A stretch of 64,000 bases of DNA. Origin: Capsulimonadaceae bacterium (GTDB taxonomy: Bacteria; Armatimonadota; Armatimonadia; Armatimonadales; Capsulimonadaceae). The translations under genes were made by a program, and so were the position numbers. The notes below the pieces were generated by a model. That model saw only the letters and a list, made by a program, of their open reading frames with translations. It did no database searches and had not been told where the DNA came from. Of the stretch, positions 1 through 64,000 are shown one piece after another (position 1 is the stretch's first letter; each line of letters begins with the position of its first letter). The stretch covers positions 3,019,205-3,083,204 of the forward strand of contig CBDIDS010000003.1 of assembly GCA_965277885.1 (NCBI GenBank). Direction: 5' to 3'.

Positions 1-1111
1 TTTGCACCTTGCCGATGGTCGGCGGATTCGAGCAGGGGAACTCATCGGAACTGACTTCACGCTGCTGACTGTCGCCAAAGAAGAAATTCGGGCCGTTCCC
101 GCCCGCGCGGAATTTAATGCCGTCGAGCCGGTCTTTGCCATTACAACTGAAAGCGGGCGTAGGATTGTCCGTAACAGTCAGCACCCACTGTGGGCGGCAA
201 ACGGAGTGATGCGCTGGGGCAAAAACTACGATACCGTTCAAGTGCGCGGCTGGACACCGCTGGAAAACATCGCGGCGGGCGATCTGGTCGCCGTTCCTGA
301 AAGCCTGCCGGCCTTCGGTTCGCCCGTGCCGCTGCCGGAAGACGAGATCAAGCTGCTGGCTTATCTCATCGGTGACGGCAGCTTCACCCAGCCTGCGGTC
401 CGCTTCAGCCAGCAGGACAATGTGCAGCTTGCCGAATTCAAAGAGTGCGTCGCGCGGACACGGTGCCGTATGATTCAGCACAACAAGTACGACTGGAGAA
501 TTGTCGGCAAGCGCGGACGTGTTGCCGCCGGACAGGACAGCAACAATGACGTCATGAACCTGCTCCGTCGGCATGGCCTGATGCGGACGCACTCACGCGA
601 CAAGCGTATCCCTCCGGCGATCTTCCAGCTTCCGCGCGAGCAGCTTTGTTTGTTCCTGTCGCGGCTGTTCGCGACCGATGGCTGGGCGTCCTGCGGCCCG
701 GAGCGTCCGGGAAACCGGCTGCCCCGCACGGAGATCGGTTTCTGCTCGGCGTCGGAAGGACTGGTGCGCGACATTCAAGAGCTGCTGCTGAAGCTCGGCA
801 TTGTCTCGCGTCTTTCCGCGAAGGCAAACGTCCATGCCTGGACTTTAGCCCTCCATGTCGCCTCGGAGATCATCAAGTTTTCCGACCAAGTCGGTATCTT
901 CGGCAAAGAAGATGCCGTAGCGCGAGTCCGTCAGGTCGCCGAACGCGCCCTTGCCGTGCGGCCAAACCGAGGGGAATGGCGGCACCGGAACGCGCCGCTG
1001 GGGATGCGCTGGGAAAAAGTCAAGGCTGTCATGCCGGCGGGCATTGAAGCGACGATCGCGATTGAAGTGCCGGATTACCACACGTTCTTGTCTATGTTCT
1101 GGGAACACAAC
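1..1111 (+). other. Intein (Hint splicing domain plus double-motif LAGLIDADG homing endonuclease) inserted in the DnaA Walker-A loop; first few codons outside window
   Basis: Block-B-like [20 protein letters not shown] motifs [11 protein letters not shown] (from nt 353) and LFATDGWAS. Terminal [19 protein letters not shown] (Asn codon 1109-1111) directly followed by Thr of THLVHAIG. Confidence 0.8.
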
Positions 1112-2115
1112 ACGCATTTGGTGCATGCCATCGGGCATCAGATACGCCTCGCGCTGCCGTCGGCGCGGGTGGCGTATGTCAGCGGAGAAATGTTTACGAA
1201 CCATTATGTGGCGGCGATCCGGGACAAGCGGACGGAAGATTTTCGGCGGGCGTACCGGAACGTGGACGTGTGGCTTGTTGACGACATTCAGATGCTGGCG
1301 TCCAAAGAGCAGACCAAAGAAGAGTTCTTTCACACGTTCAATGCCCTGCACCAGATGAACAAGCAGATTGTCTTGACGTCGGACCGCCCCCCGCGCGAGC
1401 TGCGGGCGATGGACGACCGGCTGCGCTCCCGCTTTGAGTGCGGCCTGGTCGCCGACATCACCGCGCCGGAGCTGGAAATGCGTCAGGCCATTCTCCAAAA
1501 GAAGGCTTTGCTGGACGACCTTGCCATTCCCGAAGAAGTCATCGCGTTCATGGCGAACTTGATCCAAAGCAACATTCGGGCATTAGAAGGGGCGCTGATC
1601 AAGCTGATGGCGTATGCGTCGCTGATCCACAGCCCCGTCACCAAGCAGCTCGCCAGCGATGTTCTCAGCGGCTATTATGTCGAGCGGATGGCCCCGCGCG
1701 AGGCGGCATCGGCCCACCCGGAAGACCATGAATTCGCGTTCCAGTCCCCCGAAGCCGCCGCGCGTTCCACCCAGTCGCTCCCGGCCTCCAGCGCAGGCGG
1801 GCCGGGCGTAGACGGCGTGATCGAAGCCGTTGCCCGGCAAATGGGAGTCACGCGCGAGATGATTGTCGCCGGCGGCGGGCGCAGCAACCGGGCGACCCGG
1901 CTGCACGGCGATGCCAATTTCGCCCGCAGGTCGCCATGTACCTCTTGAAAGAGATGGGCGGCGTGCCGCTGACGACGCTTGCGGCAACGTTCGGCCTCAA
2001 GAGCCACACGGCGGTGGTTCATGCCCACGGACGCCTGCAAAAAGAGCTTGACTCCGACCCGCAGATTTTGTCCTTGATCAGCAAGATAAAGCAGGAACTT
2101 GAGCGGGGGAGTTAA
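1..2115 (+). CDS. dnaA: Chromosomal replication initiator DnaA (5' end outside window; interrupted by an intein; last ~60 codons lie in a different frame)
   Basis: After the intein the frame-2 ORF reads THLVHAIG...[12 protein letters not shown]...[10 protein letters not shown]...LRSRFECGL...[10 protein letters not shown] (DnaA AAA+ domain III). Frame 1 from ~1927 reads [33 protein letters not shown]...ELERGS with stop TAA 2113-2115 (DnaA domain IV). Confidence 0.85.
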
Positions 2116-2125
2116 GAGACCTATT

Positions 2126-2176
2126 GCCTTGCTTCGTAACAAGTTACTTCGCAGGGTCCTTCCTAAAGGAAGGATG
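2126..2176. repeat. Degenerate half-copy related to MITE-like family A (ccttgcttcg...cagggtccttcc-taaa-ggaagga)
   Basis: Shares ccttgcttcg / cagg(g)gtcct(c/t)cc / gg(g/a)agga blocks with the arms at 37403-37445 and 4370-4422. Followed by GAGGAGGTG and the ATG at 2187. Confidence 0.35.
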
Positions 2177-2186
2177 AGGAGGTGTA

Positions 2187-2676
2187 ATGAACGAAGACCT
2201 TGCCTTTCAAGTCAAGCTTTACGCTTCAGGTAGACGCGAGACCGTTCGGGAAAAGGAACTTGCTCATCTACTGCGCCAGGAACCGGAAGAAGATCGGTAC
2301 AAAATCATCCAGGATTGCCTGCAAATCAGCCATCTTCTGGGCCTTCTTTTTGCCCGAAAGTGCCTCTCGTCCCAAGTATTTCAAGGCGATTTTACTCGAA
2401 GGGATTGAAGTTGCTGATGCTCATAGCATCCAATTCTGGCTGAAATGTACGGTTGCTCCTTTAGGCATGAAGCGTGTGCTGCATATATTGGAAGAGGCGG
2501 TCAAGGTCAATCCAAGGGGAGTAGATAAAATTCTTTATCATCTCCCGGCTTACCTTTCTCCAACGGCATCAAGTGCAATGTATCGCATTTACCAGCTCAG
2601 GAAGGCACTGGAAACGCAGTCTAATCTTCCCTTTAGAGAAGACTTTGCGAAGCAATGTGGTAGGTTCCCTATGTGA
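2187..2676 (+). CDS. Hypothetical protein, apparently split across two frames (2187-2408 frame 3, then about 2350-2676 frame 1)
   Basis: Strong SD GAGGAGG 5 nt before ATG 2187. The first ORF looks protein-like to ...ISHLLGLL and the second frame looks protein-like from ...PKYFKAILLEGIEVADAHSIQFWLK. The junction coincides with T5 run 2347-2351. Visibly lower G+C than neighbours. No family recognised. Confidence 0.4.
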
Positions 2677-2804
2677 CATAAGCGATGTGACACTGTGACT
2701 CAATGTGACATAACTTGGGAAATTGTGACACAAGCCGAAACGCGCTGTGACATAACTCGGCTTATGTCACAGTGTCACAATCAGTGTCACAGCGCACTGT
2801 CACA
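2672..2804. repeat. Array of ten 7-bp boxes: six TGTGAC(A/T) on the + strand followed by four TGTCACA (the reverse complement)
   Basis: Boxes at 2672, 2686, 2694, 2704, 2724, 2746 (TGTGACA/T) and 2765, 2773, 2785, 2798 (TGTCACA). The central 11-bp inverted repeat ctgtgacataa/ttatgtcacag (2745-2755 / 2762-2772) marks the orientation switch. Confidence 0.9.
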
Positions 2805-2839
2805 ATTCCCTGTTTTTGCGGGTTGCGGCCTCTGTTTGG

Positions 2840-2985
2840 GGACTCACGCGCACAGCCGCCGCACGGAGTCCGCACACCGATTTTGTCAATCCGCACGCCC
2901 CGCGCAATGAGTCCGCACTGCCGGGCGCACGAAAAATCGGCGTCCCCGCACAGCCGTAACACGTTCGGGCGCACACCGATTCGGG
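2840..2985. repeat. Cluster of about eight (T/G)C(C)GCAC motifs, several as GAGTCCGCAC
   Basis: cgcgcacag, ccgccgcacgg, gagtccgcacacc, aatccgcacgcc, gagtccgcactgc, gggcgcacgaa, tccccgcacagc and gggcgcacacc, read directly within ~145 bp of non-coding DNA. Confidence 0.7.
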
Positions 2986-3013
2986 CCGCGAAACGTCGGC
3001 GAAACAGATTTTT

Positions 3014-3042
3014 GAGTCACACTGAGTCACACGAGAGTCACA
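3014..3042 (+). repeat. Three direct GAGTCACA boxes abutting an AT-rich stretch
   Basis: GAGTCACA at 3014-3021, 3024-3031 and 3035-3042, immediately followed by tctatactactattattacttaagaatttactcttatgtagaattaaaag. Confidence 0.85.
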
Positions 3043-3142
3043 TCTATACTACTATTATTACTTAAGAATTTACTCTTATGTAGAATTAAAAGACTCCGGA
3101 AGGAAGCCGAAATGCAGGCCAAATCTTCATTCAAAGTAAGTT

Positions 3143-4312
3143 ATGCAAGTCACCTCGCTTAAGCTGGACCATTTTCGGAATTACGAGACTCTTGCGATTG
3201 AGCCGGGACCGGGCCTGAACATCTTTGTCGGGCTGAATGCCCAGGGCAAAAGCAACCTGCTCGAAAGCCTGTACCTGCTCGCGACCAGCAAGTCGTCCAG
3301 GGCAGGCAAAGACACGGAGCTGATCCAGTTCGGTGCGGCCCAGACCTGCGTGTCCGCTGATGTCGTTCGGGCCAAGAACAGCGACATCGAGATTGAGCTG
3401 ACCCTGTCGCTGACCGAAAAGAAAGCCGCCCGGATCAACGGCATCAAGCACACGCGGCTCGCCGAAGTGATCGGGCAGCTCAACGCCGTCTTGTTCGACA
3501 GCGGGGATTTAGAGATCATTCGCGGCGAGCCGTCCGTCCGCCGCCGCTTTTTGGATTTGGAAATCTCGCAAACGTCGCCGCGCTATGTGCTGGCCCTGGG
3601 CGCGTACCGCAAGACTTTGGAGCAGCGGAACCGCCTGCTGCGGGACCTGCGCGACGGCCACGCGCCCGCATCGGCCCGGCAGAGCCTGCCGGCGTGGAAC
3701 GAGAGCTTGTCTCAGCACGGAGCCAGGCTGATGGAGCGCCGCCGCCTCTTTTTAGACCGTCTGGCCCAGCTTGCGTCGGAAACGCACGCAATTTTGAGCG
3801 ACGGGCGCGATACGCTGGAAGTCGCTTACCTGCCGTCATTCTCGCTTGGTGACTTGACGGAAGCCGATGCCATTCAGGCCCGCTTTTTGGAAGAACTCAG
3901 CCAAGTGGCCGGCGAAGAAGCCGCGCGGGGAACAACCGTGCGCGGGCCGCAGCGCGACGACATCGCGTTTCTGGTCAACGGCCAGGACTGCCGCTTGTTC
4001 GGCTCGCAGGGGCAGCAGCGGACCGTCGCCCTGTCGCTGAAGCTGGCCGAGCGGCGCCTCATCGAAGAGCTGGTCGGCGAGCCGCCGCTGCTGCTGTTGG
4101 ACGATGTTCTGTCCGACCTCGACGACGCCCGCCGCAGCCTCTTATTTAATCTGACCGCTGAAGCCGGCTCGCAGACGTTTCTGAGCTGCACGAATCTCCG
4201 CGCGTTCTCGCCGGGCGTTTTGGAGCAGGCGACGGTGTATGCGGTCACGGCGGGGAAAGTGGTGAGGACCCACCCCGCCGCAAGCGGCGACCCTCCCGAA
4301 GCGGGAGGGTGA
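3143..4312 (+). CDS. recF: DNA replication and repair protein RecF
   Basis: N-terminal P-loop FVGLNAQGKSNLLESL, signature region GSQGQQRTVALSLKLAE, Walker B LLLLDDVLSDLD. The last ~15 codons run into repeat element A1. Confidence 0.95.
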   Translation: MQVTSLKLDHFRNYETLAIEPGPGLNIFVGLNAQGKSNLLESLYLLATSKSSRAGKDTELIQFGAAQTCVSADVVRAKNSDIEIELTLSLTEKKAARINGIKHTRLAEVIGQLNAVLFDSGDLEIIRGEPSVRRRFLDLEISQTSPRYVLALGAYRKTLEQRNRLLRDLRDGHAPASARQSLPAWNESLSQHGARLMERRRLFLDRLAQLASETHAILSDGRDTLEVAYLPSFSLGDLTEADAIQARFLEELSQVAGEEAARGTTVRGPQRDDIAFLVNGQDCRLFGSQGQQRTVALSLKLAERRLIEELVGEPPLLLLDDVLSDLDDARRSLLFNLTAEAGSQTFLSCTNLRAFSPGVLEQATVYAVTAGKVVRTHPAASGDPPEAGG

Positions 4313-4422
4313 AGAGGCTGGAAGGCAAGCTGCCCTCAGCAAGCCTGCCCGAAACTCTCTGTCCTCCCGCTTCGGGAGGACCCCTGCGCAGCGAAGAATG
4401 AGCGAAGCAAGGAGGTGGGTTT
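4268..4422. repeat. MITE-like palindromic element, family A, copy 1
   Basis: Arms acccaccccgcc...ccctcccgaagcgggaggg and cctcccgcttcgggagg...caaggaggtgggtt are inverted relative to each other and match copies at 33927, 37403 and 57039. Confidence 0.7.
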
Positions 4423-5037
4423 ATGAGAAAAACACGCGGCATGGCGCCGGCCTTCGGCGCGGTAGACAGCTTTTTCCGGGACCAAGAGCTGGCATCGGCC
4501 CTGCGGCCTCATCTTGCCAAAGCCCACTGGGTCCCGGTCGTCGGCCCGCAGGTAGCGGGCGTCACCCAGGTGGAAGCGGTGCGTGACGGCGTGCTGTATG
4601 TCCGGGTCAAGAACAGCGTCTGGGCGAACGAGCTGACTCTGCTCAAAGACGACATACTGCGGCGCTTGAACGCAAAGCTCGGCGGGCGGATCCTGACCGA
4701 CATCCACTTCAAAGCCAGCGGCCTGGCAAAGTCCAAAAAGAAGCCGGAAGTCGTGCGCCCGGCAGGACCGACCGACGCGGAGCTGGCGCGGACGACGCTC
4801 ACGAAAGCGGCGTCCGCGAAGATAGACGCCGCGCTCTCGGAAATCCAAGATGAAGCTCTGCGCGGGCGTATCCGGCAGATCATGCTGCGGGCGGCCAGGA
4901 CTGAAGAATGGAAGCGGCGGGCGGGCTGGCAGGTTTGTAAACGCTGCAAGGCGCTGGCCGAGCCGTCGCCGGACCCGGACGCAGCCTGCTGCTGCACGGT
5001 CTGCCGGGCGGTTGTCTTCGGGCTGGAACGCACTTGA
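4423..5037 (+). CDS. DUF721 / DciA-like protein with C-terminal Cys-rich (zinc-ribbon-like) tail
   Basis: Core VLYVRVKNSVWANELTLLKDDILRRLN typical of DUF721. CKRCK...CCCTVC tail. Classic position right after recF. SD AAGGAGGTG (4409-4417) lies inside element A1. Confidence 0.75.
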   Translation: MRKTRGMAPAFGAVDSFFRDQELASALRPHLAKAHWVPVVGPQVAGVTQVEAVRDGVLYVRVKNSVWANELTLLKDDILRRLNAKLGGRILTDIHFKASGLAKSKKKPEVVRPAGPTDAELARTTLTKAASAKIDAALSEIQDEALRGRIRQIMLRAARTEEWKRRAGWQVCKRCKALAEPSPDPDAACCCTVCRAVVFGLERT

Positions 5038-6581
5038 AAACGGCCTTCTCCTGGGGTGCGCTGCTCGTCGCCGTTGTCGCGCTTCTTTTGTGCCTCCTGC
5101 CGAAGCCCGAAAATGATCTGTTTTTTGAGCTGCGCATCGGCACGGACATTCTTCAGACGCATCACCTGCCGCGCATGGACACTTACTCCTGGACCGAGTA
5201 CGGACGCCGCTGGGACGTACCCGAATGGGGAGCGATGACCCTGTACGCGCTGGCGTACCGACTTGGCGGCTTCTTCGGGACATGGCTGCTGATGGCCGTG
5301 CTTGCGGTGGGGGCAGCGTGGATCGTCTACGGGACGCTGTTTCCGAAAGTCGGCCTCGCGTGGGCGTTCGGCCTGACGACGATCATGCTGCTGGCGATGA
5401 GCGACTGTTTGCAGGAGCGGCCTTATGCATTCTCGTACCCTCTGCTGGCGCTGGGATTGAAGATCGTCACCGACGCCCGGCAGGCTCGCCTGCGTCGTCT
5501 GCTCCGGCTGTTGCCGCTGTGCGTCCTCTGGGCGAGCCTGCATCAAGGGGTCCTTGTCCTGGTCGGTTTATTAGCCGTCTACGGCCTGGGAGACGCGCTG
5601 ACGGCCTTGTGGGGGCATCAGAGCTTGCCGCGCCGCGTGGGGGTGATGCTGGGCATGGCACTGGCCTGCGCGGCGGCGGTGCTGCTGAACCCTTACGGCG
5701 CATGGCTGTACTGGAACGTGCTGGTCACGCTCCGGGACCACGCGCTCATGGCAAATGTGACCGAGTGGAACCCGGTGACGGTGCTGCCTCTGCGTCAGCT
5801 TCAGCCGTTTCTCGCGGTCGGCGTCTGCATCTTCGGGCCGTTATTCTTTAGCCGCCGCCGCAGTCTTCCCGACATTCTGGCTGCCGCCGCGCTGTTCCTC
5901 AATGCCTGTCTTCATGCTCGGAACATTGCGCTGTTTGCCGTCGGCGGCTTGATGATTGCCTCGGTGCATCTGCCGTCTGCGATTGAGCGTCTGCGTTTGG
6001 CCGTCGGCTTTACAGGCCGGTCGCCCTTCTTGAAGCCGCTGCTCGGCATCTTCGCCGGGCTGATTGTCCTGACGACCGCGCTGGTCAGCCTGGTCAGCTT
6101 GGCACGGGCGATTGGACCGCGCGGATGGAGTCTGGAAGGGATCGGCGAGGCGGCGGCGCGGGTGCCGCGATTCCCGTCAAAGGCCGTCGGCTTTATGGAG
6201 GCCGAGCAGTTCCCGCCGCACCTGCGCCTCTTGAACGATTTCGAGACCGGCGGCTACCTGCTGTGGACCCTGCCGTCGGAGCCGGTCTTTGTGGACGGGC
6301 GTTTGGACGTTTACACGGGCCGGACGTTCGACGATATGCTTGTGTTAAGCCGTAACGCCGGGACGCCGCAGTGGGAAGCCCTGGTCAATCTGTACGACTT
6401 CGACTGTGTGCTGACCGAGAACAAGCCCGAAGCAGGCGCCTTCGCCTCCGACCCGCAGTGGCAGCTAGTCTTCGCTTACCCGCAGCACCAAACAGGGCGC
6501 AAACCGCACGAATGGGTATTTTTGCGCCGCCGCACACGGTTTGCGCCGCTGATTGCGCGGTGTTTGCGGGTAAACCGCTAG
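5034..6581 (+). CDS. Polytopic membrane protein, possibly a GT-C-type glycosyltransferase
   Basis: More than ten hydrophobic segments, with a soluble C-terminal domain (FETGGYLLWTLP...VFVDGRLDVY). TTG start overlaps the stop of the upstream gene. The function is a guess from architecture only. Confidence 0.6.
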   Translation: MKTAFSWGALLVAVVALLLCLLPKPENDLFFELRIGTDILQTHHLPRMDTYSWTEYGRRWDVPEWGAMTLYALAYRLGGFFGTWLLMAVLAVGAAWIVYGTLFPKVGLAWAFGLTTIMLLAMSDCLQERPYAFSYPLLALGLKIVTDARQARLRRLLRLLPLCVLWASLHQGVLVLVGLLAVYGLGDALTALWGHQSLPRRVGVMLGMALACAAAVLLNPYGAWLYWNVLVTLRDHALMANVTEWNPVTVLPLRQLQPFLAVGVCIFGPLFFSRRRSLPDILAAAALFLNACLHARNIALFAVGGLMIASVHLPSAIERLRLAVGFTGRSPFLKPLLGIFAGLIVLTTALVSLVSLARAIGPRGWSLEGIGEAAARVPRFPSKAVGFMEAEQFPPHLRLLNDFETGGYLLWTLPSEPVFVDGRLDVYTGRTFDDMLVLSRNAGTPQWEALVNLYDFDCVLTENKPEAGAFASDPQWQLVFAYPQHQTGRKPHEWVFLRRRTRFAPLIARCLRVNR

Positions 6582-8080
6582 GCTTTTGTCACTCTAATGC
6601 GGTCCAGCTCTTTGCCGTCTTCCCCGATCTGGGTCATCGTGAGCGACGCGCCGTGGACATCAAACAGGGTGAACGAGTGAACGCTCGACACGAAGCGAGA
6701 GACACACGCAACATTGCCGTCGTCCGCGTGACGCCACAGCTCCGGGTGGTCGTCGAAGCCGGGGTCGTATAACTCTTTGCCGCCCGCGCCGGTCGTGATA
6801 TAAATGATTCCGCTGGGCTTGGTCACAGTTTTGCCGTCGAAATTTGCATCCAAAGTGAACGTGCCGGGGATACGCCGGTCGCTGATGTGCGGGCCGGGCG
6901 GCGCTTTTGTCAAATCGCCCGGCGCGAACCGCAGGGGCAGGGTGCGCTGGTAAACATGCTCATGTCCGTTTAAAACAAAGTCAACCCCGTGCGCCTCCAA
7001 AAGAGGAGACAGCGCCCGCATCTGCTGCTCTTTGTAATGCTCCGCGCCGGCATTGAACGCCGGATGATGGTACACGACAAACTTCCACCGAGCATCGGTC
7101 GCCTGAAGGTCAGCAGCAATGAACGCTTGCAGCGCGGGGCTGGTCGGGTCAATATAGTCATTCGAGTCCAGGCATAAAAAGTGAGCGTCGCCGTGGTCGA
7201 ACGAATAGTTCGCCATCTGCGGGAACCGCGCCCCGGCTGCTTTTTGGAAGTCGGCGATCAAACCCGCCTCACCAAGTGCCGGAGTGGGGGACGGCGGCGG
7301 GATGGGGCCGTTCATCGGCAGGTGCATCGCCGTATAGTAGGCCAGCGCATCTTTGTCCTGGTCGAAGTCGGCGACGGGGCGCTTTTGGGCATCTTTGTGG
7401 TGGACATCGTGGTTTGCCATGACGGTATAAAACGGCACCGAGCGCAGAAGAGGCGCCCCGACCTTCGGGTCCGGCGTGTCGGCATTGTAGATCGGATAAA
7501 AGTACTGGGCGTACTCGCTGTCCCGCCCGCCTTCATAGACATTGTCGCCGGTGTTGACGATGATGTCCGGGTGAGCCTGGTACGCATGATAGGCAACCGC
7601 CCGCTGGCCGGGATCACCGTAGGAGTTGTCCCCGAAGGCCACAAACCGCGTCGCTTCTCCGCGCTTCTTGCGGGTGGAAAAGTACCCCTCGGCGATGGTC
7701 TTGCCGCCGCCCCGCAGGCGATAGTAATACGTCTTGCTCAGACCCAGCCCCGTCAAGCCGGCGGCGTAATTAAACCGCTTGTCCGTGTCGCCCTGCCGGC
7801 GCTCGGCCCGGCTGATCGGCGCTGTCTTGCCGTAGGCTTTGGTCAGGCCGTAATCCAGCGTAAACCCGGCCGGGACAAGTTCCGTCTGCCAGGCAACTAC
7901 TGTGGTCTCCTGCCCTTCCGTCAGCCGGCTCGCGGGGCCGGGCTGAACATACGGCAGGGCGGAAAATTTGGGGAGCGTCGTCCCCGGCGCGGCGAAGAGG
8001 CCGCGCCCGGCGGGAACAAGCGCGAGGAACGTGACGCCGCCGGCAGAGCGCAAAAAGTCGCGGCGGGAAAGCTGGAACAC
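6578..8080 (-). CDS. Secreted (Tat signal) calcineurin-like metallophosphoesterase / purple-acid-phosphatase-like
   Basis: SRRDFLRSAGG twin-arginine signal. Metallophosphatase motifs GDNSYG, NTGDNVYEGG, MANHD and GHEHVYQR. Confidence 0.85.
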   Translation of the reverse strand: MFQLSRRDFLRSAGGVTFLALVPAGRGLFAAPGTTLPKFSALPYVQPGPASRLTEGQETTVVAWQTELVPAGFTLDYGLTKAYGKTAPISRAERRQGDTDKRFNYAAGLTGLGLSKTYYYRLRGGGKTIAEGYFSTRKKRGEATRFVAFGDNSYGDPGQRAVAYHAYQAHPDIIVNTGDNVYEGGRDSEYAQYFYPIYNADTPDPKVGAPLLRSVPFYTVMANHDVHHKDAQKRPVADFDQDKDALAYYTAMHLPMNGPIPPPSPTPALGEAGLIADFQKAAGARFPQMANYSFDHGDAHFLCLDSNDYIDPTSPALQAFIAADLQATDARWKFVVYHHPAFNAGAEHYKEQQMRALSPLLEAHGVDFVLNGHEHVYQRTLPLRFAPGDLTKAPPGPHISDRRIPGTFTLDANFDGKTVTKPSGIIYITTGAGGKELYDPGFDDHPELWRHADDGNVACVSRFVSSVHSFTLFDVHGASLTMTQIGEDGKELDRIRVTKA

Positions 8081-8151
8081 GGGATTTTCTCGTTTCTTTA
8101 TGAGTAGTTAAGGGCGCAAACCCGCAAATCTAGGCGCGAAACTGTTGCGGG

Positions 8152-9138
8152 TCACTTCCCCGCTGTGAACTCCTGCAAGTACGCGCCGGTCGGGTCGGAG
8201 TAGGAAATCCAGACCGCGTGCGTCTCCGGGTCCACTTGCAGCGTGTGCGACTTCGGGTGCGTCGTGACATTGCCCGCCAGCGTGATGTTCTGGCCGTTCT
8301 CCTGCACCACCGAAATCACCCCTGCGTCCCCGCAGGCGCAGTAAAGCCGCTGCGTATCCTGATCAAACGCGATCTGGTCCACATAGCCGGGGGCGATGGC
8401 GACCGATGACAGGACTTTGCCGGTGTTTTCGTCCAGCATGACTGCCGTGCCGTGACCGGCGCTGAAGACGTGGTGCGTCTTGAAATCAATCGCCATGCCA
8501 TGCGGCGAGGTCATCGGCGCGGTCGGCCAGACGGCCTCGACTTTCAGCGTCGCCGGATTGATGACTTGCAGGACATTCGCAGGCTTGATGTTCTGGTACA
8601 GCCGGTCCGTGCCGGGATCGTACATGACATACTCCGGCGCTCCGGCCACCGGGACCGCGCCGAGGAGCGCGTTGGTTTTGGCGTCAAACACCCAGTCTTC
8701 GGTCGCGTCGTCGTGGCAGACATACAGCGTGTCGTTCTTCGGGTCCAGCACAATATCATCGCCGGGACCGGACAGCGTGATTTCGGCAGTCTTCGCCAGC
8801 GTCGTGTTGTCAAAGACGACCAGCTTGCCGCCCCCGCCCGCCGTAAACAGCTTGTTGTCGGCGTCATCTACCGCAATGCCGTTGATCTTCGCCCCCGTCG
8901 GGAGCTGCTGCACCGCATTTGTCTTCAAATCCAAGACCACCAGCGTACTTTTGCCGGGATGCGAGGCGTACAGCCGGTGCTTGGCCGAATCAATCTGCAT
9001 ATAATCAAAGCCGCCCGCCCCGCCAGGAACCGCAATCGGCGTCTGGGGCGACAGCAGCGACGTATCGGCGGCGAAGGCGGAGTGGGACGCAGCTAGAGCC
9101 GAAAGAGCCGCGCAGGCAGCAAAGTGTTTGAATCGCAT
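8152..9138 (-). CDS. Secreted YncE-like / YVTN-type beta-propeller repeat protein
   Basis: Signal peptide ending AFA-AD. Reiterated ~40-aa units (HRLYASHPG..LVVLD, NKLFTAGGGGKLVVFD, DTLYVCHDD, DRLYQN, QRLYCACGD). Confidence 0.75.
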   Translation of the reverse strand: MRFKHFAACAALSALAASHSAFAADTSLLSPQTPIAVPGGAGGFDYMQIDSAKHRLYASHPGKSTLVVLDLKTNAVQQLPTGAKINGIAVDDADNKLFTAGGGGKLVVFDNTTLAKTAEITLSGPGDDIVLDPKNDTLYVCHDDATEDWVFDAKTNALLGAVPVAGAPEYVMYDPGTDRLYQNIKPANVLQVINPATLKVEAVWPTAPMTSPHGMAIDFKTHHVFSAGHGTAVMLDENTGKVLSSVAIAPGYVDQIAFDQDTQRLYCACGDAGVISVVQENGQNITLAGNVTTHPKSHTLQVDPETHAVWISYSDPTGAYLQEFTAGK

Positions 9139-9165
9139 AAAGAGGCTTTCTTTGACGAATAAGAA

Positions 9166-9327
9166 TTAGGTGCCGGGAGGCAGACCTTTGGCTTGGTCGC
9201 GCTTGTCTCGCGCAGAGACACCGCCGGGGGTTTCCATCGCTTTTTCGCTTTTTCCGCACCCCGCCAGAAGCGGCAGGAGGAGGCTGGAAATCAAGACGAG
9301 GGCGACAAGACGTGTCAGCAAGTTCAT
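9166..9327 (-). CDS. Small lipoprotein (53 aa)
   Basis: MNLLTRLVALVLISSLLLPLLAGCGK has a lipobox LLAGC. AGGA lies 6 nt before ATG 9327. The longer ORF in the track (to 9444) overlaps the upstream gene and is unlikely. Confidence 0.55.
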   Translation of the reverse strand: MNLLTRLVALVLISSLLLPLLAGCGKSEKAMETPGGVSARDKRDQAKGLPPGT

Positions 9328-9400
9328 GGTCGTTCCTAAATTGTGAAAGCGAAGGAGCCTCGGACTGAGCCGCAGTAGTTCAATCCGAGGCATCTTTGCG

Positions 9401-10348
9401 TTAGGGAAGTGGCGTCGAGTTGGCGTACAGGCCGTTCGCGACATTCTGGCAGGTTTCGCCGTCGCTGTCCACTGGATAGCCGCTTAAGCCGGGGCCGTTT
9501 GTGCCGCCGTAGCTGCCGACCGCGCTGGGGTCGTAGCACCAATCGGTCGCCTGGGTGGGGTCAACGGGAATGACAATCGTTGCGCCGGAAGCGTTGCCGC
9601 CAGTGTAGTTCGCCATCCGCATTCGGATCGGCTTGACATGACCGTCCACGAAGCCCATGTTCTCCAAGCCGCCGTGTCGCAGCGCTGCTGTGCTTTTGTA
9701 GCGGCCGGAAGCGTTGTCATCGGCGACTGAAAGATTGTCCCAGGTGTCGCCGAACGCGACGGTCGTGGCTGGGTCAGCCAGCGCCGCGATGCTGCGGCCC
9801 GGCCGCAGAGTTTTGCCGTTGGCGTCTTTTGTCTGCGCCCCGATGAGACCGTAACCGCCGTCGCTAATAATGCCGTCATCGTAGCCATAGCCGATACACT
9901 CGCCGGTCGCATTGTAATTGTCCCAGCAGCCGCCGACATCCAGCTTGCCGGCGGGGCCGGGCCGCTTCAGGGGGTTCGAGCTGCCGGTCCCATCACTGGT
10001 CGTTGCGAGCGCGTCAGTGCGGTCCGGGCAGAGGAATACGTTGACATTTTTCAGATAAGGCTGCAAAGTCGTGAAGTAGTCAGGCGTGTAAGCCGTGTTG
10101 TCAATGCCGCCCGGCTGAAGAGCCTTCGAGACGGTTGGTGTGAACTCATCATAGTCCTGGTTGTACATAGTGTAGGCCAGGCCGATTTGCTTCAGATTGC
10201 TTTCGCAGGTAGCGCGGCGAGCGTTCTCGCGGACTTTCTGGAAGACCGGGAACAAAATGGCGGCGAGAATCGCGATAATGGCGATGACGACGAGTAGTTC
10301 AATCAAAGTAAACGCTTTACGGGAAGCGTTCGAGGAACGGAAAGACAT
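9401..10348 (-). CDS. Prepilin-type N-terminal methylation domain protein, DUF1559 (H-X9-DG) family
   Basis: [24 protein letters not shown] at the N-terminus. [13 protein letters not shown] (H-X9-DG) near the C-terminus. SD AGGAG upstream. Confidence 0.9.
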
Positions 10349-10469
10349 ACTTGACTCCTAACTGATGTCTGTTTTACAGCACACGAATGTGCCGCCGAGA
10401 CTGTACCCTAGACGACAATAATATTATGTTAAGAGAAGATTAAGTTTTTGCGGCGGTTAAGAAGAACAC

Positions 10470-10580
10470 CACGCCCCAATTGTGGGGAGCAAAACGGAGG
10501 ACAGGAAAGAGGGCGCAGCAAGCAGCGCCCCTGCAGCCTCTTCTCTGGATGGCTCCCCAGAATTGGGGCGGGGGGCTTGC
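10470..10580. repeat. MITE-like palindromic element, family B, copy 1
   Basis: cgccccaattgtggggagc (10472-10490) and gctccccagaattggggcg (10552-10570) are inverted. The internal module is gggcgcagcaagcagcgcccc. Confidence 0.7.
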
Positions 10581-10650
10581 AGGACTTTTGCTGCCCGGCA
10601 AGGAATAGGCTGCCAAGATACACAGGCAAGGCCAGGGAGGGCGCGGGAAG

Positions 10651-12261
10651 ATGCAGGGAAGGCCGCTGATGGTTTGGGCGGCGGCGTTTGCCGCCGGAAT
10701 TGGACTGGCTGCCCTGGGCCGGCTGCCGCCGCTGACCGCCCTCTGTCTCGCGGCGCTCGGCCTGGCGGCGCTGTGTGTCAAACAATGGCCTGCGCTGTTT
10801 CCATTCGGGCTGCTGTTGCTGGGAATGAGCGCCGGGGCGGTCCGCATGGCGGCGTTTGAGACCGTCGCGCCGTCGGATGTGTCTCATCTCGCGGATCGGC
10901 TGAGGCCGGTGACGCTGACGGGGACCATCGGAAGCGACCCGGAAGCGCGGCCCGGCGGGCGGGTGACGTTTTTTCTAAAAGCTGCGTCGGCGCAGGAGCG
11001 CGGCGGGACAGCGGCGGTGACAGGCGAAGTCTCGGCCACGCTGGGCCCGGAGGCCGCGCGAAACGTCTCGCTGGATTACGGCGACGCGGTGCGGCTGACG
11101 GGGCAGCTTACGACGCCCGAAGACGCCACCAATCCCGGTGCGTTCTCCTGGCGCGATTACCTGGCCCGCCGGGCGGTCTACTGCGAGCTGCGGGTTAAGC
11201 GGCCCGGCGCGGCGACCATCTTAGGCGGCGGCAGCCCGAACCCGTTTCTCCGCCTGGCCTGGCAGGTGCGGAAGGCCGCGCTCCGGGCCATTGACTCCAG
11301 CTTGCCGCCCAGTGAAGCCGCCGTGCTGTCGGGAGTTTTGATCGGACACCGCGTGGATCTGCCGCCGGGCCTGCTGGCGGACTTCGTGCATACCGGAACC
11401 GTGCATATTCTGGCGTCGGCGGGCCTGCATGTCGGAATTCTGGCGTTCTGGCTGGAACGGCTGCTGCAAAAGCTGACCCTGCCGCGCAAAGCGCAGGCCG
11501 TGCTGCTGATCGCAAGTCTGCTGCTGTACGCGCTGGTCTGCGGGGGGCGTCCGGCGGTGGTCCGCGCCGTTCTCATGGCCGCGCTGTATTTCGGCGCGGC
11601 CCTATTTGAGCGCGAACCCGACGGCCCCACGGCAGTCGGCGCGGCGGCGCTGATTATTCTGGCGATCCAGCCGACGGCGTTGCTGGAGCCGGGCTTTCAG
11701 CTCTCGTTTTTGACCATCGCGACGCTTGCCGTGACGATGCCGGTCTGGAACGGCTTCTGGCATCCGCGACTTTCTCAAATCAAGCCGGGCTGGCTGGCGA
11801 AACCTGCCGAATGGATGGTGGACGGCTTCGGCCTGTCGCTTCTCGCGCAGCTCGGCGCACTGCCGATCATGGCGTCGGCGTATTCCGAAGTCTCGCTGAC
11901 AGGGTGGGCCGCCAATGCTTTAGTCGTCCCGCTGCTGTTTCTGCTGATCCCGCTCGGCTTCGCGGGCATCGGGCTTTGGGCGCTCTCGCACACGCTCGGT
12001 GCGCTGGTCTTGGCGGCGGCAGGCTGGGGAGTGCGCGTCATCGCACGGGTCGTGACGACGCTCGGCGAGCTGCCGTGGGCGTATTGCGCGTTGCCGCCGC
12101 CCCCGCTGCCGCTGGTTTTAGGATTTTATGCGCTTGTCTATGGAGGGACAGACTATGCTGCTCAAAGATTGCTGGGAAAACAAGATCACGCGCCGGCGTC
12201 TGCTGCTGGCGCCGCTGGTGCTGGGACCGGCGGCATGGTGGGGATGGTCCCGCCGTCCTGA
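10651..12261 (+). CDS. comEC: ComEC/Rec2 competence channel protein (DUF4131 plus competence domain), lacking the usual C-terminal metallo-beta-lactamase domain
   Basis: VLSGVLIGHRVDLPPGLLADFVHTGTVHILASAGLHVGILAFW and multiple transmembrane segments. Confidence 0.85.
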   Translation: MQGRPLMVWAAAFAAGIGLAALGRLPPLTALCLAALGLAALCVKQWPALFPFGLLLLGMSAGAVRMAAFETVAPSDVSHLADRLRPVTLTGTIGSDPEARPGGRVTFFLKAASAQERGGTAAVTGEVSATLGPEAARNVSLDYGDAVRLTGQLTTPEDATNPGAFSWRDYLARRAVYCELRVKRPGAATILGGGSPNPFLRLAWQVRKAALRAIDSSLPPSEAAVLSGVLIGHRVDLPPGLLADFVHTGTVHILASAGLHVGILAFWLERLLQKLTLPRKAQAVLLIASLLLYALVCGGRPAVVRAVLMAALYFGAALFEREPDGPTAVGAAALIILAIQPTALLEPGFQLSFLTIATLAVTMPVWNGFWHPRLSQIKPGWLAKPAEWMVDGFGLSLLAQLGALPIMASAYSEVSLTGWAANALVVPLLFLLIPLGFAGIGLWALSHTLGALVLAAAGWGVRVIARVVTTLGELPWAYCALPPPPLPLVLGFYALVYGGTDYAAQRLLGKQDHAPASAAGAAGAGTGGMVGMVPPS

Positions 12262-13108
12262 CCCTGATGCCGGGAAGCTCAAGGTCATCGCCGTGGATGT
12301 CGGGCAGGGGGACTGCACCTTAGTTCTCACGCCGGGCGGGCGGACGCTCTTGATAGACGGCGGCGGGACAAGCGACGAAGCGGCGGCAGGCGATACGGAT
12401 GTCGGGGCCAAGATCGTCGTGCCGTTCTTGGAATACCTCGGCATCAACAAAATAGATGTGCTGGTCGCAACGCACCCGCATGGGGACCATGTCGGCGGGC
12501 TGTCCGCCGTCCTGCGCGGCCCCCAGATCGGCTTTGTGCTGGACGGTACGACGCTGCCGTACCCCTCGCCCGCCTACACCGAATTCCGCAGCCTTGTGGG
12601 GCGCAGCAAAATCGCCTGTGCGCGGGCCGTGCGGGGGCAAAGCTTCGACATGGGCGACGGTGTGCGCGTCTTGGTTCTGAACCCGCCGCCCGATAATGCT
12701 TATGGCCTATCGGCGGCTTACGGGACAAACAGCGACGACGCGACCATCAACAATTACTCCGCCGCGCTCCAAATTGACTACGGCGCGACCCGCTTCATCC
12801 TTACCGGCGACGCCGAAAACGACGCCGAAGCCGCCATGCTGGCCGCCCACGGCGATCTGCGCTGCGACGTATTAAAAGCAGGCCATCACGGCTCCAAGAA
12901 CGCCACCGGCGATGATTGGCTTTCGCGTCTCATGCCGCGCCATGCCGTCATTTCCTGCGGTCGCCACAACCACTTCGGCCATCCCGCCCCGGCAACGCTG
13001 GCCCGGCTGGACGCGCACGGCGTCCAGATCTTCCGCACCGACCGCCAGGGCGCCATCACGTTCGTCAGCGACGGCAGGACCGTCACCGCCCGGCCTTTTC
13101 TCAAGTAG
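12155..13108 (+). CDS. Metallo-beta-lactamase-fold domain of ComEC, either as a separate ORF or frame-shifted from 10651-12261
   Basis: LKVIAVDVGQGDCTLV, THPHGDHVGGL, LKAGHHGSKNA. ATG 12155 has SD GGAGGG (12142-12147). It overlaps the upstream ORF by ~107 nt. The track ORF starts at 12128. Confidence 0.8.
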   Translation: MLLKDCWENKITRRRLLLAPLVLGPAAWWGWSRRPDPDAGKLKVIAVDVGQGDCTLVLTPGGRTLLIDGGGTSDEAAAGDTDVGAKIVVPFLEYLGINKIDVLVATHPHGDHVGGLSAVLRGPQIGFVLDGTTLPYPSPAYTEFRSLVGRSKIACARAVRGQSFDMGDGVRVLVLNPPPDNAYGLSAAYGTNSDDATINNYSAALQIDYGATRFILTGDAENDAEAAMLAAHGDLRCDVLKAGHHGSKNATGDDWLSRLMPRHAVISCGRHNHFGHPAPATLARLDAHGVQIFRTDRQGAITFVSDGRTVTARPFLK

Positions 13109-13114
13109 ATGGAA

Positions 13115-13212
13115 GAAGCCCCCCGCCCCAATTTTGGGGAGCAATACGAAGGATATAGATCACGGCCTTATCTGCTTCTTTTGTGGCTCCCCAGAAATGG
13201 GGCGAGGGCTTC
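13115..13212. repeat. MITE-like palindromic element, family B, copy 2
   Basis: gaagccccccgccccaattttggggagc and gctccccagaaatggggcgagggcttc are inverted arms. Confidence 0.7.
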
Positions 13213-13224
13213 CCAATGGCTGGG

Positions 13225-13419
13225 TCAGGAACCCCAAATGATGTTTCTTGGCTGAGGCGGGACGGACGCGAGTAATTTTTGAGCCTGAGCGGAAAGCGAA
13301 AATGAGACCGCCGGGGCGGGCGTCGCGGAGGGCGCGGCAGGCGCTGCCGGAGAAACCGACGTGGTGTACGGCGTGCTGCTGGAAACAGCGTTAAGTGCGT
13401 TCATGGAAATCCCTTTCAC
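13225..13419 (-). CDS. Small hypothetical protein (Ala/Pro/Ser-rich)
   Basis: ORF only. MNALNAVSSS...AVSFSLSAQAQKLL. No family assigned. Confidence 0.3.
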   Translation of the reverse strand: MKGISMNALNAVSSSTPYTTSVSPAAPAAPSATPAPAVSFSLSAQAQKLLASVPPQPRNIIWGS

Positions 13420-13498
13420 TGAAGACGAGTGATCCGATCACGGTAACACGCTGATTGTCGGCAGGGCGGCGGGGTTCATTAGGGGAGAAAGTAAGACG

Positions 13499-14605
13499 AT
13501 GACGCTTTCGGGGTTCCACAGGACGGAAGCAGCGGCGCTGTTCGACAGCGACGCTTACGCGGCGATGGAAACGCTGATTGCATCGGCAGGGACATCAATT
13601 CGCCTGACGTTTTATTTATTCGGCGGCCCGGATGCGGGCCGCATGGCGAATAGTATGGCCGCAAAAGCGGCGGCCGGCGTGGAGGTCCGTGTGCTGCTGG
13701 ACCAGTCGCTTGGCTTCGGGCCGACCCTGCCGCGAGTGCTCTGGGAATGCCGCCGCACTTACGCCAAGCTGCGGCGGCTCGGCGTCCCCGTGCGCCTCAG
13801 CGGCCCGCGCCCGCTGCCGGAGTCGCCGGGCAGAACGACGCTTTCGCATCACAAGTACATTGTCATAGATGACAAAGAAGCGTTGGTGGGCGGCATGAAT
13901 GTCGGAACAGTGTTTCGGCGCTACCATGACCTGATGCTGTCTCTGAATGGCCTGATTGCCGCCGATCTGGCCCGTCAGTTTGATGCCGACTGGGAGTATG
14001 CCGGGGGCGCACCGCTTCCACCGCCGGCAGCGGGATTCGACATGCTTGTCCCATTTATGGGCAGCCTATTGGGGTCGGCGCGGGTTGTCGGAACACGGGC
14101 GGGCCGGCGCACGACGCAAACGGCCTTGACCCAGAACCTGCGCCGGGCGAAAACGTCTGTCTGCGTTGCACTTTGCGAGATGGGCCGGACCGCGCTTCTT
14201 GCCGACCTGATCGCCTGCCGCAAACGCGGCGTCTCCGTGCGCGTTTTGCTCGACCCGCAGATCATGGCGCGTTTCGGCCCGTCCGGCCTCTTGAACGCCG
14301 GGGCGACTCAAGACCTGCTGGACGCCGGGATTGCCGTGCGGCTTTACCGTCTCGGCCCGGACTTCGTGCGCCTGCATCTGAAAATGGCGATCTTCGACGA
14401 GGAAAGCGCCGTCGCCGGGTCCACCAACTGGACACGCGGCGGCTTTGAGTGGGTCGGCGAGACCGACATCGAGCTGCACGGCGGTCGTGTCATCACGGAA
14501 CTCTCGACGCAGTTTGAAGCCGACTGGCAGCGTTCCTACCCCGCCCCCGCCCCGACGCAAAGCGCCCATCTCCTGCACGATTGGTACGAGAAATGGGCGC
14601 AATGA
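13499..14605 (+). CDS. Phospholipase D / cardiolipin-synthase-like protein (two HKD motifs)
   Basis: LSHHKYIVIDDKEALVGGMNVG and LHLKMAIFDEESAVAGSTNWT. SD GGGGAGAAAG upstream. Confidence 0.85.
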   Translation: MTLSGFHRTEAAALFDSDAYAAMETLIASAGTSIRLTFYLFGGPDAGRMANSMAAKAAAGVEVRVLLDQSLGFGPTLPRVLWECRRTYAKLRRLGVPVRLSGPRPLPESPGRTTLSHHKYIVIDDKEALVGGMNVGTVFRRYHDLMLSLNGLIAADLARQFDADWEYAGGAPLPPPAAGFDMLVPFMGSLLGSARVVGTRAGRRTTQTALTQNLRRAKTSVCVALCEMGRTALLADLIACRKRGVSVRVLLDPQIMARFGPSGLLNAGATQDLLDAGIAVRLYRLGPDFVRLHLKMAIFDEESAVAGSTNWTRGGFEWVGETDIELHGGRVITELSTQFEADWQRSYPAPAPTQSAHLLHDWYEKWAQ

Positions 14606-14637
14606 TCGGCTTTCAATGACCGGCTTTCAATGACCGG

Positions 14638-15906
14638 CTAGACTGGCGACGTAGGCGACTTCTTACGGGCCAGGACAACGCCACCCAGGCCAAGCGCCAG
14701 CAGCAGGCCGAGGCTCACCGTGGTAGAGGCTTCGGGAACGGCGGCGGGCAGGGCGAAGCGCAGGACTTCCCCGTCGCCCGCGCCGTTGCCCTGGCTGGAC
14801 AGATACAGCGCGTTGTCGGAACCGGCGATCAGATTGGTGTAATTGGAGCCGGGCGCAAGCGTCGCCAGCAGCGTGTCTTGTCCGGTCGCGGGGTCGAACT
14901 GGAACAGGTCGGCGGGGCCGGGGTTCGGGCCGAGGCCGTTTGTGGTCAGGTCCAGCACATACAGGTCGCCGTTCGCCCCGAAGGTCATGCCGGTGATGGT
15001 CGTGAAGCCTTTTGCAAAGACCGACGATGTGTTGGTCTTTGGGTCCAGGCTCAGGATGCTTGCGCCGCCGACCGGGAATGGGTAGCCGGTGAACTCGCCG
15101 GCGTACAGTTTGCCCTGCGAGTCCTGGGCCAGCGCCGTGGGAACGCTCTGGTAGAACGGCGGGCCGGGAGCCGTGTTCTTGGTGGCCGGGAGCGCACTCA
15201 GCAGAGACGGAGCGCCGCCGCCTGCGGGAGTTTGCAGCACGACGTTCCCGCCGCCGTCGGAAACGGCAAAGCCGCCGCCGCGCAGGGCTGACAGGCCGTA
15301 GGGGTTGGCTTCCGGCGTTGTCCCGCCGGGGTTGTTCGCTGCATAGTTCTGGGTCTCGTAAGGAACCAGATCGGACTGCGGCGTCAGCGTGTTCAGCGCG
15401 GCATTGAGCCGAACCACCTGCCCCAAATCCCCGGCGTTGGTGCTGCCCGCGCCGGACGGACCAAGCACATCCGAAACAAGCTGCGTCCGCTGCGCTTCCG
15501 TGCCGCCGAGGCCGAAGACGCCGTAGAGCTGGCCGCCGCTGAAGGCGATGCCCGAAAGGCCGGTCGCGCCGCCCCCGCCGCCGGCGGTATCGAGCGAAGG
15601 CAGGCCGCTGACGACCCGTGTTTGAACGCCGTCTGAAAGGCGGCTGACCGCGCCGGTATCGCCGAAGTAGACCTGGTCGCCCGCGCCGTTCACAAAGTTT
15701 GCGCCGGTCGCCGCGCCGCTGTTTCCGGTGCCGGCTTCGGCGACATACAGGCTGCCGTCGGGGCCGAACGCGAGGCCGTAGGGGTTATCCAGCCCGGACA
15801 TGACCACTTGGAATGGGGAGGGAGGAGGGGTTTGGGCCATCGCCGGAGCCGCCGCAAGCGCGAGGACGGCTGCGCTGAGCGCGGCATGAGAAAGAATGTG
15901 CTTCAT
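14638..15906 (-). CDS. Secreted beta-propeller (NHL / SMP-30-like) protein with PEP-CTERM sorting signal
   Basis: Signal peptide. GLAFGPDGSLYVAE and GMTFGANGDLYVLD repeats. C-terminal VPEASTTVSLGLLLALGLGGVVLARKK. Confidence 0.85.
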   Translation of the reverse strand: MKHILSHAALSAAVLALAAAPAMAQTPPPSPFQVVMSGLDNPYGLAFGPDGSLYVAEAGTGNSGAATGANFVNGAGDQVYFGDTGAVSRLSDGVQTRVVSGLPSLDTAGGGGGATGLSGIAFSGGQLYGVFGLGGTEAQRTQLVSDVLGPSGAGSTNAGDLGQVVRLNAALNTLTPQSDLVPYETQNYAANNPGGTTPEANPYGLSALRGGGFAVSDGGGNVVLQTPAGGGAPSLLSALPATKNTAPGPPFYQSVPTALAQDSQGKLYAGEFTGYPFPVGGASILSLDPKTNTSSVFAKGFTTITGMTFGANGDLYVLDLTTNGLGPNPGPADLFQFDPATGQDTLLATLAPGSNYTNLIAGSDNALYLSSQGNGAGDGEVLRFALPAAVPEASTTVSLGLLLALGLGGVVLARKKSPTSPV

Positions 15907-16272
15907 GGAAAAGAGTCCTTTTTTGCGTGAAAAAGAGTGTGACTCCCTGCGGCGGGGGTGAAGTGGAACACCGCACTTTTACCAGTGCATAAACCATGCC
16001 AACCCCAGGAAAGTTGGCCTCACACCGAAAAAGCCCGAATGCTTCTTCTGAGAAGCAGTGTACCGAAGTAGGTAACAACAGGATAGGACTGAAATCACAC
16101 GCCGGCTGTGACAACCATTACAGCGCGACGCCGCTCGGCTTGACACTCCCTGCCGCCGCGCAAGACCCCCGTATTTCTCCCGTGTGCTTTCCCCCGCGTG
16201 CCGCCGATAATCGGTTTATCTGTTCTTGCTGAGACCCTGCCAAAGATTAGTATGCCGAAAGAAGGCGCCCCT

Positions 16273-17124
16273 ATGAAAAACCCGTATTTGGAAAGTCTGC
16301 TTTCCCGCATCAACGATATTCCGACCCTGCCGGCGAGTGTCCTGCGGGTCATGCAGATGATCGAAGACCCGTTCTGCTCGTCGTCGGACCTCGCGAAAGT
16401 CATTCAGGCCGACCCGGCCATGGCGGCCAAAGTCCTGAAGCTGGCGAACTCCTCCTATTACGGCTTCCGGCAGAAGATCGCCAACATCCCGCAGGCCGTC
16501 ACCCTGCTCGGCTTTGCGACGCTGAAAAACACGCTGCTGGCCGCCGCCGTCTTTGATTTGTTCCGGGTCGCCGGAACCGGCTTCGATCTGCCTGCGCTGT
16601 GGACCCATTCGGTCACGACCGCGACCGCCGCGAAGCTGCTGGCGAAGCGGACCAAGTATCCGCAATCGGAAACGGCGTTCACCGCCGCGCTGATGCACGA
16701 TGTCGGGAAGATCATTCTGGCCCGCTTTATCCCGCAGGGCCTGGCCGAGATTGTCGCCGTGATTGAAAAAGAGCATCTGGCGATGTACGATGCCGAGAAG
16801 AAGATCTTGGGACTGTCGCATCCGGCCCTCGGCGCGTGGGTGCTGGGCCGCTGGGGCCTGCCTGCGCCGGTCGTGGAAGCCGTCGAGTTCCACCACCACC
16901 CGACGCGGGCGCAGAACGGGTTCGATCTGGCAGGCATCGTCTACCTTGCCAACATCTTAGCCCACCGCTCCGGCATCGGCTGCGGCGGCGACGGCCTGCC
17001 GCGCGAAATGGACCCGGTTGTGCTGGAATACTACGATCTGAACGAGTCTGCTCTCGCAGATATGGAAGACGCGCTGATCTTCAAGCGCCTGGAAATCGAA
17101 GCTTACGCGATGTCGGCGGCGTAA
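16273..17124 (+). CDS. HDOD domain signalling protein
   Basis: LPTLPASVLRVMQMIEDP...LAKVIQADPAMAAKVLKLANSSYYGF...HDVGKIIL. ATG 16273 is preceded by GAAGG. The track ORF starts at 16198. Confidence 0.85.
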   Translation: MKNPYLESLLSRINDIPTLPASVLRVMQMIEDPFCSSSDLAKVIQADPAMAAKVLKLANSSYYGFRQKIANIPQAVTLLGFATLKNTLLAAAVFDLFRVAGTGFDLPALWTHSVTTATAAKLLAKRTKYPQSETAFTAALMHDVGKIILARFIPQGLAEIVAVIEKEHLAMYDAEKKILGLSHPALGAWVLGRWGLPAPVVEAVEFHHHPTRAQNGFDLAGIVYLANILAHRSGIGCGGDGLPREMDPVVLEYYDLNESALADMEDALIFKRLEIEAYAMSAA

Positions 17125-17145
17125 TTGCGCTGTGCCTGGTTTTAG

Positions 17146-17215
17146 GTAGGGGCGCAGCAAGCCAAGAAGGGCGCAGCAAGCAGCCGAAGAAGGGCGCAGC
17201 AAGCAGCGCCCCTAC
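17146..17215. repeat. Three tandem copies of a ~22-bp GC-rich module (gggcgcagcaagcagc...), closed by gtaggggcgc/gcgcccctac
   Basis: ggggcgcagcaagccaagaa / gggcgcagcaagcagccgaagaa / gggcgcagcaagcagcgcccc. The same module occurs inside elements B1, B4 and (inverted) A4. Confidence 0.75.
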
Positions 17216-17225
17216 ATTTGTTACC

Positions 17226-19274
17226 ATGACCGAACCCATTCATTACAAACTCGGACGCTCCGGCCTGTGGGCCGCGTTTCTTCCGGTGCAGGACGGCCTG
17301 CGTCCGACCTGGCAGCTTGCGGTGTCTGCGCGAAACCGGGGCGGCACCAAAGTTCTGGCCCCGCTGCTGGAAACGTCGGTGCTGCGGCCTCTCGCGACGG
17401 TGCGGGTCAAAGGGGAAGCGTACCCGCTGACCATTGACTGGCACGCGCTGGGACGCGGCGGGCGGCTGTGTCTGGGCGGGACACGAAAATTAGGCCAGGG
17501 CGGGGCGGACTTGGAATGGGAGATGCGCTGGCTGCCGGCGCCGAAAATGGACAGCGCGTTCACCGTAGAGATGCGCCTGCGGACGAACCCGCGCAGCGCG
17601 GGGTCGCTGAAGATTGATCTGCCGTCGGCCCTGCATCAGCCCGAAGTGTGGCGGCTGGAGGCGGCGCGGATGTCCGGCCACGCGGCGCTGTGCGCCTTCT
17701 CCCCGTATCACAACTATGGGTCCGGCCTGGTCGCCCTGGCCGGGGACGCCGAATGGGCGGACAGCGGCGGCTGGACCCTGGAGCTGCCGTCGTTCTCGCT
17801 CGGCGGCGGCAAGCTGGTGACGTTCGGCCTGTGCTTTGGGGCGGCCAAAACAAGCGGCGACGCGCGGGCGTCGCTGGTCACGCAGTACGCGGCGTTTGCC
17901 GAAGCCATGCTGCACCCGCTGGAAAACATTTCCGCGCTTGACCCGGCTGAAGCTGTCGCGACGCTGTCCGCGCCGGAATCGCATCACGCTGTCGGCATGG
18001 AGCGGCTGTATCTGAAAACGCCGACTGAAAATACGTTCTGCGGGGCCGGGCCATTGGAGCCTGCCGGAGCGCTGGCCGCGTTGTGGGACTGGAACCGGCT
18101 GCACGCCGCGCCGGGCATCCCGCGCCTGGTCCGGTTCGGCGCTCACGGCCTGTGCGCCGACTTTCAGGTCATGGGCCGGGCGGGCGAGCCGGAGCCGAAC
18201 AAAGGCGCGTTCTGGGACTGTCTGGCCCAGGGAGAAGGCACGGATTTCGCGGGCGGGCAGACCTTCGGCTTGGCCGCCAATGCCCGGCTGGCCCGGTCGC
18301 TGTTTCGCTTGTTTGAGGTGTCCGGCGAGCCGCTGCTGCGGCAGTCGGCGATCAATATCAGCCACTGGCTGCTCTTGAAGCAGAACGAGCGCGGCTTCTA
18401 CGACGGCGCACGGGTCCACGCGACGCGGGGCTTAGAAACCGATGGGCGTGCTTTGCCGTCGCCGTGCGCTTTAGACGGCGCGGAGGCCATTCGGGCATTT
18501 ACAGCGGCCTACGGCGTGACGGGCAACGAAGTCTGGATCAAGGCCGCCTGGCGCATCGCGGATTTTCTCATTCAGCGCCGCCTGCGCGACTTCGACGCGC
18601 AATCGCCCACGGCCATCGCAGGCGTCCTCGCTTCACTGATGGCGCTGGACGCCGAAGCGCCGAACCCTCGCCTGCGGGCGGCGATTGCCGAGTGGGGCGC
18701 TTGGCTTCTCACCCACCCGCTGCCTGCCGCCCTGCCGTCCATGAATGCCGACGGCCTGCATTCCGGCTTATTTGAGTGCGCTCAGATCGGCTTCCGCCTC
18801 TTTGCCCTGCTGCAAAACCCGGCCTATTTACGCTATGCGTTCGCGGCGTTAAGCGCCGTGCCGGACACGTCCCGCGCGGCGTCCTGGCGGACAATCGCCG
18901 CCCATCAGTCTGCGCTTTTGTCCCTGGCCGCGCTGCTGCCGGACTCGAAAATCAGCTTCGACGCGCCGAGCGTGACGCTGGACTGGCGCGTCTTCACCCC
19001 CGACCCCGCCGCCGCGCCGTTTCTGCGCCTGCAAGCAGCGGGCGGCGCGGATGCCCGCGTGGACTGGCTGCCGCTGGTCTGCCGCGCCACCGACCAGCTT
19101 CTCCTGCTTGTCATCGCCCCGCCGACCGTCGATGCCGTGTCGGTCTGGAAAAACAGCAAGCGCCCGCTCCTGCGCGACCTGCGGACAGGACTTGTAGACA
19201 CGGACGCTCCGTTAGCTTTTGTTTCCGGCAAAGAGCGCTGGGCGCGGGCGGGCCTGTTCACGGTAGACCCGTAA
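17226..19274 (+). CDS. Large hypothetical protein (682 aa); the C-terminal half could be an alpha/alpha-toroid-like fold
   Basis: Long protein-like ORF starting MTEPIHYKLGRSG. The 5' extension of the track ORF (from 16836) overlaps the HDOD gene and is Arg/Pro-rich, so it is rejected. No motif recognised. Confidence 0.6.
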   Translation: MTEPIHYKLGRSGLWAAFLPVQDGLRPTWQLAVSARNRGGTKVLAPLLETSVLRPLATVRVKGEAYPLTIDWHALGRGGRLCLGGTRKLGQGGADLEWEMRWLPAPKMDSAFTVEMRLRTNPRSAGSLKIDLPSALHQPEVWRLEAARMSGHAALCAFSPYHNYGSGLVALAGDAEWADSGGWTLELPSFSLGGGKLVTFGLCFGAAKTSGDARASLVTQYAAFAEAMLHPLENISALDPAEAVATLSAPESHHAVGMERLYLKTPTENTFCGAGPLEPAGALAALWDWNRLHAAPGIPRLVRFGAHGLCADFQVMGRAGEPEPNKGAFWDCLAQGEGTDFAGGQTFGLAANARLARSLFRLFEVSGEPLLRQSAINISHWLLLKQNERGFYDGARVHATRGLETDGRALPSPCALDGAEAIRAFTAAYGVTGNEVWIKAAWRIADFLIQRRLRDFDAQSPTAIAGVLASLMALDAEAPNPRLRAAIAEWGAWLLTHPLPAALPSMNADGLHSGLFECAQIGFRLFALLQNPAYLRYAFAALSAVPDTSRAASWRTIAAHQSALLSLAALLPDSKISFDAPSVTLDWRVFTPDPAAAPFLRLQAAGGADARVDWLPLVCRATDQLLLLVIAPPTVDAVSVWKNSKRPLLRDLRTGLVDTDAPLAFVSGKERWARAGLFTVDP

Positions 19275-19282
19275 GCCGGCGC

Positions 19283-19426
19283 TCAGTTCGTGCCGCCGGG
19301 CGGGACATGGAATGGCACATCCAGCGGCGGAGCGGGGGGCGGCGCCGGTGGCTCCGGTGGGTTTTCTTCATCTTTATCTTTTTCCGGCTCCGGCACTTTT
19401 TCCGAGTCTTCCGAAGAGGTTGTCAT
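19283..19426 (-). CDS. Small acidic/Pro-rich protein (47 aa) ending VPFHVPPGGTN
   Basis: Not in the ORF track (under 60 aa). My translation is MTTSSEDSEKVPEPEKDKDEENPPEPPAPPPAPPLDVPFHVPPGGTN. SD AAAGGAGC lies 5-6 nt before ATG 19426. Confidence 0.5.
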   Translation of the reverse strand: MTTSSEDSEKVPEPEKDKDEENPPEPPAPPPAPPLDVPFHVPPGGTN

Positions 19427-19438
19427 GTGTAGCTCCTT

Positions 19439-19675
19439 TCATTGCGGGCCGCCGGGCGGGACGTGAAACGGCACGGTGACGCGCGGCGGCGACTTCACTT
19501 TTTTGACCGTCTCGATGGTATTGAAGCGGCGTCCGTGGGAACGCCGCCCATGATGCCGGGAGTGATGATGCCGCGTTGGGGCAGCGGACGCCGGCAGGGC
19601 TTGAAACGCGGTCAGCGCCAGCATGAGCGCCGAAAAGTGAAGCGTCAGCTTCGGCAGCAGGGGCTTTACCGTCAT
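19439..19675 (-). CDS. Small secreted His/Arg-rich protein (78 aa) ending VPFHVPPGGPQ
   Basis: Signal peptide ...ALPASA-AP. TRHHHSRHHGRRSHGRR. SD AAGGAG before ATG 19675. Confidence 0.6.
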   Translation of the reverse strand: MTVKPLLPKLTLHFSALMLALTAFQALPASAAPTRHHHSRHHGRRSHGRRFNTIETVKKVKSPPRVTVPFHVPPGGPQ

Positions 19676-19687
19676 AAAAGTTCTCCT

Positions 19688-19948
19688 TTATCCACCGCCG
19701 CCGGGCGGGGTGTGAATTGCCGTCAGGCGGTAACGCCGGGAGCGTCCGGCCCGATAACCGACGCGATAACCAGTCCGATAACCGGCGCGGTAGTCGGCAT
19801 TGTGGCGAAAACGGTGCTTGGCGGAGTGTCTGGCGGCACGGTGCATCGGCGCGGCGGATGCCGGCGGGAGGGGAAGGACGGCGAGCGCAAACAGCAGCGC
19901 CAGCCAGCACGCTAGCTTTGGTAAGAAGGTCATGCGGAACAGTTTCAT
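19688..19948 (-). CDS. Small secreted basic protein (86 aa) with YR(A/T/V)G repeats, ending AIHTPPGGGG
   Basis: Signal peptide ...LPPASA-AP. DYRAGYRTGYRVGYRAG. SD AAGGAGAA before ATG 19948. Confidence 0.6.
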   Translation of the reverse strand: MKLFRMTFLPKLACWLALLFALAVLPLPPASAAPMHRAARHSAKHRFRHNADYRAGYRTGYRVGYRAGRSRRYRLTAIHTPPGGGG

Positions 19949-19964
19949 GCGGTTCTCCTTTTCT

Positions 19965-22625
19965 CTACGTTAGCCCGTCATAATTGTCCAGAACATATTG
20001 AATGCTTTGCGAGGCGTCTATCCGAGCCCCCTGCGCCCAAAACAGGGCGAACTGCTCCTCGCCGAGCGCCGCACGGCTTTGGGCGAGCGTTGCCCAGGGG
20101 TCGAAACCGAGGCCGAGCGTGACCATTTCTCCTTCCCGCGCCGCCTCGGAAGCGGCTTGAAGGATGCAGACTTCAGCGTGTCTGCCTTCCACCCCGGCGA
20201 TTTCCGCAAGCTGCGTCAGCGTAGTAGCAGTCTGCTGCTTGCTGCGAAGCGTCCGCTGCGCTTCCAGGCTGTCCCGGAAATAGGGCTTGGCCTGTGCGTA
20301 CTGCCCCTGCTGGAAGAGCAGATCGCCTAAATTGTGCAGCGTCGCCGCGCTCCCGGCGGCGTCGTACAACTCCCGGTATTCTGCCAGCGCCCGGCGGTAC
20401 AGGTCTTCCGCCCCGGCGTAGTCGCCCTGCCCCAGCGCCAGAACTCCCATGCTGTTGAGCATCCGGGCGCTGTTGGCGCGGTCCCCCAGCCCCCGGTACT
20501 GGCCGAGGCTTTCCTGCCCATATCGCTCGGCCTCGGCATACTGCTTTTGCCCCTCGGCAACGATGCACAGGTTGCCGAGGGCGCGGGCGATGCCGTGCGG
20601 ATTTTCGCAGCGCTGCTGAAGCGCCAAATCCCGCAGGTGGTACGCACGGGCTGTATCGTAGTCTCCGCAGCACCAGGCCAGCATGCCTGCCCCGCTAAGA
20701 ACCTTCCCCAGAACCGCGTCTTCGCTGCTGATCTCCGCAAGGGCCGCTTCCAGCCGGCTTCGGCCTTCGGACAGGTAAGAGCGCCCGTACCAGAAGCGGG
20801 ACAATGCCCCGGCGAGGCGCGGCAGGGTGCCGTCGCGTATCTCCTGAGCAAACGCCAGCGCGGCCCGCAGGTTTTCCATGTCGCATTCCAGCGTGTTCAG
20901 CCACAGCACCTGGCTTGCCCCCAGCAAATTGGGCTCGGCTTCTTCGGCGAGGCTTACAAAGAAGTCGCGGTGCTTTCGGCGCAGGCCGTCCCGCTCGTCC
21001 GGCGATTCCGCCAGCTTGCCGGCGGTATACGAATGGATGCTTTGGAGCAGGCGGTAGCGTACCGGGCCGCCGTCCGGCGTCTCGACCACGATCAGCGACT
21101 TTGCCGCGAGGTGGGACAGCCCTTCCAAAACTTCCCAGTCTTCGACTTCCCCCCCCGCGCAGACCGCTTCGGCAGCGCCTAATGACCAGTCGCCATGGAA
21201 CACCGACAAGCGCCGCAGCAAACACTGCTCGGCGGGCGACAGCAGCTCATACGACCAGTCTACCAGCGCTCTTAATGTCTGCTGACGCGGCAGCGCCGTC
21301 CGTGAGCCGCCGGTCAGGAGCCGGAAGCGGTCGTTGAGGCGCCCGTCAATCTGCTCCGGGGTCAAGACTTTGACCCGCGCCGCCGCAAGCTCTAACGCCA
21401 GCGGGATGCCGTCGAGCCGGGTGCAGACCGACGCCACGGCGGCGGCGTTGCCGCTGCTCAGCCGGAACTGGGGAAGGGCGGCGGTCGCCCGCTCGACAAA
21501 CAGGCGCACCGAGTCGCAGCCGCCCAGCGCTTCGAGCGTCCGGGCATCGCCGGGCGGCGGCAGGCCGAGCGGCGGCAGGGGCAGGACCGCCTCGCCGCCG
21601 ATGCCTAAAGCTTCCCGGCTGGTCGCCAGTACGGACAGCTTGGGACAGGACTTCAGAAGCGCTTCGGTCAAACGGGCCACGGCGTCAATCAGATGCTCGC
21701 AGTTGTCTAAAATTAAAAGCAGCGGCTGCGGGCGCAGGGCCTCCAGCAGCGTTTGGCGCAGCCGCCCGGCATCTTCCCGCAGGCCGAGGACGCCTGCGAT
21801 TTCCTGCTCAATAAGCTCCGGGTCGGACAGCGCGGCCATCTCCACCAGCCAGGTTCCGCCGGGATAGTCCTCCCGCACGTCGGCGGCAAGCTGCAATGCC
21901 AGCCGGGTCTTGCCCGTTCCGCCCGTCCCCACAAGCGTCACCAGCCGCGCCGCCGCCAGCTTTTCCCGCGCCGCCGCCCGCTCGGCGTCCCGCCCGATAA
22001 AGGAAGTCAGCGCGGCGGGCAGGTTGTGCGGGAACAGGTCGGGCAGGCGCAGCGGGGGGAACCCGGCGGGCAGGCCGGGCGCAGACAATTCCCAAATCTC
22101 CGACGCCTGCGTGAAGCCTTTAAGCGCGTGCTGTCCTAAAAATCGCAGGGAAACGCCGGGCGGCAGCGCGTCCGGCGCCAGTTTCGCCGCCGTGTCCGAC
22201 AGCAGGGTCTGGCCGCCGTGCGCCGCCGCCAGCAGCCGGGCGGTCCGGCTCAGAGCCGCGCCGAAATAGTCGCCGTCCCGCCGCTCCGCCGGCCCGGTGT
22301 GCAGGGCCAGCCGCACTCGGAGCGCCCCGCTGTTGTCCAGTCCCCAGGAGGCCGCCGCCAGCGCGGTTTGGGCGGAAACCGCGGCTTGGAAGGCATCACC
22401 GGGAGAATGAAACGCGGCGTGGAACGCATCCCCGACTGTTTTAAAGATTTCGCCCCCGGCGTCTTCAATCGCCTGCCGCACGAGCGCGTCATGCCGTGCC
22501 AGCGCCCCCGACATGGCATCGGGCTGCGCTTCCCACAACGGCGTACTGCCTTCGATGTCGGAAAACAAAAATGTCAGCGTCGCAGTTGTCTCAGCGTCCG
22601 GCATGGGTGACTTGTTCGGTTTCAT
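19965..22625 (-). CDS. Class III adenylate/guanylate cyclase domain fused to a STAND (NB-ARC-like) ATPase and TPR repeats
   Basis: LTFLFSDIEGSTPLWE...FKTVGDAFHAAF...LHTGPAERRDGDYFG (cyclase). LVTLVGTGGTGKTRLALQLA (P-loop). LLILDNCEHL. C-terminal TPR-like repeats (LGNL..., LNSMGVLAL..., LHNLGDLLF...). Confidence 0.9.
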   Translation of the reverse strand: MKPNKSPMPDAETTATLTFLFSDIEGSTPLWEAQPDAMSGALARHDALVRQAIEDAGGEIFKTVGDAFHAAFHSPGDAFQAAVSAQTALAAASWGLDNSGALRVRLALHTGPAERRDGDYFGAALSRTARLLAAAHGGQTLLSDTAAKLAPDALPPGVSLRFLGQHALKGFTQASEIWELSAPGLPAGFPPLRLPDLFPHNLPAALTSFIGRDAERAAAREKLAAARLVTLVGTGGTGKTRLALQLAADVREDYPGGTWLVEMAALSDPELIEQEIAGVLGLREDAGRLRQTLLEALRPQPLLLILDNCEHLIDAVARLTEALLKSCPKLSVLATSREALGIGGEAVLPLPPLGLPPPGDARTLEALGGCDSVRLFVERATAALPQFRLSSGNAAAVASVCTRLDGIPLALELAAARVKVLTPEQIDGRLNDRFRLLTGGSRTALPRQQTLRALVDWSYELLSPAEQCLLRRLSVFHGDWSLGAAEAVCAGGEVEDWEVLEGLSHLAAKSLIVVETPDGGPVRYRLLQSIHSYTAGKLAESPDERDGLRRKHRDFFVSLAEEAEPNLLGASQVLWLNTLECDMENLRAALAFAQEIRDGTLPRLAGALSRFWYGRSYLSEGRSRLEAALAEISSEDAVLGKVLSGAGMLAWCCGDYDTARAYHLRDLALQQRCENPHGIARALGNLCIVAEGQKQYAEAERYGQESLGQYRGLGDRANSARMLNSMGVLALGQGDYAGAEDLYRRALAEYRELYDAAGSAATLHNLGDLLFQQGQYAQAKPYFRDSLEAQRTLRSKQQTATTLTQLAEIAGVEGRHAEVCILQAASEAAREGEMVTLGLGFDPWATLAQSRAALGEEQFALFWAQGARIDASQSIQYVLDNYDGLT

Positions 22626-23236
22626 TTATTCGGCAGGGGCGGCAGGCCCGCCCGGCCCAGGCACCAGTCTAAGACCCAGGGCCATTCGCCGTAGCCGTAG
22701 TAGGGGGAGATATGCCCGCTGTTCGGCAGCTTTTGGAGGTCTAATCCCAGCCCGGCCGCATACGCCGCCGACTGGTCAAACGTCGCGTAATCGTCGGTAT
22801 CCGACGCGATCAAAACCGTTTCGCGCCCAACGGCTTTAAGACCTGCCGGGGACAAAACCGGCGGAAAGAACGCCGCCGTTCCCACTAAATCCAGCGGCAG
22901 GATTTCCGGCACGACATACGGCGGCGCGACCAGCAGCACCCGCGCCGCGACCGGGCCGGGCCGCTGAAAGCCCGCGTCCTGGGACATTGCCGCATGGCGC
23001 ATCCAGTTGACTGCCCCCATCGAGTGCGTCAGCACCGTCAAATCGGCGTCTTTAGGGACCGTGCCCAGCGCTTTGTGAATGAGCGCCATCCAGGCGTCCG
23101 GGTCCGGGTTTGTCGGGTCGGCCATCTTCGGCGCGAGGACCGTGTGGCCCGCCGCCGTCAGCTTGCCCGCCAGCCACTCCTGCCAGTGCGCGGGCTTGCT
23201 GCCGCCCCAGCCATGCAGGATGAGAAAGTCTGCCAT
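22622..23236 (-). CDS. Alpha/beta-hydrolase, YdeN/RBBP9-like serine hydrolase
   Basis: FLILHGWGGS, nucleophile elbow THSMGA, ~200 aa. Its stop overlaps the cyclase start (ATGA, 22622-22625). Confidence 0.75.
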   Translation of the reverse strand: MADFLILHGWGGSKPAHWQEWLAGKLTAAGHTVLAPKMADPTNPDPDAWMALIHKALGTVPKDADLTVLTHSMGAVNWMRHAAMSQDAGFQRPGPVAARVLLVAPPYVVPEILPLDLVGTAAFFPPVLSPAGLKAVGRETVLIASDTDDYATFDQSAAYAAGLGLDLQKLPNSGHISPYYGYGEWPWVLDWCLGRAGLPPLPNK

Positions 23237-23323
23237 AATTTGTCTCCGTCTAAAGTTGCTGCCGTGCCGTCATTCTGACAGTTAAGCGCACGTTTGTCAA
23301 GAATTGGCAGGTGTGGGGAGTGT

Positions 23324-23748
23324 CTAATTTAGCGCAGGTAAAAAGTCAACCAAGTGAGCTTTGAGTTTCGGGTATTGCCGTACAAATATCTGCCGCGCGT
23401 TGTAACAAAAAACGAACAGCTTGACCTGACGCGCTAAAGCGTCCAGGCGACGCGAGAAACACCGGCTCTTGCGGCCAAGACGCGCCAGGTAATGACGCAG
23501 ATCCGCATTGTCTCCCTCCACGCTGTACGTCTCGCTCTTGCCCGGCGCGACCGCGTGCTGGCCGTGCGGGTAGAGCAGGGACTTGTACGCCTCGTAACCG
23601 TCGCTGAAGTAGCGCTCTGGCTGCAAAGGAGCCGTCTGGTCTACCAGTGGCTGAAGTGTGTCCTGGTCGCGCGTGAGGCTGACGGTCCAGGCCAGAACGC
23701 AGCGGGTGTCCCGATCTACCGCTGTGCAGACATACGCGAAGTTTTTTT
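23324..23748 (-). CDS. IS1-family transposase catalytic frame (InsB-like), reached by a -1 frameshift on AAAAAAAC (T7 at 23742-23748 on the + strand)
   Basis: The -1 frame after QKK reads NFAYVCTAVDRDTRCVLAWTVSLTRDQDTLQPLVDQTAPLQPERYFSDGYEAYKSL...NADLRHYLARLGRKSRCFSR. Confidence 0.75.
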
Positions 23749-24096
23749 CTGCGTGAGGAACGTGTATAGCTCGTCCATCTCGACGGTTTGGGCCTGGGCG
23801 GGCGTCGGGCGCGTGGGCAGCGCGTCGCAGGCGTCCTTGACCCAGTTGACGACGGTTTGCGGGGACACGCCGATGAGTCGGGCGGTGCGCCGGAAGTTGA
23901 TGCCGTCCACATACATCCGCAGAGCGGCCCGACGCACTTGGGGCGAATAGCCTTTCTTTTTGGGCTGGGGGGTGTAGAAGCGTCGGCAGTGCTGGCAGTG
24001 GAGGCGCTGGGTGCCGCAGCGGTTGAAGCCGGCACGGGTTTGGCGGGTGGTAGCGGCGCAGGCAGGGCAGGAAGAGACAGGAGAAAGTGTAGTCAT
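23716..24096 (-). CDS. IS1-family InsA-like protein (zinc finger plus HTH)
   Basis: CPACAATT...CQHCRRFYT. LRMYVDGINFRRTARLIGVSPQTVVNWV. Confidence 0.85.
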   Translation of the reverse strand: MTTLSPVSSCPACAATTRQTRAGFNRCGTQRLHCQHCRRFYTPQPKKKGYSPQVRRAALRMYVDGINFRRTARLIGVSPQTVVNWVKDACDALPTRPTPAQAQTVEMDELYTFLTQKKTSRMSAQR

Positions 24097-24142
24097 GCTA
24101 ACAGTATCGGCAATTCCTGCGCCAAACTAGACACTCCCCAGG

Positions 24143-24158
24143 TGTGACTTCTATCACA
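24143..24158. promoter_or_regulatory. Perfect CRP/FNR-family-type palindrome TGTGA-N6-TCACA
   Basis: tgtgacttctatcaca read directly, 3 nt from the IS1 right end and ~57 nt upstream of ATG 24215. A second tgtgacttc half-site lies at 24166-24174. Confidence 0.5.
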
Positions 24159-24214
24159 CCCGCCCTGTGACTTCCCGCCCCGCGCCCGCCCCGCCGTTCG
24201 GCTACACTCCGGCC

Positions 24215-24430
24215 ATGACACACGCATGCCCCCAAACATTCACGCTGACCCCGCTCGAACGCGCCCTGCTCCGCCGCCTCCTCACCGGCTGGAACACCGA
24301 AGACGCCGCCCGCGCCGTCGGCCTTTCCCTGCCCGTCGCCCAGACCGCCCTCCAAGCGCTCCAAGCCCGCGCCGGAGCCGACGGCCTGCCCCGCCTCCTC
24401 ACCCTCGCCCTCCTCCACTCCTGGGTGTAA
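24215..24430 (+). CDS. Small LuxR/GerE-type HTH protein (solo DNA-binding domain)
   Basis: LTPLERALLRRLLTGWNTEDAARAVGLSLPVAQTALQALQARAG. The alternative GTG start at 24167 is given in the track. Confidence 0.55.
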   Translation: MTHACPQTFTLTPLERALLRRLLTGWNTEDAARAVGLSLPVAQTALQALQARAGADGLPRLLTLALLHSWV

Positions 24431-24459
24431 GTGCCTGGGTCTCAGCGAAAGACGCCAAA

Positions 24460-24496
24460 CAAAAAAACGCCCGGCCTCATCACCGAGACCGGGCGT
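24460..24496 (-). terminator. Rho-independent terminator after the TPR gene (partly bidirectional)
   Basis: Stem acgcccgg (24467-24474) / ccgggcgt (24489-24496). On the minus strand it is followed by T7 (A7 at 24461-24467). Confidence 0.7.
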
Positions 24497-24506
24497 TTCC
24501 TGCTGT

Positions 24507-25433
24507 CTACCGCAAGCCGCGCAGTTCTTCACCGGCTGCTTTTTCGACATCCTCGTCGTCTGCCAGCGCGGCCTTCTGCAAGGCGGCTTTGGCCTGCGGG
24601 GCATCTGCCAGCCGGGTTTTGCTTTGCAGGTCCAGCTGCTTCCAGCCGTAGGCGTAGTAGAAGTTCGTCACCGCCGCGTCCGGCGCAAGTTTTCGTGCCT
24701 GCTCAAACTCGCTCATCGCCAGCTCACGGTCATTGCCGGTGTCGTTGACCAGCAAGCCGAGTGCGATATGCGCGGCGGCCTGCATCTCGACGGGCGAGGG
24801 CAGTCTGCCCTCGAAAGAGCGGCTGATTTCAGGATGGGCGGTGTCCGGCGCGTGGCGCACGGCCTCTGAGTACACGGAGAACGCTTTGCTGTTCTGCCCT
24901 GTCTGACTGAGCAGCAGGGCGTATTTCATCCACGCAACGGCATCCGTCGGTCCGCAGCAGCCGCGCAGGTTGGAGGGATTGCCGATTGATCGGCTGAACG
25001 CGGCTCCTTCCGGCCCTGTGTTCAGCGGCCAGTAGACCACCGTTTTGTAGACCGAAAGGGCTTCTGTTGTTTTGCCCTGACCGGCGAGGGCCTCGCCCAG
25101 TCCGTAGTAGTAGTTCGGAATATCCGACTGCATCTGAACAAGCTCCCGGTAATCGGCTTCGGCGAGAACAAAGTTTTTGTTGTGCAGGGCTTCCTGCCCT
25201 GCACGGTTTAGCTCATTTATCTTTGCCGTTCCTGCGTTTACACGGTCCTGCTCTTGCGGGGTGATGGTGAAGCCTCCGCTTCCTCGGCGTATGCCGCTCA
25301 ACCTCTTTGCGATCTCCGCAGCGGACAAGGGAGGGCGGGAAGCCGCAGCGCCGGCCCCAGAGGTTGCTTGCGCGGCGGCTGACAAGGCTGAGATCAGGAA
25401 GACCAGAGATAAGCAAACGGTGTTTGGTTTCAT
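24507..25433 (-). CDS. Secreted TPR-repeat protein
   Basis: Signal peptide MKPNTVCLSLVFLISALSAAAQA. Repeated A-x-x-x-Y/F...A TPR-like helices (ALHNKNFVLAEADYRELV, YYYGLGEALAGQGKTTEAL, and others). Confidence 0.75.
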   Translation of the reverse strand: MKPNTVCLSLVFLISALSAAAQATSGAGAAASRPPLSAAEIAKRLSGIRRGSGGFTITPQEQDRVNAGTAKINELNRAGQEALHNKNFVLAEADYRELVQMQSDIPNYYYGLGEALAGQGKTTEALSVYKTVVYWPLNTGPEGAAFSRSIGNPSNLRGCCGPTDAVAWMKYALLLSQTGQNSKAFSVYSEAVRHAPDTAHPEISRSFEGRLPSPVEMQAAAHIALGLLVNDTGNDRELAMSEFEQARKLAPDAAVTNFYYAYGWKQLDLQSKTRLADAPQAKAALQKAALADDEDVEKAAGEELRGLR

Positions 25434-25461
25434 AAGTTGCGTCTCCTGAGCGGGATTTCAT

Positions 25462-25512
25462 GAATTCTGGGGAACCTGAAAAGATGCCCTCTCATCCGGT
25501 TCCCCAAAATTC
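25462..25512. repeat. Short degenerate family-B-like inverted repeat
   Basis: gaattctggggaacc ... ggttccccaaaattc. Confidence 0.45.
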
Positions 25513-25563
25513 AGGCTTGAGAGGAAGGGACTAGGGGGCAAGGCAGGGCTTTCCGAAAGTTTC

Positions 25564-26259
25564 TCACATTTCGGCGCGTTTGGCGAGGGCGGCGGGTTTA
25601 CAGATGATCCAGCGGGCGGCGTCTTTGTCCCAGAGAATGGCCCCGGACTCGCGGAAGGCGGACAGGGCGCGGGAGACGCACTCGCGGGTCGCGCCGATGA
25701 GGGCGGCGATGTCGCTCTGGGTCAGGCTGACGTCCACCCGGAGGCTGCCGCCGGGGAGGGGCGTCCCCTGCGCCCCCGCGAGGCGCAGGAGGCACGCGGC
25801 GACTCGGCCGGGGACATCGCGGGTCATCATCATTTCCGCCTGGGTATTGGCGTCCCGCACCCGCAGGGACAGGATTTGCAGCAGGGTCCAGGCGACGGCG
25901 GGCTGGTCCAGGAGCAGGCCCCGCAGGGCGTCCCCTTCCAGCAGCAGCAGCGCCGACGGCTCCAGGGTGGAAATGTCGGCGGAGCGCGGCTGTCCGTCCA
26001 GCAGGCTCATCTCGCCGAAGAAGTCGCCGGGGCCGAGGATGTTCAGGATGACTTCACTGCCGCTCGCGGTCGCCTGGTGGACTTTGACCCGGCCCGACTC
26101 CAGCACATACAGCGCCCCCGACGGGTCGCCTTTGTAGACGACCGGGGTTCCCGCCGGCATCCGCCGCCGCCGCAGACGCGCGGCCAGCGCGGCCAGCGCG
26201 TCTTCAGGCAGGCCCGCGAACAAAGGAACGTTTCGGAGGATGTCCGCTTCGAGGCTCAT
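25564..26259 (-). CDS. Crp/Fnr-family transcriptional regulator (cNMP-binding domain plus HTH)
   Basis: LRNVPLFAGLPEDAL...GDFFGEMSLLDGQPRSA...LTQSDIAALIGATRECVSRAL. Confidence 0.9.
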   Translation of the reverse strand: MSLEADILRNVPLFAGLPEDALAALAARLRRRRMPAGTPVVYKGDPSGALYVLESGRVKVHQATASGSEVILNILGPGDFFGEMSLLDGQPRSADISTLEPSALLLLEGDALRGLLLDQPAVAWTLLQILSLRVRDANTQAEMMMTRDVPGRVAACLLRLAGAQGTPLPGGSLRVDVSLTQSDIAALIGATRECVSRALSAFRESGAILWDKDAARWIICKPAALAKRAEM

Positions 26260-27044
26260 TCAGTTTCCTCAGTGACTTCCACCGACAGCCATTTGGTTTC
26301 GCCCGATCCGTAGAAGGTGGACCAGGCGCAGTCGGCGGCGTCACGGCCTACGGCGATCTGCACCAGCGCGGGCCGGGGCTGGCGCTCGGTGGCGTCGAAG
26401 GAGACCCAGCGGCCATCTAAGAACGCCTGGAAGTAGGCGTGGAAGTCCGGCGGCGTGAGGCCGAGGCAGTAGCCGGAAACGTAGCGGGCGGGGATGTTCA
26501 GGGCGCGGCAGAACGCAATGCCTAAATGAGCGAAGTCCCGGCAAACCCCGATCCGCTGAGTCGCCGTGTCATACGCCGAGGTCCCGGCATCCGACGTGCC
26601 GTACTGGTAGGTAATATGCGCGTTGATCCAGGTGCAGATGGTCTGGACACGGGCGAAGCCGGGCAGGGCTTCGCCGAACATGTCCACGGCCATCGCGACC
26701 AGCCGGTCGGACTGGCAGTAACGCGACGGCAGCGTGTACAAAAGCGTCTCGGTCGGCAGGTGCAGGGCGTCGGCCTCATACGGCATCAGCCGGGGAAAGC
26801 GCGTGTCCGGCTGAGTCACCGTCGCCGTATATTCAATGCGAACGTCGCCCGCCGGCATCAAGAGCCGCCGGCAGGGGTTGCCGTAAAAGTCCAAAAACGG
26901 CTCGGCGGCGGCAAACGGCGTGATCGTAAGCTGGGCATTTTCGACCCTCTGCGCTTCGCCGAGGGGCGTCGCCTCGATTTGCAGCGTCGTCGGCGTCGCA
27001 TCGGGGACAGCGAGGTCGGCGACCACATGGAGAAAAATCTTCAT
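26256..27044 (-). CDS. Transglutaminase-like cysteine protease family protein
   Basis: GVCRDFAHLGIAFCRALNIPARYVSGY...HAYFQAFLDGRWVSFDAT. ATG 27044 has AAGAGG upstream. The stop overlaps the crp start (ATGA). Confidence 0.85.
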   Translation of the reverse strand: MKIFLHVVADLAVPDATPTTLQIEATPLGEAQRVENAQLTITPFAAAEPFLDFYGNPCRRLLMPAGDVRIEYTATVTQPDTRFPRLMPYEADALHLPTETLLYTLPSRYCQSDRLVAMAVDMFGEALPGFARVQTICTWINAHITYQYGTSDAGTSAYDTATQRIGVCRDFAHLGIAFCRALNIPARYVSGYCLGLTPPDFHAYFQAFLDGRWVSFDATERQPRPALVQIAVGRDAADCAWSTFYGSGETKWLSVEVTEETE

Positions 27045-27050
27045 GCCTCT

Positions 27051-27085
27051 TATTATACCTCTGCGGATTATTATACTTCTGCGGA
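27051..27085 (+). promoter_or_regulatory. Tandem direct repeat (t)attatac(c/t)tctgcgga x2 in a divergent promoter region
   Basis: tattatacctctgcgga (27051-27067) is immediately followed by ttattatacttctgcgga (27068-27085). Confidence 0.4.
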
Positions 27086-27213
27086 AAGCCGGGGCAAAAC
27101 CCGTACAACTACAATGGGGAAACGCAAAGTCTCGTGTTAAACTATTCATGTGACTTTTACGGCGGTTCCTGGTACAGTCCTTTGTTCCCGCTTTCGTGCT
27201 ACAAGGAGTTTTT

Positions 27214-28638
27214 ATGCGTTCTCTTTCGTCTTCTTCCACCCTTCTCGCTCTGGCCGCGCTTGGCCTCGCTGCCTCGGCCCTGCCGGTTTTTGCCGGGACA
27301 CTGCTTGTCCCCCAGCAGTTTCCGACCATCCAGGCGGCATTGAACGCCGCCAAGCCTTACGATACGGTTCTGGTCTCGGCTAAACTGAAAGGCGTCTACA
27401 ATGAGTCGCTGACGATCACGACCCCGCACGTTGTCTTGCAAGGGGTCGGCGACCCTATCCTGGACGGCACCGGCCTCGGCGTACCGTCATTCTTGAGCCC
27501 GTTCCAGCCTTTTATCTACCCGAACGGCATTGAAATCCGGGCCGGTCATGTCGCCGTGCGCGGCTTTGTGGTCCAGAACACCGGCGATTTGACAAGCTAC
27601 AGCTCTAGCCCCAGCGCCATCAACGTCGGCTATGTCACTCCCGACGGCCAAACCGATGTCAGCTACAGCGATGTTGAGATCAGCGGAACCACTGTCCGTT
27701 CTTCGGTCTCCGGCATCACGATTTCCGGTCTGTCCGGGACCGATGCGAACGCCGGAGGCTCGCCTAAATTTCTCAAGAATTACAAGCTGCTCGGCGATGT
27801 TGTTACCGGCAGCATGAACTCCGGGGCCGGCATTATCAATACGTCCGGCGCCCTCATCACAGGCTGCCAGTTCACGAACAACGGCGGCGACGGCCTGGAT
27901 ACGTCCGGCTCCGGCATCACCGTCACCGGCAATGACTCGTCGGCCAACGTCAACTACGGAATGGCCCTGAACGCGCCGATCTACAACCCGGCCGCCCATG
28001 ATCCAAAGAACCCAAACCCCGCTCCCAGCACGGCCATCGGCAATTCAGTCCACGACAACCTGCGCTTCGGCATTTCGGCTACCGGCACCCAGACCATCTC
28101 CGCCAATGCGCTCACCCACAACGGCGATTACGGCCTGTCGCTCTTCTTTGCCGACTACTCGACCGTCACGGGCAACTCCATCACCGGCACGACGCTTGCC
28201 CAGTTCTTCGGGCCCTCCGACGATGGCACTGGCATTTACGCCGACAGCGGCTTCTCGTACCCCGCCGACACCCCCGGCGGCTTCTTAACCATCACCGGCA
28301 ACAACATCTCAAACAACGCCGGCGACGGCGTCTTTCTGGCCTCGGTCGTCAGTAGCACGGTCTCATTTAACGCTGTTTCCGGCAACGCCGAAGTCGGTAT
28401 CCACTTGTCCGACTACACGGCGACCACCGACGGTCAAAGTGCCGGCAACGCGCCGAACCACGTCACCGGAAACCTCGCCCTGCACAACACGGCGTTTGAT
28501 GCCCGCGACGACGCTTCCGCCTCCGACACGCTGACCTACCCCGGCTACAACACCTCCGTCGGCGACGGCGGCACGACCATCAACGTCTGGACCAAGAACC
28601 TGTTCGGCAAGACCGATCCGGCCAACCTGAGCAAGTAG
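27214..28638 (+). CDS. Secreted right-handed parallel beta-helix repeat protein (pectin-lyase fold / NosD-like)
   Basis: Signal peptide MRSLSSSSTLLALAALGLAASALPVFAG. Many G-x-x-I/V...N/D turns (ITISGLSG, ITVTGNDSS, ISANALTHNGDYG, LTITGNNISNNAGDG). SD AAGGAG before ATG 27214. Confidence 0.8.
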   Translation: MRSLSSSSTLLALAALGLAASALPVFAGTLLVPQQFPTIQAALNAAKPYDTVLVSAKLKGVYNESLTITTPHVVLQGVGDPILDGTGLGVPSFLSPFQPFIYPNGIEIRAGHVAVRGFVVQNTGDLTSYSSSPSAINVGYVTPDGQTDVSYSDVEISGTTVRSSVSGITISGLSGTDANAGGSPKFLKNYKLLGDVVTGSMNSGAGIINTSGALITGCQFTNNGGDGLDTSGSGITVTGNDSSANVNYGMALNAPIYNPAAHDPKNPNPAPSTAIGNSVHDNLRFGISATGTQTISANALTHNGDYGLSLFFADYSTVTGNSITGTTLAQFFGPSDDGTGIYADSGFSYPADTPGGFLTITGNNISNNAGDGVFLASVVSSTVSFNAVSGNAEVGIHLSDYTATTDGQSAGNAPNHVTGNLALHNTAFDARDDASASDTLTYPGYNTSVGDGGTTINVWTKNLFGKTDPANLSK

Positions 28639-28641
28639 CGA

Positions 28642-28677
28642 AGCAGCCTCCCGGCAGAGTGCCGGGAGGCTGCTTTT
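28642..28677 (+). terminator. Rho-independent terminator
   Basis: 14-bp stem agcagcctcccggc / gccgggaggctgct with a 5-nt loop, followed by TTTT. Confidence 0.8.
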
Positions 28678-29081
28678 CACTTAAAAGGCCGTCGCTTCCA
28701 CATCCAGCCGTTCGAGACGGCTTCGAGGCCGATCTTCGGGTAATACGCCATTGCCTCCGGCGCAGACAGCAGCAAAAAGTTTGCGTCCTCCCCCGCCTCC
28801 GCTCGCACCCGCGCAATCAGCGCCCGCCCGATGCCCTGATGCTGATACGCTTTGTCTACCGCCAAGTCCGATAAGTAGCAGCACCAGCAGAAGTCCGTCA
28901 ACGCCCGCGCGACGCCCACCAGCGTTTCGCCATCCCACGCCGTCACGGTCAAATTGGCGTGTGCGATCATCTTCCGCAGCCGCTCCGTGTCGTGAACGGG
29001 CCGCGCGATGCCCGACTTCTCGAACACCCCCGCCAATTCTTCCGGCGTCAATTGCGCGTTCACCCGGTACTCAATCGCCAT
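28677..29081 (-). CDS. GNAT-family N-acetyltransferase
   Basis: CYLSDLAVDKAYQHQGIGRALIARV (acetyl-CoA binding motif A). Confidence 0.85.
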   Translation of the reverse strand: MAIEYRVNAQLTPEELAGVFEKSGIARPVHDTERLRKMIAHANLTVTAWDGETLVGVARALTDFCWCCYLSDLAVDKAYQHQGIGRALIARVRAEAGEDANFLLLSAPEAMAYYPKIGLEAVSNGWMWKRRPFK

Positions 29082-29099
29082 TTTTGGAAACTTCCTTTT

Positions 29100-29999
29100 G
29101 TGATTGTGTCACAATACGACAAACAAGCAAAGGAAAAGAAGATAAACACACTCACCAATCGTCTGCTCGTTATCGCGCGTCATTTGGCCGATGCTCTGGC
29201 AGGGGTGTCAACAGTTCAAGCGGCTGCCCTCACCGGGTCAGCCGCACTTGGGACCGCCGATGAAAGTTCCGATATTGATCTGATTGTTCTACATACGGCG
29301 CTCCCTGCCCTGCCGGTTCTCAGCGCGGTCCGCGTTCAGGTGAACGGCTCGGAGCGGCTTTATTCTTCGTCGGCGCAGGATACAGCGCGGCTCAAAGAAG
29401 GCTATTTCGTAGACGGCGTTCGGTGCGATCTCAGCCACCTGACACTTGCGGCATTAGAAGACGATTTAGCGCTTGTTTTGGAAGCCTACAGCACAGACGC
29501 GCACGTTCAGTCGCGGGTCGCAGGGGTCCAACACTGCCTGCCGCTGTTCGGCGACAGCCTTGTCCGTGAATTCCAGAACAGAACTGCCCGGTATCCTGCC
29601 GAACTACGGCGAAAGATGGTGGAGACAAACCTCAACTTCCCGCCGTTCTGGGTGCTGACAGAGATGGGCGCGGGGCGCGGCGACCTGCTGTTTTTGTATC
29701 AAACACTGGTAGACGCCGAAAAAGCCATTCTCGGCGTCTTGTGCGGCCTGAACTCGGTGTACCTGCCCGGCGACTTCAAGCGGACCGGCCTGCTCGCCGC
29801 ACAACTCACCCTTGCGCCGGACAACCTCGCGGCGCGGCTCACGGCAGTCTTTCAAGCCGCGCCCAAAGACGCGGCAGAAGAAGTCGGTGCGCTCATCCGG
29901 GAGACATTTGCCCTGGTCGAGCAGCAGATGCCGGAAGTCAGCTTGGCCTGGCCGCGCCGCTGGTTTGACCTGCCGCGCACTGACGCAGAACAGCAGTAA
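29100..29999 (+). CDS. Nucleotidyltransferase-domain protein (KNTase/ANT-like)
   Basis: LTGSAALGTADESSDIDLIVL (G-S...D-x-D). The start is uncertain (GTG 29100 or 29106). The track ORF from 28959 overlaps the GNAT gene. Confidence 0.65.
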   Translation: MIVSQYDKQAKEKKINTLTNRLLVIARHLADALAGVSTVQAAALTGSAALGTADESSDIDLIVLHTALPALPVLSAVRVQVNGSERLYSSSAQDTARLKEGYFVDGVRCDLSHLTLAALEDDLALVLEAYSTDAHVQSRVAGVQHCLPLFGDSLVREFQNRTARYPAELRRKMVETNLNFPPFWVLTEMGAGRGDLLFLYQTLVDAEKAILGVLCGLNSVYLPGDFKRTGLLAAQLTLAPDNLAARLTAVFQAAPKDAAEEVGALIRETFALVEQQMPEVSLAWPRRWFDLPRTDAEQQ

Positions 30000-30026
30000 A
30001 AGGAGAGGCAGGGGCAAGCCCTGCCC

Positions 30027-31631
30027 CTACGCGGCGGCTCTGTTTTGCAGCACCGTGTCATGGCGCTCGCTTTCGAGTGTCTGCGGGTAGTCGGTGGTGT
30101 AATGCAGGCCGCGCGATTCTTTGCGGGCCTGGGCGCACCGAATGATAAGCTGGGCGACGCAGATCATGTTGCGAAGCTCCAAAATATCGTCGGAAAGAAT
30201 GCTGCCGTCAAACAGCGGGCGGGCTTCGGCATCGAGCGCGTCCACGGCGGCGGCGGCTTTGGCGAGGCGGCTATCGGAGCGGACAATACCGACGTAGCGC
30301 TGCATCGTGCGCTGCAAGCGGTTCCGCAGGGCTTCCACCTGGGCATGGTCGAGTGCGCCGACGCGCCGGGCTTCGCCGGGCAGGGGCGGAGCGCTCTCGC
30401 AGGCGGCGGGCAGGTCCGTGCGCTTTTGAGCGTCCAGCGCAGCCCGCTTGCCGAAAACCAGGGCTTCCAGCAGGGAGTTGGACGCGAGCCGGTTCGCGCC
30501 GTGAACGCCTGTAGACGCCACTTCGCCGCAGGCATACAGGCCGTCAATCGAGGTCCGGCCTTGAAGGTCGGTCACGACGCCGCCGCAGGAGTAGTGGGCG
30601 GCGGGAACGACGGGGATTTGATCAGTGGTGATGTCAATACCAAACGACAGGCACCGGGCGTAAATGGTCGGGAAATGAGACTTAATCTCGCCGGCGGGCA
30701 GATGCGTGATGTCTAAATAAACACACTCGTCGCCGGTCTTTTTGATCTCGCTGTCAATCGCGCGGGCGACAATATCGCGGGGCGCGAGATCTTTGCGCTC
30801 CGGGTCGTACTCGGCCATGAACGCCGTGCCGTCCTTGCGCCGGAGGATCCCGCCTTCGCCTCGGACGGCTTCCGAGATCAAAAAGCTTTTCGCGTCCGGG
30901 TGAAACAGCGAAGTCGGGTGGAACTGGATAAACTCCATGTCGGCGATCTCCGCCCCCGCCCGCCAGGCCATCGCCACCCCATCGCCGGTCGCAATCGGCG
31001 GGTTGGTCGTGAACTGGTACACCTGCCCCGCGCCGCCGGTGGCAAGCAGCGTCGCCGGGGCGACAAATGCCTCCACGCTGCTGCTGGCTTCGTCCAGCAC
31101 ATACGCCCCGCAGCAGCGGCCCTCCTGGACAATTAAGTCAATGACAAAGTGATGCTCTAAAACCGTGATATTCGGGTGCGACCGCGCGGCTTCCACCAGT
31201 GTCCGCTCGACTTCTTTGCCCGTCAGATCCGCCGTGTGAATGATCCGCCGCCGCGAATGCCCGCCTTCGCGCCCCAGCGACAATTCACCGTTCTTTTCGC
31301 GGTTGAAGTTCGCGCCGAACGCCATCAGTTCGCGTATCCGATCCGGCCCTTCGGCGACCAGCACCCGCACCGCGTCCTCGTGGCACAGCCCGGCCCCGGC
31401 GATCAGCGTGTCCTGAACGTGTAATTCGGGGTCATCGTCCGCGCCCATGACCCCGGCGATCCCGCCCTGCGCCCAGTTCGTGTTGCTGTCCGTCCGGTCC
31501 TTCTTCGTGACCAGCGCGACCCGTCCGAGTTGGGACACTTCCAGCGCAAACGACAGCCCCGCACTGCCGCTGCCCAATACTAGGTAATCAAACGTCTGCA
31601 TCGCTGCGTTTTCGTTTCTAAATTGCGCCAT
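30027..31631 (-). CDS. nadB: L-aspartate oxidase
   Basis: FDYLVLGSGSAGLSFA, TNWAQGGIAGV, IQFHPT, HYSCGGV, ESRGLHY. About 530 aa. Confidence 0.9.
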   Translation of the reverse strand: MAQFRNENAAMQTFDYLVLGSGSAGLSFALEVSQLGRVALVTKKDRTDSNTNWAQGGIAGVMGADDDPELHVQDTLIAGAGLCHEDAVRVLVAEGPDRIRELMAFGANFNREKNGELSLGREGGHSRRRIIHTADLTGKEVERTLVEAARSHPNITVLEHHFVIDLIVQEGRCCGAYVLDEASSSVEAFVAPATLLATGGAGQVYQFTTNPPIATGDGVAMAWRAGAEIADMEFIQFHPTSLFHPDAKSFLISEAVRGEGGILRRKDGTAFMAEYDPERKDLAPRDIVARAIDSEIKKTGDECVYLDITHLPAGEIKSHFPTIYARCLSFGIDITTDQIPVVPAAHYSCGGVVTDLQGRTSIDGLYACGEVASTGVHGANRLASNSLLEALVFGKRAALDAQKRTDLPAACESAPPLPGEARRVGALDHAQVEALRNRLQRTMQRYVGIVRSDSRLAKAAAAVDALDAEARPLFDGSILSDDILELRNMICVAQLIIRCAQARKESRGLHYTTDYPQTLESERHDTVLQNRAAA

Positions 31632-31679
31632 ACTTATCCTTGAAACCCGCTATTCCGAAGTCTTGTTCCCTGCGAAAAA

Positions 31680-31825
31680 CCATGTGTTAAAACACACGGC
31701 TATTGGGCGCAGACGCCACAAAGTACCGCTTCGCGGCACTGGAAATAGGACCGTCTTCATCTTAACCCCGCGAAGCGGGTGTTTTGTGGCGTCTGCGCCC
31801 AATAGCCGTGTGTTTTAACACATGG
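31680..31825. repeat. Long near-perfect palindromic element (43-bp arms, ~60-bp centre that is itself a hairpin)
   Basis: ccatgtgttaaaacacacggctattgggcgcagacgccacaaa (31680-31722) versus tttgtggcgtctgcgcccaatagccgtgtgttttaacacatgg (31783-31825). The centre contains ccgcttcgcgg / ccgcgaagcgg. Confidence 0.85.
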
Positions 31826-31843
31826 TCCGAAAACACATCATTT

Positions 31844-32863
31844 CTAATTCGGCATCTCCAGCAACAGCGAAATCTGCTCCGGGGTCGGGAGCTGTCCGGC
31901 ATATTCGGCGGGCAGTGACGAGACCATCTGGTAAGACGATACGCCGATAGGCTTGTTCGACTCGCGCAGGGCATATTCGACAATCGTTCGGTCTTTGGAC
32001 TTGCACAAAAGTATGCCAAGAGACGGGTTTTCGTCGGGCAACTTCACTTTATCGTCCAGCACGGCGAGATAAAACTGCATCTTGCCGACATATTCCGGGA
32101 TGAATTCGCCGATCTTCAGCTCAACGGCGACCAAGCACTTCAGCTTCCGGTGGTACAGCAGAATGTCTAGGAAGTATTCTTGATCGCTCACTTGCAGCCG
32201 GTACTGGCTGCCGAGAAACGCGAACACGCCGCCCATCTGCTGCAAGAACGGCTCGACCCGCGCGAGGATCGCCGTTTCAAGCTGCCGCTCGCTGTACTCG
32301 TCGCCCAGCTCCAGGAAGTCAAACAAATACTCGTCTTTGATCGCGAGTGCAAGCTGCGATTGCATCGGTGCGGGCAAAGTTTTGTCAAAGTTCGTCTGGC
32401 TCGTCAGCGTCTTTTGGTACGTCTGGTTCTCGATTTGGTGGATCAAAACATTCTTCGTCCACCCGTGCGCTTTGGTCATGCGGATGTAGAACTCACGCTC
32501 CAAATCGTCTTTGCACTTCTCGAAAATCGCGACGTTGTGGCTCCATCCAATTTCTCGCACCATTGGTGCGAGTTTTTGACTACTGCTGTAATTCTCATAG
32601 AAAAGCTTCATCCGCCACATATTTGCAGCGGAGAAGCCTTGCAGTCCGGGAAACTCGCTACGAACATCTGCCGCCAATCTCTCGACGACCGAATGCCCCC
32701 ATGTCTCGCCCTGCTGACGCTGAACAATCAGCTCGCCGATGTTCCAATAGAGGCTGATTAGCTCCTTGTTGACGGCGCGGAGGGCGTCGTACTGCGCGGT
32801 GCGGATGCGGCCTTTGATTTCGCCGAGCAGATCAGAGTAGCCGGTGTTGATAATCTCGTCCAT
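31844..32863 (-). CDS. PDDEXK-nuclease domain protein, YhcG/DUF1016 family
   Basis: LISLYWNIGELIVQRQQ...FSAANMWRMKLFY...DILLYHRKLKCLVAVELKIGEF...LGILLCKSKD. ATG 32863 has GGGAGA upstream. Visibly lower G+C. Confidence 0.8.
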   Translation of the reverse strand: MDEIINTGYSDLLGEIKGRIRTAQYDALRAVNKELISLYWNIGELIVQRQQGETWGHSVVERLAADVRSEFPGLQGFSAANMWRMKLFYENYSSSQKLAPMVREIGWSHNVAIFEKCKDDLEREFYIRMTKAHGWTKNVLIHQIENQTYQKTLTSQTNFDKTLPAPMQSQLALAIKDEYLFDFLELGDEYSERQLETAILARVEPFLQQMGGVFAFLGSQYRLQVSDQEYFLDILLYHRKLKCLVAVELKIGEFIPEYVGKMQFYLAVLDDKVKLPDENPSLGILLCKSKDRTIVEYALRESNKPIGVSSYQMVSSLPAEYAGQLPTPEQISLLLEMPN

Positions 32864-32947
32864 GTGTGTTCTCCCAATGAAGCGCCACGGAATGAATTCC
32901 GAGGCTCGGACAAAACGGTGTCGCGGCGACACAAGAACCAGATTGTG

Positions 32948-33925
32948 TCAAACTTCGTGTCGCTTCGACACTGTTCTATTCAGCCTCGGATTTAAATCCG
33001 TGGCTTTCCCCGTCAGCAGCCCCGCCGCCCCCTGCGCCCGCAACTCATCGGCGACCTCATGGCCCAGCCACTCGCTGCCGCCGTAAAAATTTCGGGCCGA
33101 GTGACGCAAGATTGCCGTGCCGTCCGGCGATGCGACCATGCCGATGAGCGCCAGCCACTTCGGCTCCAAGAAGCTTTCCAGTGCCGCGAATGCGCCGACC
33201 GGCGTTTTGCAGCTTCCGCCGATATGACGCAAAAACGAACGCTCCGCCAGAACGGCGTACCAGGTCGGGCCGTGATTGAGTTGAATTGTCAGGTCCCGTA
33301 GGCGCTGGTCGCCGTCGCGTATCTCAATCGCCAAAGCGCCCTGGCCGGGGTCGGGCGTAAACCAGTCCGGGTCCAAAATCTCGGCGATATTCTCCTGCAA
33401 GCCCAGACGGTTCAGGCCGGCGACGGCCAGGCAGATCGCATCGTATTGACCTTCACGGAACTTACGCAGGCGCGTGTCAATGTTGCCGCGTATCTCCAAC
33501 AGCTGCAAATCGGGGCGGCGGGACAGCAGCAGGGCGCGGCGGCGGACGGAACCCGTGCCGACCCGTGCGCCGGGCGGCAGGTCGTCTAGCGTGGAGCCGA
33601 TGAGCGCATCGCGCGGGTCTTCGCGCTCCGGGACGGCGGCGATGACCAGGCCGTCGGGCAGCGTATGCTCCAAGTCTTTCATGGAGTGAACGGCGAGGTC
33701 AATCTCGCTGGCGAGCAGCGCGGACTCTAATTCTTTGGCGAAGATGCCCTTCTCGCCGAATGATGCCAGCGGGACGTTCGCCGCCTGGGTCGCATCGCCG
33801 CGCGTTTGGATGACTTGGATGTCAACGTCTAAACTGGGATGGGCGGCGCGAAGTGCGTTCGCGACCCCGTGCGACTGAGCGAGGGCGAGCTTGGAGCCGC
33901 GTGTGCCGAGGATTAATTTAGGCAA
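32948..33925 (-). CDS. hemC: Hydroxymethylbilane synthase (porphobilinogen deaminase)
   Basis: KLILGTRGSKLALAQS...IQTRGD...GIFAKELE...HSMKDL...RGNIDTRL...GGSCKTPVGA. TTG start at 33925, with GGGAGG supplied by element A2. Confidence 0.9.
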   Translation of the reverse strand: MPKLILGTRGSKLALAQSHGVANALRAAHPSLDVDIQVIQTRGDATQAANVPLASFGEKGIFAKELESALLASEIDLAVHSMKDLEHTLPDGLVIAAVPEREDPRDALIGSTLDDLPPGARVGTGSVRRRALLLSRRPDLQLLEIRGNIDTRLRKFREGQYDAICLAVAGLNRLGLQENIAEILDPDWFTPDPGQGALAIEIRDGDQRLRDLTIQLNHGPTWYAVLAERSFLRHIGGSCKTPVGAFAALESFLEPKWLALIGMVASPDGTAILRHSARNFYGGSEWLGHEVADELRAQGAAGLLTGKATDLNPRLNRTVSKRHEV

Positions 33926-33926
33926 A

Positions 33927-34090
33927 GAACCCCTCCCGCTCGTTCCTCGCTCCCTCCCCTGTTAGGGAAGGGCAAGAGAAACAATCTGCCGACAAGACGC
34001 TCTGCCTCTCGCCGAGACGCAAAGCCTCGGAAAACAATCCGAAGCCCTTCCCTAACAGGGGAGGGAGCGAGGAACGAGCGGGAGGGGTTC
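33927..34090. repeat. MITE-like palindromic element, family A, copy 2 (~45-bp near-perfect arms)
   Basis: gaacccctcccgctcgttcctcgctccctcccctgttagggaaggg ... cccttccctaacaggggagggagcgaggaacgagcgggaggggttc. Confidence 0.85.
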
Positions 34091-34091
34091 T

Positions 34092-34682
34092 TCATCTTTT
34101 CCGCCCCATCCACTTCCAGCCGAGGGGCAGCAGGCCCGCCGCGAGAAGCGCTTTGACGGCGTCGCCGGGCAGGAACGGCAGGACGCCGAGCAGGAGCGCA
34201 TGAGACGCGCCGCCGACAAAGTGGGCCAGCCAGGACGCGCCGAGGGCGAAGATGACGACCGAGCCGGTGAGCATGGCGGCGAGCATGGTCAAAGGCCGCC
34301 GGTCCCAGCCGCGTGTCGCAAGGGAGCCGACAAGCGCCGCCGCAAGCGGGTAGGCGGCCAGGTAGCCGCCGGTCGGACCGGCGAAACGCGCGAGGCCGGA
34401 CGCGCCGCCGGCAAAGAACGGCAGGCCGCACGCGCCTTCCGTCAGGTACAGGAGCAGGGCGAGAGCGCCGAGGCGCGGGCCGAGCAGGGCGCCGGTCAAA
34501 AGGACGCCGAAGGTCTGCCCGGTCAGCGGCACCGGCGAGAAGGGCAGGGGAACGGCAATCTGGGCGGACAACGCGGTGACGAGGCTGAAGACAAGCACGA
34601 GCAGCGCGTCGCGTGTCCAGTCAGCGGCTTTCGTGTCGGCGCGGCCCGGCCAGAGGGTTTGAGCCAGTGGTGTTTGTGTCAA
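34092..34682 (-). CDS. bioY: Biotin transporter BioY
   Basis: SAQIAVPLPFSPVPLTGQTFGVLLTGALLG...GPTGGYLAAYPLAA...LPFLPGDAVKAL. TTG 34682 is chosen as start. The long Arg/Pro-rich 5' extension in the track is rejected. Confidence 0.8.
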   Translation of the reverse strand: MTQTPLAQTLWPGRADTKAADWTRDALLVLVFSLVTALSAQIAVPLPFSPVPLTGQTFGVLLTGALLGPRLGALALLLYLTEGACGLPFFAGGASGLARFAGPTGGYLAAYPLAAALVGSLATRGWDRRPLTMLAAMLTGSVVIFALGASWLAHFVGGASHALLLGVLPFLPGDAVKALLAAGLLPLGWKWMGRKR

Positions 34683-34759
34683 GTCGAAATCTCCCAAGCA
34701 TTTTCGGTAATTATACCTACGAGGCAGGATTTCCCGCGCCCTTTGCCGAAGAGGGCCGC

Positions 34760-36640
34760 ATGGAAAAAACTGAGAAGGCACTTCCGCCCCTGATCCCGCG
34801 CGAAGTCCTGTTCGGAAACCCGGAAAAAACCGGGCCGCAGATCTCGCCCGACGGCACAACGCTGGCGTACCTTGCGCCGTCGGACGGGGTGCTGAATGTC
34901 TGGGTGCGGAGCGTCGGGCACTCCAACGACCGGGCCGTGACCCAGGACACGCTGCGCGGCATCCGGGCGTTCTTCTGGCAGGGGGACAGCGCCCATCTGC
35001 TGTATTTGCAGGACACCGGCGGCGACGAAAACTTTCATCTGTACCAGACGGAGATCGCGACCGAGCGGACGGAAGATTTGACTCCGTTTGCGGGTGTCCG
35101 TGCCGTGCCGCTGGCGCTGAACCCGAACATTCCGGGCCGGATGCTGGTCTCGCTGAACCGGCGCGACCCGCGCGTCTTCGATGTTTACAATTTGGATTTG
35201 ACGACGCGGGAATTGACGCTGACCACGGAAAATTCCGGCGATGTCGCAAGCTTTGCGGCAGACAATGCTTTAGAAGTTCGCGCCGCGCAGGTGCAGCTTT
35301 CCGACGGGTCTACCGAAATTCGGGTGCCGGACGGCGCGGGCGGCTGGCGTGTCTTTTTGACCTGGGGCGCGGACGAGACCGGCGGCGGCGTGTCGGGTTT
35401 TTCGCCCGATAATTCCAAGATGTGGGTGATCAACAGCGTCGGCGCGAACGCCGCGCGTCTGCTGGAAGTAGACCTCGCGACTGCTGAAAGCGCCGTGGTC
35501 GCCGAAGACCCGGACTTTGATGTCAGCGGCATTCTGCGCCACCCGAAGACACGCGCTTTAGAAGCCGTGCAGTTTACCCGCGCCCGGCAGGAATGGACGG
35601 CGGTAGACCCGGCCCTGCAAGCCGATTTTGAGATACTCAGCGTGGTGACGGACGGCGATTGGAGCATCACAAGCCGCGATCTGGCCGACACGCACTGGGT
35701 CGTCGCGTATGTCCGGGACAGCGGCCCGACGCGCTTTTATCTTTACAACCGCACGACAAAAACCGCCGAATTCCTGTTCAGCAGCCAGCCGGCATTAGAG
35801 AATTACACGCTCGCGCCGATGACCCCGGTGACGTTCCCGGCCCGTGACGGCCTCTCGCTCTCCGGCTATTTGACGCTTCCCGTCGGCATGGAGCCAGCGC
35901 AGCTGCCGCTGGTGCTGCTGGTGCATGGCGGCCCGTGGGCGCGGGACGTGTGGGGCTACAGCGCAACGGTGCAGATGCTGGCGAACCGGGGCTACGCCGT
36001 GCTGCAAATCAACTTTCGCGGCTCGTCGGGCTACGGCAAAGCCCATTTAAACGCCGGGGACAGGGAATGGGGCGCGAAGATGCACACGGACCTGCTCGAC
36101 GGCAAGCAGTGGGCCATTGCCGAAGGCTACGCCGACCCCGACCAAGTGGCGATCATGGGCGGCTCTTACGGCGGCTATGCGACGCTGGCCGGGCTGGCGT
36201 TCACACCGGACGAATTTGTCTGCGGCGTGGACATCGTCGGCCCGTCCAATCTGCTGACGCTGCTGCAAACCATCCCGCCGTACTGGTCTACCTTAGTCGC
36301 GACCTTCTACAAGCGCATGGGGAGATTAGACGAAGTCGAGTTCCTCCAAGAGCGCTCGCCGCTGTTCTCGGCTGGGCAAATTACCAAGCCGCTTTTGATC
36401 GCCCAGGGCGCGAACGACCCGCGCGTCAAGCAGGCGGAAAGCGACCAGATTGTGGCGGCGATGCGCGAGCGCGGCCTGCCCGTCGAGTACCTTGTCTTCC
36501 CCGACGAAGGCCACGGCTTCGCCCGGCCCGAAAACAACCGCAAGTTCATCGCCGCCGCCGAAGCCTTTTTGGCCCGCTACCTCGGAGGCCGGGCCGAGCC
36601 GCCGTCCCCGGAAGAAAGCGCAAGCGATTTGCGTCAGTAG
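34760..36640 (+). CDS. S9-family serine peptidase (prolyl oligopeptidase / dipeptidyl-peptidase type)
   Basis: N-terminal beta-propeller region. HGGPWARD, nucleophile [23 protein letters not shown]. Confidence 0.85.
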
Positions 36641-36673
36641 AAGCACCTAAGAAGCACCTAGAAAGAATAAACC

Positions 36674-37402
36674 ATGTCCCAAGAAATCAAGACCGAGACC
36701 GTCACTCTCAGCGTGTCCGACGGAAGCACTATGCCTGCCTATGTCGCCCGGCCCACGTCGAATGGCCCCCATCCGGGCATTCTCGTCTTTCAGGAAGCGT
36801 TCGGCGTGAACGCCCACATTCACGACCTGACCGAGCGGTTCGCCCGCGCCGGCTACACAGCGATTGCGCCCGCGCTGTACCACCGGACCGACCCGAACTT
36901 CAAGGGCCTCTACACAGACTTCGGACCCGCGATGGCGCACCTCAAGGCGCTTACCGATGCCGGCCAGACTGCCGACATCCAGGCCGCGTATCAGTGGCTG
37001 ACCACTGACGGCGGCGCGTCGGCAGTCGCGTCTACCGGCTACTGCATGGGCGGGCGGACTTCGTTTCTCGCCGACACCCTGCTGCCTCTGAAAGCCTCGG
37101 TTTCCTACTACGGCGGCGGGATTGCGCCAAGCGAGGGCAGCCCGTTCCCCAGCCTGCTGGACCGGGCCGCCGACCTCCACGCGCCCATTCTGCTGTTCTG
37201 GGGCGGGCTGGACGAACACATCGGCACGGCGCAGGTGCAGGCCGTGGACGCCGCGCTGAAAGCCGCCGGCAAAAATTACACCCAGGTCGTCTTTTCCCAG
37301 GCCGACCACGGCTTCTTCTGCGACGTGCGGGCCTCGTACAACCCCGACGCCGCCCGGCAGGCATGGGCGCTGACTTTGGAGTTCTTGGCAACGTATGTGT
37401 AG
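36674..37402 (+). CDS. Dienelactone hydrolase family protein
   Basis: HPGILVFQEAFGVN, GYCMGGR, DHGFF. Confidence 0.85.
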   Translation: MSQEIKTETVTLSVSDGSTMPAYVARPTSNGPHPGILVFQEAFGVNAHIHDLTERFARAGYTAIAPALYHRTDPNFKGLYTDFGPAMAHLKALTDAGQTADIQAAYQWLTTDGGASAVASTGYCMGGRTSFLADTLLPLKASVSYYGGGIAPSEGSPFPSLLDRAADLHAPILLFWGGLDEHIGTAQVQAVDAALKAAGKNYTQVVFSQADHGFFCDVRASYNPDAARQAWALTLEFLATYV

Positions 37403-37543
37403 GAACCCACCTCCTTGCTTCGCAGGGGTCCTCCCGAAGCGGGAGGACAAGGAGTTTAGGATAAGCCCAGCGGCACCGCGATTGCTTTCACCTCTTCGTC
37501 CTCCCCTTTGGGGAGGACCCCTGCGAAGCAAGGAGGTGGGTTT
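37403..37543. repeat. MITE-like palindromic element, family A, copy 3
   Basis: gaacccacctccttgcttcgcaggggtcctcccgaagcgggaggac ... gtcctcccctttggggaggacccctgcgaagcaaggaggtgggttt. It exactly fills the gap between two convergent genes. Confidence 0.8.
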
Positions 37544-38039
37544 ACTTCCGCCGAAACAAATCCGTCTTGACATTCGCGACCCGGTCCAAAAACAGCACGC
37601 CGTCCAAATGGTCAATCTCGTGCTGCAAGACCACCGCCTCAAAGCCCTCGGCGTCTACCGTCACTTCTTCGCCCTCTAAGTTGAGCGCCTTGACTGTGAC
37701 GCTTTGCCGCCGCTTGATATTCGCCGTGTAATCCGGCAGGCTCAGGCAGCCTTCCCGAAAGAGCTGCTCGCTGTCATACGCGACCACTCGCGGGTTGACC
37801 AGCACCAAGAGGCCGTGCCCGCCGGGATACTTCGGGTTGCGCGACGTGTCCACAATCGCAATTCGGACCATCTCTCCGATCTGCGGCGCGGCGATCCCGA
37901 CCGTGCGCGGCGGGCAGGCATCCATCGTGTCGAGTAAATCTTGAGCGGCGGCACGCACCGCGTCATTGACTTCCAAAGACGGCGCGATCACGACTTTCAG
38001 GCGCGGGTCGGGGTACAGCACGACAGGACGAACAGCCAT
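37542..38039 (-). CDS. def: Peptide deformylase
   Basis: GIAAPQIG, EGCLSLP, QHEIDHLDG. Confidence 0.95.
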   Translation of the reverse strand: MAVRPVVLYPDPRLKVVIAPSLEVNDAVRAAAQDLLDTMDACPPRTVGIAAPQIGEMVRIAIVDTSRNPKYPGGHGLLVLVNPRVVAYDSEQLFREGCLSLPDYTANIKRRQSVTVKALNLEGEEVTVDAEGFEAVVLQHEIDHLDGVLFLDRVANVKTDLFRRK

Positions 38040-38041
38040 AC

Positions 38042-38575
38042 CTACAGCGCCTCCGGGTCAAGCGCCTGCACGGAAATATCCACGCCCAGGCTCGCTTTGA
38101 GGCCCGCCAGCTCGCCCGTGAGGTCAGCCTCGCCCGCCGCGAGTTCCAGCAGCATGACATAGACCGGCGCGTCCGGTGTCCCCGCCAGCCGCGTGTCCAT
38201 GTCCGTGATGTTGACCCCGCGCTCCGCCAGCGCCGATGCGACCTGGTACACAATCCCCGGCCTATCCGCCCCGTACACCGTCAGCAGCGTATCAGGCGGC
38301 GTCTCCGAATGCGCGTCCAAAACCGTCTGCACCGTCACCGTCAGCCCTTCCTCCTCGGCTAACGGCCGCAATGCTTCCCGCGCATCGTCCGCCGACTTCC
38401 CCGCCGGCAGCCGCGCCGCCACCATCGCCGCAAATGCCCCATGCAGCCGCGTCATGGTTGCGTCATCCAGATTGCCGCCGAGAGCAAACACGGCTTTCGC
38501 CAGCGCCGCCACAATCCCCGGCCCGTCTTGCCCCACCGCCGTAATCACCACCACCGTCTCATGCCCAGTTTCCAT
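38042..38575 (-). CDS. Tandem ACT-domain protein (GcvR-like)
   Basis: VVVITAVGQDGPGIVAALAKAVFALGGNLDD and LLTVYGADRPGIVYQVASALAERGVNITD. ATG 38575 chosen. Confidence 0.7.
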   Translation of the reverse strand: METGHETVVVITAVGQDGPGIVAALAKAVFALGGNLDDATMTRLHGAFAAMVAARLPAGKSADDAREALRPLAEEEGLTVTVQTVLDAHSETPPDTLLTVYGADRPGIVYQVASALAERGVNITDMDTRLAGTPDAPVYVMLLELAAGEADLTGELAGLKASLGVDISVQALDPEAL

Positions 38576-38738
38576 GCCGCGATTATACCTCCTGCGCCCC
38601 CTGCAATTTTCGATAAAAATAAATGTTGGGAGGGAGAAGGATTTTAGCAGACAGACACCGAACAGCAAGCCATCTTACGGACGGCAGTACGAGTCCCTCA
38701 GCACATTCTCTCAGTGGTTCCCGTGAAAGGATCGTCAA

Positions 38739-39749
38739 ATGAATTCACGCCATGCACTCCCCGCTCTTCTTGCTGCCCAAGCCTGCCTCCTGCTTTGTGT
38801 CTGCGCCGCCAGCACCCGCCCCGCGCTGGCCGGGGACAAGAAGCCGGCGGACACCGCCGCGTCCGCGCTCCCGGACGGCCCGCGCCTGCGTTACCGGATT
38901 GTCGTGGACCAGGGCAAGTGGAACGAAATCCGCACCTCCCAGTGGTATCTCCCGCCGGAAGTGGGCGCAGGCATCCAGGCCCAGCTTGTGGACAAATTAG
39001 AAAAGTCCGGCTACTTTATCGTGATGGAGCGCGAAGCCACCGCCCAAGATCAGGCGTCCCAGGAAGATCAGATTGACGCGACGAAAAGAGCGACCCTCGC
39101 CCCCGGCGCCATCGCCGCTCCCCGGCAGCAGCGGACCGTTGGCAACTTCATCATCACGCCATCGGTCGTCGGCTTTGTCCCGACCGGCGGCGGCAACAGC
39201 GGGGTCAGCTTCGGCGGCCTCCATCTCGGCGGCAAGAAAGCCGAAAGCACCGTCACCCTGAGCATCCGCATTTCCGACGCCCAGACCAGCGAAATCATTG
39301 ACACGCAGACGGCGACCGGCAAAGCCGAAGCGAAGTCAAACGGCATCGGCCTGAACTTCCAGGGCGCGGACATCAGCAGCGAGCAGTTCCAAAGCAGCCC
39401 CGCCGGCCAGGCCGTAGACCGCGCCCTCGATGACGCCGTCGCCAAGATCGTCGCCCGCCTCTCTAAAGAACCCTGGACCGCGCTTGTCGCCGCCCAGGAC
39501 AAAGCCACCAACCGGGTCATCATCAACGCCGGCAACCAAAGCGGCGTCCAGGTCGGCCAGGTCTTCACCGTCTACCACGCCGGTAATCCCGTCTTGGACC
39601 CTGACACCGGTGAGAAAATCTCCGAAGGCGACGAAGTCAAGATCGGGCGCATCAAAATCGTCCGTGTGGACCGCAATGCTTCTTACGCCGACATCCTCGA
39701 AGGCACCACCTTCCAGCCCCGCGACATCGTCAAAGCCGTTTCAAACTAG
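38739..39749 (+). CDS. CsgG-like / LpoB-like outer-membrane lipoprotein with extra C-terminal beta domain
   Basis: Signal with Cys (LLLCVCAAS). FIITPSVVGFVP...STVTLSIRISDAQTSEII...AVDRALDDAVAKIVARL. Confidence 0.6.
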   Translation: MNSRHALPALLAAQACLLLCVCAASTRPALAGDKKPADTAASALPDGPRLRYRIVVDQGKWNEIRTSQWYLPPEVGAGIQAQLVDKLEKSGYFIVMEREATAQDQASQEDQIDATKRATLAPGAIAAPRQQRTVGNFIITPSVVGFVPTGGGNSGVSFGGLHLGGKKAESTVTLSIRISDAQTSEIIDTQTATGKAEAKSNGIGLNFQGADISSEQFQSSPAGQAVDRALDDAVAKIVARLSKEPWTALVAAQDKATNRVIINAGNQSGVQVGQVFTVYHAGNPVLDPDTGEKISEGDEVKIGRIKIVRVDRNASYADILEGTTFQPRDIVKAVSN

Positions 39750-39847
39750 CGCCGCCTCCCGCCTCCGCCGGGCCTCGCAGCCCGGCGGAGACCACCGTTT
39801 TGTGCTACAATAACGACATGGCAATCTTAGAAATCGAAGTCGCCGCC

Positions 39848-39930
39848 GAAGACCCCCCCGCCCCAATTCTGGGGAGCCGAAAAAGACGCTTTATCCTTTC
39901 CGGTTCCCCCAGAATTGGGGGTGAGGGGGC
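39848..39930. repeat. MITE-like palindromic element, family B, copy 3, flanked by a 23-26-bp direct repeat
   Basis: gaagacccccccgccccaattctggggagcc ... ggttcccccagaattgggggtgagggggc. Flanks are ttagaaatcgaagtcgccgccgaaga (39827-39852) and ttagaaattgaagtcgccgaaga (39956-39978). Confidence 0.7.
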
Positions 39931-40022
39931 AGTCCAAAGGCTTTTACATAGTCTTTTAGAAATTGAAGTCGCCGAAGAACAAGCGTAAATGCAACGGGAA
40001 GCGCGACAGGCGGGCCTGTGTC

Positions 40023-40301
40023 CTAAGAGCTACCCCTGCCTGCACTCAGCATAGCGTCGCGCAAAATTGTGTTAAGGCGCTTTTGGTAGCCTTTATCACC
40101 GCCTTGTTTCAGCCAGGCTAGAACGTCGGCGTCTATGCGTACCGTAAGTTGCCGCTTCACCGGGCGGTAGAACTTGCCGCGCACGGCACCGGCCCAATCT
40201 TCATGCGTCGTGGCCGGGATGTCGGACAAATCAATATCCTCGTCGGTCTTTCCTGCTAAAGCGGCGAGTTCTTCTCGCACTGATTCTGGAATTGCTTTCA
40301 T
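40023..40301 (-). CDS. brnA: BrnA-family antitoxin
   Basis: DIDLSDIPATTHEDWAGAVRGKFYRPVKRQLTVRIDADVLAWLK...YQKRLNTILRDAM. Confidence 0.8.
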   Translation of the reverse strand: MKAIPESVREELAALAGKTDEDIDLSDIPATTHEDWAGAVRGKFYRPVKRQLTVRIDADVLAWLKQGGDKGYQKRLNTILRDAMLSAGRGSS

Positions 40302-40608
40302 AGTCTTCTCTTTCACTTTTGAGAGCGAGGCGGGTGGAAATAATGCGGATATGCTCTTCACCGGCATCATCACTCCAAGTATGTGCCACCAGTAGCAGTG
40401 TCGCGCCTCGAATGGAACCGATTGCCTGCCAGCGTTCTTCACCGTCTACAATGCGGTCCTGACGTGAGATGTGAAGTGGGTCATCAAAGACAAAGCGTGC
40501 TGCTTCAAAGCTGATGTCGTGCTTCCTTTTGTTCTGTGTGTTCTTATCTTCGTCCCATGTGATTTTCAATGTAGCTCCAAAAACGTAACTACATTGTTGT
40601 ACCACCAA
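40231..40608 (-). CDS. brnT: BrnT-family toxin (DUF497)
   Basis: ITWDEDKNTQNKRKHDISFEAARFVFDDPLHISRQD...ERWQAIG...LLLVAHT...IRIIS. The start is uncertain (TTG 40608 or TTG 40569). The 3' end overlaps brnA by ~70 nt. Confidence 0.75.
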   Translation of the reverse strand: MVVQQCSYVFGATLKITWDEDKNTQNKRKHDISFEAARFVFDDPLHISRQDRIVDGEERWQAIGSIRGATLLLVAHTWSDDAGEEHIRIISTRLALKSEREDYESNSRISARRTRRFSRKDRRGY

Positions 40609-40651
40609 TAGAAGAAAAAAGGTGCAAGGCAGCCAGCCTCTACAAAGCGGC

Positions 40652-41326
40652 TTATGCTTCCAAAATCTGCCGGGCTACGTCCAATAAATCCACTCCGACA
40701 ATCTCCGGCTGGGGGCCGAGGGGGCTGAGGGCTTGGTCGGGGCGCTGGACGAAGGCGGCTTGCAGGCCCGCCGATAAGGCTCCGGCGATGTCCCAGGAAT
40801 GGGCGGCGATGAGGCGGATGTCGCCGGGCGGGACGCCTAAACTCTCGGCGGCGTGGATGTAGGGGCGGGGGCCGGGCTTGAGCTGCTGCACGGTGTCGGC
40901 GGACAGGACCTGCTCGAAGTAGGGGGCGAGCTTGGCGTGGGACACCTGAGCCTGGGCGATGGGCAGGACGGAGTTTGTGAGGGCGGCCAGGCGGACGCCC
41001 GCGCCGCGCAGGAGGCTGAGGGCTTCGGGGACATCCGGGTAGGCGGGCAGGGCGCTCAGGCCGGCAAGGATGGGCGCTTTGTCGGCGGCGGACAGCGCGA
41101 CGCCGCGCCGGGCGGCGGTCATCTCTAAGGCGGCGTCGGCGAGGCGGTCGAACGAAATGTAAGAGGCGAGGGCGGTCTGGGTCAGGGTCAGCTCCAGCGT
41201 CTGCCGGAACCAGAGGGTGCGGACGCCGGGGTCGCCGAAGACGCGGGCGAAGTGCGGGTCCAGGACGCTGAGGTCAAGCAAAGTTCCGTTGAGGTCGAAG
41301 AGGCAGACGGGCGTTGAAGTGGGCAT
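40652..41326 (-). CDS. HAD-superfamily hydrolase, haloacid-dehalogenase type II-like
   Basis: CLFDLNGTLLDL, LAALTNS, IAAHSWDIAGA. Confidence 0.8.
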   Translation of the reverse strand: MPTSTPVCLFDLNGTLLDLSVLDPHFARVFGDPGVRTLWFRQTLELTLTQTALASYISFDRLADAALEMTAARRGVALSAADKAPILAGLSALPAYPDVPEALSLLRGAGVRLAALTNSVLPIAQAQVSHAKLAPYFEQVLSADTVQQLKPGPRPYIHAAESLGVPPGDIRLIAAHSWDIAGALSAGLQAAFVQRPDQALSPLGPQPEIVGVDLLDVARQILEA

Positions 41327-41337
41327 GATGGCGAGAT

Positions 41338-42075
41338 TTACCCGTTTGACGCGGGCGGGAAACGGCCCGCTTTTGCGGGCGGAGCCAGCACGGCACGCGC
41401 GGCGTCTTGGCCGATGAGGGCATAGCCGGCGTCGGTGAGGTGGGTGAAGTCTTTGGCGCTGAAGTAGGCGGGGTTGTATTCGGCGCCCGGCGCACCGAGG
41501 CGGGGATCGGCCCCGGCGTCTATGATCCCGTCGGCGAAATCGCGCCAGTGGCGGCGGATGAGCGCGACGTACTGGACCATCTGGGCGTCGAAATCGGCAG
41601 GGTAAACGCCCGGATAAGCGGCGACCGGGGGCGTGACGACCAGAATGCGCCAGGGGTGGGCGGCGCGGCGGGCGCGGCAGTAGGCGAGAAGATCGCGATA
41701 AGCGGCCTCCGCGCTTTTGTGGCCGCCGCCGAGGTCGTTGGTGCCGCCGAAGACGATCAGCACGTTCTGCTTGAGGCGCGGGTCAAACAGCGGGTCCACT
41801 TTGGTCGGGGCATCGCCGGTCATCGCGCCCAGCGGCCAGCCGGGGATGCCGAGGCTCGTGACTCGCCAGGCCGGGCCGAGCGCCCGCGCCAGCACGCCGG
41901 GATAAGTGGCTCCCGTGGCCGTTCCGAGACCCGACGAGGCATTGGAGCCAAAGGTCAGGCTGTCGCCGTGGCAGACGACCTGGGCCGTGATGGGCGTCTG
42001 CGCCGAAGCACGGTGCAGCCCGGCGGCAAGCACTCCGAGACAAGCCAGCGTTATCATCGTTGTCAGTCTTTTCAT
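41338..42075 (-). CDS. Secreted SGNH/GDSL hydrolase
   Basis: Signal peptide MKRLTTMITLACLGVLAAGLHRASA. CHGDSLTFG (block I). IVFGGTNDLGG (block III). FTHLTDAGY (block V). Confidence 0.8.
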   Translation of the reverse strand: MKRLTTMITLACLGVLAAGLHRASAQTPITAQVVCHGDSLTFGSNASSGLGTATGATYPGVLARALGPAWRVTSLGIPGWPLGAMTGDAPTKVDPLFDPRLKQNVLIVFGGTNDLGGGHKSAEAAYRDLLAYCRARRAAHPWRILVVTPPVAAYPGVYPADFDAQMVQYVALIRRHWRDFADGIIDAGADPRLGAPGAEYNPAYFSAKDFTHLTDAGYALIGQDAARAVLAPPAKAGRFPPASNG

Positions 42076-42157
42076 AGGCTGATTGTACCACACCCTGCCG
42101 TACCGCGCGACGTGCAAGAGGGCAGGAAACTTGCGTCCCTGTGCCGAACTGTGCGGC

Positions 42158-44245
42158 ATGAACCACGCTTTTATATATCCCGACGCCCGCAAGTCCGATC
42201 AAACCGACAATTACCACGGCACGGAAGTCGCCGACCCGTACCGCTGGCTGGAAGACCCGGATTCTGCGGAGTCGCGGGCCTGGATTGAGGCCGAAAACGC
42301 GCTGACATTTGACTTTTTGGAGAAGATCCCGGCGCGTCAAGCGATAGAAGAGCGATTGACGACGCTGTGGAACTATGAGCGCTATGGGATGCCGTACTTG
42401 CAGGGCGGGCGGTATTTTTACGGCAAAAACGACGGGCTGCAAAACCAGAGCGTCCTGTATGTCGCCGACAGCCTAGACGCCGCGCCGCGCGTGCTGCTGG
42501 ACCCGAACACGCTGTCCGCCGACGGCACGGTCGCGCTGTCCGGCACGGCGACCAGCGACGACGGCAAGTTTCTGGCGTATGGCCTGTCGGCGGCGGGGTC
42601 GGACTGGACCGAGTGGCACGTTCGCCGCGTCGACACGGGGGAAGACACCGACGATCATATTCGCTGGGTGAAGTTTTCGGGGGCGTCGTGGGCGAAAGAC
42701 GGCTCCGGCTTTTACTACAGCCGCTATGATGCGCCGCCTGAAGGCGAAGAGCTTCAGCAGGCGAACTACTTCCAAAAGTTATACTTTCACACGCTCGGCA
42801 CAAGCCAAGACGAAGACGTGCTGGTGTACGAGCGGCCCGACGAGAAGGAATGGGGCTTCAACGGACACGTCTCGGAAGACGGCGCGTTTCTGATCATCGG
42901 CGTCCGGCAGGGGACCGACCCCAAAAATCGCTTGTTTTATAAGCCGCTCGCCGACCCGGACGCCGCCGTGGTCGAGCTGATCCCCGATTTAGAAGCGCAG
43001 TACCGCTATCTCGGCAATGACGGCCCGATTTTCTGGCTGCGGACTAATCTCAACGCGCCCAAGAACCGTGTCATTGCCCTGGACACGCGCAATCCCGGCA
43101 AAGAGAATTGGGTCGAAGTCATCCCCGAAGCCGCCAACCTGCTGGAAGGCGTCAGTCTGGTCGGCGAAAAGTTCATTGCTGAGTACCTCCACGATGCCGC
43201 CACGCAGGTCAAAGTGTTCGCGCTGAATGGCACCCTTGAGCGCGAGGTCGAGCTGCCCGGCATCGGATCGGCGGGCGGCTTCGGCGGCAAGCGGGCGCAG
43301 ACCGAGACGTTCTACAGCTTCACGTCCTTCACGACCCCCACATCCATCTACCGCTACGATGTCCCGACGGGCGAAAGTACGCTGTACCGTCAGCCGGAAG
43401 TCGCGTTCAATCCCGAAGACTACGAGACGGCCCAAATCTTCTACGCCTCCAAAGACGGCACCCAGATCCCGATGTTTATCACCTATCGCAAGGGCTTGGC
43501 ACGGGACGGCCAAAACCCGACCTACCTCTACGGCTACGGCGGCTTCGATATCTCCCTGACCCCGTCGTTCAGCCCGGCGCAGATTGTCTGGATGGAGCGC
43601 GGCGGCATTCTCGCGGTCCCGAACCTGCGCGGCGGCGGCGAGTACGGCGCAGAGTGGCACGAAGCGGGCATCAAAGAAAACAAGCAAAACGTCTTCGACG
43701 ACTTTATTGCCGCCGCCGAATGGCTCATCTCCAATCGCTATACGTCCACGCCGAAGCTTGCCATCGGCGGCGGCTCAAACGGCGGCCTCTTGGTCGGCGC
43801 GTGCCTGACCCAGCGCCCGGACCTCTTCGGCGCGTGCCTTCCCGCCGTCGGGGTTCTCGACATGCTGCGCTTCCAAAAGTTCACCATCGGCTGGGCCTGG
43901 ACTTCGGACTACGGCTCCGCCGACAATCCCGGCGACTTTCCGTACCTCTATGCCTACTCGCCCCTGCACACGCTGAAACCCGGCACGTCCTACCCCGCGA
44001 CTCTGATTACCACCGGCGACCACGACGACCGCGTCGTCCCCGCCCACTCATTCAAGTTCGCCGCCGCGCTTCAGGCCGCCCAGAGCGGCCCCGCCCCGAC
44101 CCTCATCCGCATCGAAACCCGCGCCGGCCACGGCGCCGGCAAGCCCACCGCCAAAGTCATCGAAGAAGCCGCCGACCGCTGGGCGTTCCTGGTAGAAGTG
44201 CTGGGTATGGAAACGACAGGCAAAGGCGAAAATGGACTGGAATGA
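42158..44245 (+). CDS. Prolyl oligopeptidase (S9A)
   Basis: YHGTEVADPYRWLED...AWIEAEN... GYGGF, nucleophile GGSNGGLLVGA, DHDDRVVPAHSFKF, GHG. Confidence 0.9.
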   Translation: MNHAFIYPDARKSDQTDNYHGTEVADPYRWLEDPDSAESRAWIEAENALTFDFLEKIPARQAIEERLTTLWNYERYGMPYLQGGRYFYGKNDGLQNQSVLYVADSLDAAPRVLLDPNTLSADGTVALSGTATSDDGKFLAYGLSAAGSDWTEWHVRRVDTGEDTDDHIRWVKFSGASWAKDGSGFYYSRYDAPPEGEELQQANYFQKLYFHTLGTSQDEDVLVYERPDEKEWGFNGHVSEDGAFLIIGVRQGTDPKNRLFYKPLADPDAAVVELIPDLEAQYRYLGNDGPIFWLRTNLNAPKNRVIALDTRNPGKENWVEVIPEAANLLEGVSLVGEKFIAEYLHDAATQVKVFALNGTLEREVELPGIGSAGGFGGKRAQTETFYSFTSFTTPTSIYRYDVPTGESTLYRQPEVAFNPEDYETAQIFYASKDGTQIPMFITYRKGLARDGQNPTYLYGYGGFDISLTPSFSPAQIVWMERGGILAVPNLRGGGEYGAEWHEAGIKENKQNVFDDFIAAAEWLISNRYTSTPKLAIGGGSNGGLLVGACLTQRPDLFGACLPAVGVLDMLRFQKFTIGWAWTSDYGSADNPGDFPYLYAYSPLHTLKPGTSYPATLITTGDHDDRVVPAHSFKFAAALQAAQSGPAPTLIRIETRAGHGAGKPTAKVIEEAADRWAFLVEVLGMETTGKGENGLE

Positions 44246-44908
44246 GTTTCTGCACGAAGCAGTCGCCGAAAAAGACGCTGAGCTGGTGCGGCAGGCGCTG
44301 GCGCAAGGGGCTGACTCAAACTCTCCCGAAGCGCCGGGCGACTCGTTCAGTTCTTTTGTCGGCACAACAGAGTTGTTTTGGGCAGTCGGCGGGGAAACAT
44401 AGAAATTACTCGCCTTTTGCTGGAGGCAGGTGCAAAGGTCGCAGCAGAAAAACATTCAGAGGAGTCTTCGCTTCATGCCGCTGTCGAAGATGCGAACCTG
44501 CCGATGGTCAATCTGCTGCTGGACTATGACGGCGCGGCTGCACTAAATTGGTTTGATGTTACTGATCGAACGCCGCTGACAATCGCGGTGGAAATGGAGG
44601 ATATTCCCATCGCGCGGCGCTTGATCGAAGCGGGAGCCGATGTCAACGCACACAATGAGCCGCAGATCGGCGATACGGCGCTGCACCGCGCAGCGGCGAA
44701 CGGGACGCTCGAAATGGTGGAACTGCTGCTGGAAGCCGGAGCCGACCCGACAATTGAAGGCTGGATGCGCCGAACACCATTAGATAGAGCACAAGAGCGC
44801 AAGCACGGAGATGGCCCGCGCATTTATGAATTGCTGGAACAAGCCGCCAAGCGGTTCAAAGGGCAGATTCAAGCCGGAAACAAAATCGGTGGGTCTGGGG
44901 TAACATGA
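44232..44908 (+). pseudogene. Ankyrin-repeat protein with a 1-nt frame break near 44391-44397
   Basis: Frame 3: MDWNEFLHEAVAEKDAELVRQALAQGADSNS...LFWAVGGET, stop at 44400. Frame 2 continues NIEITRLLLEAGAKV...TPLTIAVEMEDIPIARRLIEAGADVNA...TALHRAAANGTLEMVELLLEAGADP. The break is at ggggaaac. Confidence 0.7.
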
Positions 44909-44912
44909 ATTT

Positions 44913-45380
44913 ATGACAGTAATCACAACACTGGAACTTACACAAGCGCAGGCGGATAGCTTGCAGGTGCGAACAACTCAGAGCCGGGAGAAATGGGAGC
45001 ATAACACGGGTCTGCTGGCAGATGATGTTCAAAGTTGGGCGGCTCAAGAGGCGGCAGCGCGGAACTGGCGCGTGGAGCGGGAGCAGAAAGAACTGGCTGA
45101 GGAAGTGGTCGGCGGGGCGTATCGTGTGCCGGTCATCACAATTCATGCACCGCAGGGGAAGTTGGTTTTGGAGCCGGTTGCGCGGGGGACTGTTGGGTCA
45201 CAGGGGCGGGTGGATTTGTCTGCCTGGCCGAGCTTGTTCCGGGTCATGCTGCTTCATAAGCCTCTCGGTCAGGGGCGGGGCTTGGAGTGGATCGTGCGAA
45301 CCGACTCCGGGCTGGACTGGCCGCAGGCGTGGAGCCGCGAGACGTTTTTGACGCTGGCGGAAGGTTTGCTGAACGCCTAG
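44913..45380 (+). CDS. Hypothetical protein (155 aa), translationally coupled to the downstream HEPN-motif gene
   Basis: ORF only. No motif recognised. Its stop TAG (45378-45380) overlaps the GTG of the next ORF. Confidence 0.5.
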   Translation: MTVITTLELTQAQADSLQVRTTQSREKWEHNTGLLADDVQSWAAQEAAARNWRVEREQKELAEEVVGGAYRVPVITIHAPQGKLVLEPVARGTVGSQGRVDLSAWPSLFRVMLLHKPLGQGRGLEWIVRTDSGLDWPQAWSRETFLTLAEGLLNA

Positions 45381-45796
45381 TGAGTCATCTCCATGTGCAG
45401 CGTCTGGTCGTAATCGCGGAAGACTATTCGGCGGTGCGTCAGGCCGTTTCCCGGTCGCTTCAGAATACCTGCCTTCCCGGCTATGCCATGCTGAACCGGG
45501 CGGAGAGCGGCCTGGAGACGGCGTACATCGCACGGCTGTTTGTCGAGTTTGAGGGCGTCCTGCGCCTGTACCTCAGCACGAACGATCCGCGTGGGCGCAC
45601 TGTCCCGCGTGCTATGTATTCTGTGATCAATCGCGCGGCTTCCGTTTGGGGCGTTCCGAACGGCATTCGAGACGATGTGCAGCGGGCGCGTGAGTACCGC
45701 AACTCTGTGGTTCACCCCGACGGCACGACTCGCGCCGCGATTGCTTTTGGTGATGCCCGGAGCATTCTGAGCAAGTTCCTGGCGCGTCTGCCTTAG
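45380..45796 (+). CDS. Putative HEPN-domain protein (R-N-x-x-x-H motif)
   Basis: AREYRNSVVHPDG (motif nt 45698-45715) near the C-terminus of a ~138-aa, apparently helical protein (ETAYIARLFVEFEGVLRLYL). Confidence 0.5.
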   Translation: MSHLHVQRLVVIAEDYSAVRQAVSRSLQNTCLPGYAMLNRAESGLETAYIARLFVEFEGVLRLYLSTNDPRGRTVPRAMYSVINRAASVWGVPNGIRDDVQRAREYRNSVVHPDGTTRAAIAFGDARSILSKFLARLP

Positions 45797-47790
45797 TTTC
45801 GCCGGAGGGTCAAGACGGCGATGTCGTCGTGGAAGCGGCCGTTGGCGTAGTCGCCGGCTAACCGGACGAGGGTTTCGGCTTGGGACTGGGCGGAGGCGGC
45901 TTGGGGCAGGGCGGCGAAGTGGCGGGTGAGGCCCTGGGTGCCGAGCAGGTCGCGGCGGGTGGGGCCGGCTTCGGAAAGGCCGTCGGTGTAGAGAAGCAGG
46001 GTGTCGCCGAGGGCGAGCGTCAGAGACTGGTCGCTGTAGAGGGCATTCTGGTCCACGCCGAGCGGCGGGCCGGTGGTTTGGAGTTCTTCAATGGCGCTCC
46101 CCCCGGCGCGGCGGAGGAGGCCCGGCTCGTGGCCGCAGGAAGCGTAAGTAATCTGCCCCGTTGCAGCGTCGTAGACGCCGACAAACGCCGTGACGAAGCC
46201 GACCAGCAGGTCGTGGGCCGTGACAATGGCATTGAGGCTGGCGGCGGCCTGGGCGGGGCGCTGGGACAGATACAGGGTTGTGCGGAGGGAGTTGCGAATC
46301 AGCGCAAGCTGGGCCGCCGCCGCCAGTCCCTTGCCGGACACGTCGCCGAGGACAATCGCGTGCAGTTCTTTGTCCAGCGGGAAGATGTCGAAAAAGTCGC
46401 CGCCGACCTGCGCTTCCTGCAAAGCAGGCCGGGTGAATGACCCGACTTCCAGGCCCGGCACGGACGCCGGCAGGGGCGGCTGAAGCGCGTCCTGGAGCTG
46501 GGCGGCGATGTTGCGCTCCCGCGCGGCGATCCGGTCGCGCTCGTCTTCCAGCGCCTTGCGCTCGGTGATGTCCTGGTAGAACACCGACACGCCGCCGTCC
46601 GCCGATGGGTACGCCCGCACCTCGACCCACAAATTGAGCGGCCGATAAAACTCCTCAAACGTCACCTGCACCTGTTCGTGGGCGGCCCGGCGGTAGGCCG
46701 TTTCAAACCGAGTGCCGAGCGTCGCCGGAAACTCATCCCAAAAAATTCGGCCCAGCAGCTCCTCGCGCGTCCGGTTCATTACTTTTTCGGACTGGTCGTT
46801 GACATAGGTGAAGCGCCAGTCGCGGTCGAACGCCATAAAGGCATCCCCGATGCTTTCCAAAATCCGGCTGGTCGCCTCGGCCTCGCGGGTCAGGGCGCGG
46901 GCCTGCCGCGTCACTTCCACCGTCAGCCAGGTGCGCTCGACGACCGTTTGCAGCAAAGCGACTTCTTCCGGCGTCCAGCGCCGGAGAACGCTGCTGTGAA
47001 CGCCGAGGCAGGAGACCAGCCGGTCGGAATGGACGACCGGGACGCCGATATGAGCGCGAATGCCGAGGGCGTCATAGGTAGGAATGCTGTCCGGCGGAAC
47101 CTGGGCGGGATCGGCGTGAACGTCGTCTACGACCACGGATTTCCCCGCCACATAGGCCGCCCCGACAGCGTCGCCGAACGCAGAAATCGGAAAGACGCCC
47201 GCCATGCTGACCACCGAGTCGTCGGCCCGGTAATCCGGCTGGGTCGTGCAGGTGTCGGCCTCGATGTCAATGTCCACAAAGACGCAGCGGGCGACCCCGA
47301 AAAACTCGCCCACCGAGCGCAGGGCATCGGCTATGACATCATCGGGGTTAGACAGTCGCCGCGCTCGGTCGGCCAGGTCTGTGAGAAACTTCTCGCGCCG
47401 CCGCCGCTCTACCTGCTCGGTGACATCATGGAAGAAGACTGATAAGCCGTCAATCGTCGGAAATGCCCGCACCTCAAACCAGATGCCGAGCGGCGGAAAG
47501 TGAGCTTCAAACGACGCAGCCGTCTGCTCGGCGACGGCACGGCGGTACTCGCGCTCAAAAACCGAGCCGACGGCATCCGGGAATTCTTCCCAGACAGTGC
47601 ATCCCAGCAGGTCGCCGCGCGTCCGGGACAGCAGGCGCTCGGCCTGGGCGTTCACATAGGTAAAGCGCCAGTCGGTGCCGAGGGCAAAGAACGCATCGGT
47701 GATGCTTTCCAGAATACCGACGGCGGCGCTGCCGGGCAGCAGCGCTGCCGGCTGGGAGAGGGGTTGAGTTTGGGGCGGGAGGTCAGTCAA
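45793..47790 (-). CDS. PAS-GAF-PAS sensor fused to a PP2C/SpoIIE-type phosphatase (RsbU-like)
   Basis: Two WRFTYVN PAS cores and a central GAF-like region. GGDFFDIFPL...VLGDVSGKGLAAA...YASCGHEPGLL...LLLYTDGLSEA. Confidence 0.85.
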   Translation of the reverse strand: MTDLPPQTQPLSQPAALLPGSAAVGILESITDAFFALGTDWRFTYVNAQAERLLSRTRGDLLGCTVWEEFPDAVGSVFEREYRRAVAEQTAASFEAHFPPLGIWFEVRAFPTIDGLSVFFHDVTEQVERRRREKFLTDLADRARRLSNPDDVIADALRSVGEFFGVARCVFVDIDIEADTCTTQPDYRADDSVVSMAGVFPISAFGDAVGAAYVAGKSVVVDDVHADPAQVPPDSIPTYDALGIRAHIGVPVVHSDRLVSCLGVHSSVLRRWTPEEVALLQTVVERTWLTVEVTRQARALTREAEATSRILESIGDAFMAFDRDWRFTYVNDQSEKVMNRTREELLGRIFWDEFPATLGTRFETAYRRAAHEQVQVTFEEFYRPLNLWVEVRAYPSADGGVSVFYQDITERKALEDERDRIAARERNIAAQLQDALQPPLPASVPGLEVGSFTRPALQEAQVGGDFFDIFPLDKELHAIVLGDVSGKGLAAAAQLALIRNSLRTTLYLSQRPAQAAASLNAIVTAHDLLVGFVTAFVGVYDAATGQITYASCGHEPGLLRRAGGSAIEELQTTGPPLGVDQNALYSDQSLTLALGDTLLLYTDGLSEAGPTRRDLLGTQGLTRHFAALPQAASAQSQAETLVRLAGDYANGRFHDDIAVLTLRRN

Positions 47791-47874
47791 AGTCTCGGCC
47801 TAGCGTCCTTTTCGGTCGTTTTATTATACCATGCATCGGCCAAACTCTCAGCATGAAAATGCCTGCCGGGCAGA

Positions 47875-48945
47875 TTAAAATACCGGCCAGCCGTCCAGTG
47901 GCGCGATCCGATCTTGTTCCAGCACGATCGTCGTGCCGGCAGGGCCGGTCAGCAGGAAAACGCGGTCGGCAGTCGTCAAAATCATCTTGAAGCCGTGGCC
48001 CATCGTCCCCGCCGTGCTGTAGCCGCGCCGCAGGGTCGCTTTCGGCAGCTCCGCCAGGGGAATGCCGCCGCCGACGTCCTCCACACGCACCTGCACCGTC
48101 CCGTGCTCGTCCAAAGACACAAAGCCGCAGCCGTCCTCCGAATGCACGACTGCATTCATGCCGGCTTCCCCGACCGCCGTTTCCAGATCGTCCCCGCGGG
48201 TCCCGGTGATCCCCGCCGCCCGGCAGGCGCTGACGGTCTGGCGGCGCAGATCGCGGATACCGCCGCCGCCCAGCGTAATCGGCCCGGCAAAGGGGGCCAG
48301 CGGCGGCGGCAGGTCGTCCCCCGACAGGCACAGGGTCAGCCGCCCTTCGGTCACGCTCGACAGCACATCCCGCAGGAACCCCTGCTGCTGCCGGACGGTC
48401 TGCTGCGACTCCCGCAGCAGGCGCTCCCGGTCGGTGATCAGCTCGCCCTGCAAAGTCACATGGCGCATCAGCTCGATGCGCCCGGTGATCTGCCGGGCCA
48501 GCAGCCGCAGAACGGCCGCCTGGGCGTCGGTCAAGCGGCGCGGGACGCGGTCTATGATGCACAGCGAGCCTAGCCCAAAGCCTTCCGAAGTCACCAGCGG
48601 CGCCCCGGCATAAAACCGGATAAACGGCTCGCCGGTGACCAGCGGGTTTCGGGCAAACCGCGTGTCGCTGCGGGCGTCCGGCACGACCATCAGATCCGGC
48701 TGCAAAATCGTGTGGGCGCAGAACGAGATCGCACGGGGGTCCTGCGTTTTGTCCTGGCCGACGGCGGCTTTGGACCACTGCCGGTCGGCGTCCACGAGAT
48801 TGATGGCGGCCGTCGGAACCCGGCACAGCTCGGCGGCGAGCTGAACGGCTTCGTCGAAGACGACCTCCGGCAGGGTATCCAAAATCGCGCACTGGCGCAG
48901 CCATTGAAGGCGCTGCGCTTCGTTTTCAGGGATCGGAGCGGTCAT
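47875..48945 (-). CDS. GAF domain fused to an RsbW/SpoIIAB-like HATPase (anti-sigma-type Ser kinase) domain
   Basis: ENEAQRLQWL...AAINLVDADRQW...FYAGAPLVTSEGFGLGSLCIID (GAF). AVGEAGMNAVVHS...VEDVGGGIP...GHGFKMI (HATPase). Confidence 0.7.
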   Translation of the reverse strand: MTAPIPENEAQRLQWLRQCAILDTLPEVVFDEAVQLAAELCRVPTAAINLVDADRQWSKAAVGQDKTQDPRAISFCAHTILQPDLMVVPDARSDTRFARNPLVTGEPFIRFYAGAPLVTSEGFGLGSLCIIDRVPRRLTDAQAAVLRLLARQITGRIELMRHVTLQGELITDRERLLRESQQTVRQQQGFLRDVLSSVTEGRLTLCLSGDDLPPPLAPFAGPITLGGGGIRDLRRQTVSACRAAGITGTRGDDLETAVGEAGMNAVVHSEDGCGFVSLDEHGTVQVRVEDVGGGIPLAELPKATLRRGYSTAGTMGHGFKMILTTADRVFLLTGPAGTTIVLEQDRIAPLDGWPVF

Positions 48946-49044
48946 GCTTTTATTGTTCCACTTTTCGCACGGATTCCTGCCGGTTTTTCGGCGCGTGCTT
49001 CTTCGGGAAGGACGGAAGCCCGGCGCAGGCTGCTTCTTCTGTCC

Positions 49045-49941
49045 CTATGCAATCCCGACACCGCCGGTGACGCCGAAGACCTCGCCGGTGATGTAGCTGC
49101 CTTCCTGGGATGCCAGCAGGACATACACCGGGGCGATCTCGACCGGCTGGCCCGGACGCCCCAGTGGAACTGTGCTGCCGAACGTCTTTAGCTTTTCCTG
49201 CGTTGTGCCGCCGCTCGGCTGAAGCGGCGTCCAGAACGGCCCCGGCGCGACAGCGTTGGCCCGCACTCCCTGTTTGATCATCTGCTTGGAGAGAGTCTTT
49301 GTGAAGTCCACAATGGCCGCTTTGGTCATCGCGTAGTCCATCAGCCCTTCCGACGGATGATACGCCTGCACCGATGCTGTGTTGATAATCGCCGCCCCCG
49401 GCAGGAGGTGCGGCACGGCGGCTTTGGTGATCCAGAACAGCGCGTACAGGTTGGTCTTCAGCGTCCGGTCAAACGCTTCCGTTGTGATGTCTAAAATGTT
49501 CGGCTCGGTCGTCTGCGCCCCCGCGTTGTTGACTAAAATGTCCAGCCCACCGAGTTCTTTGACGGCGGTTTCAACTAAAGTCGTGCAGAACGCCTCGCTC
49601 GTAATATCGCCGGGGATCGCCACGCCTTTGCGCCCGGAGGCTTCAACAAGGCGGATCACCTCGCGGGCGTCTTCTTCTTCCGCCGGCAGAAAGCCGATGG
49701 CGACATCCGCGCCTTCGCGGGCATAAGCAATCGCAGCGGCGCGTCCGATGCCGGAGTCGCCGCCGGTGATCAGCGCCTTGCGCCCGGCGAGCTTGCCGGA
49801 GCCGACATAGCTGGTTTCGCCGCAGTCGGGAACCGGGGTCATCTTGCCGCCGAGGCCGGGCGCGGGCTGCGGCTGTTTTTCAAACGGCGGCTTCGGGTAT
49901 TGTTCGCGCGGGTCTTGTTTCAGGAGCCTGCTGTCGGGCAT
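49045..49941 (-). CDS. Short-chain dehydrogenase/reductase, YghA/YdaD-like
   Basis: ALITGGDSGIGRAAA, NNAG, Y-x-x-x-K (YAMTKAA). SD GGAGG before ATG 49941. Confidence 0.85.
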   Translation of the reverse strand: MPDSRLLKQDPREQYPKPPFEKQPQPAPGLGGKMTPVPDCGETSYVGSGKLAGRKALITGGDSGIGRAAAIAYAREGADVAIGFLPAEEEDAREVIRLVEASGRKGVAIPGDITSEAFCTTLVETAVKELGGLDILVNNAGAQTTEPNILDITTEAFDRTLKTNLYALFWITKAAVPHLLPGAAIINTASVQAYHPSEGLMDYAMTKAAIVDFTKTLSKQMIKQGVRANAVAPGPFWTPLQPSGGTTQEKLKTFGSTVPLGRPGQPVEIAPVYVLLASQEGSYITGEVFGVTGGVGIA

Positions 49942-50014
49942 GGGGAGCCTCCAAAGATGAGATGCTCTCTTGTACCCAGACGGCAAAGTGTTGAGACGGA
50001 AGCCCCAGAGAGCC

Positions 50015-50959
50015 TCACGGCAGCGTCTGCTCCGTGTCAGTCGGGCCGAGGCAGCGCGGGCGTCCGTCCGGCCAGGCCAGCGGGTCAAGGCACATCCGCC
50101 GAGCCGTAAGCGCGGTATCCCACGCATGGTACACCATAAACTCCGTTCCATCCGGGGCCGTTGTCACCGAGCAGTGGCCCGGCCCGACGACCTTCCCTTC
50201 CACGCCCGACAGCACGACCGGCCCGGCTTCCGGCTCGGCGTAGGGGCCCAGGACCGAGTCAGCGACCGCATAGCCGACCCCATAGGCGCCGCCGTTCCAG
50301 TTGCCGCCGCTGTACAGCAGCACATAGCGGCCGCCGTGCTTGAGCAGGGTCGGCCCTTCCAGCGTATGCCAGGCTTCCCAGATTTTGCCGTAGAGCGGCC
50401 GCTGCCGCTCATAGATCTGCCAGTCGTCCGATGCCCGCAAAAGCGTTGTCACCGGACCCGCCGCCGAAACCATGTCGTCGGCCAGAAGTATCCCCGCCAG
50501 CGCCGTGCCGGGGCGGGCGTCGAAGAAATCCGTCGCAAACAGCAGATACCACCGGCCGTCTACGGGGTCTTGGAAGGGATGGGGGTCAATGGCAAAGTGA
50601 TCGCGGCCCGGCAGCAGCGGCCCGGCTTCGGTAAACGGCCCGGCGGGATGATCGCTGACCGCCGCGTACAGCCGGTGGGTCTCATCGCCGCCGTCCGCTG
50701 CCGAATAATACAAGTAAAACTTGCCGTCCCGCTCCGCCGCTTCCGGCGCCCAGTACGCCGTCCGCGCCGTCCCGGCAGGAGGCGTCAGCGCCCCGCCCCT
50801 TGCCTCCCACTGCACCAGGTCGCGGGAGTGCAGCACGGGAAAAACACGCCCATCCGCCGTTCCCGGCCCGGTGCCGTAAGCGAAGTATTCCTCGCCGACT
50901 TTCAAGACAAACGGATCGGCAAAGTAGCCGGGCCAGACCGGGTTTTGGTAAACAGTCAC
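50015..50959 (-). CDS. Glycoside hydrolase family 43-like protein
   Basis: NPVWPGYFADPFVLKVGEEYFAYGT...WAPE...GKFYLYYSA. GTG 50959 has GAGGGA upstream. The track's longer ORF runs into repeat B4. Confidence 0.75.
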   Translation of the reverse strand: MTVYQNPVWPGYFADPFVLKVGEEYFAYGTGPGTADGRVFPVLHSRDLVQWEARGGALTPPAGTARTAYWAPEAAERDGKFYLYYSAADGGDETHRLYAAVSDHPAGPFTEAGPLLPGRDHFAIDPHPFQDPVDGRWYLLFATDFFDARPGTALAGILLADDMVSAAGPVTTLLRASDDWQIYERQRPLYGKIWEAWHTLEGPTLLKHGGRYVLLYSGGNWNGGAYGVGYAVADSVLGPYAEPEAGPVVLSGVEGKVVGPGHCSVTTAPDGTEFMVYHAWDTALTARRMCLDPLAWPDGRPRCLGPTDTEQTLP

Positions 50960-50975
50960 AGGTTCCCTCAAAAAA

Positions 50976-51085
50976 GATGCCCCCGCCCCACTTCTGGGGA
51001 GCCGGATTAAGATAGGAGGGCGCGGCAAGCAGCTCCCCAACACTTCCTACTCCGTATGGCTCCCCAGAAGTGGGGCGGGGGGCTT
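50976..51085. repeat. MITE-like palindromic element, family B, copy 4
   Basis: gatgcccccgccccacttctggggagcc ... ggctccccagaagtggggcggggggc. The internal module is gggcgcggcaagcagctcccc. Confidence 0.75.
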
Positions 51086-51314
51086 AACCCCATCATAGCA
51101 AACTTCCCCTGCCGCCGTCAAGTGCCGCGCTGGCCCTAGATATTTTGCGACAATTCCGAAACGCCTGACAGCGCGGTTTATGTTAGATCGTTCTGCTTGT
51201 CCTGCTACATTTCGCATCCCGTACACGCCGCCGCCGCGCAACTACCCCATTGACGCGCCTTAACTGCCGATGCTGGCTGTTGACTTTGCGTCCTGGGTAT
51301 GCAATACTATATTT

Positions 51315-51381
51315 ACGCTGCCGAAACAAGGGCAGCAAATAATATAAAAGAAAGCGGCAGCCACCCGGCTGCCGCTTTTTT
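51315..51381 (+). ncRNA. Candidate small RNA or 5'-leader attenuator: hairpin, A/U-rich linker, intrinsic terminator
   Basis: Putative promoter TTGACT (51280-51285), 17 nt, TGc-AATACT (51300-51308). Hairpin gctgcc-gaaacaag-ggcagc (51317-51336). Linker aaataatataaaagaaa. Hairpin gcggcagcc-accc-ggctgccgc (51354-51375) plus T6 (51376-51381). Confidence 0.4.
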
Positions 51382-51514
51382 GCTTGTGAAGAGTTACGGC
51401 CGACACATCTCCCCGCCGGGCTTGCTCACTACGCTGGGATTGTCGACGAGGCAAGTCTATACCAAGTAGAACCCCCCTGCTCTGAAAGGCAGGGTGTTTA
51501 AGGAGAGGCTGAAT

Positions 51515-52195
51515 ATGAACGACGTTGACTTGCTGGCAAATGTTCTTCGTTCGCGTTTTAATCATGTCGCCATTCGTGAGGATTATGGCTGGCCTCGTAA
51601 CTCTGCACTTTCTGTCATCGATTGCGTCTTATCGCTGAACCGCAGGTATGATGGGTTTGTCTTGCCGCGCGTGGAAGCATTCGCTCGACAACACCCTGAG
51701 GTTACAGAGTTAGCGCATCTAGCGGAAATGTTAGACAGCTACCCTGTGCTTGGCGAGTTTTGTTTGCGAGAGTTTAACTACAACCATGTCCAGCGTGAAC
51801 AAACACTGCGTGGGGTTCTCCGGCACTTGATGTCTGTTCAGGCCAAGCGCCCAGGAACCGACGAATGGGATCGCTTGCATGCATGGGCGAGCCTGGTCAA
51901 GCCGGGTGACTATCTCTCTGTAGGCGTTCCTGGTTTTGGGCTGTCTGGTTTTCAATATATGCGAATGCTATTTGGGGCGCAGACGACCAAGCCGGATGTC
52001 CATGTTATCCGCTTTGTCTCGCAGATAGCCGGTCGTAGAGTGAGCGATGCGCAAGCTTTACAACTTTTGGAAGCGGCAGCCGGTCAAGTTAGCTTGCCGC
52101 TTCGAGAGGTGGACGGTGCTATCTGGGAAGCCAGTGCGCGTGGGGCTTTATCTGGCGTTCCCAGCGGTTCAGTGCGAGCCTTTATAAGTGGATGA
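51515..52195 (+). CDS. Hypothetical protein with a helix-hairpin-helix-like segment
   Basis: SD AAGGAGAGG before ATG 51515. VGVPGFGLSGFQYMRMLFGAQTTKPDVHVIRFV resembles the HhH plus D-x-H-v-x-R segment of EndoIII-type proteins. Otherwise unrecognised. Lower-G+C islet. Confidence 0.55.
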   Translation: MNDVDLLANVLRSRFNHVAIREDYGWPRNSALSVIDCVLSLNRRYDGFVLPRVEAFARQHPEVTELAHLAEMLDSYPVLGEFCLREFNYNHVQREQTLRGVLRHLMSVQAKRPGTDEWDRLHAWASLVKPGDYLSVGVPGFGLSGFQYMRMLFGAQTTKPDVHVIRFVSQIAGRRVSDAQALQLLEAAAGQVSLPLREVDGAIWEASARGALSGVPSGSVRAFISG

Positions 52196-52431
52196 CCAGC
52201 CGAGCGCCGCTCGCAGACGCTGGGCTGAATTGAACCAAAAACACAGGTGGCCTGTGTTGGTTTGACATAAAAGCAGCCGGAACCAGTCAGGGTAACACGC
52301 TCGCCGGACTGGATTGCCTCGTAAAGCGTTTCTGTGACGCCGCCCAGCCAGGCCGCCGCTGTTTTATCATCCGTCTGCATTCGTTCTGCAAGCCGTGCCG
52401 TGAGAGCCGGGTCCTGTTTTCGTTGTGCCAT
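52084..52431 (-). CDS. HU/IHF-like small DNA-binding protein (N-terminal two thirds); the C-terminus is doubtful
   Basis: LTARLAERMQTDDKTAAAWLGGVTETLYEAIQSGERVTLTGSGCFYVK matches the HU helix-helix-strand pattern. The tail after the T5 run (A5 at 52237-52241 on +) is not HU-like and overlaps the convergent gene. Confidence 0.4.
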   Translation of the reverse strand: MAQRKQDPALTARLAERMQTDDKTAAAWLGGVTETLYEAIQSGERVTLTGSGCFYVKPTQATCVFGSIQPSVCERRSAGHPLIKARTEPLGTPDKAPRALASQIAPSTSRSGKLT

Positions 52432-52436
52432 TGGAA

Positions 52437-52742
52437 TTAATAGTCTCCGGTTTGCCAGGCCCGGTAGAGACTCAGAAGACGTTGCATTTCGTCGGGCAGG
52501 CCCGCGTCATCTAAATCTTCAACCCCTATCCAGCGCTGCTTTTCCTGACGGATGACCAAGCATTGCAGCACGTCGGTGCTGCTGATCCGAAAGCCGAGAA
52601 CTTCAACCGGCATTTCAAGCAGCGCGGCTGGGAAGGGGGTGGGTACTGCATCCTCAAAGGCGACTTCCCAGGAAGCCATCTGCTCGTATTCGTCGTAGGT
52701 ATCAACAAGAAGTTCTTCAATTTCTTCCCGTGGTGTCGGCAT
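52437..52742 (-). CDS. Small acidic hypothetical protein (101 aa)
   Basis: EEIEELLVDTYDEYEQMASWEVAFEDAVPTPFPA...VEVLGF. It resembles small proteins I have seen in cyanobacterial accessory regions, but I cannot name the family. Confidence 0.5.
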   Translation of the reverse strand: MPTPREEIEELLVDTYDEYEQMASWEVAFEDAVPTPFPAALLEMPVEVLGFRISSTDVLQCLVIRQEKQRWIGVEDLDDAGLPDEMQRLLSLYRAWQTGDY

Positions 52743-52851
52743 AAAAGACCCTCACAAAAATAGTCATGCCGAAGAACCTCACCCAGTCTCTGCACCGGCT
52801 GCCCGGAAGGCAAGCGCCGACGGGGTCAAGCGGGGTCAAGTTCCTTCTCGT

Positions 52852-53160
52852 CTATGCGTCGGCCTTCTCCCGGAACCCGTAACTGGCATGGGCGTCGTAA
52901 TCCATGCCGTAGATGCGCTTCAAGTCTACAACCGCCGCGAGCGACTTCTTGCCGTGCGGGCTGGCGCACATCTGCCCTTCATGGCCCGGCGCGGCTTCAA
53001 ACGAGTGCAGGACAATCTCTTCCAATAACTGCCCCAGCGTCATGTCCTTGAACTCGGCTAGTCCTTTCAAGACCTGTACCATCCGCTTCTCCATGCGGAC
53101 CCCAAGCTGCACCCGCTCCACGGCGACTTTCGGCTCCGCCTCCATCTCTGTCTGTGTCAT
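52852..53160 (-). CDS. Ribbon-helix-helix (CopG/Arc-like) domain protein
   Basis: VQLGVRMEKRMVQVLKGLAEFKDMTLGQLLEEIVLH (beta-strand, helix, helix pattern). SD AAAGGAGAAAG upstream. Confidence 0.55.
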   Translation of the reverse strand: MTQTEMEAEPKVAVERVQLGVRMEKRMVQVLKGLAEFKDMTLGQLLEEIVLHSFEAAPGHEGQMCASPHGKKSLAAVVDLKRIYGMDYDAHASYGFREKADA

Positions 53161-53179
53161 CGGCTTTCTCCTTTGGTTA

Positions 53180-53199
53180 ATAGTTATTTAAATGACTAT
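53180..53199. promoter_or_regulatory. 20-bp near-palindrome ATAGT-n-ATTTAAAT-n-ACTAT in the promoter region of the RHH gene (candidate operator)
   Basis: atagttatttaaatgactat, with 18/20 positions self-complementary, 20-40 nt upstream of ATG 53160. Confidence 0.35.
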
Positions 53200-53237
53200 G
53201 TAACAATATAACACATAAAGAGGTGGATGTCAAGGGG

Positions 53238-55679
53238 TCAGTATGCCGACAGCTCGACGAACTTGGCGGGCAGGACGACGGGCTTGCCTCGCGCGAACTG
53301 GATTTCAAGACGCGGGGAAAGACGGTCGCCGCGAATGGCGAGGATGGTGCCGAGGCCGTGCTGGGAATGCTGGACACGCCCGCCGATTTTGAGTGTTTTG
53401 ATGTTGAGCGGCTGCGGCGTGGCGGCTTCGGGGGCAGTCGGGGCGTACTGGGAGAGGTCGGCGAAATCGTCTGCATTGGGAGAAACAGATGCGAACTGGG
53501 ACCACGGCGACAGATGCGCGGGAGTCAGGCCCAGTGGGCCGGCTAAGTTTTGCGACTGGGCGGCGGCAAACAGCGACTGCACCCGCGCGGCGGCAGCCGC
53601 GCTTTGCAATGCCGGATGCCAGGCGCTTAAGTAGCGCGTCATCTCAAGCTGAGACGCCAGGCGCAGAACGGCCAGCACGTCGGAAGTCCGCCACTCGGCG
53701 GGCGGGCGGGACAGGGCCGCGCCGAGAGACTGGACGCCCGCCAGCGTGTTTTTGTAGTCGGCTTCAATCAAGAACTGCGACGGCAGCTCGGTCTTGACCA
53801 GGTGCAGATGCAGGTCGGACTGGGTGCGGGTGAGGGCGACGTAAAAGAGGCGGCGCTCTTCTTCGAGTTCGTCCGGGCCGCCATAGGGGAAAATGCCCTG
53901 GTTGCAGTCCGGGACAAACACCGTCGGCCACTGCAAGCCTTTGGCCCGGAAGACCGTCAGGAGCGCGACGCCGTTTGTGCTGCTGTTCCCGACACCTGCC
54001 GCTTCCAGTGTATTCAAGTGCGCGAGGAGCGCCGTCAGCGTCGGCAGGCTTTGGGCGTAGCGCAGGAACGCTTCGACATTCGCGGCCCGCGCCTGCCCGG
54101 TTTCCGGGAAGCCGCTCGACTTCCGCAAAAAGTCGACATAGCCGATCTTCTTGTCGAGAAGTGTGAGCGCCGCCCCGGCGGGCAGCGTGTCCGAAGCGTT
54201 TGCGAGCCAGTGCAGCGTGTCGGCCAGATCGCCGAGACGCGCGGCCTGATGCGAAGGCGCGTCTTTGGCCGCCGCCATGAGCGCGTTCGGCAGCGAAGCG
54301 CCGCGCCTGACGGCCCGCGCAATTTCGTCGTTAAAGACTTTGGACAAGTACCGGGCGGGCTTGTTGGCGATTTGCGCCCAGCGCGTCTCCCAGCCGTCTT
54401 CTCTCCGTGCCAGCCGCACATAATCCAGCAGGGTCTTGACTTCAGGCCGGGCATAGAACGGCGACGAGCCGACGACTTTGTAGGGGATATTCGCCTCTAA
54501 AAGCCCCTGTTCGATAGGCGGCGTCTGGGCATACAGGCGCACCAGAACGGCGATTTCGCCCGGCTGCCGCCCGCTGTCCAGCGCCGACTTCACCAATCGC
54601 GCGAGATTTTGCCCCTGACTCTCCGGGGATGTTTCTTCATGGACTTCTAAGCTGCCGCCGAAGCCGCGCGTCAGGGACAGCCGCTTCGGCTCCCGCCGCC
54701 GGTTTTTCGCGATCATGGCGTTCGCCAATGCCAGCGGGGCGGCATGAGACCGGAAATTGTCGTGGATAAAGTATTTCGCCGCGCCGTAGCGCCGGGCAAA
54801 ATTCAGGATAAAACCCGGATCGGCCCCGCGCCACTCGTAAATGGTCTGGTCGTCGTCCCCGATCGCCATGTAATTTCGGTGCGGGAATGTCAAGAGGTCC
54901 AAAATCTCCGACTGGACTTTGTTGACGTCCTGGAACTCGTCTACCAGCACGCACGCGAACCGCCGCCGGGCGTCGGCGAGGACTTCCGGGTAACGATGCA
55001 GGCATTCCCACGCCGACAGCAGCATATCATCAAACGTCAGTATTCCCTCCTGCACCCGCACTTTTTCGTACAGGCCGTACAGGGCCGGATACCACCCGAA
55101 CCCCGCCGGGGCGGGGGCCTGCGCCGTCATCGCCAAAGCCGCCGCCGGCAGCTTTAATCGGGACACATCGGGATACCACAGATTGGCCTTCATCACGCCG
55201 ACATAGTTCAGGAAGTCGGGCCGATCCAAAGCATCCAGCTCGGCGGCATAAGAGACTTTTTCGCGCCACGCCTGCCCCAGTGTCATGCCGAGCAGACGCG
55301 AGTCGCTGCCTTCGTCCTCGGATCCCAATGCAAATTCGCGTCCCAGGCCCCGCCGCTGGGCGAGGCGCAGGATGCCGAGGCCGACGGCGTGGAGGGTCTG
55401 CACCTGCACCGAGCCGCAGTGCGGCCACCGGCCCAGCGCAGTCTTGATGTCTTTGACGGAGGCTTTGGAAAACGAGGTCGCGAGAATGGCGCCGGCCGGG
55501 AAAATCTGCTCCCGGACAAGCCGCTCAATCCGGTGGGTCATCGCTGTGGTTTTGCCGGCTCCGGCGACCGCAAACACGAGCGCCGGGCCTGCATCATGGG
55601 CGACAATCGCCTGCTGTTCTTCGGTGAGCTTGGCGGCAGGAAGAGCGGAAGCGGGGAGGGAAGGGAAAGCGGCTGGCAT
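53238..55679 (-). CDS. UvrD/Rep/PcrA-family (SF1A) helicase with C-terminal extension and Tudor-like tail
   Basis: LVFAVAGAGKTTAM, VLVDEFQDVN, IGDDDQTIYEWRGA, TVFRAKGLQWPTVFV, RRLFYVALTR. Terminal GRVQHSQHGLGTILAI. Confidence 0.9.
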   Translation of the reverse strand: MPAAFPSLPASALPAAKLTEEQQAIVAHDAGPALVFAVAGAGKTTAMTHRIERLVREQIFPAGAILATSFSKASVKDIKTALGRWPHCGSVQVQTLHAVGLGILRLAQRRGLGREFALGSEDEGSDSRLLGMTLGQAWREKVSYAAELDALDRPDFLNYVGVMKANLWYPDVSRLKLPAAALAMTAQAPAPAGFGWYPALYGLYEKVRVQEGILTFDDMLLSAWECLHRYPEVLADARRRFACVLVDEFQDVNKVQSEILDLLTFPHRNYMAIGDDDQTIYEWRGADPGFILNFARRYGAAKYFIHDNFRSHAAPLALANAMIAKNRRREPKRLSLTRGFGGSLEVHEETSPESQGQNLARLVKSALDSGRQPGEIAVLVRLYAQTPPIEQGLLEANIPYKVVGSSPFYARPEVKTLLDYVRLARREDGWETRWAQIANKPARYLSKVFNDEIARAVRRGASLPNALMAAAKDAPSHQAARLGDLADTLHWLANASDTLPAGAALTLLDKKIGYVDFLRKSSGFPETGQARAANVEAFLRYAQSLPTLTALLAHLNTLEAAGVGNSSTNGVALLTVFRAKGLQWPTVFVPDCNQGIFPYGGPDELEEERRLFYVALTRTQSDLHLHLVKTELPSQFLIEADYKNTLAGVQSLGAALSRPPAEWRTSDVLAVLRLASQLEMTRYLSAWHPALQSAAAAARVQSLFAAAQSQNLAGPLGLTPAHLSPWSQFASVSPNADDFADLSQYAPTAPEAATPQPLNIKTLKIGGRVQHSQHGLGTILAIRGDRLSPRLEIQFARGKPVVLPAKFVELSAY

Positions 55680-55686
55680 GACAGCT

Positions 55687-55716
55687 ATTATACACTATGG
55701 CATGAGAAGTTGTCAG
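55687..55716 (-). promoter_or_regulatory. Near-consensus sigma-70-type promoter placed so that the helicase mRNA would be leaderless
   Basis: On the minus strand: CTGACA (55716-55711), 18 nt, TATAAT (55692-55687), then 7 nt to the A of ATG 55679. No SD is present. Confidence 0.45.
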
Positions 55717-55734
55717 CCGAGGAGACAGCAGGGA

Positions 55735-55757
55735 AACCGGCACTGGAAGTGCCGGTT
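55735..55757 (-). terminator. Hairpin after the low-complexity gene (weak T tract)
   Basis: aaccggcac-tggaa-gtgccggtt, a 9-bp stem. Confidence 0.35.
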
Positions 55758-55770
55758 CCAGATGCCTCAT

Positions 55771-56064
55771 TCACGACCGGCCTACGCTGCTGACGCCGCC
55801 TAATCCGCCGGTCGGCGCGTCGGCGTCTTTTTGCGTGTCCGGCCCGCTCGGCGACATCTTCGGCGCCGCTGACGCTTTAGCTTCGTCGGCGACCGTGTCG
55901 CCGCTGTTGCCGGCAGTATCATCCAGGCTGCCCGCGTCGCCGAGGGCGCTGTCGCCGCCCATCAGCGTCTCGGCAGAGGGAACCGCTTGGCCCCCGCCGG
56001 TGGCTGTGCCGCCGGCGGCACTGGCCTCGGTTTCCGAAGGGCGGCTGCCGCCGGTCGCGGCCAC
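55771..56064 (-). pseudogene. 3' part of an acidic Gly/Thr/Ala/Asp-rich low-complexity gene separated from its 5' part by an IS remnant
   Basis: GGSRPSETEASAAGGTATGGG...DTVADEAKASAAPK...DADAPTGG has the same composition as ORF 56711-56941. Confidence 0.4.
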
Positions 56065-56085
56065 AGCGCCATCGCCAAGCAGACG

Positions 56086-56745
56086 TCATTTCGCTAATCT
56101 TCGCACCATCAAGTCATCGCGACTTGGAAGGCCAGGCTTGAGGCAGGGCGCCCTTTGGACAGACGCCGCTGCTTGCCCAGCCACGCGCGTGCGCTCTACC
56201 ACCCAGCGGCCGGCCGAAAAGGCGGCAGGCTTGACCACGATCTCAAGATCCAGGTTCAGCACGTCTTTCCACCAGCGGGCCGTCATAGTTGCCGTCCGCG
56301 AGACAGGCGCGGCAGTGTCAGCCAGACACGGCGCAGCAGGGCTTTGGCCCCCTCACCGCCTACATTGGCAGGCGTTACATGGCAGCCGAGCATGAAGCCT
56401 TCGGTGTCTACGAGTAAATGACGCTTCGCCAACGGTTGCCGTCAGCCGCGTGGCCCCCTTTTTCCGTCGTCACGGATTGGCGTCCAAGAATCACGCCCGT
56501 CGCAGCTCGGCATCATGCAGGCTTTGCCAGGTGCCGTCCTGCTTCGCCAGAAGTAGTAGTGGACCAGCGACCAGGGCGGCAGGTCGTCAGATTGCGCCGG
56601 CAGGTTCTTGATGACGTAAAAGAGCCGTTGGTCGCGCCGCTTAGCGGGCGGGGCGTCCGCCCGCTTTGGCGGCAGGCACGAGTGGTTCAAGGAGTTGCCC
56701 TGGGCATCGGTCAGGTCGGTCGAGTAGGCTTTTCTTCTTCGCCGG
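56086..56745 (-). pseudogene. Decayed IS5-family (DDE_Tnp_1-type) transposase remnant with multiple frame changes and an internal deletion
   Basis: Pieces in different frames: LTDAQ..LLEPLVPAAKAGGRPAR; RLFYVIKNLPAQSDDLPPWSLVHYYFWR; DGTWQSLHDA; ILGRQSVTTEKGG; KRHLLVDTEGFMLGCHVTPANVGGEGAKALL; DGNYDGPLV...LNLDLEIVVKP...GRWVVERT. Confidence 0.75.
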
Positions 56746-56941
56746 TTTCATTCACCGTAAAATCGCCGTCCAGGGCATCAAAGCTTTCGGGGATGGAATT
56801 CGGGCCGGGGGAAGGGCCGGTTTCGCCGGTCGGGTTCGGGTTGCCCGGCATCGGCATCTCGCTGTCGTTGAAGCCCTGCGGCGCATCCGTCAGCTCATGC
56901 AGGATCTTGTCTTTGTAATCTTCCGTGGTCATCTCGCTCAT
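56711..56941 (-). CDS. 5' part of the acidic low-complexity gene, now ending inside the IS remnant
   Basis: SD GGAGGA before ATG 56941. MSEMTTEDYKDKILHELTDAPQGFNDSEMPMPGNPNPTGETGPSPGP...DGDFTVNETGEEE, then KPTRPT-stop encoded by IS-derived sequence. Confidence 0.5.
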   Translation of the reverse strand: MSEMTTEDYKDKILHELTDAPQGFNDSEMPMPGNPNPTGETGPSPGPNSIPESFDALDGDFTVNETGEEEKPTRPT

Positions 56942-57007
56942 GGTACGTCCTCCAAAGGATTGTCTGAAGGTGATATACCCCGAAACAGCAAAAAGCCCCC
57001 GCGCACG

Positions 57008-57036
57008 AAAAAGCCCCCGCCGGGGAGGGCGGGGGC
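57008..57036 (-). terminator. Rho-independent terminator downstream of the porin gene and element A4
   Basis: gcccccgcc-ggggag-ggcgggggc (57013-57036), followed on the minus strand by T5 (A5 at 57008-57012). Confidence 0.7.
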
Positions 57037-57038
57037 AG

Positions 57039-57199
57039 GAACCCACCCCGCTCGTTCCTCGCGACCCTCCCGAAGCGGGAAGGTGAGGAGTTTCGGAGGA
57101 GGCGTAAGGGCGCTGCTTGCCGCGCCCTCTTTTTCTTGCTGTCTCTTGCTCCTTACCTTCCCGCTTCGGGAGGGTCGCGAGGAACGAGCGGGGTGGGTT
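57039..57199. repeat. MITE-like palindromic element, family A, copy 4
   Basis: gaacccaccccgctcgttcctcgcgaccctcccgaagcgggaaggt ... accttcccgcttcgggagggtcgcgaggaacgagcggggtgggtt. Confidence 0.85.
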
Positions 57200-57202
57200 G
57201 AT

Positions 57203-58876
57203 TTAGAACTTGACCTGGATTTCCCCGGTGAAAAGGCCGTAGCGCGGCGGCGTCGGCGTCCCCGGCTGGTGCGCGACCCGGTCCGCCTTCTCAAACCAGA
57301 ACCGCAGGCGTGTCGCTTTGTCCAAGTTGTACAAAGCTCCGTACCCGTTGTTCTCGTCCGTGTATGCCCCGCTGCCCCCCGGACCTTCGCCCCGGCGCAG
57401 CACGTCGTACTGGTACGCGAACGTCAGCGGGTGCGACCCCGTTTGCCCGAACGTGAACCCGGCATTGGCGTAGTAGCCGTCAATGTGGTTGTCTTTAGCA
57501 TACGCCGTGTTCAGGGCAAACGGCGTTGCGCTGTTGTTGTTGAAGAACGACCGCTGCTCGTACAGGCCGCCGACATACTCGGCGTTCAGGAACGGCCCCG
57601 ACGGCAGCGCAATCTGTACGTCCGCCCCGTACAGCTCCTTTTTGCGGCCCGTATAGGTCGAGCCGGTTCCCGCTGCCGGGAACCCCACCGTCGCCGGCGT
57701 GTTGATCTGGCCGTAGTAGTAGCTCCCGCCGATTCCCAGTACTTTGTTCGGCGACTGGTAGGCGATGCGGTACACCTGGTCCTTGAACTTGTCCGTGTCG
57801 TCCGAAGTCCGGCCCGTGCCGTTGATCAGCGCCGCCGTCAGCTTCAGGCCCGCCGGCAGAAACAAAAGCTGCTGCCCGGTGTTGTACGAAAACTGAATGC
57901 CCTTGTCGTAGTCCTGGGAATTAAAGATCCCCGCCCCGCTTTCCGAGAACGCCAGCGGGCGCTCCGGGCTGAGGAGGTTTGCCTGCGAGGCCGGCAGGTC
58001 ATACCCGAACGGCGTCGCGAACAGCCCCGCCGTCGTTGTCAGGTTCTTGGCCGCGCTGCCGTTGCCGCCGGTGTAGGCGACATACGCTTCCCGGACCGTC
58101 ACCTGCTGATTGGCGTTGGTTCCCGATGTCACCGCCCCGCTCGCGTCAATCTGCAAGCCGTACTTGGTGTTGTTCGTCACGCCGCCGGTGAACTTGAGGC
58201 GGGCGCGTCGCACGTCAAACGTGTTCTGGTCATTGCCCGACAGGTAGTTGCCGTTGTAGGCGCCGGCCCCGCCGGGAACCCCCTGCGGAAAGCGGTTCAG
58301 GGCGCCCTGGCCGGCAGACGCCCCCTGGTAGCGGGCCTGGATGTAGCCGGAAATCTGGAAGCGGCGATCGGCCCCGACGCCGTAGGAATTGTTGGCCGTG
58401 TCCTGGGCTTTGTTCGCCAGGGCTTTGGCGTCGAGAACGTCGGCGCGGAGGGCGTCAATGTTGTCCTGGGCAGTTCGCAGATTAGCCTGGATGGTGTCAA
58501 GCTCCGGGCGGAACTTGTCAATCAGGGCTTGGATCTGGTTCAGCTCATCCTGGGTGAGCGCAGACACCGGGGGCGTGCCGGGAGGCGGGTTTGCGCTGTT
58601 CATGTCGCCCAGCGTCCGCAGCAGCCGGTCAATGGCGACGGCGAACTCGTAGCGGGTCATGGGGCGCTTGCCGCCGTAAGTGCCGTCGGGGTAGCCGATG
58701 ACGATGCCTTTTTTGGCGAGGTCCTGGACGGCTTCATACGCCCAGTGGTTGGTAGGCGTGTCCAGAAACGGGGCTGCCTGGGCCGAAGCCGGGGAAGACA
58801 GTCCTGCGGTCAGGCCGCCGGCCAGAAAAAGCGCGGCGGCAGAGCCGATGATTTTGATGCGGCGCGATGATTTCAT
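57203..58876 (-). CDS. SLH-domain outer-membrane porin (SLH, coiled coil, beta-barrel)
   Basis: Signal peptide. FLDTPTNHWAYEAVQDLAKKGIVIGYPDGTYGGKRPMTRYEFA (SLH). Coiled-coil LNQIQALIDKF...IDALRADV. Alternating beta-strand pattern ending ...GEIQVKF. Confidence 0.85.
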   Translation of the reverse strand: MKSSRRIKIIGSAAALFLAGGLTAGLSSPASAQAAPFLDTPTNHWAYEAVQDLAKKGIVIGYPDGTYGGKRPMTRYEFAVAIDRLLRTLGDMNSANPPPGTPPVSALTQDELNQIQALIDKFRPELDTIQANLRTAQDNIDALRADVLDAKALANKAQDTANNSYGVGADRRFQISGYIQARYQGASAGQGALNRFPQGVPGGAGAYNGNYLSGNDQNTFDVRRARLKFTGGVTNNTKYGLQIDASGAVTSGTNANQQVTVREAYVAYTGGNGSAAKNLTTTAGLFATPFGYDLPASQANLLSPERPLAFSESGAGIFNSQDYDKGIQFSYNTGQQLLFLPAGLKLTAALINGTGRTSDDTDKFKDQVYRIAYQSPNKVLGIGGSYYYGQINTPATVGFPAAGTGSTYTGRKKELYGADVQIALPSGPFLNAEYVGGLYEQRSFFNNNSATPFALNTAYAKDNHIDGYYANAGFTFGQTGSHPLTFAYQYDVLRRGEGPGGSGAYTDENNGYGALYNLDKATRLRFWFEKADRVAHQPGTPTPPRYGLFTGEIQVKF

Positions 58877-59126
58877 GCGATGGGGTTTCCTTATCCTGCC
58901 GGTTTGTTTTGCGCGGCCTCGCTACGGGGTTTCTCCCGTGCGAATGCTCCTGATTGTCATGCTCATCCGAAATCTTGCTCATCTCAAAAGCTGCTCGTCA
59001 AGCCAGGCTCGGCAAGCATACTGCCGCCATTATACACTGAAAAATCCTGGGAATGACAAAATAAACGGCAAAAAAAGCAAAGATTTCAGGAATTATTCAT
59101 AATTTTCGGCTTCCGCCGCGAAAACC

Positions 59127-59366
59127 TTAGTCAAAATCGTCGCCCGTGTCGAGTTCGGCAACCGCCATCGCTTCCGCTTTGCCGGCATTGATCAGGCCCA
59201 AAGCCACCGCCGCCGTCACCATCGGCTCTCGCGCTTCCAGATCGTTCGCGTCCCCGACCGCGATCTCCGTGCCGTCACGGAAGCGCCAGAGTTCCCCGTC
59301 TACCATCCACGCCGTCGTCATGCGTATCTCAATAAAATAGACCCGGCTCACCCCGCTGCTGCTCAT
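59127..59366 (-). CDS. Small hypothetical protein (79 aa)
   Basis: ORF only. Confidence 0.3.
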   Translation of the reverse strand: MSSSGVSRVYFIEIRMTTAWMVDGELWRFRDGTEIAVGDANDLEAREPMVTAAVALGLINAGKAEAMAVAELDTGDDFD

Positions 59367-59544
59367 GGTCTGCTGTGTTCGCGATCCCCCACCGGCATTC
59401 CTGCGTCTTCTAAAGATTTCCCGCGCCCTCGCAGAACTACGGCGGTTGGCATGAATCTTGCAACATACTTACTTCAGGGCAAGGAACGTGCTTGCTGATC
59501 GCCTACCTGGTTATTTTCCGTCGCAGAAAGGTACGTTTTTCATC

Positions 59545-60417
59545 ATGCCCTCCACTTTTATCATGCCCTCCGCACACACGCCCAAGTTCTTCGGCAGCGC
59601 CGCGCTCCTGCTCGGCCTTGTCGTCGCGCCGCTCCTGCTCCCGCAGGCCGCCCGCGCCCAGTCGCTCACGCTCAACAGCGGCGACTTCATCACCGTCAGC
59701 GGCCTGGGAACCGCCGGGAAGATCGGCACGACCGTCTACACCCCGCCCAACGCCATGACGACCATCACCGCCACGAGCACCTTCTACGCCGTCGAGACCA
59801 GCGGCACCGCCGCCTTCACCCTCGCGGCGGGCGGCGCCCTCACCGCCAGCGGGCAGAACGGCACCGGGCTGGACATCGACGGCGGCAGCAGCCCCGTCAC
59901 CATCAGCGGCGGCGCCATCACCGCCAGCGGGTTTGGGGGCGTCGGGCTGTATGCCGCCGGCAGCGGCCCCGTGGACATCAGCGGCGGCACCTTCACCGCC
60001 AGCGGGAAGTTCGGCTACGGGCTGTTCGCCAGAGGCAGCGGCCCCGTGGACATCACCGGCGGCACCTTCACCGGCGGGCAGGGCGGTGACGGGCTGTTCG
60101 TCGACGGCATCGGGGTGATTGACCTGTTCGGGACGGGCTTCAGCTACACGGTGAATGGCATGACCACCCAAATCGCCAGCGGCGACCTGCCCAGCGGCAG
60201 CATTGCCGGCACCCTCGATGGGACGCTGCTCGACGGCCAGGCGCTGAACGCCACGAGCTTCGCTAACTTCGCCACCATCGAGTTCAACGTCGGCACTCCG
60301 CCTGCTGCGGCTGTCCCGGAAGCCTCCACGACCGCCTCGCTCGGCCTGCTTTTGACGCTCGGCCTGGGCAGCGTGGTCATCGCAGCCCGCAAGAAAAAAG
60401 CCGGTGCGGCGGGTTAG
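59545..60417 (+). CDS. Secreted repeat protein with PEP-CTERM sorting signal
   Basis: Signal peptide. Repeats ISGGAITASGFGGVGLYAAGSGPVD / ISGGTFTASGKFGYGLFARGSGPVD / ITGGTFTGGQGGDGLFVDG. C-terminal VPEASTTASLGLLLTLGLGSVVIAARKKK. ATG 59545 or 59563 (12-bp duplication atcatgccctcc). Confidence 0.85.
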   Translation: MPSTFIMPSAHTPKFFGSAALLLGLVVAPLLLPQAARAQSLTLNSGDFITVSGLGTAGKIGTTVYTPPNAMTTITATSTFYAVETSGTAAFTLAAGGALTASGQNGTGLDIDGGSSPVTISGGAITASGFGGVGLYAAGSGPVDISGGTFTASGKFGYGLFARGSGPVDITGGTFTGGQGGDGLFVDGIGVIDLFGTGFSYTVNGMTTQIASGDLPSGSIAGTLDGTLLDGQALNATSFANFATIEFNVGTPPAAAVPEASTTASLGLLLTLGLGSVVIAARKKKAGAAG

Positions 60418-60436
60418 AAAGTCACGGCATTGGCGC

Positions 60437-60461
60437 ACCCGGATTAAAATCCGGGTCTTTT
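60437..60461 (+). terminator. Rho-independent terminator of the PEP-CTERM gene
   Basis: acccgga-ttaaaa-tccgggt followed by cTTTT. Confidence 0.65.
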
Positions 60462-60549
60462 GAAGTGCGATTGTCTGCCTTCGCAGACACAAGAGAAAAA
60501 TAGCCTCTGCGTCGGCTCCTATGTCCACGCAGGTGGACAATCAATCACA

Positions 60550-60574
60550 AAAGACCCGGATTTCCAATCCGGGT
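60550..60574 (-). terminator. Rho-independent terminator of the terminase gene
   Basis: On the minus strand: acccgga-ttggaaa-tccgggt followed by cTTTT. Confidence 0.6.
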
Positions 60575-60615
60575 TTCTTTACATCCCGGCCCCTCTCACT
60601 CCTCTCTGACCTGCC

Positions 60616-62058
60616 TCACTCCCGCCCGGCCAGCCCGCTTGACGACCCCAGCAAAATGCCATGCCCGCCGCGATGCACCGCGCTTGGGTCAGGCGCGGCG
60701 TAGAACGCCAGCGCCAGCGAAATGACGCAGTCGTCGTGGCCGCCGGACTGGGCGGCCATTTTCAGGCGGCCCGGCCCGCCCGGCGCGTACTCGAAGCAGC
60801 GCAGCTCGTTTAACAGCGCTTTGTGCGGCGGGAACTGCACCGCGCGGGCGGCCAGGCCGACATTCAAGCGGTCAATGAGCTGCTGCTTGCTTTCGGCGCT
60901 GAACGTGAACCGCTCCACCTGCGGGCGGTAGGCGGCGCGGGGAATGAGCCTCCGAAGCTGGGCATCCAGCATCTCGGCAATCGGGTCGCCGATGGAGTTG
61001 CCGTCGGCCAGCACCCGCCGGGGCAGAAACCGGGCCAAAATCGCCGCCGTGTCCGCCGCCTGCTGGTCCCAGCTTGTGCCGCGCCACCGGCTCAGATGGA
61101 CCAGTTTGGCGGGCGACTGGTCGGCGTCCAGAACCGTCACGACCGTGTAGTCCCACTTGCGGCCCCAGTCAATGCCCGCGACGTAATACCGGCCCGGCAC
61201 AGGCTCAGACAGAACTTCGGTGCGCTCGATCCGAACGCCGTCAATCTCGGCTATCGCTGCCGAAATCTCATCTTCCCGAAAGACCATGCCGAAGTCGTCC
61301 AAAAACTGGGCTTCAAACTCCTGCGCGTACAGCGCTTCTCCCATGTCTTCGCGCTGCGACGCCAGCCACGCCGAGTCGAGATGCGCCCTGTTGTCGGTCG
61401 TCGGACACTGGAACGCTTGATACGTCACCCCGCTCGGCGACTGTTTCAGTACCAAGCCTCGCGCAAACAGCGTGTAGAACGCCGACCGGCGGCCATTGGG
61501 CGATGACGCCAGCAGGTACTCGCCGCCTTTGTCCGCCAGCATCGGCGGCAGCACTTCGCGCAGCACCCGTTCGGGGACATGCGCGGCCTCATCCACGATG
61601 ATCCGGTGCGCCCACAGCCCGCGTAAGTTGCGCCCGTCCCGCCCCGCCGTCCGGCACAAAACGAGCGACGGCTCCAGGCCGGGCTGGGTGGGAACCACCG
61701 TCAGCGTCAAATGCGGGCGTGACCGAACCACGAATTTTCGGTCTGCTAAACTTTCGTCGCCGGACGCGAACGCCTTTTCCAAGCGCTCCCAAACCGCCTC
61801 GCCGAGAAGCCGCGCCTGCGCCTCGGTCGGGGCCACGACAAGCTGATGCGAGCCGCGCTCTGCCAGCGCCAAAGACGCAATATCCACGCTTAAACTCTCG
61901 GTCTTGCCCCAGCGCCGCCCGCAGGCGGCGATCCGCACCGACGCCGCCGCGCAGAAAAGCCGCCGCTGGGCTTCATGCGGCTGCCATTGCCACCATTGTT
62001 TCGCAAGCTCTAGCCGCGCCGCCGCGCTTGCCCGGCGCTCTTGTTTTGTCCGCCACAT
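60616..62058 (-). CDS. Phage terminase large subunit-like protein, isolated
   Basis: Walker A-like AACGRRWGKTE, Walker B IIVDEAAHV, RNaseH-like nuclease half YVAGIDWGRKWDYTVVTVLD...GDPIAEML...GGHDDCV. Confidence 0.8.
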   Translation of the reverse strand: MWRTKQERRASAAARLELAKQWWQWQPHEAQRRLFCAAASVRIAACGRRWGKTESLSVDIASLALAERGSHQLVVAPTEAQARLLGEAVWERLEKAFASGDESLADRKFVVRSRPHLTLTVVPTQPGLEPSLVLCRTAGRDGRNLRGLWAHRIIVDEAAHVPERVLREVLPPMLADKGGEYLLASSPNGRRSAFYTLFARGLVLKQSPSGVTYQAFQCPTTDNRAHLDSAWLASQREDMGEALYAQEFEAQFLDDFGMVFREDEISAAIAEIDGVRIERTEVLSEPVPGRYYVAGIDWGRKWDYTVVTVLDADQSPAKLVHLSRWRGTSWDQQAADTAAILARFLPRRVLADGNSIGDPIAEMLDAQLRRLIPRAAYRPQVERFTFSAESKQQLIDRLNVGLAARAVQFPPHKALLNELRCFEYAPGGPGRLKMAAQSGGHDDCVISLALAFYAAPDPSAVHRGGHGILLGSSSGLAGRE

Positions 62059-62136
62059 TCCCTCGCCTGCTTTCCGCCCCCCCCGCTGTCACAATACCAC
62101 AAATAGCGAACATTTGTTCTATTTCTTGCGAAACGT

Positions 62137-62164
62137 TTGACAGAAACTAAAACCGTGCTAGAAT
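62137..62164 (+). promoter_or_regulatory. Near-consensus sigma-70-type promoter upstream of the GGDEF gene
   Basis: TTGACA (62137-62142), 16 nt, TAGAAT (62159-62164), ~50 nt before ATG 62214. Confidence 0.5.
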
Positions 62165-62213
62165 AAGAAATCGGGATGCTCTTGTGCCGCAGCCTGAGAA
62201 GTGAGAGTAACCC

Positions 62214-64000
62214 ATGATGTCTGGAAGCGAACCAGTGCCGGACGCCGCCACGATTTTGGAGCAGATCAGCGACGCCTTTCTTCAAGTAGACGCCGACGGG
62301 GGCATCGTCTATGTGAACACGCAGGCGGCAGATGCCTTGCAGCGCACCGACCTTGTCGGGAAACCGCTCTGGGCGGAGTTTGCCGGGCTGGAAGAAAGCG
62401 ACTTCGGACGTGCCTGCCGCCGGGCGCTTGACACCGGAGAAGCGGCGCTGCCGGAAGCGCCGGCGCCCTCTTTTGGGCCGCACATCGCCGCGCGGGCTTA
62501 TCCGTCCGCCGCCGGCCTTTCCATTTACCTGCGAAGCCCGGCGGAGCTGCCGGGGGAAAGCGAGCAGTGGATTCGGACGCTGGCGGCGGCCAGCCCCTGT
62601 GCATTGGTGCTGACGCGCTGGGACGACGGCGCGTTTTTGTATACCAATCAGCATCTGCGCGACTTGATGGGGGGCATGACGGAAGACGAAGCGCTGACGC
62701 ATTTTGCTTCCGAGTTTCTTGTGGACCCGCCGGAGCGCACTCTGCTTTTGGAGGCGGTGGCAGGCCAAAACGGTGTTTACTGCTGGGAAGGCAGATACCG
62801 GAGGCTGGATGGGACGGAGTTCTGGCTGTCCGGTTCCAGCAAGCGCATGACTTACAAAGGCGAGCAGGCCGCTTTGTCGGCGTTCCAGGACACCACTGAA
62901 GCGCGGCGCTGTCTGGAAGAAGCCTGGGAGGAAGCGGACCGTGACCCGCTGACGGGGCTGTTCAACCATCGCGGGTTTCACAAGCAGTTTGACGCTCTGG
63001 CCGAGCGGACAGTGACGGAAAACCGCACCCTGGCGGTGGTCCTGCTGGATTTGGACAACTTCAAGTTCTTCAACGACGCTTACGGCCATGGGGTGGGCGA
63101 CGAAGTGCTGCGCCAGGTCGCCGCGCAGATGCGCGGCGTCTGCCGCCCCGGCGACGTGCCGGCCCGGTTCGGCGGCGACGAGTTCGCCCTGCTGCTGCCG
63201 GTCACGCCGGAGGAGAATGGCGAAGAAAGCGCCACTGCCGCCCGGCTGGAAGCCGCGTTCGGCGGCATCAGCTACACCCCTGCCGGCTATGAGGCGGCAG
63301 TCCCGATTACACTCTCACTCGGCGTCGCCTTTTTCTCCGGCGACGCCTTCTTCTCCGGCGGCGCCCAAAGCCGGCAGGAAGCCATGCGGCTCGCCGATGA
63401 GCGCCTGCGCCAGGCCAAAAGCGGCGCAGGCGCCGGCGGGAAAGCGCACGATCTGCGCCAGGCGCTGCAAAACGAGATCGCCGGCTTCACGATGCTGGAC
63501 GCGCTGGTGACGGCGGTAGACAACAAAGACCGCTACACCCGCCGCCACTCCGAGGACGTTTTGCATTACAGCGGGCAGATTGCCGCCGCGCTCGGCCTGA
63601 ACGCCGCCGCCCGGCGGACCATTGAAGCCGCCGCGCTGCTGCACGACGCGGGCAAGATCGGCATTCCCGACGCCATCCTCCGCAAGCCCGGCAGACTCAC
63701 CGCCGAGGAGCGGGCGGCGGTGCAGCTCCATGCCGGCCTCGGCGCGGTGTTCGTGTCCGCCGTGCCGGGACTGGAAGGGATGCTGGACGCGGTGCGTCAT
63801 CACCATGAGCGGTGGGATGGGGGCGGCTATCCCGACGGGCTGGCGGGAGCAGACATCCCGCTTTCGGCGCGGATCATGGCCGTCGCCGACGCCTTCTCGG
63901 CCATGACAACCGACCGGCCTTACCGCAAGGGACTTGAGCCGGATCGCGCTCTTGCCATCTTAGAAAACGGCGCGGGGCTCCAGTGGGACCCGCAGTGTGT
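62214..64000 (+). CDS. PAS-PAS-GGDEF-HD-GYP signalling protein (3' end outside window)
   Basis: Absent from the ORF track because no stop lies in the window. My translation of frame 3: MMSGSEPVPDAATILEQISDAFLQVDADGGIVYVN... DPLTGLFNHRGF...ARFGGDEFALLLP (GGDEF)... DRYTRRHSEDV...LLHDAGKIGIP...HHHERWDGGGYPDGL (HD-GYP). Confidence 0.85.
   Translation, partial: MMSGSEPVPDAATILEQISDAFLQVDADGGIVYVNTQAADALQRTDLVGKPLWAEFAGLEESDFGRACRRALDTGEAALPEAPAPSFGPHIAARAYPSAAGLSIYLRSPAELPGESEQWIRTLAAASPCALVLTRWDDGAFLYTNQHLRDLMGGMTEDEALTHFASEFLVDPPERTLLLEAVAGQNGVYCWEGRYRRLDGTEFWLSGSSKRMTYKGEQAALSAFQDTTEARRCLEEAWEEADRDPLTGLFNHRGFHKQFDALAERTVTENRTLAVVLLDLDNFKFFNDAYGHGVGDEVLRQVAAQMRGVCRPGDVPARFGGDEFALLLPVTPEENGEESATAARLEAAFGGISYTPAGYEAAVPITLSLGVAFFSGDAFFSGGAQSRQEAMRLADERLRQAKSGAGAGGKAHDLRQALQNEIAGFTMLDALVTAVDNKDRYTRRHSEDVLHYSGQIAAALGLNAAARRTIEAAALLHDAGKIGIPDAILRKPGRLTAEERAAVQLHAGLGAVFVSAVPGLEGMLDAVRHHHERWDGGGYPDGLAGADIPLSARIMAVADAFSAMTTDRPYRKGLEPDRALAILENGAGLQWDPQC

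Follow-up and report, generated by a model that had tools for sequence, protein, structure and literature searches.

The locus analysed here poses the question of whether a bacterial dnaA gene can harbor a mobile intein inside the very loop with which its product binds ATP, and if so, where that intein came from and what it does there. Inteins cluster in replisome proteins (DnaB, DnaE, DnaX, DnaG, gyrase, RNR, MCM and RFC), and DnaA, the bacterial initiator, is a gap in this list of hosts in the literature searched. The window, by which we mean the whole 64,000-nt stretch of Capsulimonadaceae DNA (GCA_965277885.1 CBDIDS010000003.1:3019205-3083204), starts within a reading frame that runs on into dnaA. 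An earlier note, made from the sequence alone, had read the first 1,111 nt as about 370 amino acids that are not DnaA, namely an intein with a LAGLIDADG endonuclease placed between the Walker-A Lys and Thr, with Thr as the +1 nucleophile, and it had proposed that protein splicing would gate replication initiation. We put a probability of roughly 0.9 on the reading that dnaA carries a class 1 homing intein (a Hint splicing domain plus a two-motif LAGLIDADG endonuclease) in its ATP-binding loop, that the element homes, and that it probably entered dnaA once from a family of P-loop inteins. This is a known kind of element in a new host, DnaA, and it involves no new mechanism.

Results

Nucleotides 2-1948 of the window form a single open reading frame in frame 2 of the plus strand, the strand on which all features below lie. 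Its first 370 codons (nt 2-1111) are indeed not DnaA and correspond to residues 8-377 of a 377-aa intein; DnaA takes over in frame at THLVHAIG, from nt 1112 or residue 371 of the window protein onward, just where the earlier note had placed the intein's terminus. No stop codon interrupts the frame ahead of nt 1112, so the refuting case named in the earlier note, a separate gene with a stop of its own, does not arise. The C-extein (nt 1112-2115) holds the rest of AAA+ domain III, the linker and the domain IV helix-turn-helix. Its first codon, ACG (nt 1112-1114; junction DNA AACAAC^ACGCAT, where ^ here and below marks an insertion point or splice junction), encodes the Walker-A Thr of DnaA, which would also be the +1 nucleophile, and the Walker B motif VWLVDDIQ follows within domain III at nt 1268-1291. 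Pfam Bac_DnaA matches residues 370-484 of the window protein (E 7.5e-44), entering the profile at position 47 of 162, and Bac_DnaA_C is matched in the C-extein as well; in full-length relatives, the Bac_DnaA match is split around LAGLIDADG_3. In an NCBIfam search, TIGR00362 matches from model position 151 (E 2.3e-75), with a score below the model's cut-off for the sole reason that the window protein is truncated and interrupted. The host passes as a bacterial DnaA by its AAA+ domain with Walker A and B, by its domain IV helix-turn-helix and by its location, since the gene order of dnaA, a cluster of DnaA-box-like repeats, recF and dciA is that of a canonical dnaA-oriC-recF-dciA origin region. 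Thirty further open reading frames of the window are ordinary chromosomal genes in Pfam, with no second intein among them, and tRNA and Rfam scans of the window gave no matches. Downstream of the dnaA C-extein lies a high-depth repeat (nt 2116-2233) that has no other copy in the window.

As assembled, this dnaA is frameshifted. The window reads GCCCGCAGGTCGCC where relatives have GCCCG(G/T)CA(G/A)GT(G/C)GC(G/C), and the one base missing after nt 1925-1927 breaks the gene into two reading frames, 2..1948 and 1936..2115, and separates domain IV from the rest. Taken at face value, such a split would make the intein-bearing dnaA a dead gene with no bearing on replication, a reading to which we give very little credence. 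In two public runs, X1 and X2, the entire contig depth at the site has an extra base: an extra G after nt 1925 makes up 80.5 of 130.7 and 70.6 of 84.8 depth, respectively, on a contig otherwise identical to the window, and the rest of the depth has an extra T after nt 1926. As all of the read depth has the additional base, we conclude that the source assembly has an error in its consensus here and that the gene is intact. A G dropped from a GG pair is also what a typical consensus indel looks like, dnaA is intact in 30 of 30 relatives, and the surrounding locus is the canonical origin region described above.

The part of the gene that lies upstream of the window can be recovered from relatives and from reads. 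A search of 5.8 billion proteins yielded, among the matches listed, about 30 clusters of intein-bearing DnaA proteins of 829-1000 aa, in the domain order DnaA_N, Bac_DnaA, LAGLIDADG_3, Bac_DnaA, Bac_DnaA_C. The best relative, P0001, is 95% identical to the window protein, and the two inteins alone are 94% identical. The assemblies behind these clusters come from ENA, NCBI, JGI and Logan, and two of them are complete chromosomes (3.96 and 4.14 Mb). In 30 of 30 clusters the junctions read PLFLYG.PGLGK^CVAASE(Y/F)LHLADGRR...TFWEHN^TH(L/A).HAIGH. Given the GLGK^CVAASEY junction of the relatives, all that the window lacks of the intein is its first seven residues, CVAASEY; the N-extein likewise lies upstream. 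Runs X1 and X2 contain contigs identical to nt 1-1315 of the window at a depth of 135-145x, and a 1447-nt contig of X2 extends 132 nt upstream of the window start. This contig aligns without gaps to the related locus L004, with a set of listed substitutions that gives back nt 1-42 of the window exactly, and when 10 of the 11 upstream substitutions are applied the reconstruction reads ...NPLFLYGPPGLGK^CVAASEY up to the start of the window. In this same-strain read contig, then, the upstream extension suggested in the earlier note leads to a DnaA N-terminal region that ends in GLGK and is followed by Cys.

The closest relatives of the intein outside DnaA sit in phage terminases and DnaC-like genes, and one might wonder whether the insertion is an assembly chimera, for instance a terminase intein from a phage misjoined to dnaA. 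We see practically no chance of this: unitigs span both intein junctions at a depth equal to that of the flanks, identical junctions recur in the 30 clusters of independent assemblies, complete chromosomes included, and the frame is kept such that excision gives a perfect Walker A.

The precise point of insertion is shown by an intein-free allele, P0032 (582 aa), whose extein is 96% identical to that of the window and whose GLGK-THL P-loop is uninterrupted. The neighbors of its locus, L003, are those of the window locus, namely recF, dciA and a gene for a membrane protein of 515 aa. In DNA, the empty site of L003 reads GGCAAA^ACGCAC, or at greater length ...CCCGGACTCGGCAAA^ACGCACCTGGTTCAC..., where the window has ...AACAAC^ACGCAT. 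Excision of the 377 aa restores the host motif exactly as it stands in P0032 and in Bacillus subtilis DnaA (8btg), and in an ungapped alignment the insertion point is K157^T158 of the latter. The alignment with GLGK^THL of B. subtilis DnaA thus places the insertion between the Walker-A Lys and Thr. The site, the role proposed for Thr+1 and the existence of empty alleles in relatives all agree with what the earlier note had read or looked for. The note named P-loops a classic niche for inteins; in the literature, Lys^Thr is termed the "classic" position of inteins in P-loops, Thr serving as the nucleophile (PMC5050341).

The intein itself has the layout of a splicing domain interrupted by an endonuclease. 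Assignment of nt 2-1111 to an intein draws on its continuity with DnaA in one reading frame, on the P0001 intein and on NCBIfam models of intein-containing hosts. An N-terminal splicing (Hint) lobe (intein residues 8-110, nt 2-310), all beta up to about residue 106 in a predicted structure, includes block B (nt 155-193), which aligns to TgnH of the DnaB mini-intein 4o1r and has an invariant His and an Asn instead of the usual Thr of TxxH. The putative LAGLIDADG homing-endonuclease domain (residues ~111-336, nt 311-988) contains two motifs, LLAYLIGDG within nt 347-385 and LFATDGW within nt 644-691, each with its catalytic Asp present; D132 of the first is nearly invariant in the family, and D233, G234 and W235 of the second are invariant. 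The C-terminal splicing lobe (nt 989-1111) has blocks F and G, with the penultimate His and the terminal Asn, and ends in FLSMFWEHN. Across alignment A1, in which the host proteins of the inteins are DnaA, DnaC-like proteins and terminases, the invariant residues are N65 and H68 of block B, E362-V363-P364 and F373-W374-E375-H376-N377; C1 is nearly invariant, and the +1 residue is always Thr or Ser. Cys1 is present in 30 of 30 DnaA-intein clusters and in the reconstruction from the X2 contig. The block-B-like motif and the two acidic LAGLIDADG motifs are where the earlier note had read them, and the splicing residues Cys1, block-B His, penultimate His, terminal Asn and Thr+1 are all present. 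There are two departures from consensus, Asn for the block-B Thr (NSQH, family-wide) and Ala for the block-F Asp.

Pfam LAGLIDADG_3 matches the window protein (E 1.3e-10) and is the only Pfam hit in the intein part, there being no match to the Pfam Hint or Intein_splicing models. The best match to a curated model is NCBIfam PRK07773, an intein-containing DnaB helicase (intein residues 3-312, E 3.4e-35), followed by weaker matches to NCBIfam models of intein-containing GyrA, RecA, Tes and RNR. A PDB sequence search of the window protein found weak matches (4o1r at E 0.017). In view of the missing Pfam Hint hit and the weak PDB matches, we relied on the NCBIfam intein-host models, on relatives and on structure prediction. 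Of the profile evidence that the earlier note had hoped for, the endonuclease part was obtained directly, and the Hint part was obtained from the NCBIfam models and the predicted fold and not from Pfam. An AlphaFold2 model built on A1 (pLDDT 82, pTM 0.70) is rich in beta structure at both ends and alpha/beta in between; the PDB structures that match it best are TliVMA (E 1.9e-17), PhoVMA, PI-SceI and PI-PfuI, all ranking before the free LAGLIDADG enzymes I-DmoI and I-Tsp061I. The intein is thus predicted to have the Hint fold, and its middle part, with two helices that bear catalytic acidic residues in an alpha/beta fold, is predicted to be a two-motif monomeric LAGLIDADG homing endonuclease.

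The residue set is that of a class 1 intein, in which Cys1 would form a thioester, Thr+1 would carry out transesterification and Asn would cyclize. Assignment to class 3, which is defined by the absence of a nucleophile at position 1 and by a WCT triplet of block B Trp, block F Cys and block G Thr (PMC5050341), was considered and rejected: Cys1 is present, the triplet is absent, and position 4 of block F is Ala and position 5 of block G is Glu. Judging from these conserved residues, dnaA would be translated as a precursor of ~960 aa with a split ATP-binding loop, which would therefore be unable to act as an initiator. Splicing would begin with an N-S acyl shift at Cys1 and proceed by attack of Thr+1 on the thioester; Asn377, aided by His376, would then cyclize to release the intein, and an O-N shift would leave a native GLGK-THL peptide and a normal DnaA.

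Several lines of evidence suggest that the element moves between alleles. On a neighbor-joining tree of 101 C-exteins (no support values), 31 intein-bearing alleles are interleaved with intein-free ones, and at least nine intein-positive/intein-negative sister pairs are seen, many at very short extein distances, such that close relatives are polymorphic for presence and absence at one exact site. Intein and extein identities show a moderate correlation (r = 0.56), and much of the inheritance has thus been vertical. The inteins of P0001 and P0003 are 94% identical and their exteins 83%, the intein of P0020 is more alike than its extein in comparison with nearly all other clusters, and divergence between the window and the related locus L001 is mosaic. 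When the window is compared with L001 and with L004, the endonuclease domain gives dN/dS values of 0.075 and 0.114, respectively, against 0.05-0.06 for the splicing lobe and 0.03-0.05 for the extein; by these substitution ratios, the endonuclease domain is under purifying selection in the window lineage. Elsewhere the endonuclease is decaying: deletions are found in 10 of 30 clusters (inteins of 263-341 aa), with all splicing blocks kept, and the two shortened inteins compared in full, P0024 and P0028, have lost the first LAGLIDADG region and have intact splicing blocks. In the relative P0016, whose intein is of full length, Asn takes the place of the first catalytic Asp. Taken together, the interleaving, the excess of intein over extein similarity, the low dN/dS and the endonuclease decay describe a textbook homing cycle of invasion, fixation, decay, and loss or re-invasion. 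In such a cycle, the endonuclease would cut intein-free dnaA at GGCAAA^ACGCAC, and repair would copy the intein in; that it cleaves the empty allele site-specifically is indirectly suggested by its dN/dS and by the patchy distribution. Homing of this kind would account for the patchy occurrence of the intein in close relatives, for purifying selection on its endonuclease in this lineage, and for endonuclease decay with retention of splicing elsewhere.

It is also conceivable that the intein is by now immobile and simply inherited, having invaded once in an ancestor and been precisely lost many times since, with an endonuclease that is inactive or kept for structural reasons. The endonuclease deletions, the substituted Asp of P0016, the correlation between intein and extein identities and the monophyly of the DnaA inteins (below) would all fit such a history. 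We nonetheless find it rather unlikely. In the window lineage the endonuclease domain has a dN/dS of 0.075-0.114 and both catalytic Asp residues, the sister pairs with and without intein are many and their extein distances very short, and there are pairs and patches in which inteins are closer than exteins. Precise loss from an essential P-loop would, moreover, generally require recombination with an empty allele anyway.

To place the element more broadly, we consider its distribution within and outside DnaA. When one genome per GTDB species was scanned with the intein alignment, 11 species turned out to carry the intein in DnaA. Each is represented by an Armatimonadota MAG labelled Armatimonadales or Capsulimonadaceae, with two complete chromosomes (OZ255718.1 and OZ241338.1) among them; runs with related sequence include lichen metagenomes. 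The same intein family (48-55% identity, ends CVAASE...FWEHN) has two further kinds of host: DnaC-like loaders, interrupted at GK^THL, and the large subunits of terminases on bacterial and viral contigs, interrupted at GK^T/S. When 1.84 billion representatives at 50% identity were searched with a profile, 492 clusters reached E <= 1e-30, and among the best 150 of the 492 there is only one DnaA (P0020), most being in terminase-type xHxxGK^C...EHN^T/S contexts. On a neighbor-joining tree of the inteins (no support values), those of DnaA form one clade, sister to the DnaC-like group and nested within the terminase inteins. We infer that the intein most likely entered dnaA a single time and then spread within the clade; a plausible route of entry is ectopic homing out of an AAA+ gene of a phage or other element in which GK^THL is also present. 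The likely source would be the P-loop inteins of phage terminases and DnaC-like loaders, with the common GK^THL target helping the transfer. The GC content of the intein (0.606) matches that of the host (0.618-0.629), and its entry into dnaA was therefore not recent.

Discussion

Having found that the intein splits the ATP-binding loop of an essential initiator, an obvious question is whether the cell makes use of it. The proposal that splicing gates initiation holds in a trivial sense, as the P-loop of the precursor is broken; its stronger form, that splicing is regulated, found no support in our analysis. One could imagine that the host has domesticated the intein, using it as a conditional switch whose splicing responds to a signal (redox state by way of Cys1, temperature, desiccation, DNA or a nucleotide) and so sets the amount of active DnaA, and with it replication initiation, after translation, and that the intein is kept for this benefit. 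Its position makes the precursor necessarily inactive, its GC content (0.61 vs 0.62) suggests long residence, and conditional splicing is documented for the P-loop inteins of DnaB and RadA (PMC6195587, PMC5238726 and PMC5790916). The retention of splicing blocks in lineages with a decayed endonuclease might seem to point the same way, but it is expected of any intein in an essential gene and hence says nothing about benefit. Very close relatives such as P0032, with 96% extein identity, do without the intein, the endonuclease is under purifying selection as in a selfish mobile element, and the +1 residue is Thr, such that the C+1 cysteine used for the disulfide trap of other systems is missing. 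We therefore hold domestication to be improbable. The broader idea, that replication initiation in Armatimonadota is under post-translational control through a pool of inactive DnaA precursor whose splicing rate is set by a signal, strikes us as slightly more doubtful still; candidate signals would be redox acting at Cys1, moisture or temperature on the surfaces of bark and lichens, or the binding of ATP or DNA to the split AAA+ domain, and such control would be why the intein persists even with a decayed endonuclease.

A homing intein in DnaA resembles several known systems and differs from each of them. The inteins of phage terminases, such as TerL1-a of mycobacteriophages (Kelley et al. 2016, PMC5050341), likewise follow the invariant Lys of Walker A and precede a Thr that serves as nucleophile, and terminase-hosted inteins from viral contigs and metagenomes are 51-55% identical to the one described here, share the ends CVAASE...FWEHN and are class 1 with LAGLIDADG. 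Their host, however, is a phage packaging ATPase and not an essential cellular replication initiator, and the DnaA inteins form a clade of their own that is limited to Armatimonadota. Closer still are inteins in DnaC/IstB-like loaders, for example in a Rubrobacter MAG (MBA2693261.1), which are the nearest sisters in the intein tree (52-53% identity) and interrupt a paralogous AAA+ ATPase of the initiator/loader clade at the same GK^THL target. Here too the host is another protein, and its genes seem to belong to phages or other elements (PHROG DnaC-like loader, E 2.5e-70). We found no description of GK^THL inteins in DnaC-like loaders in the literature searched.

Among cellular replication proteins, the P-loop intein of DnaB (site b; M. 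smegmatis DnaBi1, and PRK07773 of M. tuberculosis) also splits a replication ATPase after the Walker-A GK, and conditional (redox) splicing of DnaBi1 is documented (PMC6195587). Its host is a RecA-fold helicase rather than an AAA+ initiator, and its sequence is much more distant, streptomycete DnaB-b inteins being 30-37% identical. Inteins at site a of archaeal MCM and at site a of the RFC small subunit occupy the P-loops of AAA+ replication proteins, as laid out in the main text of PMC4760082, but they belong to another domain of life and to other hosts; the comparison made here concerns the P-loop site and the kind of host protein. In predicted architecture, the closest counterparts are PI-SceI, PI-PfuI and TliVMA/PhoVMA, which combine Hint and LAGLIDADG and are the best structural matches of our model (E 2e-17 to 1e-9, TM 0.5-0.6). 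These differ in sequence (11-17% identity), in their hosts (V-ATPase and RNR), in having extra DNA-recognition regions of their own and in being longer (~430-540 aa).

The survey by Novikova (PMC4760082) puts P-loop inteins of DnaB, MCM and RFC at its center, and DnaA is absent from its main text and from its table of the top 15 hosts; its supplementary tables may still hold rare entries. In the literature searched we found no earlier description of a DnaA intein, in line with the earlier note's statement that DnaA is not commonly catalogued as a host, and nothing relevant on inteins of Armatimonadota. Among the NCBIfam hits there was no model for an intein-containing DnaA; such "exception" models exist for GyrA, Tes and RtcB. 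The gap at the bacterial initiator is now filled by a natural case, in ~30 clusters of which two are on complete chromosomes. Because intein-positive, intein-negative and endonuclease-decayed alleles occur in one clade, they offer a comparison set for asking whether P-loop inteins are selfish or modulate an essential process. The family as a whole spans phage terminase, DnaC-like loader and DnaA, always at GK^T(H)L, which suggests a route by which P-loop inteins pass between unrelated ATPases. The case also adds to the known repertoire a Cys1/Thr+1 intein and a predicted LAGLIDADG enzyme with a defined target in dnaA. A more practical consequence concerns annotation: as the interrupted, window-truncated protein scores below the TIGR00362 cut-off, annotation pipelines may under-call DnaA proteins of this kind.

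Possible recombination, and decay, among intein alleles

Divergence between the intein of the window (nt 1-1111) and the corresponding allele at L001, the locus of a relative, is distributed as a mosaic along the sequence. Stretches at nt 181-360, 661-720 and 961-1110 carry only 1-3 mismatches per 60 nt, whereas those adjoining them carry 9-13 per 60 nt. Synonymous divergence between the same two alleles is 0.017 in the C-terminal splicing lobe and 0.44-0.49 in the remaining intein. Together, the mosaic and the low synonymous divergence of the C-terminal lobe suggest that intein alleles have recombined with each other.

Endonuclease domains have decayed in several relatives (P0024, P0028, P0030, P0026 and P0016, at loci L014, L012 and L009). 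The first LAGLIDADG region is gone from the inteins of P0024 and P0028, and in P0026 an EGPSEGQ low-complexity repeat stands in its place. OZ255718.1, a complete-chromosome MAG, has Asn for the first catalytic Asp (IGNGG). The family to which the DnaA intein belongs also occupies sites other than P-loops (L052; P0199, P0214, P0218, P0259 and P0275; P0166, P0178, P0189 and P0222). One such group is inserted as ...GNASGR|C...HN|TF in putative large phage proteins, and another reads ...RF|C...EHN|SGKH.

The dnaA reading frame and its downstream region

Within dnaA, window 1925-1928 reads GCCCGCAGG where all relatives have GCCCGGCAGG, one base fewer in the window, and this loss shifts the reading frame ahead of the domain IV helix-turn-helix. 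Because all same-strain public read contigs contain the extra base, the loss most probably reflects a consensus error in the assembly. In contigs from two public sequencing runs, X1 and X2, the variable linker between DnaA domains III and IV (window 1747-1831) has 12 positions that disagree with the window, whereas the intein region is identical. This linker also carries indels in relatives, such as AVREHSHRE in P0001, the best intein-bearing DnaA relative.

Between dnaA and recF, where the window has no dnaN, the interval at 2672-3100 resembles oriC. Nine TGTGACA/TGTCACA boxes lie within nt 2672-2805, with only 3 in the rest of the 64 kb; three copies of AGTCACA follow at nt 3015-3042, and the sequence then turns AT-rich at about nt 3040-3100. 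The dnaA stop codon is separated from the box cluster by a segment of about 570 nt (window 2117-2690) with a low GC content of 0.47. Neither of the related loci, L001 and L003, has this segment, and its ORFs at 2187-2408 and 2200-2676 gave no match in Pfam or PHROG. Window 2116-2233 appears to be a dispersed repeat in this lineage: contig depth there is 3000-6000x in X1 and X2 vs about 130x in the flanks, and nt 2127-2183 match other sites in L001 and L003 in either orientation. There is no second copy within the 64-kb window.

Directly downstream of recF, window 4423-5037 matches Pfam DciA (E 7e-20), and the lineage therefore has a DciA-type helicase-loader gene at this locus, whereas in other organisms DnaC-like genes host sister inteins. 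Further along, the minus strand encodes an 886-aa protein (window 19965-22625) that has an adenylate/guanylate cyclase domain together with a STAND/NB-ARC-type NTPase and TPR repeats.

Follow-up and report, generated by a model that had tools for sequence, protein, structure and literature searches.

A candidate chromosomal replication origin with GTCACA-type boxes between dnaA and recF in a genus of the Capsulimonadaceae (Armatimonadota)

Is the DNA between dnaA and recF of this Capsulimonadaceae bacterium, which is crowded with short non-canonical repeats, the replication origin of the chromosome, and are these repeats read by DnaA? The question was addressed on a stretch of 64,000 nucleotides (the window) that occupies C4:3019205-3083204, on contig C4 (4.22 Mb) of a four-contig assembly of 4.29 Mb with a genomic G+C content of 60.6%. 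In a preliminary description of the window, the gap before recF had been put forward as a candidate oriC, perhaps with lineage-specific DnaA boxes. Synteny, the layout of the corresponding region in the sister family, a DnaA-trio, an altered domain IV of DnaA and the uniqueness of the array in the genome support this proposal. Based on these features, the segment 2672-3099 is probably the chromosomal oriC, with GTCACA boxes bound by DnaA (probability of roughly 85%). It would be an element of an ordinary kind, namely a chromosomal origin, in which both the box and DnaA have changed, the unwinding module is conserved and a link to methylation is plausible.

Anatomy of the dnaA-recF region

The window starts inside dnaA, and its first open reading frame gave Pfam matches to a LAGLIDADG_3 intein and to Bac_DnaA. 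The gene carries a 1-nt frameshift near 1920-1928, after which domain IV runs on in another frame to the stop codon at 2114-2116; in the DnaA proteins of the relatives, the sequence FARQVAMYLL is unbroken at this place. A single DnaA domain IV was found in the whole genome. The right-hand flank is recF, recognized by a Pfam SMC_N match, and dnaN lies ~650 kb from the locus, not between dnaA and recF. The distance from the dnaA stop codon to recF is 345-606 nt in the relatives versus 1027 nt in the window, because a strain-specific insert of 550 bp (2117-2662) is present here. Copies of the first ~70 nt of the insert are found at about 15 places along the contig; the insert itself gave no Pfam or NCBIfam match and is outside the conserved origin. 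A search for known RNA families returned chance hairpin matches only, far below the threshold. The features of the region, in window positions, are listed below.

2-2116, + strand: 3' part of dnaA, with an intein remnant to about 1111, the AAA+ domain III, a linker and domain IV
2117-2662, no strand: low-G+C, strain-specific insert, with half a copy of a repeated element and an orphan ORF with a frame break
2672-2755, - strand: distal array, six leftward boxes (10-mers of the form TWRWGTCACA starting at 2672, 2686, 2694, 2704, 2724 and 2746)
2745-2755 and 2762-2772, no strand: perfect 11-bp inverted repeat with a 6-nt spacer (arms CTGTGACATAA and TTATGTCACAG)
2762-2804, + strand: distal array, four rightward boxes (starting at 2766, 2774, 2786 and 2799)
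2849-2974, + strand: nine CGCA(C/A) motifs phased at 11 bp, candidate low-affinity DnaA sites
3012-3042, + strand: three direct proximal boxes (TTGAGTCACA, CTGAGTCACA and GAGAGTCACA), each with a GANTC site
3043-3099, no strand: AT-rich tract, 26-30% G+C, presumed DNA-unwinding element
3046-3063, - strand: DnaA-trio (top strand ATA CTA CTA TTA TTA CTT; bottom strand 3'-TAT GAT GAT AAT AAT GAA-5')
3090-3096, no strand: GANTC site within AAGACTC, across the AT-rich tract from the boxes
3143-4312, + strand: recF

The hexamer GTCACA or its complement TGTGAC occurs 13 times within the 371 bp of 2672-3042, versus 0.09 copies expected from the genome-wide density of 0.254 per kb (Poisson P below 1e-20), and 14 times only in the remaining 63.6 kb of the window. 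The arrangement agrees with the preliminary description, in which six boxes followed by four in the opposite orientation, three direct boxes and a total of 13 GTCACA ends had been recognized: the orientation of the distal boxes switches at the perfect inverted repeat, and the cores of the three proximal boxes are GAGTCACA at 3014-3021, 3024-3031 and 3035-3042 on the + strand. When 294 boxes were pooled, the consensus TWRWGTCACA, that is T-(T/A)-(G/A)-(A/T)-GTCACA, was obtained. The box thus defined, 5'-T(T/A)(G/A)(A/T)GTCACA-3', appears to be a lineage-specific 10-mer in which the canonical CACA end is kept and the 5' half is changed.

The preliminary description had also noted the lack of a good canonical match, and indeed neither TTATCCACA with one mismatch or fewer nor TTWTNCACA was found between dnaA and recF. 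Mismatches to TTATCCACA number 3-5 per box and those to TTWTNCACA 2-3, so that the boxes do not match the canonical consensus and their assignment to DnaA rests on context. This divergence lowers the certainty of the oriC assignment. Divergent boxes are known in other lineages, the 12-mers of Thermotoga being another lineage-specific DnaA box.

Between the distal arrays and the proximal boxes, the sequence CGCAC occurs eight times on the top strand (2849, 2860, 2871, 2892, 2914, 2926, 2947 and 2970), CGCAA occurs at 2903, and no CGCAC is found on the bottom strand of the segment. The count matches the approximately eight motifs described earlier; the statement that several of them read GAGTCCGCAC was slightly generous, as two copies are present. 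The start-to-start spacings are 11, 11, 21, 11, 11, 12, 21 and 23, and the CGCAC row is the densest one-strand cluster of its kind in the 4.2-Mb contig. Moreover, a single 11-bp register holds for the CAC cores of the CGCA motifs and those of the proximal triple: phase coherence is 0.87 at period 11 and does not exceed 0.47 at any other period. Ten nearer relatives have the CGCA islands without change, and the islands are missing from the more distant half of the genus, where extra GTCACA boxes are found in place of the row. We read the CGCA row as putative low-affinity DnaA sites that would guide an oligomer to the proximal boxes; a second protein may occupy them instead.

The AT-rich tract begins directly behind the last proximal box. 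The G+C content is 30% at 3025-3074 and 26% at 3050-3099, as compared with 60.6% for the genome, which bears out the tract seen in the preliminary description; its proposed role as an unwinding element is made more plausible by the adjoining trio. The third direct box ends at 3042, and a spacer of 3 bp (TCT, 3043-3045) separates it from the trio. Runs of at least four YTA triplets occur at three places in the whole genome, and only the trio run follows boxes. The published consensus of the DnaA-trio is 3'-GAT-5' (PMC6669920, PMC10721633), and the published search rule requires three or more NAN triplets no farther than 16 bp from a box (PMC8287927); here, six NAN triplets follow the 3-bp spacer and the three boxes are co-oriented toward the trios, as in a basal unwinding system. 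In the more distant members of the genus, box, spacer and trio read GAGTCACA-CAC-CTACTACTATTACTA, and this CTACTACTATTACTA nearly matches the C. difficile trio 5'-CACCTACTACTATTACTACTATGA-3', upstream of which three boxes are located (PMC7561715). Within the AT-rich tract, TAAGAAT and CTCTTAT are conserved in the relatives. The tract probably overlaps the promoter region of recF, and a sigma-70 promoter scan gave nothing in it.

Conservation of the layout and changes in DnaA

The box pattern was compared among related genomes, as had been proposed with the preliminary description, using the recF orthologues of 18 genomes of the same genus and of 19 named public contigs. In all of the ~20 relatives with enough sequence, a GTCAC-type array was found directly upstream of recF, with dnaA directly upstream of the array; the recF orthologues beside it show 77-94% identity. 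According to the alignment of 10 species, the boxes, the trio run, TAAGAAT and AAGACTC are invariant and the spacers between them vary. At the proximal place, two or three direct boxes are present in 20/20 relatives. In B. subtilis, the proximal boxes are tied to one orientation, and the distal boxes tolerate changes of both distance and orientation (PMC6669920); the genus agrees with these rules, its proximal triple being fixed and its distal arrays variable.

Three genomes of the sister family, which belongs to the same order, were then compared. Just downstream of dnaA they carry opposed arrays of canonical-type boxes: 15 copies of TTATCCACA in one genome, 13 copies of TTTTCCACA in another, and GTCCACA in the third. 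The order is opposed arrays, a spacer region, one or two direct boxes, CTACTACTA trios (CTACTACTACTA...) and an AT-rich run. The window is arranged alike, except that GTCACA words replace the CCACA words (TGTGGATAAC of the sister family, for instance, has its counterpart in TGTGACATAAC here), and its three proximal boxes have the strand and orientation of the canonical boxes in the sister-family origins. This positional homology is the strongest argument for regarding the GTCACA boxes as probable DnaA boxes. In the other genus of the same family (G079), which has an SH-type DnaA, no box cluster was found within 6 kb of dnaA, and therefore the position of the origin is not fixed across the family. 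Candidates for the origin of this genome at other places were rejected, as the pattern matches proved to be coding repeats.

The DnaA protein of the genus differs from those of the sister family and B. subtilis in two parts of domain IV. The recognition helix is KSHTA instead of RDHTT (FGGRDHTTV or FGG(R/K)DHTTV in the sister family and B. subtilis), and the basic loop before ARQ is ~6-7 residues longer. The changes map to the residues equivalent to 423 and 432-436 of E. coli; several of these positions, together with R399 of the basic loop, have been listed as base-specific contacts (PMC5043019). Domain IV is thus altered at base-contacting positions in exactly this genus, and we infer that this DnaA, with its altered recognition helix and larger basic loop, reads the boxes.

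A similar case is the epsilonproteobacterial box TCATTCACA, which has T at position 5 (core TTCAC), with residue 432 mostly Lys and, in H. pylori, Leu at 423 (PMC5043019). The genus likewise has Lys at 432 and Leu at 423. Both cases combine a retained (T)CAC(A) core with changes in the 5' half of the box and in helix 4/5 of domain IV (PMC5043019). Unlike in the epsilonproteobacteria, position 4 of the box is G here, and DnaA has Ser at 433 and a basic loop longer by ~6-7 residues; the conserved word is 10 bp long (TTAT-GT-CACA versus TTAT-C-CACA). An outlying member of the genus (L038) has boxes of the forms GAGTCACG and GTCATCA and a DnaA helix reading NNRTAV, which would be a suggestive, single instance of box and helix changing together. 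A code in which residue 433 of DnaA and the box correspond one to one was rejected, since KNHST and RDHAT helices are both found together with TTTTCAACA boxes, and no simple residue-to-base code held across the phylum.

Alternative readings and relation to known origins

The boxes might instead, as the preliminary description also considered, be operators of a different protein, either a transcription factor or an origin regulator, with DnaA binding at other sites such as those of the TCCGCA type. The distance of the boxes from the canonical consensus speaks for this, as does TCCGCA, which is one base from TCCACA. The isolated copies in other intergenic regions point the same way: TGTCACAAT is present at 29108 and 62088, where it had been noted in the preliminary description, and a 13-bp palindrome at 29101-29113 is among the isolated copies. 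Outside the origin, 18 boxes match the full consensus, and 13 of them fall in the non-coding 18% of the genome, which fits an additional role of DnaA as a transcription factor. The isolated TGTCACAAT copies could be explained by such a role or by a separate factor. Against a different protein, the boxes at the locus hold the exact positions and orientations of the canonical boxes of the sister family, including the pair or triple before the trio; the GTCACA boxes are universal in the genus and the CGCA motifs are not; and the recognition helix of DnaA has changed in the same lineage. We therefore consider binding by a different protein unlikely, and slightly more probable than the two readings that follow.

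The cluster could also regulate the expression of dnaA or recF or titrate DnaA in the manner of datA, with the true origin elsewhere, for example at ~2.78 Mb of C4. The composition curves place no switch at the locus: the GC skew, computed over all 4.22 Mb of the contig with windows of 100 kb and 20 kb, is jagged, without a V shape and without a clean switch here, and the cumulative gene orientation (from a crude ORF map) is jagged as well, with a weak minimum near 2.78 Mb, about 250 kb from the locus. A second cluster, of four boxes, lies at C4:3262670 upstream of a PHP-domain gene and could be taken in the same sense. The skew, however, is jagged throughout, and equally so in a complete relative (G015, sampled in 52 stretches of 20 kb), so that GC skew, a check named with the preliminary description, yields no clear origin in this lineage; in Fimbriimonas, the subject of the first complete Armatimonadota genome paper, a jagged GC skew and no DnaA-box cluster were reported (PMC4072686). 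Furthermore, the trio and the AT-rich module, in fixed orientation and kept in 20 species, are not needed for titration or for operators, and no conserved box cluster was found anywhere else in the genome. GTCACA is densely clustered at one further place, C4:1575164, in the form of a strain-specific 16-bp tandem repeat of 10 copies; as a conserved datA-like sink for DnaA it was rejected, being absent from the same site in 11 relatives. Occurrence of the array at many non-origin loci, which according to the preliminary description would speak against an origin, was thus not found. Regulation or titration with an origin elsewhere is improbable. The repeats might further be iterons of an integrated plasmid or phage replicon, given that direct and inverted short repeats beside an AT-rich tract resemble iteron origins and that a strain-specific insert with a mobile-element fragment adjoins the array. 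Yet no Rep gene was found, dnaA and recF flank the array in every relative, and the array is present in relatives without the insert, so that an iteron origin is very improbable.

Several points weigh against the chromosomal oriC: the composition curves, which point to no clear origin, the remote dnaN, the 3-5 mismatches of the boxes, the missing cluster near dnaA in G079 and the restriction of the CGCA row to the nearer half of the genus. Observed directly are the anatomy of the sequence and its uniqueness in the genome, its conservation, the positional homology with the canonical origins of the sister family and the changes in DnaA. From these we infer DnaA binding, a role of the CGCA array and unwinding at the locus along the following lines. 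DnaA would occupy the six leftward and four rightward boxes of the opposed distal arrays as well as the proximal direct triple. ATP-DnaA would then extend rightward on the weaker, 11-bp-phased CGCA(C/A) row, in register with the proximal boxes, and the oligomer would pass from these boxes onto the DnaA-trio of one strand and open the AT-rich tract as in Bacillus subtilis. With such an origin, DnaA domain III-IV would prefer TTGAGTCACA and TTATGTCACA duplexes to scrambled DNA.

In the model of Leonard and Grimwade, the oriC of E. coli is said to carry low-affinity sites 2 bp apart (11-bp period) and in one orientation between high-affinity boxes. The locus likewise has co-oriented, 11-bp-phased candidate weak sites that are situated between strong boxes and point to the unwinding element; it differs in that the motif is CGCA(C/A), the sites are putative and the row is limited to the nearer subclade of the genus. 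With the oriC of B. subtilis and C. difficile (incC / oriC2), it shares the position downstream of dnaA, the two to three co-oriented boxes followed by CTA/TTA triplets and an AT-rich tract, and further boxes in either orientation 230-370 bp upstream (PMC7561715, PMC6669920, PMC8287927). Unlike in these species, the boxes are TWRWGTCACA rather than TTATCCACA, recF and not dnaN lies downstream, an 11-bp-phased CGCA array occupies the middle, and a second box cluster upstream of dnaA was not seen.

GANTC sites and a CcrM homologue

The origin contains 10 GANTC sites in 500 bp, versus 0.74 expected: one lies in the distal array, three lie in the proximal boxes and five outside the boxes. Genome-wide, the observed/expected ratio of GANTC is 0.41 both here and in a sampled relative of the genus, as compared with 0.86 in a sister-family genome without CcrM, and for other palindromes with this composition the three genomes give similar results. 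Intergenic DNA as a whole is not enriched in GANTC (19.3% versus 18.4%). On the far side of the AT-rich tract, the site AAGA-N-TC was found in 20/20 relatives with a central base that varies (C, G or A), which points to selection on GANTC itself. Four further sites lie within about 130 bp before dnaA, where two to six are present in most near relatives.

GANTC is the site modified by DNA methylases of the CcrM type, and a homologue of CcrM is encoded at C4:4026396-4027502; it matched 6PBD over its full length (E 2e-134) and scored 511 bits against the NCBIfam CcrM model, under the equivalog cut-off of 830 bits. Its neighbours are housekeeping-like, and no nuclease was recognized among them by eye, so the gene is regarded as an orphan. 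The homologue is present in 18/18 genomes of the genus, full length in 0/12 sister-family genomes, and patchy across the phylum. In a further genome with CcrM (G063), the 700 nt that follow dnaA contain 20 GANTC sites. A phylum-wide link between the presence of CcrM and GANTC-rich DNA downstream of dnaA was not seen, only this genus and G063 showing it.

These patterns parallel those of CcrM-bearing Alphaproteobacteria (PMC3973325). As at Cori and the dnaA promoter of Caulobacter crescentus, an orphan CcrM homologue goes together with GANTC sites that are depleted in the genome and clustered at the origin and before dnaA (PMC3973325). Unlike Caulobacter crescentus, the bacterium belongs to another phylum, the dnaA-recF origin region has no CtrA-type TTAA-N7-TTAA sites (and no GATC), and GANTC lies inside the presumed DnaA boxes themselves. 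The concentration of GANTC at the origin amid genome-wide depletion, together with an orphan CcrM homologue throughout the genus, is new here; among the papers of the library consulted, none was found to join Capsulimonas or Armatimonadota with at least two of CcrM, GANTC and the replication origin.

With GANTC in many boxes and conserved islands and with the orphan CcrM kept, the state of methylation may modulate the firing of the origin. A tentative proposal, which we hold to be rather doubtful, is that an orphan methylase of the CcrM type, passed on vertically, couples firing to the methylation of GANTC, through sites inside the boxes (GAGTCACA) and conserved sites on either side of the unwinding element. 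Under it, the hemimethylated state after initiation would change binding by DnaA or by a sequestering factor. If true, once-per-cycle control would have arisen outside Alphaproteobacteria, and the coupling to methylation may have been one of the forces behind the altered DnaA box and the altered domain IV.

The origins of Armatimonadota are essentially unmapped, and predictors based on the E. coli box would miss this locus; the present reading would supply one uncultured genus with a concrete origin and with TWRWGTCACA as its box consensus. A single order would then contain both canonical boxes with an RDHTT DnaA and GTCACA boxes with a KSHTA DnaA, a pair with which the reading of DNA by domain IV may be deciphered. 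The layout of trio and boxes, kept in spite of the changed box sequence, would support an ancient unwinding module, and GANTC sites inside the boxes together with the conserved orphan CcrM homologue would make a link between methylation and replication outside Alphaproteobacteria directly testable.

Condition of the dnaA gene and the adjoining insert

The gene and the segment that separates it from the box array (the GTCACA-type boxes of the dnaA–recF gap) were found to carry the following features.

Window 1-1111: intein with a LAGLIDADG endonuclease, splitting dnaA
Window 1918-1930: 1-nt frame break in dnaA, directly ahead of domain IV
Window 2117-2662: 550-bp low-G+C insert, flanked by dnaA and by the box array
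Window 2187-2408 / 2200-2676: orphan ORF inside the insert, with a good Shine-Dalgarno sequence and its own frame break

The intein was inserted between Lys and Thr in the Walker A loop (...EHN|THLVHAIG). At the frame break, the window reads FARRSPCTS-stop, and comparison with the relatives gave FARQVAMYLL in all of them. The break is likely a homopolymer error in the long-read assembly; the alternative is a genuine disruption of the only dnaA of this genome. The low-G+C insert was found in none of the relatives, and its first ∼70 nt represent a repeated element with ∼15 copies on the contig, frequently in inverted pairs. A family search with the orphan ORF returned no match.

GANTC sites and the CcrM homologue

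Sites for CcrM-type methylation (GANTC) and a candidate enzyme were located outside the window, on the same 4.2-Mb contig (C4).

C4:3018260-3018390: four GANTC sites in ∼130 bp upstream of the dnaA start, just left of the window
C4:4026396-4027502: orphan full-length CcrM homologue

Most near relatives also carry GANTC sites ahead of dnaA (two to six), and the cluster recalls the dnaA promoter of Caulobacter, which is methylation-sensitive. The CcrM homologue was kept in all 18 genus genomes searched, with an identity of 76-93%; the source genome has ∼9 further N6/N4 methylase genes.

Box-like sequences away from the probable origin

C4:1575160-1575330 (5160-5330 of locus L001): 16-bp tandem repeat TCTATAGTCACACGAG, ∼10 copies, in the gap that separates a CBS/CorC-type gene from the next one
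C4:3262670-3262715: four boxes in 45 bp (GTCACA, then TGTGACATAA, TGTGACAC and TGTGACACAAG), upstream of a PHP-domain gene
Window 29101-29113: 13-bp palindrome ATTGTGTCACAAT

Every unit of the tandem repeat carries a box-like AGTCACA together with a GANTC site. The repeat was not found at the corresponding site in 11 relatives, and it is therefore strain-specific. The four-box cluster lies 240 kb away from the origin; it could serve as a promoter under DnaA control or as a small site for titration. The palindrome site shares a 17-nt word, TGTCACAATAC-ACAAA, with window 62085-62107. When TGTCACAAT was counted genome-wide, 12 of its 23 copies fell in non-coding DNA, which makes up 18% of the DNA.

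Variation of box and DnaA in other Armatimonadota

A different box, TTTTCAACA, was observed downstream of dnaA in family f15 (L053, L055, L057, and L058) and in genome G063 (L054). In these other families it occurs in 9-11 copies, and the DnaA helix-5 motif is GKNHST. Alongside these boxes, the dnaA–recF gap of G063 contains 20 GANTC sites, and the word TTGAGTC/GACTCAA occurs there seven times. In G079, from the other genus of the window's own family (L074, C38:19000-33000), DnaA is of the SH type (GDISHSAISHAH) and another gene lies directly 3′ of dnaA; a search within 6 kb of dnaA revealed no repeat cluster, and the origin was not located. Within the genus to which the window belongs, GAGTCACG and GTCATCA words replace GTCACA in one outlying member (L038, 5574-6003), and its DnaA helix, GCNNRTAVTHAH, is unlike the 12-residue stretch of the other members. 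It is possible that the DnaA protein and its site have changed together in this member.

Follow-up and report, generated by a model that had tools for sequence, protein, structure and literature searches.

Three tandem mini-ORFs with a shared Pro-rich motif beside a hydrolase and a cyclase-STAND-TPR gene in Armatimonadota: candidate ligands of the adjacent sensor

Three short open reading frames lie in tandem on the minus strand of a 64-kb stretch of Armatimonadota DNA (64,000 nucleotides, hereafter the window), directly after the genes of a serine hydrolase and of a protein that combines a cyclase, a STAND NTPase and a TPR domain, and all three carry the same Pro-rich motif. The locus raises the question of whether these mini-ORFs are genuine genes and, if so, what the shared motif is for. 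Cyclase-STAND-TPR proteins, of which 7,996 relatives were found at E <= 1e-50, are hugely expanded in Armatimonadota, and to our knowledge no ligand is known for any of them. The locus presents a candidate ligand encoded beside its sensor, so that activation of a bacterial STAND cyclase would be directly testable with synthetic peptides.

Layout and selection of the three mini-ORFs

The original prediction described three minus-strand ORFs, each preceded by a strong SD and separated by gaps of 12 nt, and all of this was reproduced from the sequence: coordinates, lengths (86, 78 and 47 aa) and ends agreed, AAGGAG was located 6, 7 and 6 nt before the ATGs of ORF1, ORF2 and ORF3, respectively, and the ORF1/ORF2 and ORF2/ORF3 gaps both measured 12 nt. 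The features of the three ORFs are as follows.

19688..19948, minus strand: ORF1, 86 aa, C-terminus ...AIHTPPGGGG followed by the stop
19853-19948, minus strand: ORF1 signal peptide, aa 1-32 (called by eye)
19955-19960, minus strand: ORF1 SD, AAGGAG
19697..19714, minus strand: ORF1 motif codons, H-T-P-P-G-G (six-frame scan)
19439..19675, minus strand: ORF2, 78 aa, C-terminus ...VPFHVPPGGPQ followed by the stop
19583-19675, minus strand: ORF2 signal peptide, aa 1-31 (called by eye)
19683-19688, minus strand: ORF2 SD, AAGGAG, with a 1-nt overlap with the ORF1 stop
19448..19465, minus strand: ORF2 motif codons, H-V-P-P-G-G (six-frame scan)
19283..19426, minus strand: ORF3, 47 aa, C-terminus ...VPFHVPPGGTN followed by the stop
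19433-19438, minus strand: ORF3 SD, AAGGAG
19292..19309, minus strand: ORF3 motif codons, H-V-P-P-G-G (six-frame scan)

Judged by eye, both ORF1 and ORF2 display the n-h-c anatomy of a signal peptide with ...LP(P)ASA/AP at its end, giving predicted mature proteins of 54 aa (pI 11.9) and 47 aa (pI 12.0), respectively. The middle of ORF1 is basic and contains four YRxG repeats, and that of ORF2 is rich in His and Arg. ORF3 is acidic (pI 4.1), with Pro making up 14 of its 47 residues, and inspection of its sequence revealed neither a signal peptide nor a hydrophobic segment. A check for reads that might disrupt the ORFs, as had been proposed, was also carried out, and the locus contigs of two independent runs were identical to the window, with all ORFs intact. 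These contigs were probably derived from DNA runs; no RNA runs containing the locus were found.

In the window, ORF1-3 all share one reading frame. This is not the case in the closest relative, locus L001, where intergenic indels of 1 and 4 nt rule out a single long gene with read-through; indels within the ORFs, in the same comparison, are multiples of 3. For ORF1, dN/dS values of 0.25-0.42 were obtained (six orthologues, 15 pairs), and the indels of its orthologues keep the frame. ORF2 has a single orthologue (P0002 in L001, 74% identity), in which RVTVPFHVPPG, directly ahead of the final three residues, is unchanged, and the counterparts of ORF3 in L001, L012 and L014 vary in the middle and keep the end. 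Between the window and L001, the nine ORF3 codons for VPFHVPPGG show four synonymous differences and one G-to-D replacement, and the motif codons of ORF2 and ORF3 differ from each other at three synonymous positions. Sequence comparison thus indicates that ORF1-3 are real genes under selection. They are best explained as small, intrinsically disordered and fast-evolving proteins, the working part of which is the short Pro-rich motif.

It was also possible that the element conserved here was DNA rather than peptide. At the PPGG codons (CCGCCNGGCGG) the DNA reads as an 11-bp palindrome, which could represent a protein-binding, methylation or recombination site in three copies. Base composition predicts about 0.6 copies of this palindrome in the window, whereas five are present, three of them being the motif; the opposite strand also encodes PPGG, and the free centre of the palindrome is the variable base. 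However, every motif copy lies in frame close to the stop codon of an ORF with its own SD, and VPFHV ahead of the palindrome is retained despite synonymous changes. Furthermore, L001 (GGCGAC) and L016 (GGTGGC) have a disrupted palindrome and the TPPC, TPPS and TPPR variants have none, although all of them keep the x-P-P peptide. As the conserved unit it was therefore largely rejected, and a DNA element is considered hardly credible. At the RNA level, the palindrome cannot fold, having a stem of only 5 bp and a loop of 1 nt. An RNA element was rejected on the absence of any Rfam match or tRNA in the window and by the folding of the ORF1-3 RNA, which was no better than that of shuffles (z = +1.03) and included no SD-sequestering structure.

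Form, spread and co-variation of the Pro-rich motif

The claim that no described family matches these proteins was borne out, with ORF1-3 having no match in Pfam, NCBIfam, PHROGs or PADLOC. In collections of 5.8 billion and 1.84 billion proteins only close relatives were found, word-indexed searches finding one for ORF2 and two for ORF1, and an ORF1 profile recovered from 1.84 billion representatives nothing but itself and two repeat-driven false positives. A scan of 185,579 species genomes for VPFHVPPG[G/D/E], written as a degenerate DNA pattern, gave 10 matches, a number judged to be at chance level, and in none of the 10 was the pattern the C-terminal motif of a small secreted ORF.

Across six frames of the 64 kb, H.PPGG was matched three times, each time in one of ORF1-3 (the chance expectation being ~0.2 per window, a rough estimate from six-frame amino-acid frequencies), and each H-x-P-P-G-G ends exactly two codons ahead of the stop. 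For the window, the prediction of a C-terminal HxPPGG motif common to all three ORFs was therefore accurate. As a strict tag, however, it did not hold in the deeper relatives L018, L019 and L020, where the motif is internal and/or repeated, and as a consensus it was too narrow. The core found clade-wide is H-x(0-1)-[T/V/D/E/N]-P-P, in which the invariant part is x-P-P and not the whole of HxPPGG, with His replaceable by Tyr or Pro, and in deeper relatives PP is followed by C, S, R, H, A or N instead of G. A conserved core of this kind suggests a short linear motif in disordered proteins. Individual loci contain one to three ORFs of either a basic, secreted or an acidic, cytosolic type, while the motif is retained throughout, suggesting that the conserved unit is the motif and not its carrier.

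The residues after PPGG are variable between ORFs and number 0 to 3 (the tails being GGGG, GGPQ, GGTN, GG, GDPQ, GGDH and GGN). Given these tails and the internal copies in deeper relatives, C-terminal recognition by a carboxylate clamp is unlikely. PEP-CTERM, GlyGly-CTERM and LPXTG signals, unlike the motif described here with its 0-3 following residues, need a TM helix and a basic cluster after the motif. The marks of Pup or ubiquitin-like proteins (a GG-Q/E end, or a beta-grasp ending in GG, and ligase genes) were likewise lacking, no PafA/Dop or E1-like genes being present in the flanking genes and large ORFs that were scanned, and two of the three carriers have predicted signal peptides for export.

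Comparison of the residues flanking the motif showed that they co-vary among the ORFs of one locus, with a similarity of 3.5 of 6 positions within loci versus 1.65 between loci (permutation p = 0.0002). Thus VPFHVPPGG occurs twice in the window, VPFHVPPGD twice in L001 and HDPPGG twice in L012 and, among deeper relatives, PHITPP occurs twice in L018 and HYTPP three times, together with one HRTPP, in L020. As an alternative to a shared receptor, gene conversion could be the source of this co-variation.

Pro-Pro-Gly is a strong EF-P-dependent stalling sequence, and the motif might therefore act on the ribosome, a PPG stall near the stop tuning either how the following ORF is translated or how stable the operon mRNA is. 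Across the window clade, each ORF has PPG 1-3 codons from the stop, the following SD abuts or overlaps the stop codon, and signal peptides are predicted for ORF1 and ORF2. This resembles the secretion-monitoring translation-arrest peptides SecM, VemP and MifM, which have an N-terminal signal or TM segment, a C-proximal Pro-containing motif and a stop abutting the next SD. What lies downstream here, however, is a mini-ORF or nothing, rather than secA, secDF or yidC, and Sec or YidC genes are not adjacent. ORF1 is the last gene in L013, L016 and L017, with no downstream gene to control, and ORF3, which has no signal peptide, is always last. The ORF1-3 mRNA contains neither SD-sequestering nor excess structure, as noted above, and PPG is not universal, being replaced by PPC, PPS, PPR, PPH, PPA or PPN in deeper relatives, which also have internal copies. 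Stalling alone, moreover, does not predict conserved, co-varying residues ahead of PP (VPFH, PHIT, HY), and a ribosome-acting motif is considered improbable.

The hydrolase and the cyclase-STAND-TPR sensor

The genes and sites surrounding the mini-ORFs are as follows.

23272..23300, minus strand: promoter-like site TTGACA-17-CAGAAT with TG, 5' of the hydrolase gene (consensus match only)
22622..23236, minus strand: cytoplasmic serine hydrolase, PF06821 (YdeN/RBBP9), Pfam E = 7.6e-28
19965..22625, minus strand: sensor (receptor) of 886 aa, consisting of class III cyclase, STAND NTPase (AAA_22/NB-ARC), winged helix and TPR_12 (Pfam)
17226..19274, plus strand: convergent conserved protein of 682 aa, function not assigned, a syntenic neighbour ending 8 nt from the ORF3 stop
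25564..26259, minus strand: Crp-like cNMP-binding transcription factor (Pfam)

The stop of the hydrolase gene overlaps the start of the sensor gene by 4 nt, and ORF1 starts 16 nt past the sensor stop. The promoter-like site, which matches at 10/12 hexamer positions (a consensus scan gave 2 sites versus 0.4 expected), is likely to mark the start of the operon. A link between the mini-ORFs and the neighbouring hydrolase or TPR protein had been proposed, and gene order strengthened this proposal. The order hydrolase, sensor, small ORF(s) was kept in 12/12 orthologous loci examined in Armatimonadota (the window, L001, L012-L020 and L101, with L001 being a short contig that holds just the end of the TPR gene and the ORFs). 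This linkage extends to a receptor identity of 53% (L101), where a 181-aa protein with a loose TDPPPG only is encoded downstream; the longer proteins encoded downstream in L101 and L020 showed no significant homology to each other. By comparison, the hydrolase was found beside paralogous cyclase-STAND-TPR genes in 0/80 JGI loci (38-53% identity), and SD-preceded motif ORFs downstream of paralogs in 0/29 loci with analysable downstream DNA. The comparison of loci thus showed the operon association of hydrolase, sensor and small ORFs to be conserved and specific. As all loci come from one clade, part of this synteny may be inherited rather than functional.

Two further neighbours were considered. 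The 682-aa protein is present in 10/12 related loci, with 64-86% identity among six aligned orthologues, but it belongs to no Pfam family and has only weak matches to AGE-type (alpha/alpha)6 isomerases (E about 0.17); as these family matches gave no link, it was set aside as a partner of the motif. The Crp-like gene is near or adjacent to the hydrolase gene in L012, L013, L015 and L016, though not in L014, L018, L019, L020 or L101, and its product might possibly read the cyclase output, a weak link.

The hydrolase can be aligned to YdeN (1uxo) and RBBP9 around the nucleophile motif THSMG, with the catalytic Ser motif retained, and is 71-89% identical in the orthologous loci L012-L020. The motif could be a recognition or cleavage tag for this enzyme alone, which would degrade or mature the mini-proteins with the TPR domain uninvolved. 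In keeping with this, no partner is linked more tightly than the hydrolase, which is both well conserved and confined to this orthologous group, the PF06821 family includes a peptidase, and the invariant x-P-P core fits a conserved enzyme. However, human RBBP9, the aminopeptidase of this family, is an exopeptidase on free aromatic N-termini and not an endopeptidase (PMC8866121), and recognition of an internal or C-terminal tag would therefore be a new activity. The enzyme is also cytoplasmic, whereas export is predicted for ORF1 and ORF2, and the equally strict linkage of the STAND-TPR gene is left unexplained. A tag for the hydrolase alone is considered quite unlikely.

In the sensor, Pfam matches were obtained for TPR_12 (E = 1.5e-34), NB-ARC (24.1 bits, cut-off 23.5) and AAA_22, and the Walker A, Walker B and metal-binding Asp residues are intact. 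The transition-state Asn of the cyclase is replaced by Ser, as in most orthologues, suggesting that the cyclase output may be weak or different. An AF2 model of residues 541-886 gave a TPR superhelix with pLDDT above 95, and the closest solved folds were the TPRs of LGN/Pins and kinesin light chain, crystallised with extended or C-terminal peptides. Modelling thus showed the predicted TPR domain to be of the peptide-binding type. These TPRs, its nearest relatives in both sequence and fold, bind extended peptides, some of them C-terminal (JIP1, torsinA), in a concave groove, but belong to eukaryotic scaffolds without NTPase or cyclase, and with TM-scores of about 0.5-0.68 and about 20% identity the likeness is a generic TPR likeness and not orthology. 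The TPR and C-tail are also the least conserved part of the receptor, with an identity of 0.47-0.57 versus 0.65-0.75 elsewhere. When TPR(541-886) was modelled by AF2 as a fusion to ORF3 with a 120-sequence alignment, the TPR was confident and the motif had a pLDDT below 50; the fusion modelled from the single sequence, without alignment, was poor (pLDDT 52.8). The undocked motif in this predicted fusion lends the binding model no support, although it is only a weak negative. Membership of a defence system was rejected, the receptor giving merely weak PycC and TPR matches in a defence-system search.

A candidate ligand-sensor cassette and its known counterparts

Given that the mini-proteins are always encoded just after the hydrolase and the sensor/cyclase, the likeliest role for them is that of the sensor's own peptide partners. 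The reading favoured, although tentatively, is that ORF1-3 serve as precursors or ligands, the adjacent TPR sensor recognising their Pro-rich motif, possibly after the hydrolase has trimmed them. The partner that reads the motif may be the TPR domain, the hydrolase or neither, and we infer the steps of binding, export and re-import, processing and output as follows. ORF1-3 share one operon with the cytoplasmic PF06821 hydrolase and the cyclase-STAND-TPR protein, and the TPR domain of this adjacent STAND protein would have the motif-bearing peptides as its cognate ligands. Sec would export ORF1 and ORF2, breakdown in the envelope would leave a protease-resistant x-P-P-G-G fragment, and this fragment would be re-imported, an uptake step that must be assumed because the receptor is cytoplasmic but export is predicted for two of the three carriers. 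ORF3 would be a direct cytoplasmic source of the same motif. As its family includes an aminopeptidase, the hydrolase may trim or destroy the peptides, with X-Pro bonds setting the limit of trimming. Ligand binding would then trigger the STAND oligomerisation switch, so that the N-terminal class III cyclase domains meet and the cNMP output changes. In its most complete form, a peptide-to-cNMP relay running from exported mini-proteins through x-P-P-G-G and the STAND TPR to the cyclase, and tuned by the PF06821 peptidase and by ORF3 as a decoy, this scheme is unlikely.

The mini-ORFs might alternatively encode effectors, with ORF1 and ORF2 being secreted cationic His/Arg/Tyr-rich peptides (antimicrobial, envelope/polyanion-binding or metal-binding) and ORF3 a neutralising or immunity partner. 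The motif would then serve protease resistance or be a processing site, and the hydrolase and STAND-TPR protein would be regulators or mere neighbours. The charges fit such a role, as predicted mature ORF1 and ORF2 (pI 11.9-12.0) have a net charge of +9 to +12 and 5-7 His each, and ORF3 a net charge of -8. Pairs of basic-secreted and acidic ORFs are seen again in L012 and L018, L001 has the same layout as the window, and the SDs of the small ORFs are much stronger than those of the upstream genes, which fits abundant products. However, the basic type stands alone in L013, L016 and L017 and the acidic type alone in L014 and L019, indicating that an obligatory toxin-antidote pair is not conserved. 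An effector role also leaves unexplained why exported and cytosolic proteins have the motif in common and why its flanks co-vary within a locus, and no bacteriocin, immunity or transporter genes were found nearby. It is regarded as rather unlikely.

If the ligand-sensor reading is correct, receptor-adjacent peptide signalling, which has been characterised mainly in Bacillota and predicted in Actinobacteria, would reach a poorly studied diderm phylum, PF06821/YdeN hydrolases would gain a bacterial function, and HxPPGG / HxTPP would be a new short linear motif. If it is not, the locus would still be a clean case of lineage-restricted, selected mini-proteins, one of which lies under the usual gene-calling cut-offs.

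By analogy, the locus appears thematically like the Rap-Phr/RRNPP and FxSxx-COOH systems and a member of neither. RRNPP receptor-propeptide cassettes have a five-criterion signature (PMC10075063). In RRNPP/RRNPPA systems (Rap-Phr, NprR-NprX, PlcR-PapR and AimR-AimP, of Bacillota and phages), an SD-preceded ORF of 10-100 aa adjoins an intracellular TPR receptor; the lengths of ORF1-3 all fall within this range, ORF1 is 16 nt from the receptor stop, and the sensor contains TPR_12. The active part is a short conserved peptide, usually near the C-terminus, as is the case here, and propeptides with several pheromone copies exist (PMC11343458). RRNPP propeptides are Sec-secreted or SHP-like, and here the by-eye n-h-c anatomy with ASA/AP was seen in ORF1 and ORF2, whereas ORF3 has no hydrophobic segment and is a carrier without an export signal. 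RRNPP receptors measure about 250-500 aa and use an HTH or phosphatase-inhibitor module as output, in contrast to the 886 aa, STAND NTPase and cyclase of the present sensor. Further differences are the diderm Armatimonadota host, the hydrolase gene within the operon and the lack of an Opp-type importer nearby, the window containing no peptide transporter genes. The receptor had no Pfam/NCBIfam match indicating likeness to Rap, NprR, PlcR, PrgX, Rgg or AimR, and its top 50 Foldseek PDB matches were LGN, KLC, CTPR and APC and included no RRNPP receptor.

The second comparison is with the FxSxx-COOH/RxD/acidic peptide-processing systems (Kaur, Burroughs, Iyer and Aravind 2020, PMC7159879), actinobacterial systems that combine a small, fast-diverging protein bearing a conserved C-terminal peptide with a peptidase, an AP-ATPase-TPR protein and sometimes a CRP-like factor. 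Against NF040586, the FxSxx-COOH TPR model, the receptor scored 55.8 bits, the cut-off being 300 bits. The FxSxx, RxD and acidic-run motifs are unrelated to HxPPGG / HxTPP, the present locus belongs to another phylum, and it has two precursors with predicted Sec signals. Unlike those systems, it lacks a radical-SAM/SPASM enzyme and the vWA-MoxR-VMAP core, and no zincin metallopeptidase was found among the operon-flanking genes and most large window ORFs, a PF06821 alpha/beta hydrolase being there instead. Both kinds of cluster encode a hydrolytic enzyme and a STAND (AP-ATPase-type) NTPase carrying TPRs at its C-terminus; both also have cNMP cyclase domains and, at times, a CRP-like factor. In both, the precursor diverges fast but keeps a conserved C-terminal peptide, as seen here in ORF2 and ORF3, whose middles diverge while their ends are kept.

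Three small genes behind a cyclase-STAND-TPR receptor

The original prediction of three tandem minus-strand ORFs with SD sites, 12-nt gaps and a shared motif was borne out by a re-scan of the sequence, in which the ORFs were placed among the following genes:

22622-23236, minus: PF06821 serine hydrolase, upstream of the receptor gene; its stop overlaps the receptor start
19965-22625, minus: 886-aa receptor with class III cyclase, STAND NTPase (AAA_22/NB-ARC), winged helix and TPR_12
19688-19948, minus: ORF1, 86 aa
19439-19675, minus: ORF2, 78 aa
19283-19426, minus: ORF3, 47 aa
17226-19274, plus: convergent protein, 682 aa, without a Pfam family

A promoter-like site lies ahead of the hydrolase gene. 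Each small ORF has AAGGAG 6-7 nt before its ATG. Neighbouring ORFs are exactly 12 nt apart, with each SD after the first abutting or overlapping the stop of the ORF before. Across all six frames of the window, H.PPGG was found only three times, always within these ORFs and exactly two codons ahead of the stop; the chance expectation, roughly estimated from amino-acid frequencies, is about 0.2 per window. By eye, the N-termini of ORF1 and ORF2 are predicted to be standard Sec/SPase I signals, in which a basic n-region leads into a hydrophobic core of 12-15 residues and then ...LP(P)ASA↓AP. The predicted mature part of ORF1 (54 aa, pI 11.9) contains 12 Arg, 5 His, 5 Tyr and four YRxG repeats, and that of ORF2 (47 aa, pI 12.0) contains 7 His and 7 Arg; ORF3 has a pI of 4.1, Pro at 14 of its 47 residues and no hydrophobic segment. 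No disruption of the ORFs was seen, as contigs from two independent public runs matched the window exactly across all three.

The same three ORFs were found behind the same TPR gene in the closest relative, an ENA metagenome contig (L001). When the two DNA sequences were aligned, all indels within ORFs were multiples of three (12, 3, 6, 6 and 6) and the two intergenic indels were of 1 and 4 nt; the reading frame shared by ORF1-3 in the window is therefore accidental, and a single read-through protein spanning them is excluded. The ORFs are under selection: dN/dS was 0.25-0.42 for ORF1 in all 15 pairs from six orthologues and 0.77 overall for ORF2 (one pair), in which the RVTVPFHVPPG stretch was identical, and ORF3 has a fast-evolving middle with kept ends and a (QDPKP)n expansion in L001. 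Across the nine codons of VPFHVPPGG in ORF3, the window and L001 differ at four synonymous sites and by one replacement of G with D. That the conserved element is instead a DNA palindrome, CCGCCNGGCGG, is highly improbable: three of its five copies in the window are the motif, but several orthologues keep the peptide with the palindrome disrupted. In L001 the ORF3 orthologue (1851-2142) has a GTG start, and its expanded QDPKP pentapeptide repeat runs into an assembly gap (Ns), a break probably due to repeat-length variation.

Conservation and restriction of the motif

Eleven related loci, with receptor identity from 82% down to 53%, were gathered via homologues of the receptor and ORF1. The names attached to receptor homologues assign the lineage to Armatimonadota, and relatives occur in lichen metagenomes. 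The suggested co-occurrence with cyclase-STAND-TPR and YdeN-like genes was upheld, with the receptor followed by small ORFs in all eleven (one to three per locus) and the hydrolase present in all ten contigs extending far enough upstream. In most, a convergent protein of ~680-714 aa and an HDOD gene follow, the latter always after the former. The convergent protein is better conserved than the receptor (64-86% vs 55-83% identity in the same loci) and shows similarity, at E about 0.17 only, to AGE-type (alpha/alpha)6 isomerases.

Table. ORFs downstream of the receptor in related loci (sequences are C-terminal ends unless described otherwise)
L012: ORF1-like, ...AVHDPPGG; ORF3-like, ...IAFHDPPGG
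L013: ORF1-like, ...AIYTPPGGDH
L014: ORF3-like, ...IPHHEPPGGN
L015: doubtful TTG-start ORF, ...HPTHPGGGG
L016: ORF1-like, ...GIPDPPGGGGG
L017: ORF1-like, ...ALHNPPGG
L018: 112-aa signal-peptide His/Arg-rich protein, internal NVPHITPPHVG, end AIHHTPPC; second ORF acidic, 46 aa, end APHITPPSVTS
L019: acidic 56-aa ORF, internal AVHNTPPNG
L020: 72-aa signal-peptide protein with THYTPPR, THRTPPR and terminal THYTPPGMAQ; second protein of 149 aa with SHYTPPAKPPPGGG
L101: 181-aa protein, TDPPPG only

From this survey, H-x(0-1)-[T/V/D/E/N]-P-P(-G-G) is the conserved unit, a short linear motif in disordered carriers, some of them basic and predicted to be exported, others acidic and predicted to stay in the cytosol. 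The earlier interpretation is therefore partly supported: it held for the linkage to the operon partners and the absence of a known family, but not for a strictly C-terminal tag, as the motif is C-terminal in the window's subclade and internal and/or repeated in L018, L019 and L020. EF-P-dependent stalling at PPG, or an arrest peptide, would suit the signal peptide, the PPG close to the stop and the abutting SD, but is improbable given that ORF1 is terminal in three loci and ORF3 always, that PPC, PPS and PPR replace PPG in relatives, and that regulatory RNA structure was not found. In L013 (8014-8112) and L016 (4269-4452), the place of ORF2/ORF3 is occupied by MITE-like inverted-repeat inserts with arms of 31 nt (97% complementary) and 66 nt (91% complementary), respectively. 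A loose end at window 19274 in sequencing run X1 matches the L013-type insert, so the window-type and L013-type arrangements coexist in one sample.

The hydrolase was absent from all 80 JGI loci with paralogous cyclase-STAND-TPR proteins (38-53% identity), and an SD-preceded motif ORF from all 29 of these with enough downstream DNA; a loose motif regex flagged 2 of about 95 spurious ORFs in the paralog loci. Searching 185,579 species genomes with a VPFHVPPG[G/D/E] DNA pattern gave 10 matches, which was judged no more than chance would give, and in no case did the match lie at the C-terminus of a small ORF. In keeping with the earlier statement that no described family was known, ORF1-3 matched no curated family, and a profile search with ORF1 against 1.84 billion representative proteins turned up no true relative. 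The ORF family occurs only in this operon and only in this clade; it is a real, lineage-restricted feature and, as far as the libraries and searches used here show, previously undescribed. The only non-trivial ORF1 profile match (E = 4e-5) was P0127, an acidic 487-aa protein whose DYRxGYxxGYxxGY repeats match the YRAGYRxGY stretch of ORF1, probably a shared repeat style and not homology.

Motif co-variation and a candidate reader

Motif flanks are alike within a locus, with 3.5 identical positions of 6 vs 1.65 between loci (permutation p = 0.0002), and in L001 both ORF2 and ORF3 have changed GG to GD with codons still synonymously different. This likeness could stem from gene conversion or from selection by a common partner, either of which implies that the motif copies are functionally equivalent. 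The TPR sensor is the obvious candidate for a partner reading the motif. Its TPR domain was modelled by AF2 with pLDDT >95, and both its nearest structures and its PDB sequence relatives are the TPR superhelices of LGN/Pins and kinesin light chain, solved with extended peptides including JIP1 and torsinA C-terminal peptides. Within the receptor, conservation is lowest in the TPR and C-tail (mean pairwise identity 0.47-0.57 vs 0.65-0.75 elsewhere, nine orthologues). The hydrolase retains its nucleophile motif, THSMG, which aligns to GHSSG of RBBP9; that enzyme is an aminopeptidase acting on aromatic residues at the N-terminus (PMC8866121).

Our preferred, if tentative, reading is that ORF1-3 serve the adjacent STAND sensor as ligands or precursors. 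While the anatomy of the ORFs, the selection on them, their linkage and the motif co-variation are shown, we infer that the groove of the TPR domain would accommodate the motif; ORF1 and ORF2 would first be exported, cut down to a limit peptide protected by X-Pro bonds and taken up again. Binding would then act on oligomerisation driven by the NTPase and thereby switch the cyclase, with the hydrolase shortening or removing the motif peptides. Against this proposal count the motif pLDDT of <50 in an AF2 fusion of TPR(541-886) with ORF3, the variable tail length after PPGG, the importer that must be assumed, and the presence of an adjacent Crp-like factor in closer relatives only. Also counted against it is the Ser that replaces the class III transition-state Asn at about residue 126 of the cyclase domain (...FGAALSRTARLL) in seven of nine aligned orthologues, the window included; cyclase output may, from this residue, be reduced or altered. 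Among 119 cyclase homologues, 70 have Asn and 36 Ser.

It is unlikely that ORF1 and ORF2 are instead secreted cationic effectors paired with an acidic protein, for although the charges fit, several loci lack the basic/acidic pair and the presence of one motif in both compartments goes unexplained. Less probable again is a tag read by the hydrolase alone.

Functionally, the locus is similar to RRNPP cassettes (PMC10075063), but it differs in receptor size, fold neighbours and phylum and is not a member. Closer are the peptide-processing systems of Kaur et al. beside AP-ATPase-TPR proteins, in which a small fast-diverging protein with a conserved C-terminal peptide is accompanied by a peptidase and sometimes by cNMP cyclases and CRP-like factors (PMC7159879). 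Membership of the FxSxx-COOH systems also fails, as the locus is without the zincin peptidase, radical-SAM enzyme and vWA-MoxR core and the receptor scores 55.8 bits on NF040586 against a cut-off of 300. The locus is best filed under the theme of STAND/TPR sensors that have a peptide precursor encoded beside them.

Other genes in the window

A TPR protein (24507-25433) and an IS1-family transposase (23324-24096, minus), the latter split into an HTH ORF (23716-24096) and a DDE_Tnp_IS1 fragment (23324-23626), sit between the Crp-like gene and the hydrolase; this stretch is a local insertion, since in L012 and L016 the hydrolase has the Crp-like gene within 0.6 kb of it. Prolyl-oligopeptidase-family (S9) enzymes cleave short peptides after Pro, and two such genes (34613-36640, plus; 42083-44245, plus), one with the full beta-propeller POP architecture, lie 15-23 kb from the motif ORFs. 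An NHL-repeat secreted protein (14638-15906, minus) ends in ...VPEASTTVSLGLLLALGLGGVVLARKK, which by eye resembles a sorting signal of the PEP-CTERM type. Genes at 57203-58876 (minus) and 60616-62058 (minus) encode a porin whose N-terminal SLH domain would anchor the outer membrane, in keeping with a diderm envelope, and a lone large terminase of the T4 type that may be left over from a prophage. The window begins at the chromosomal origin region, as a DnaA homologue (2-1948, plus; Bac_DnaA domain, aa 370-484) is followed by RecF-like (3143-4312) and DciA (4423-5037) genes; a LAGLIDADG_3 domain (aa 214-293) within this dnaA suggests an intein or homing-endonuclease insertion.
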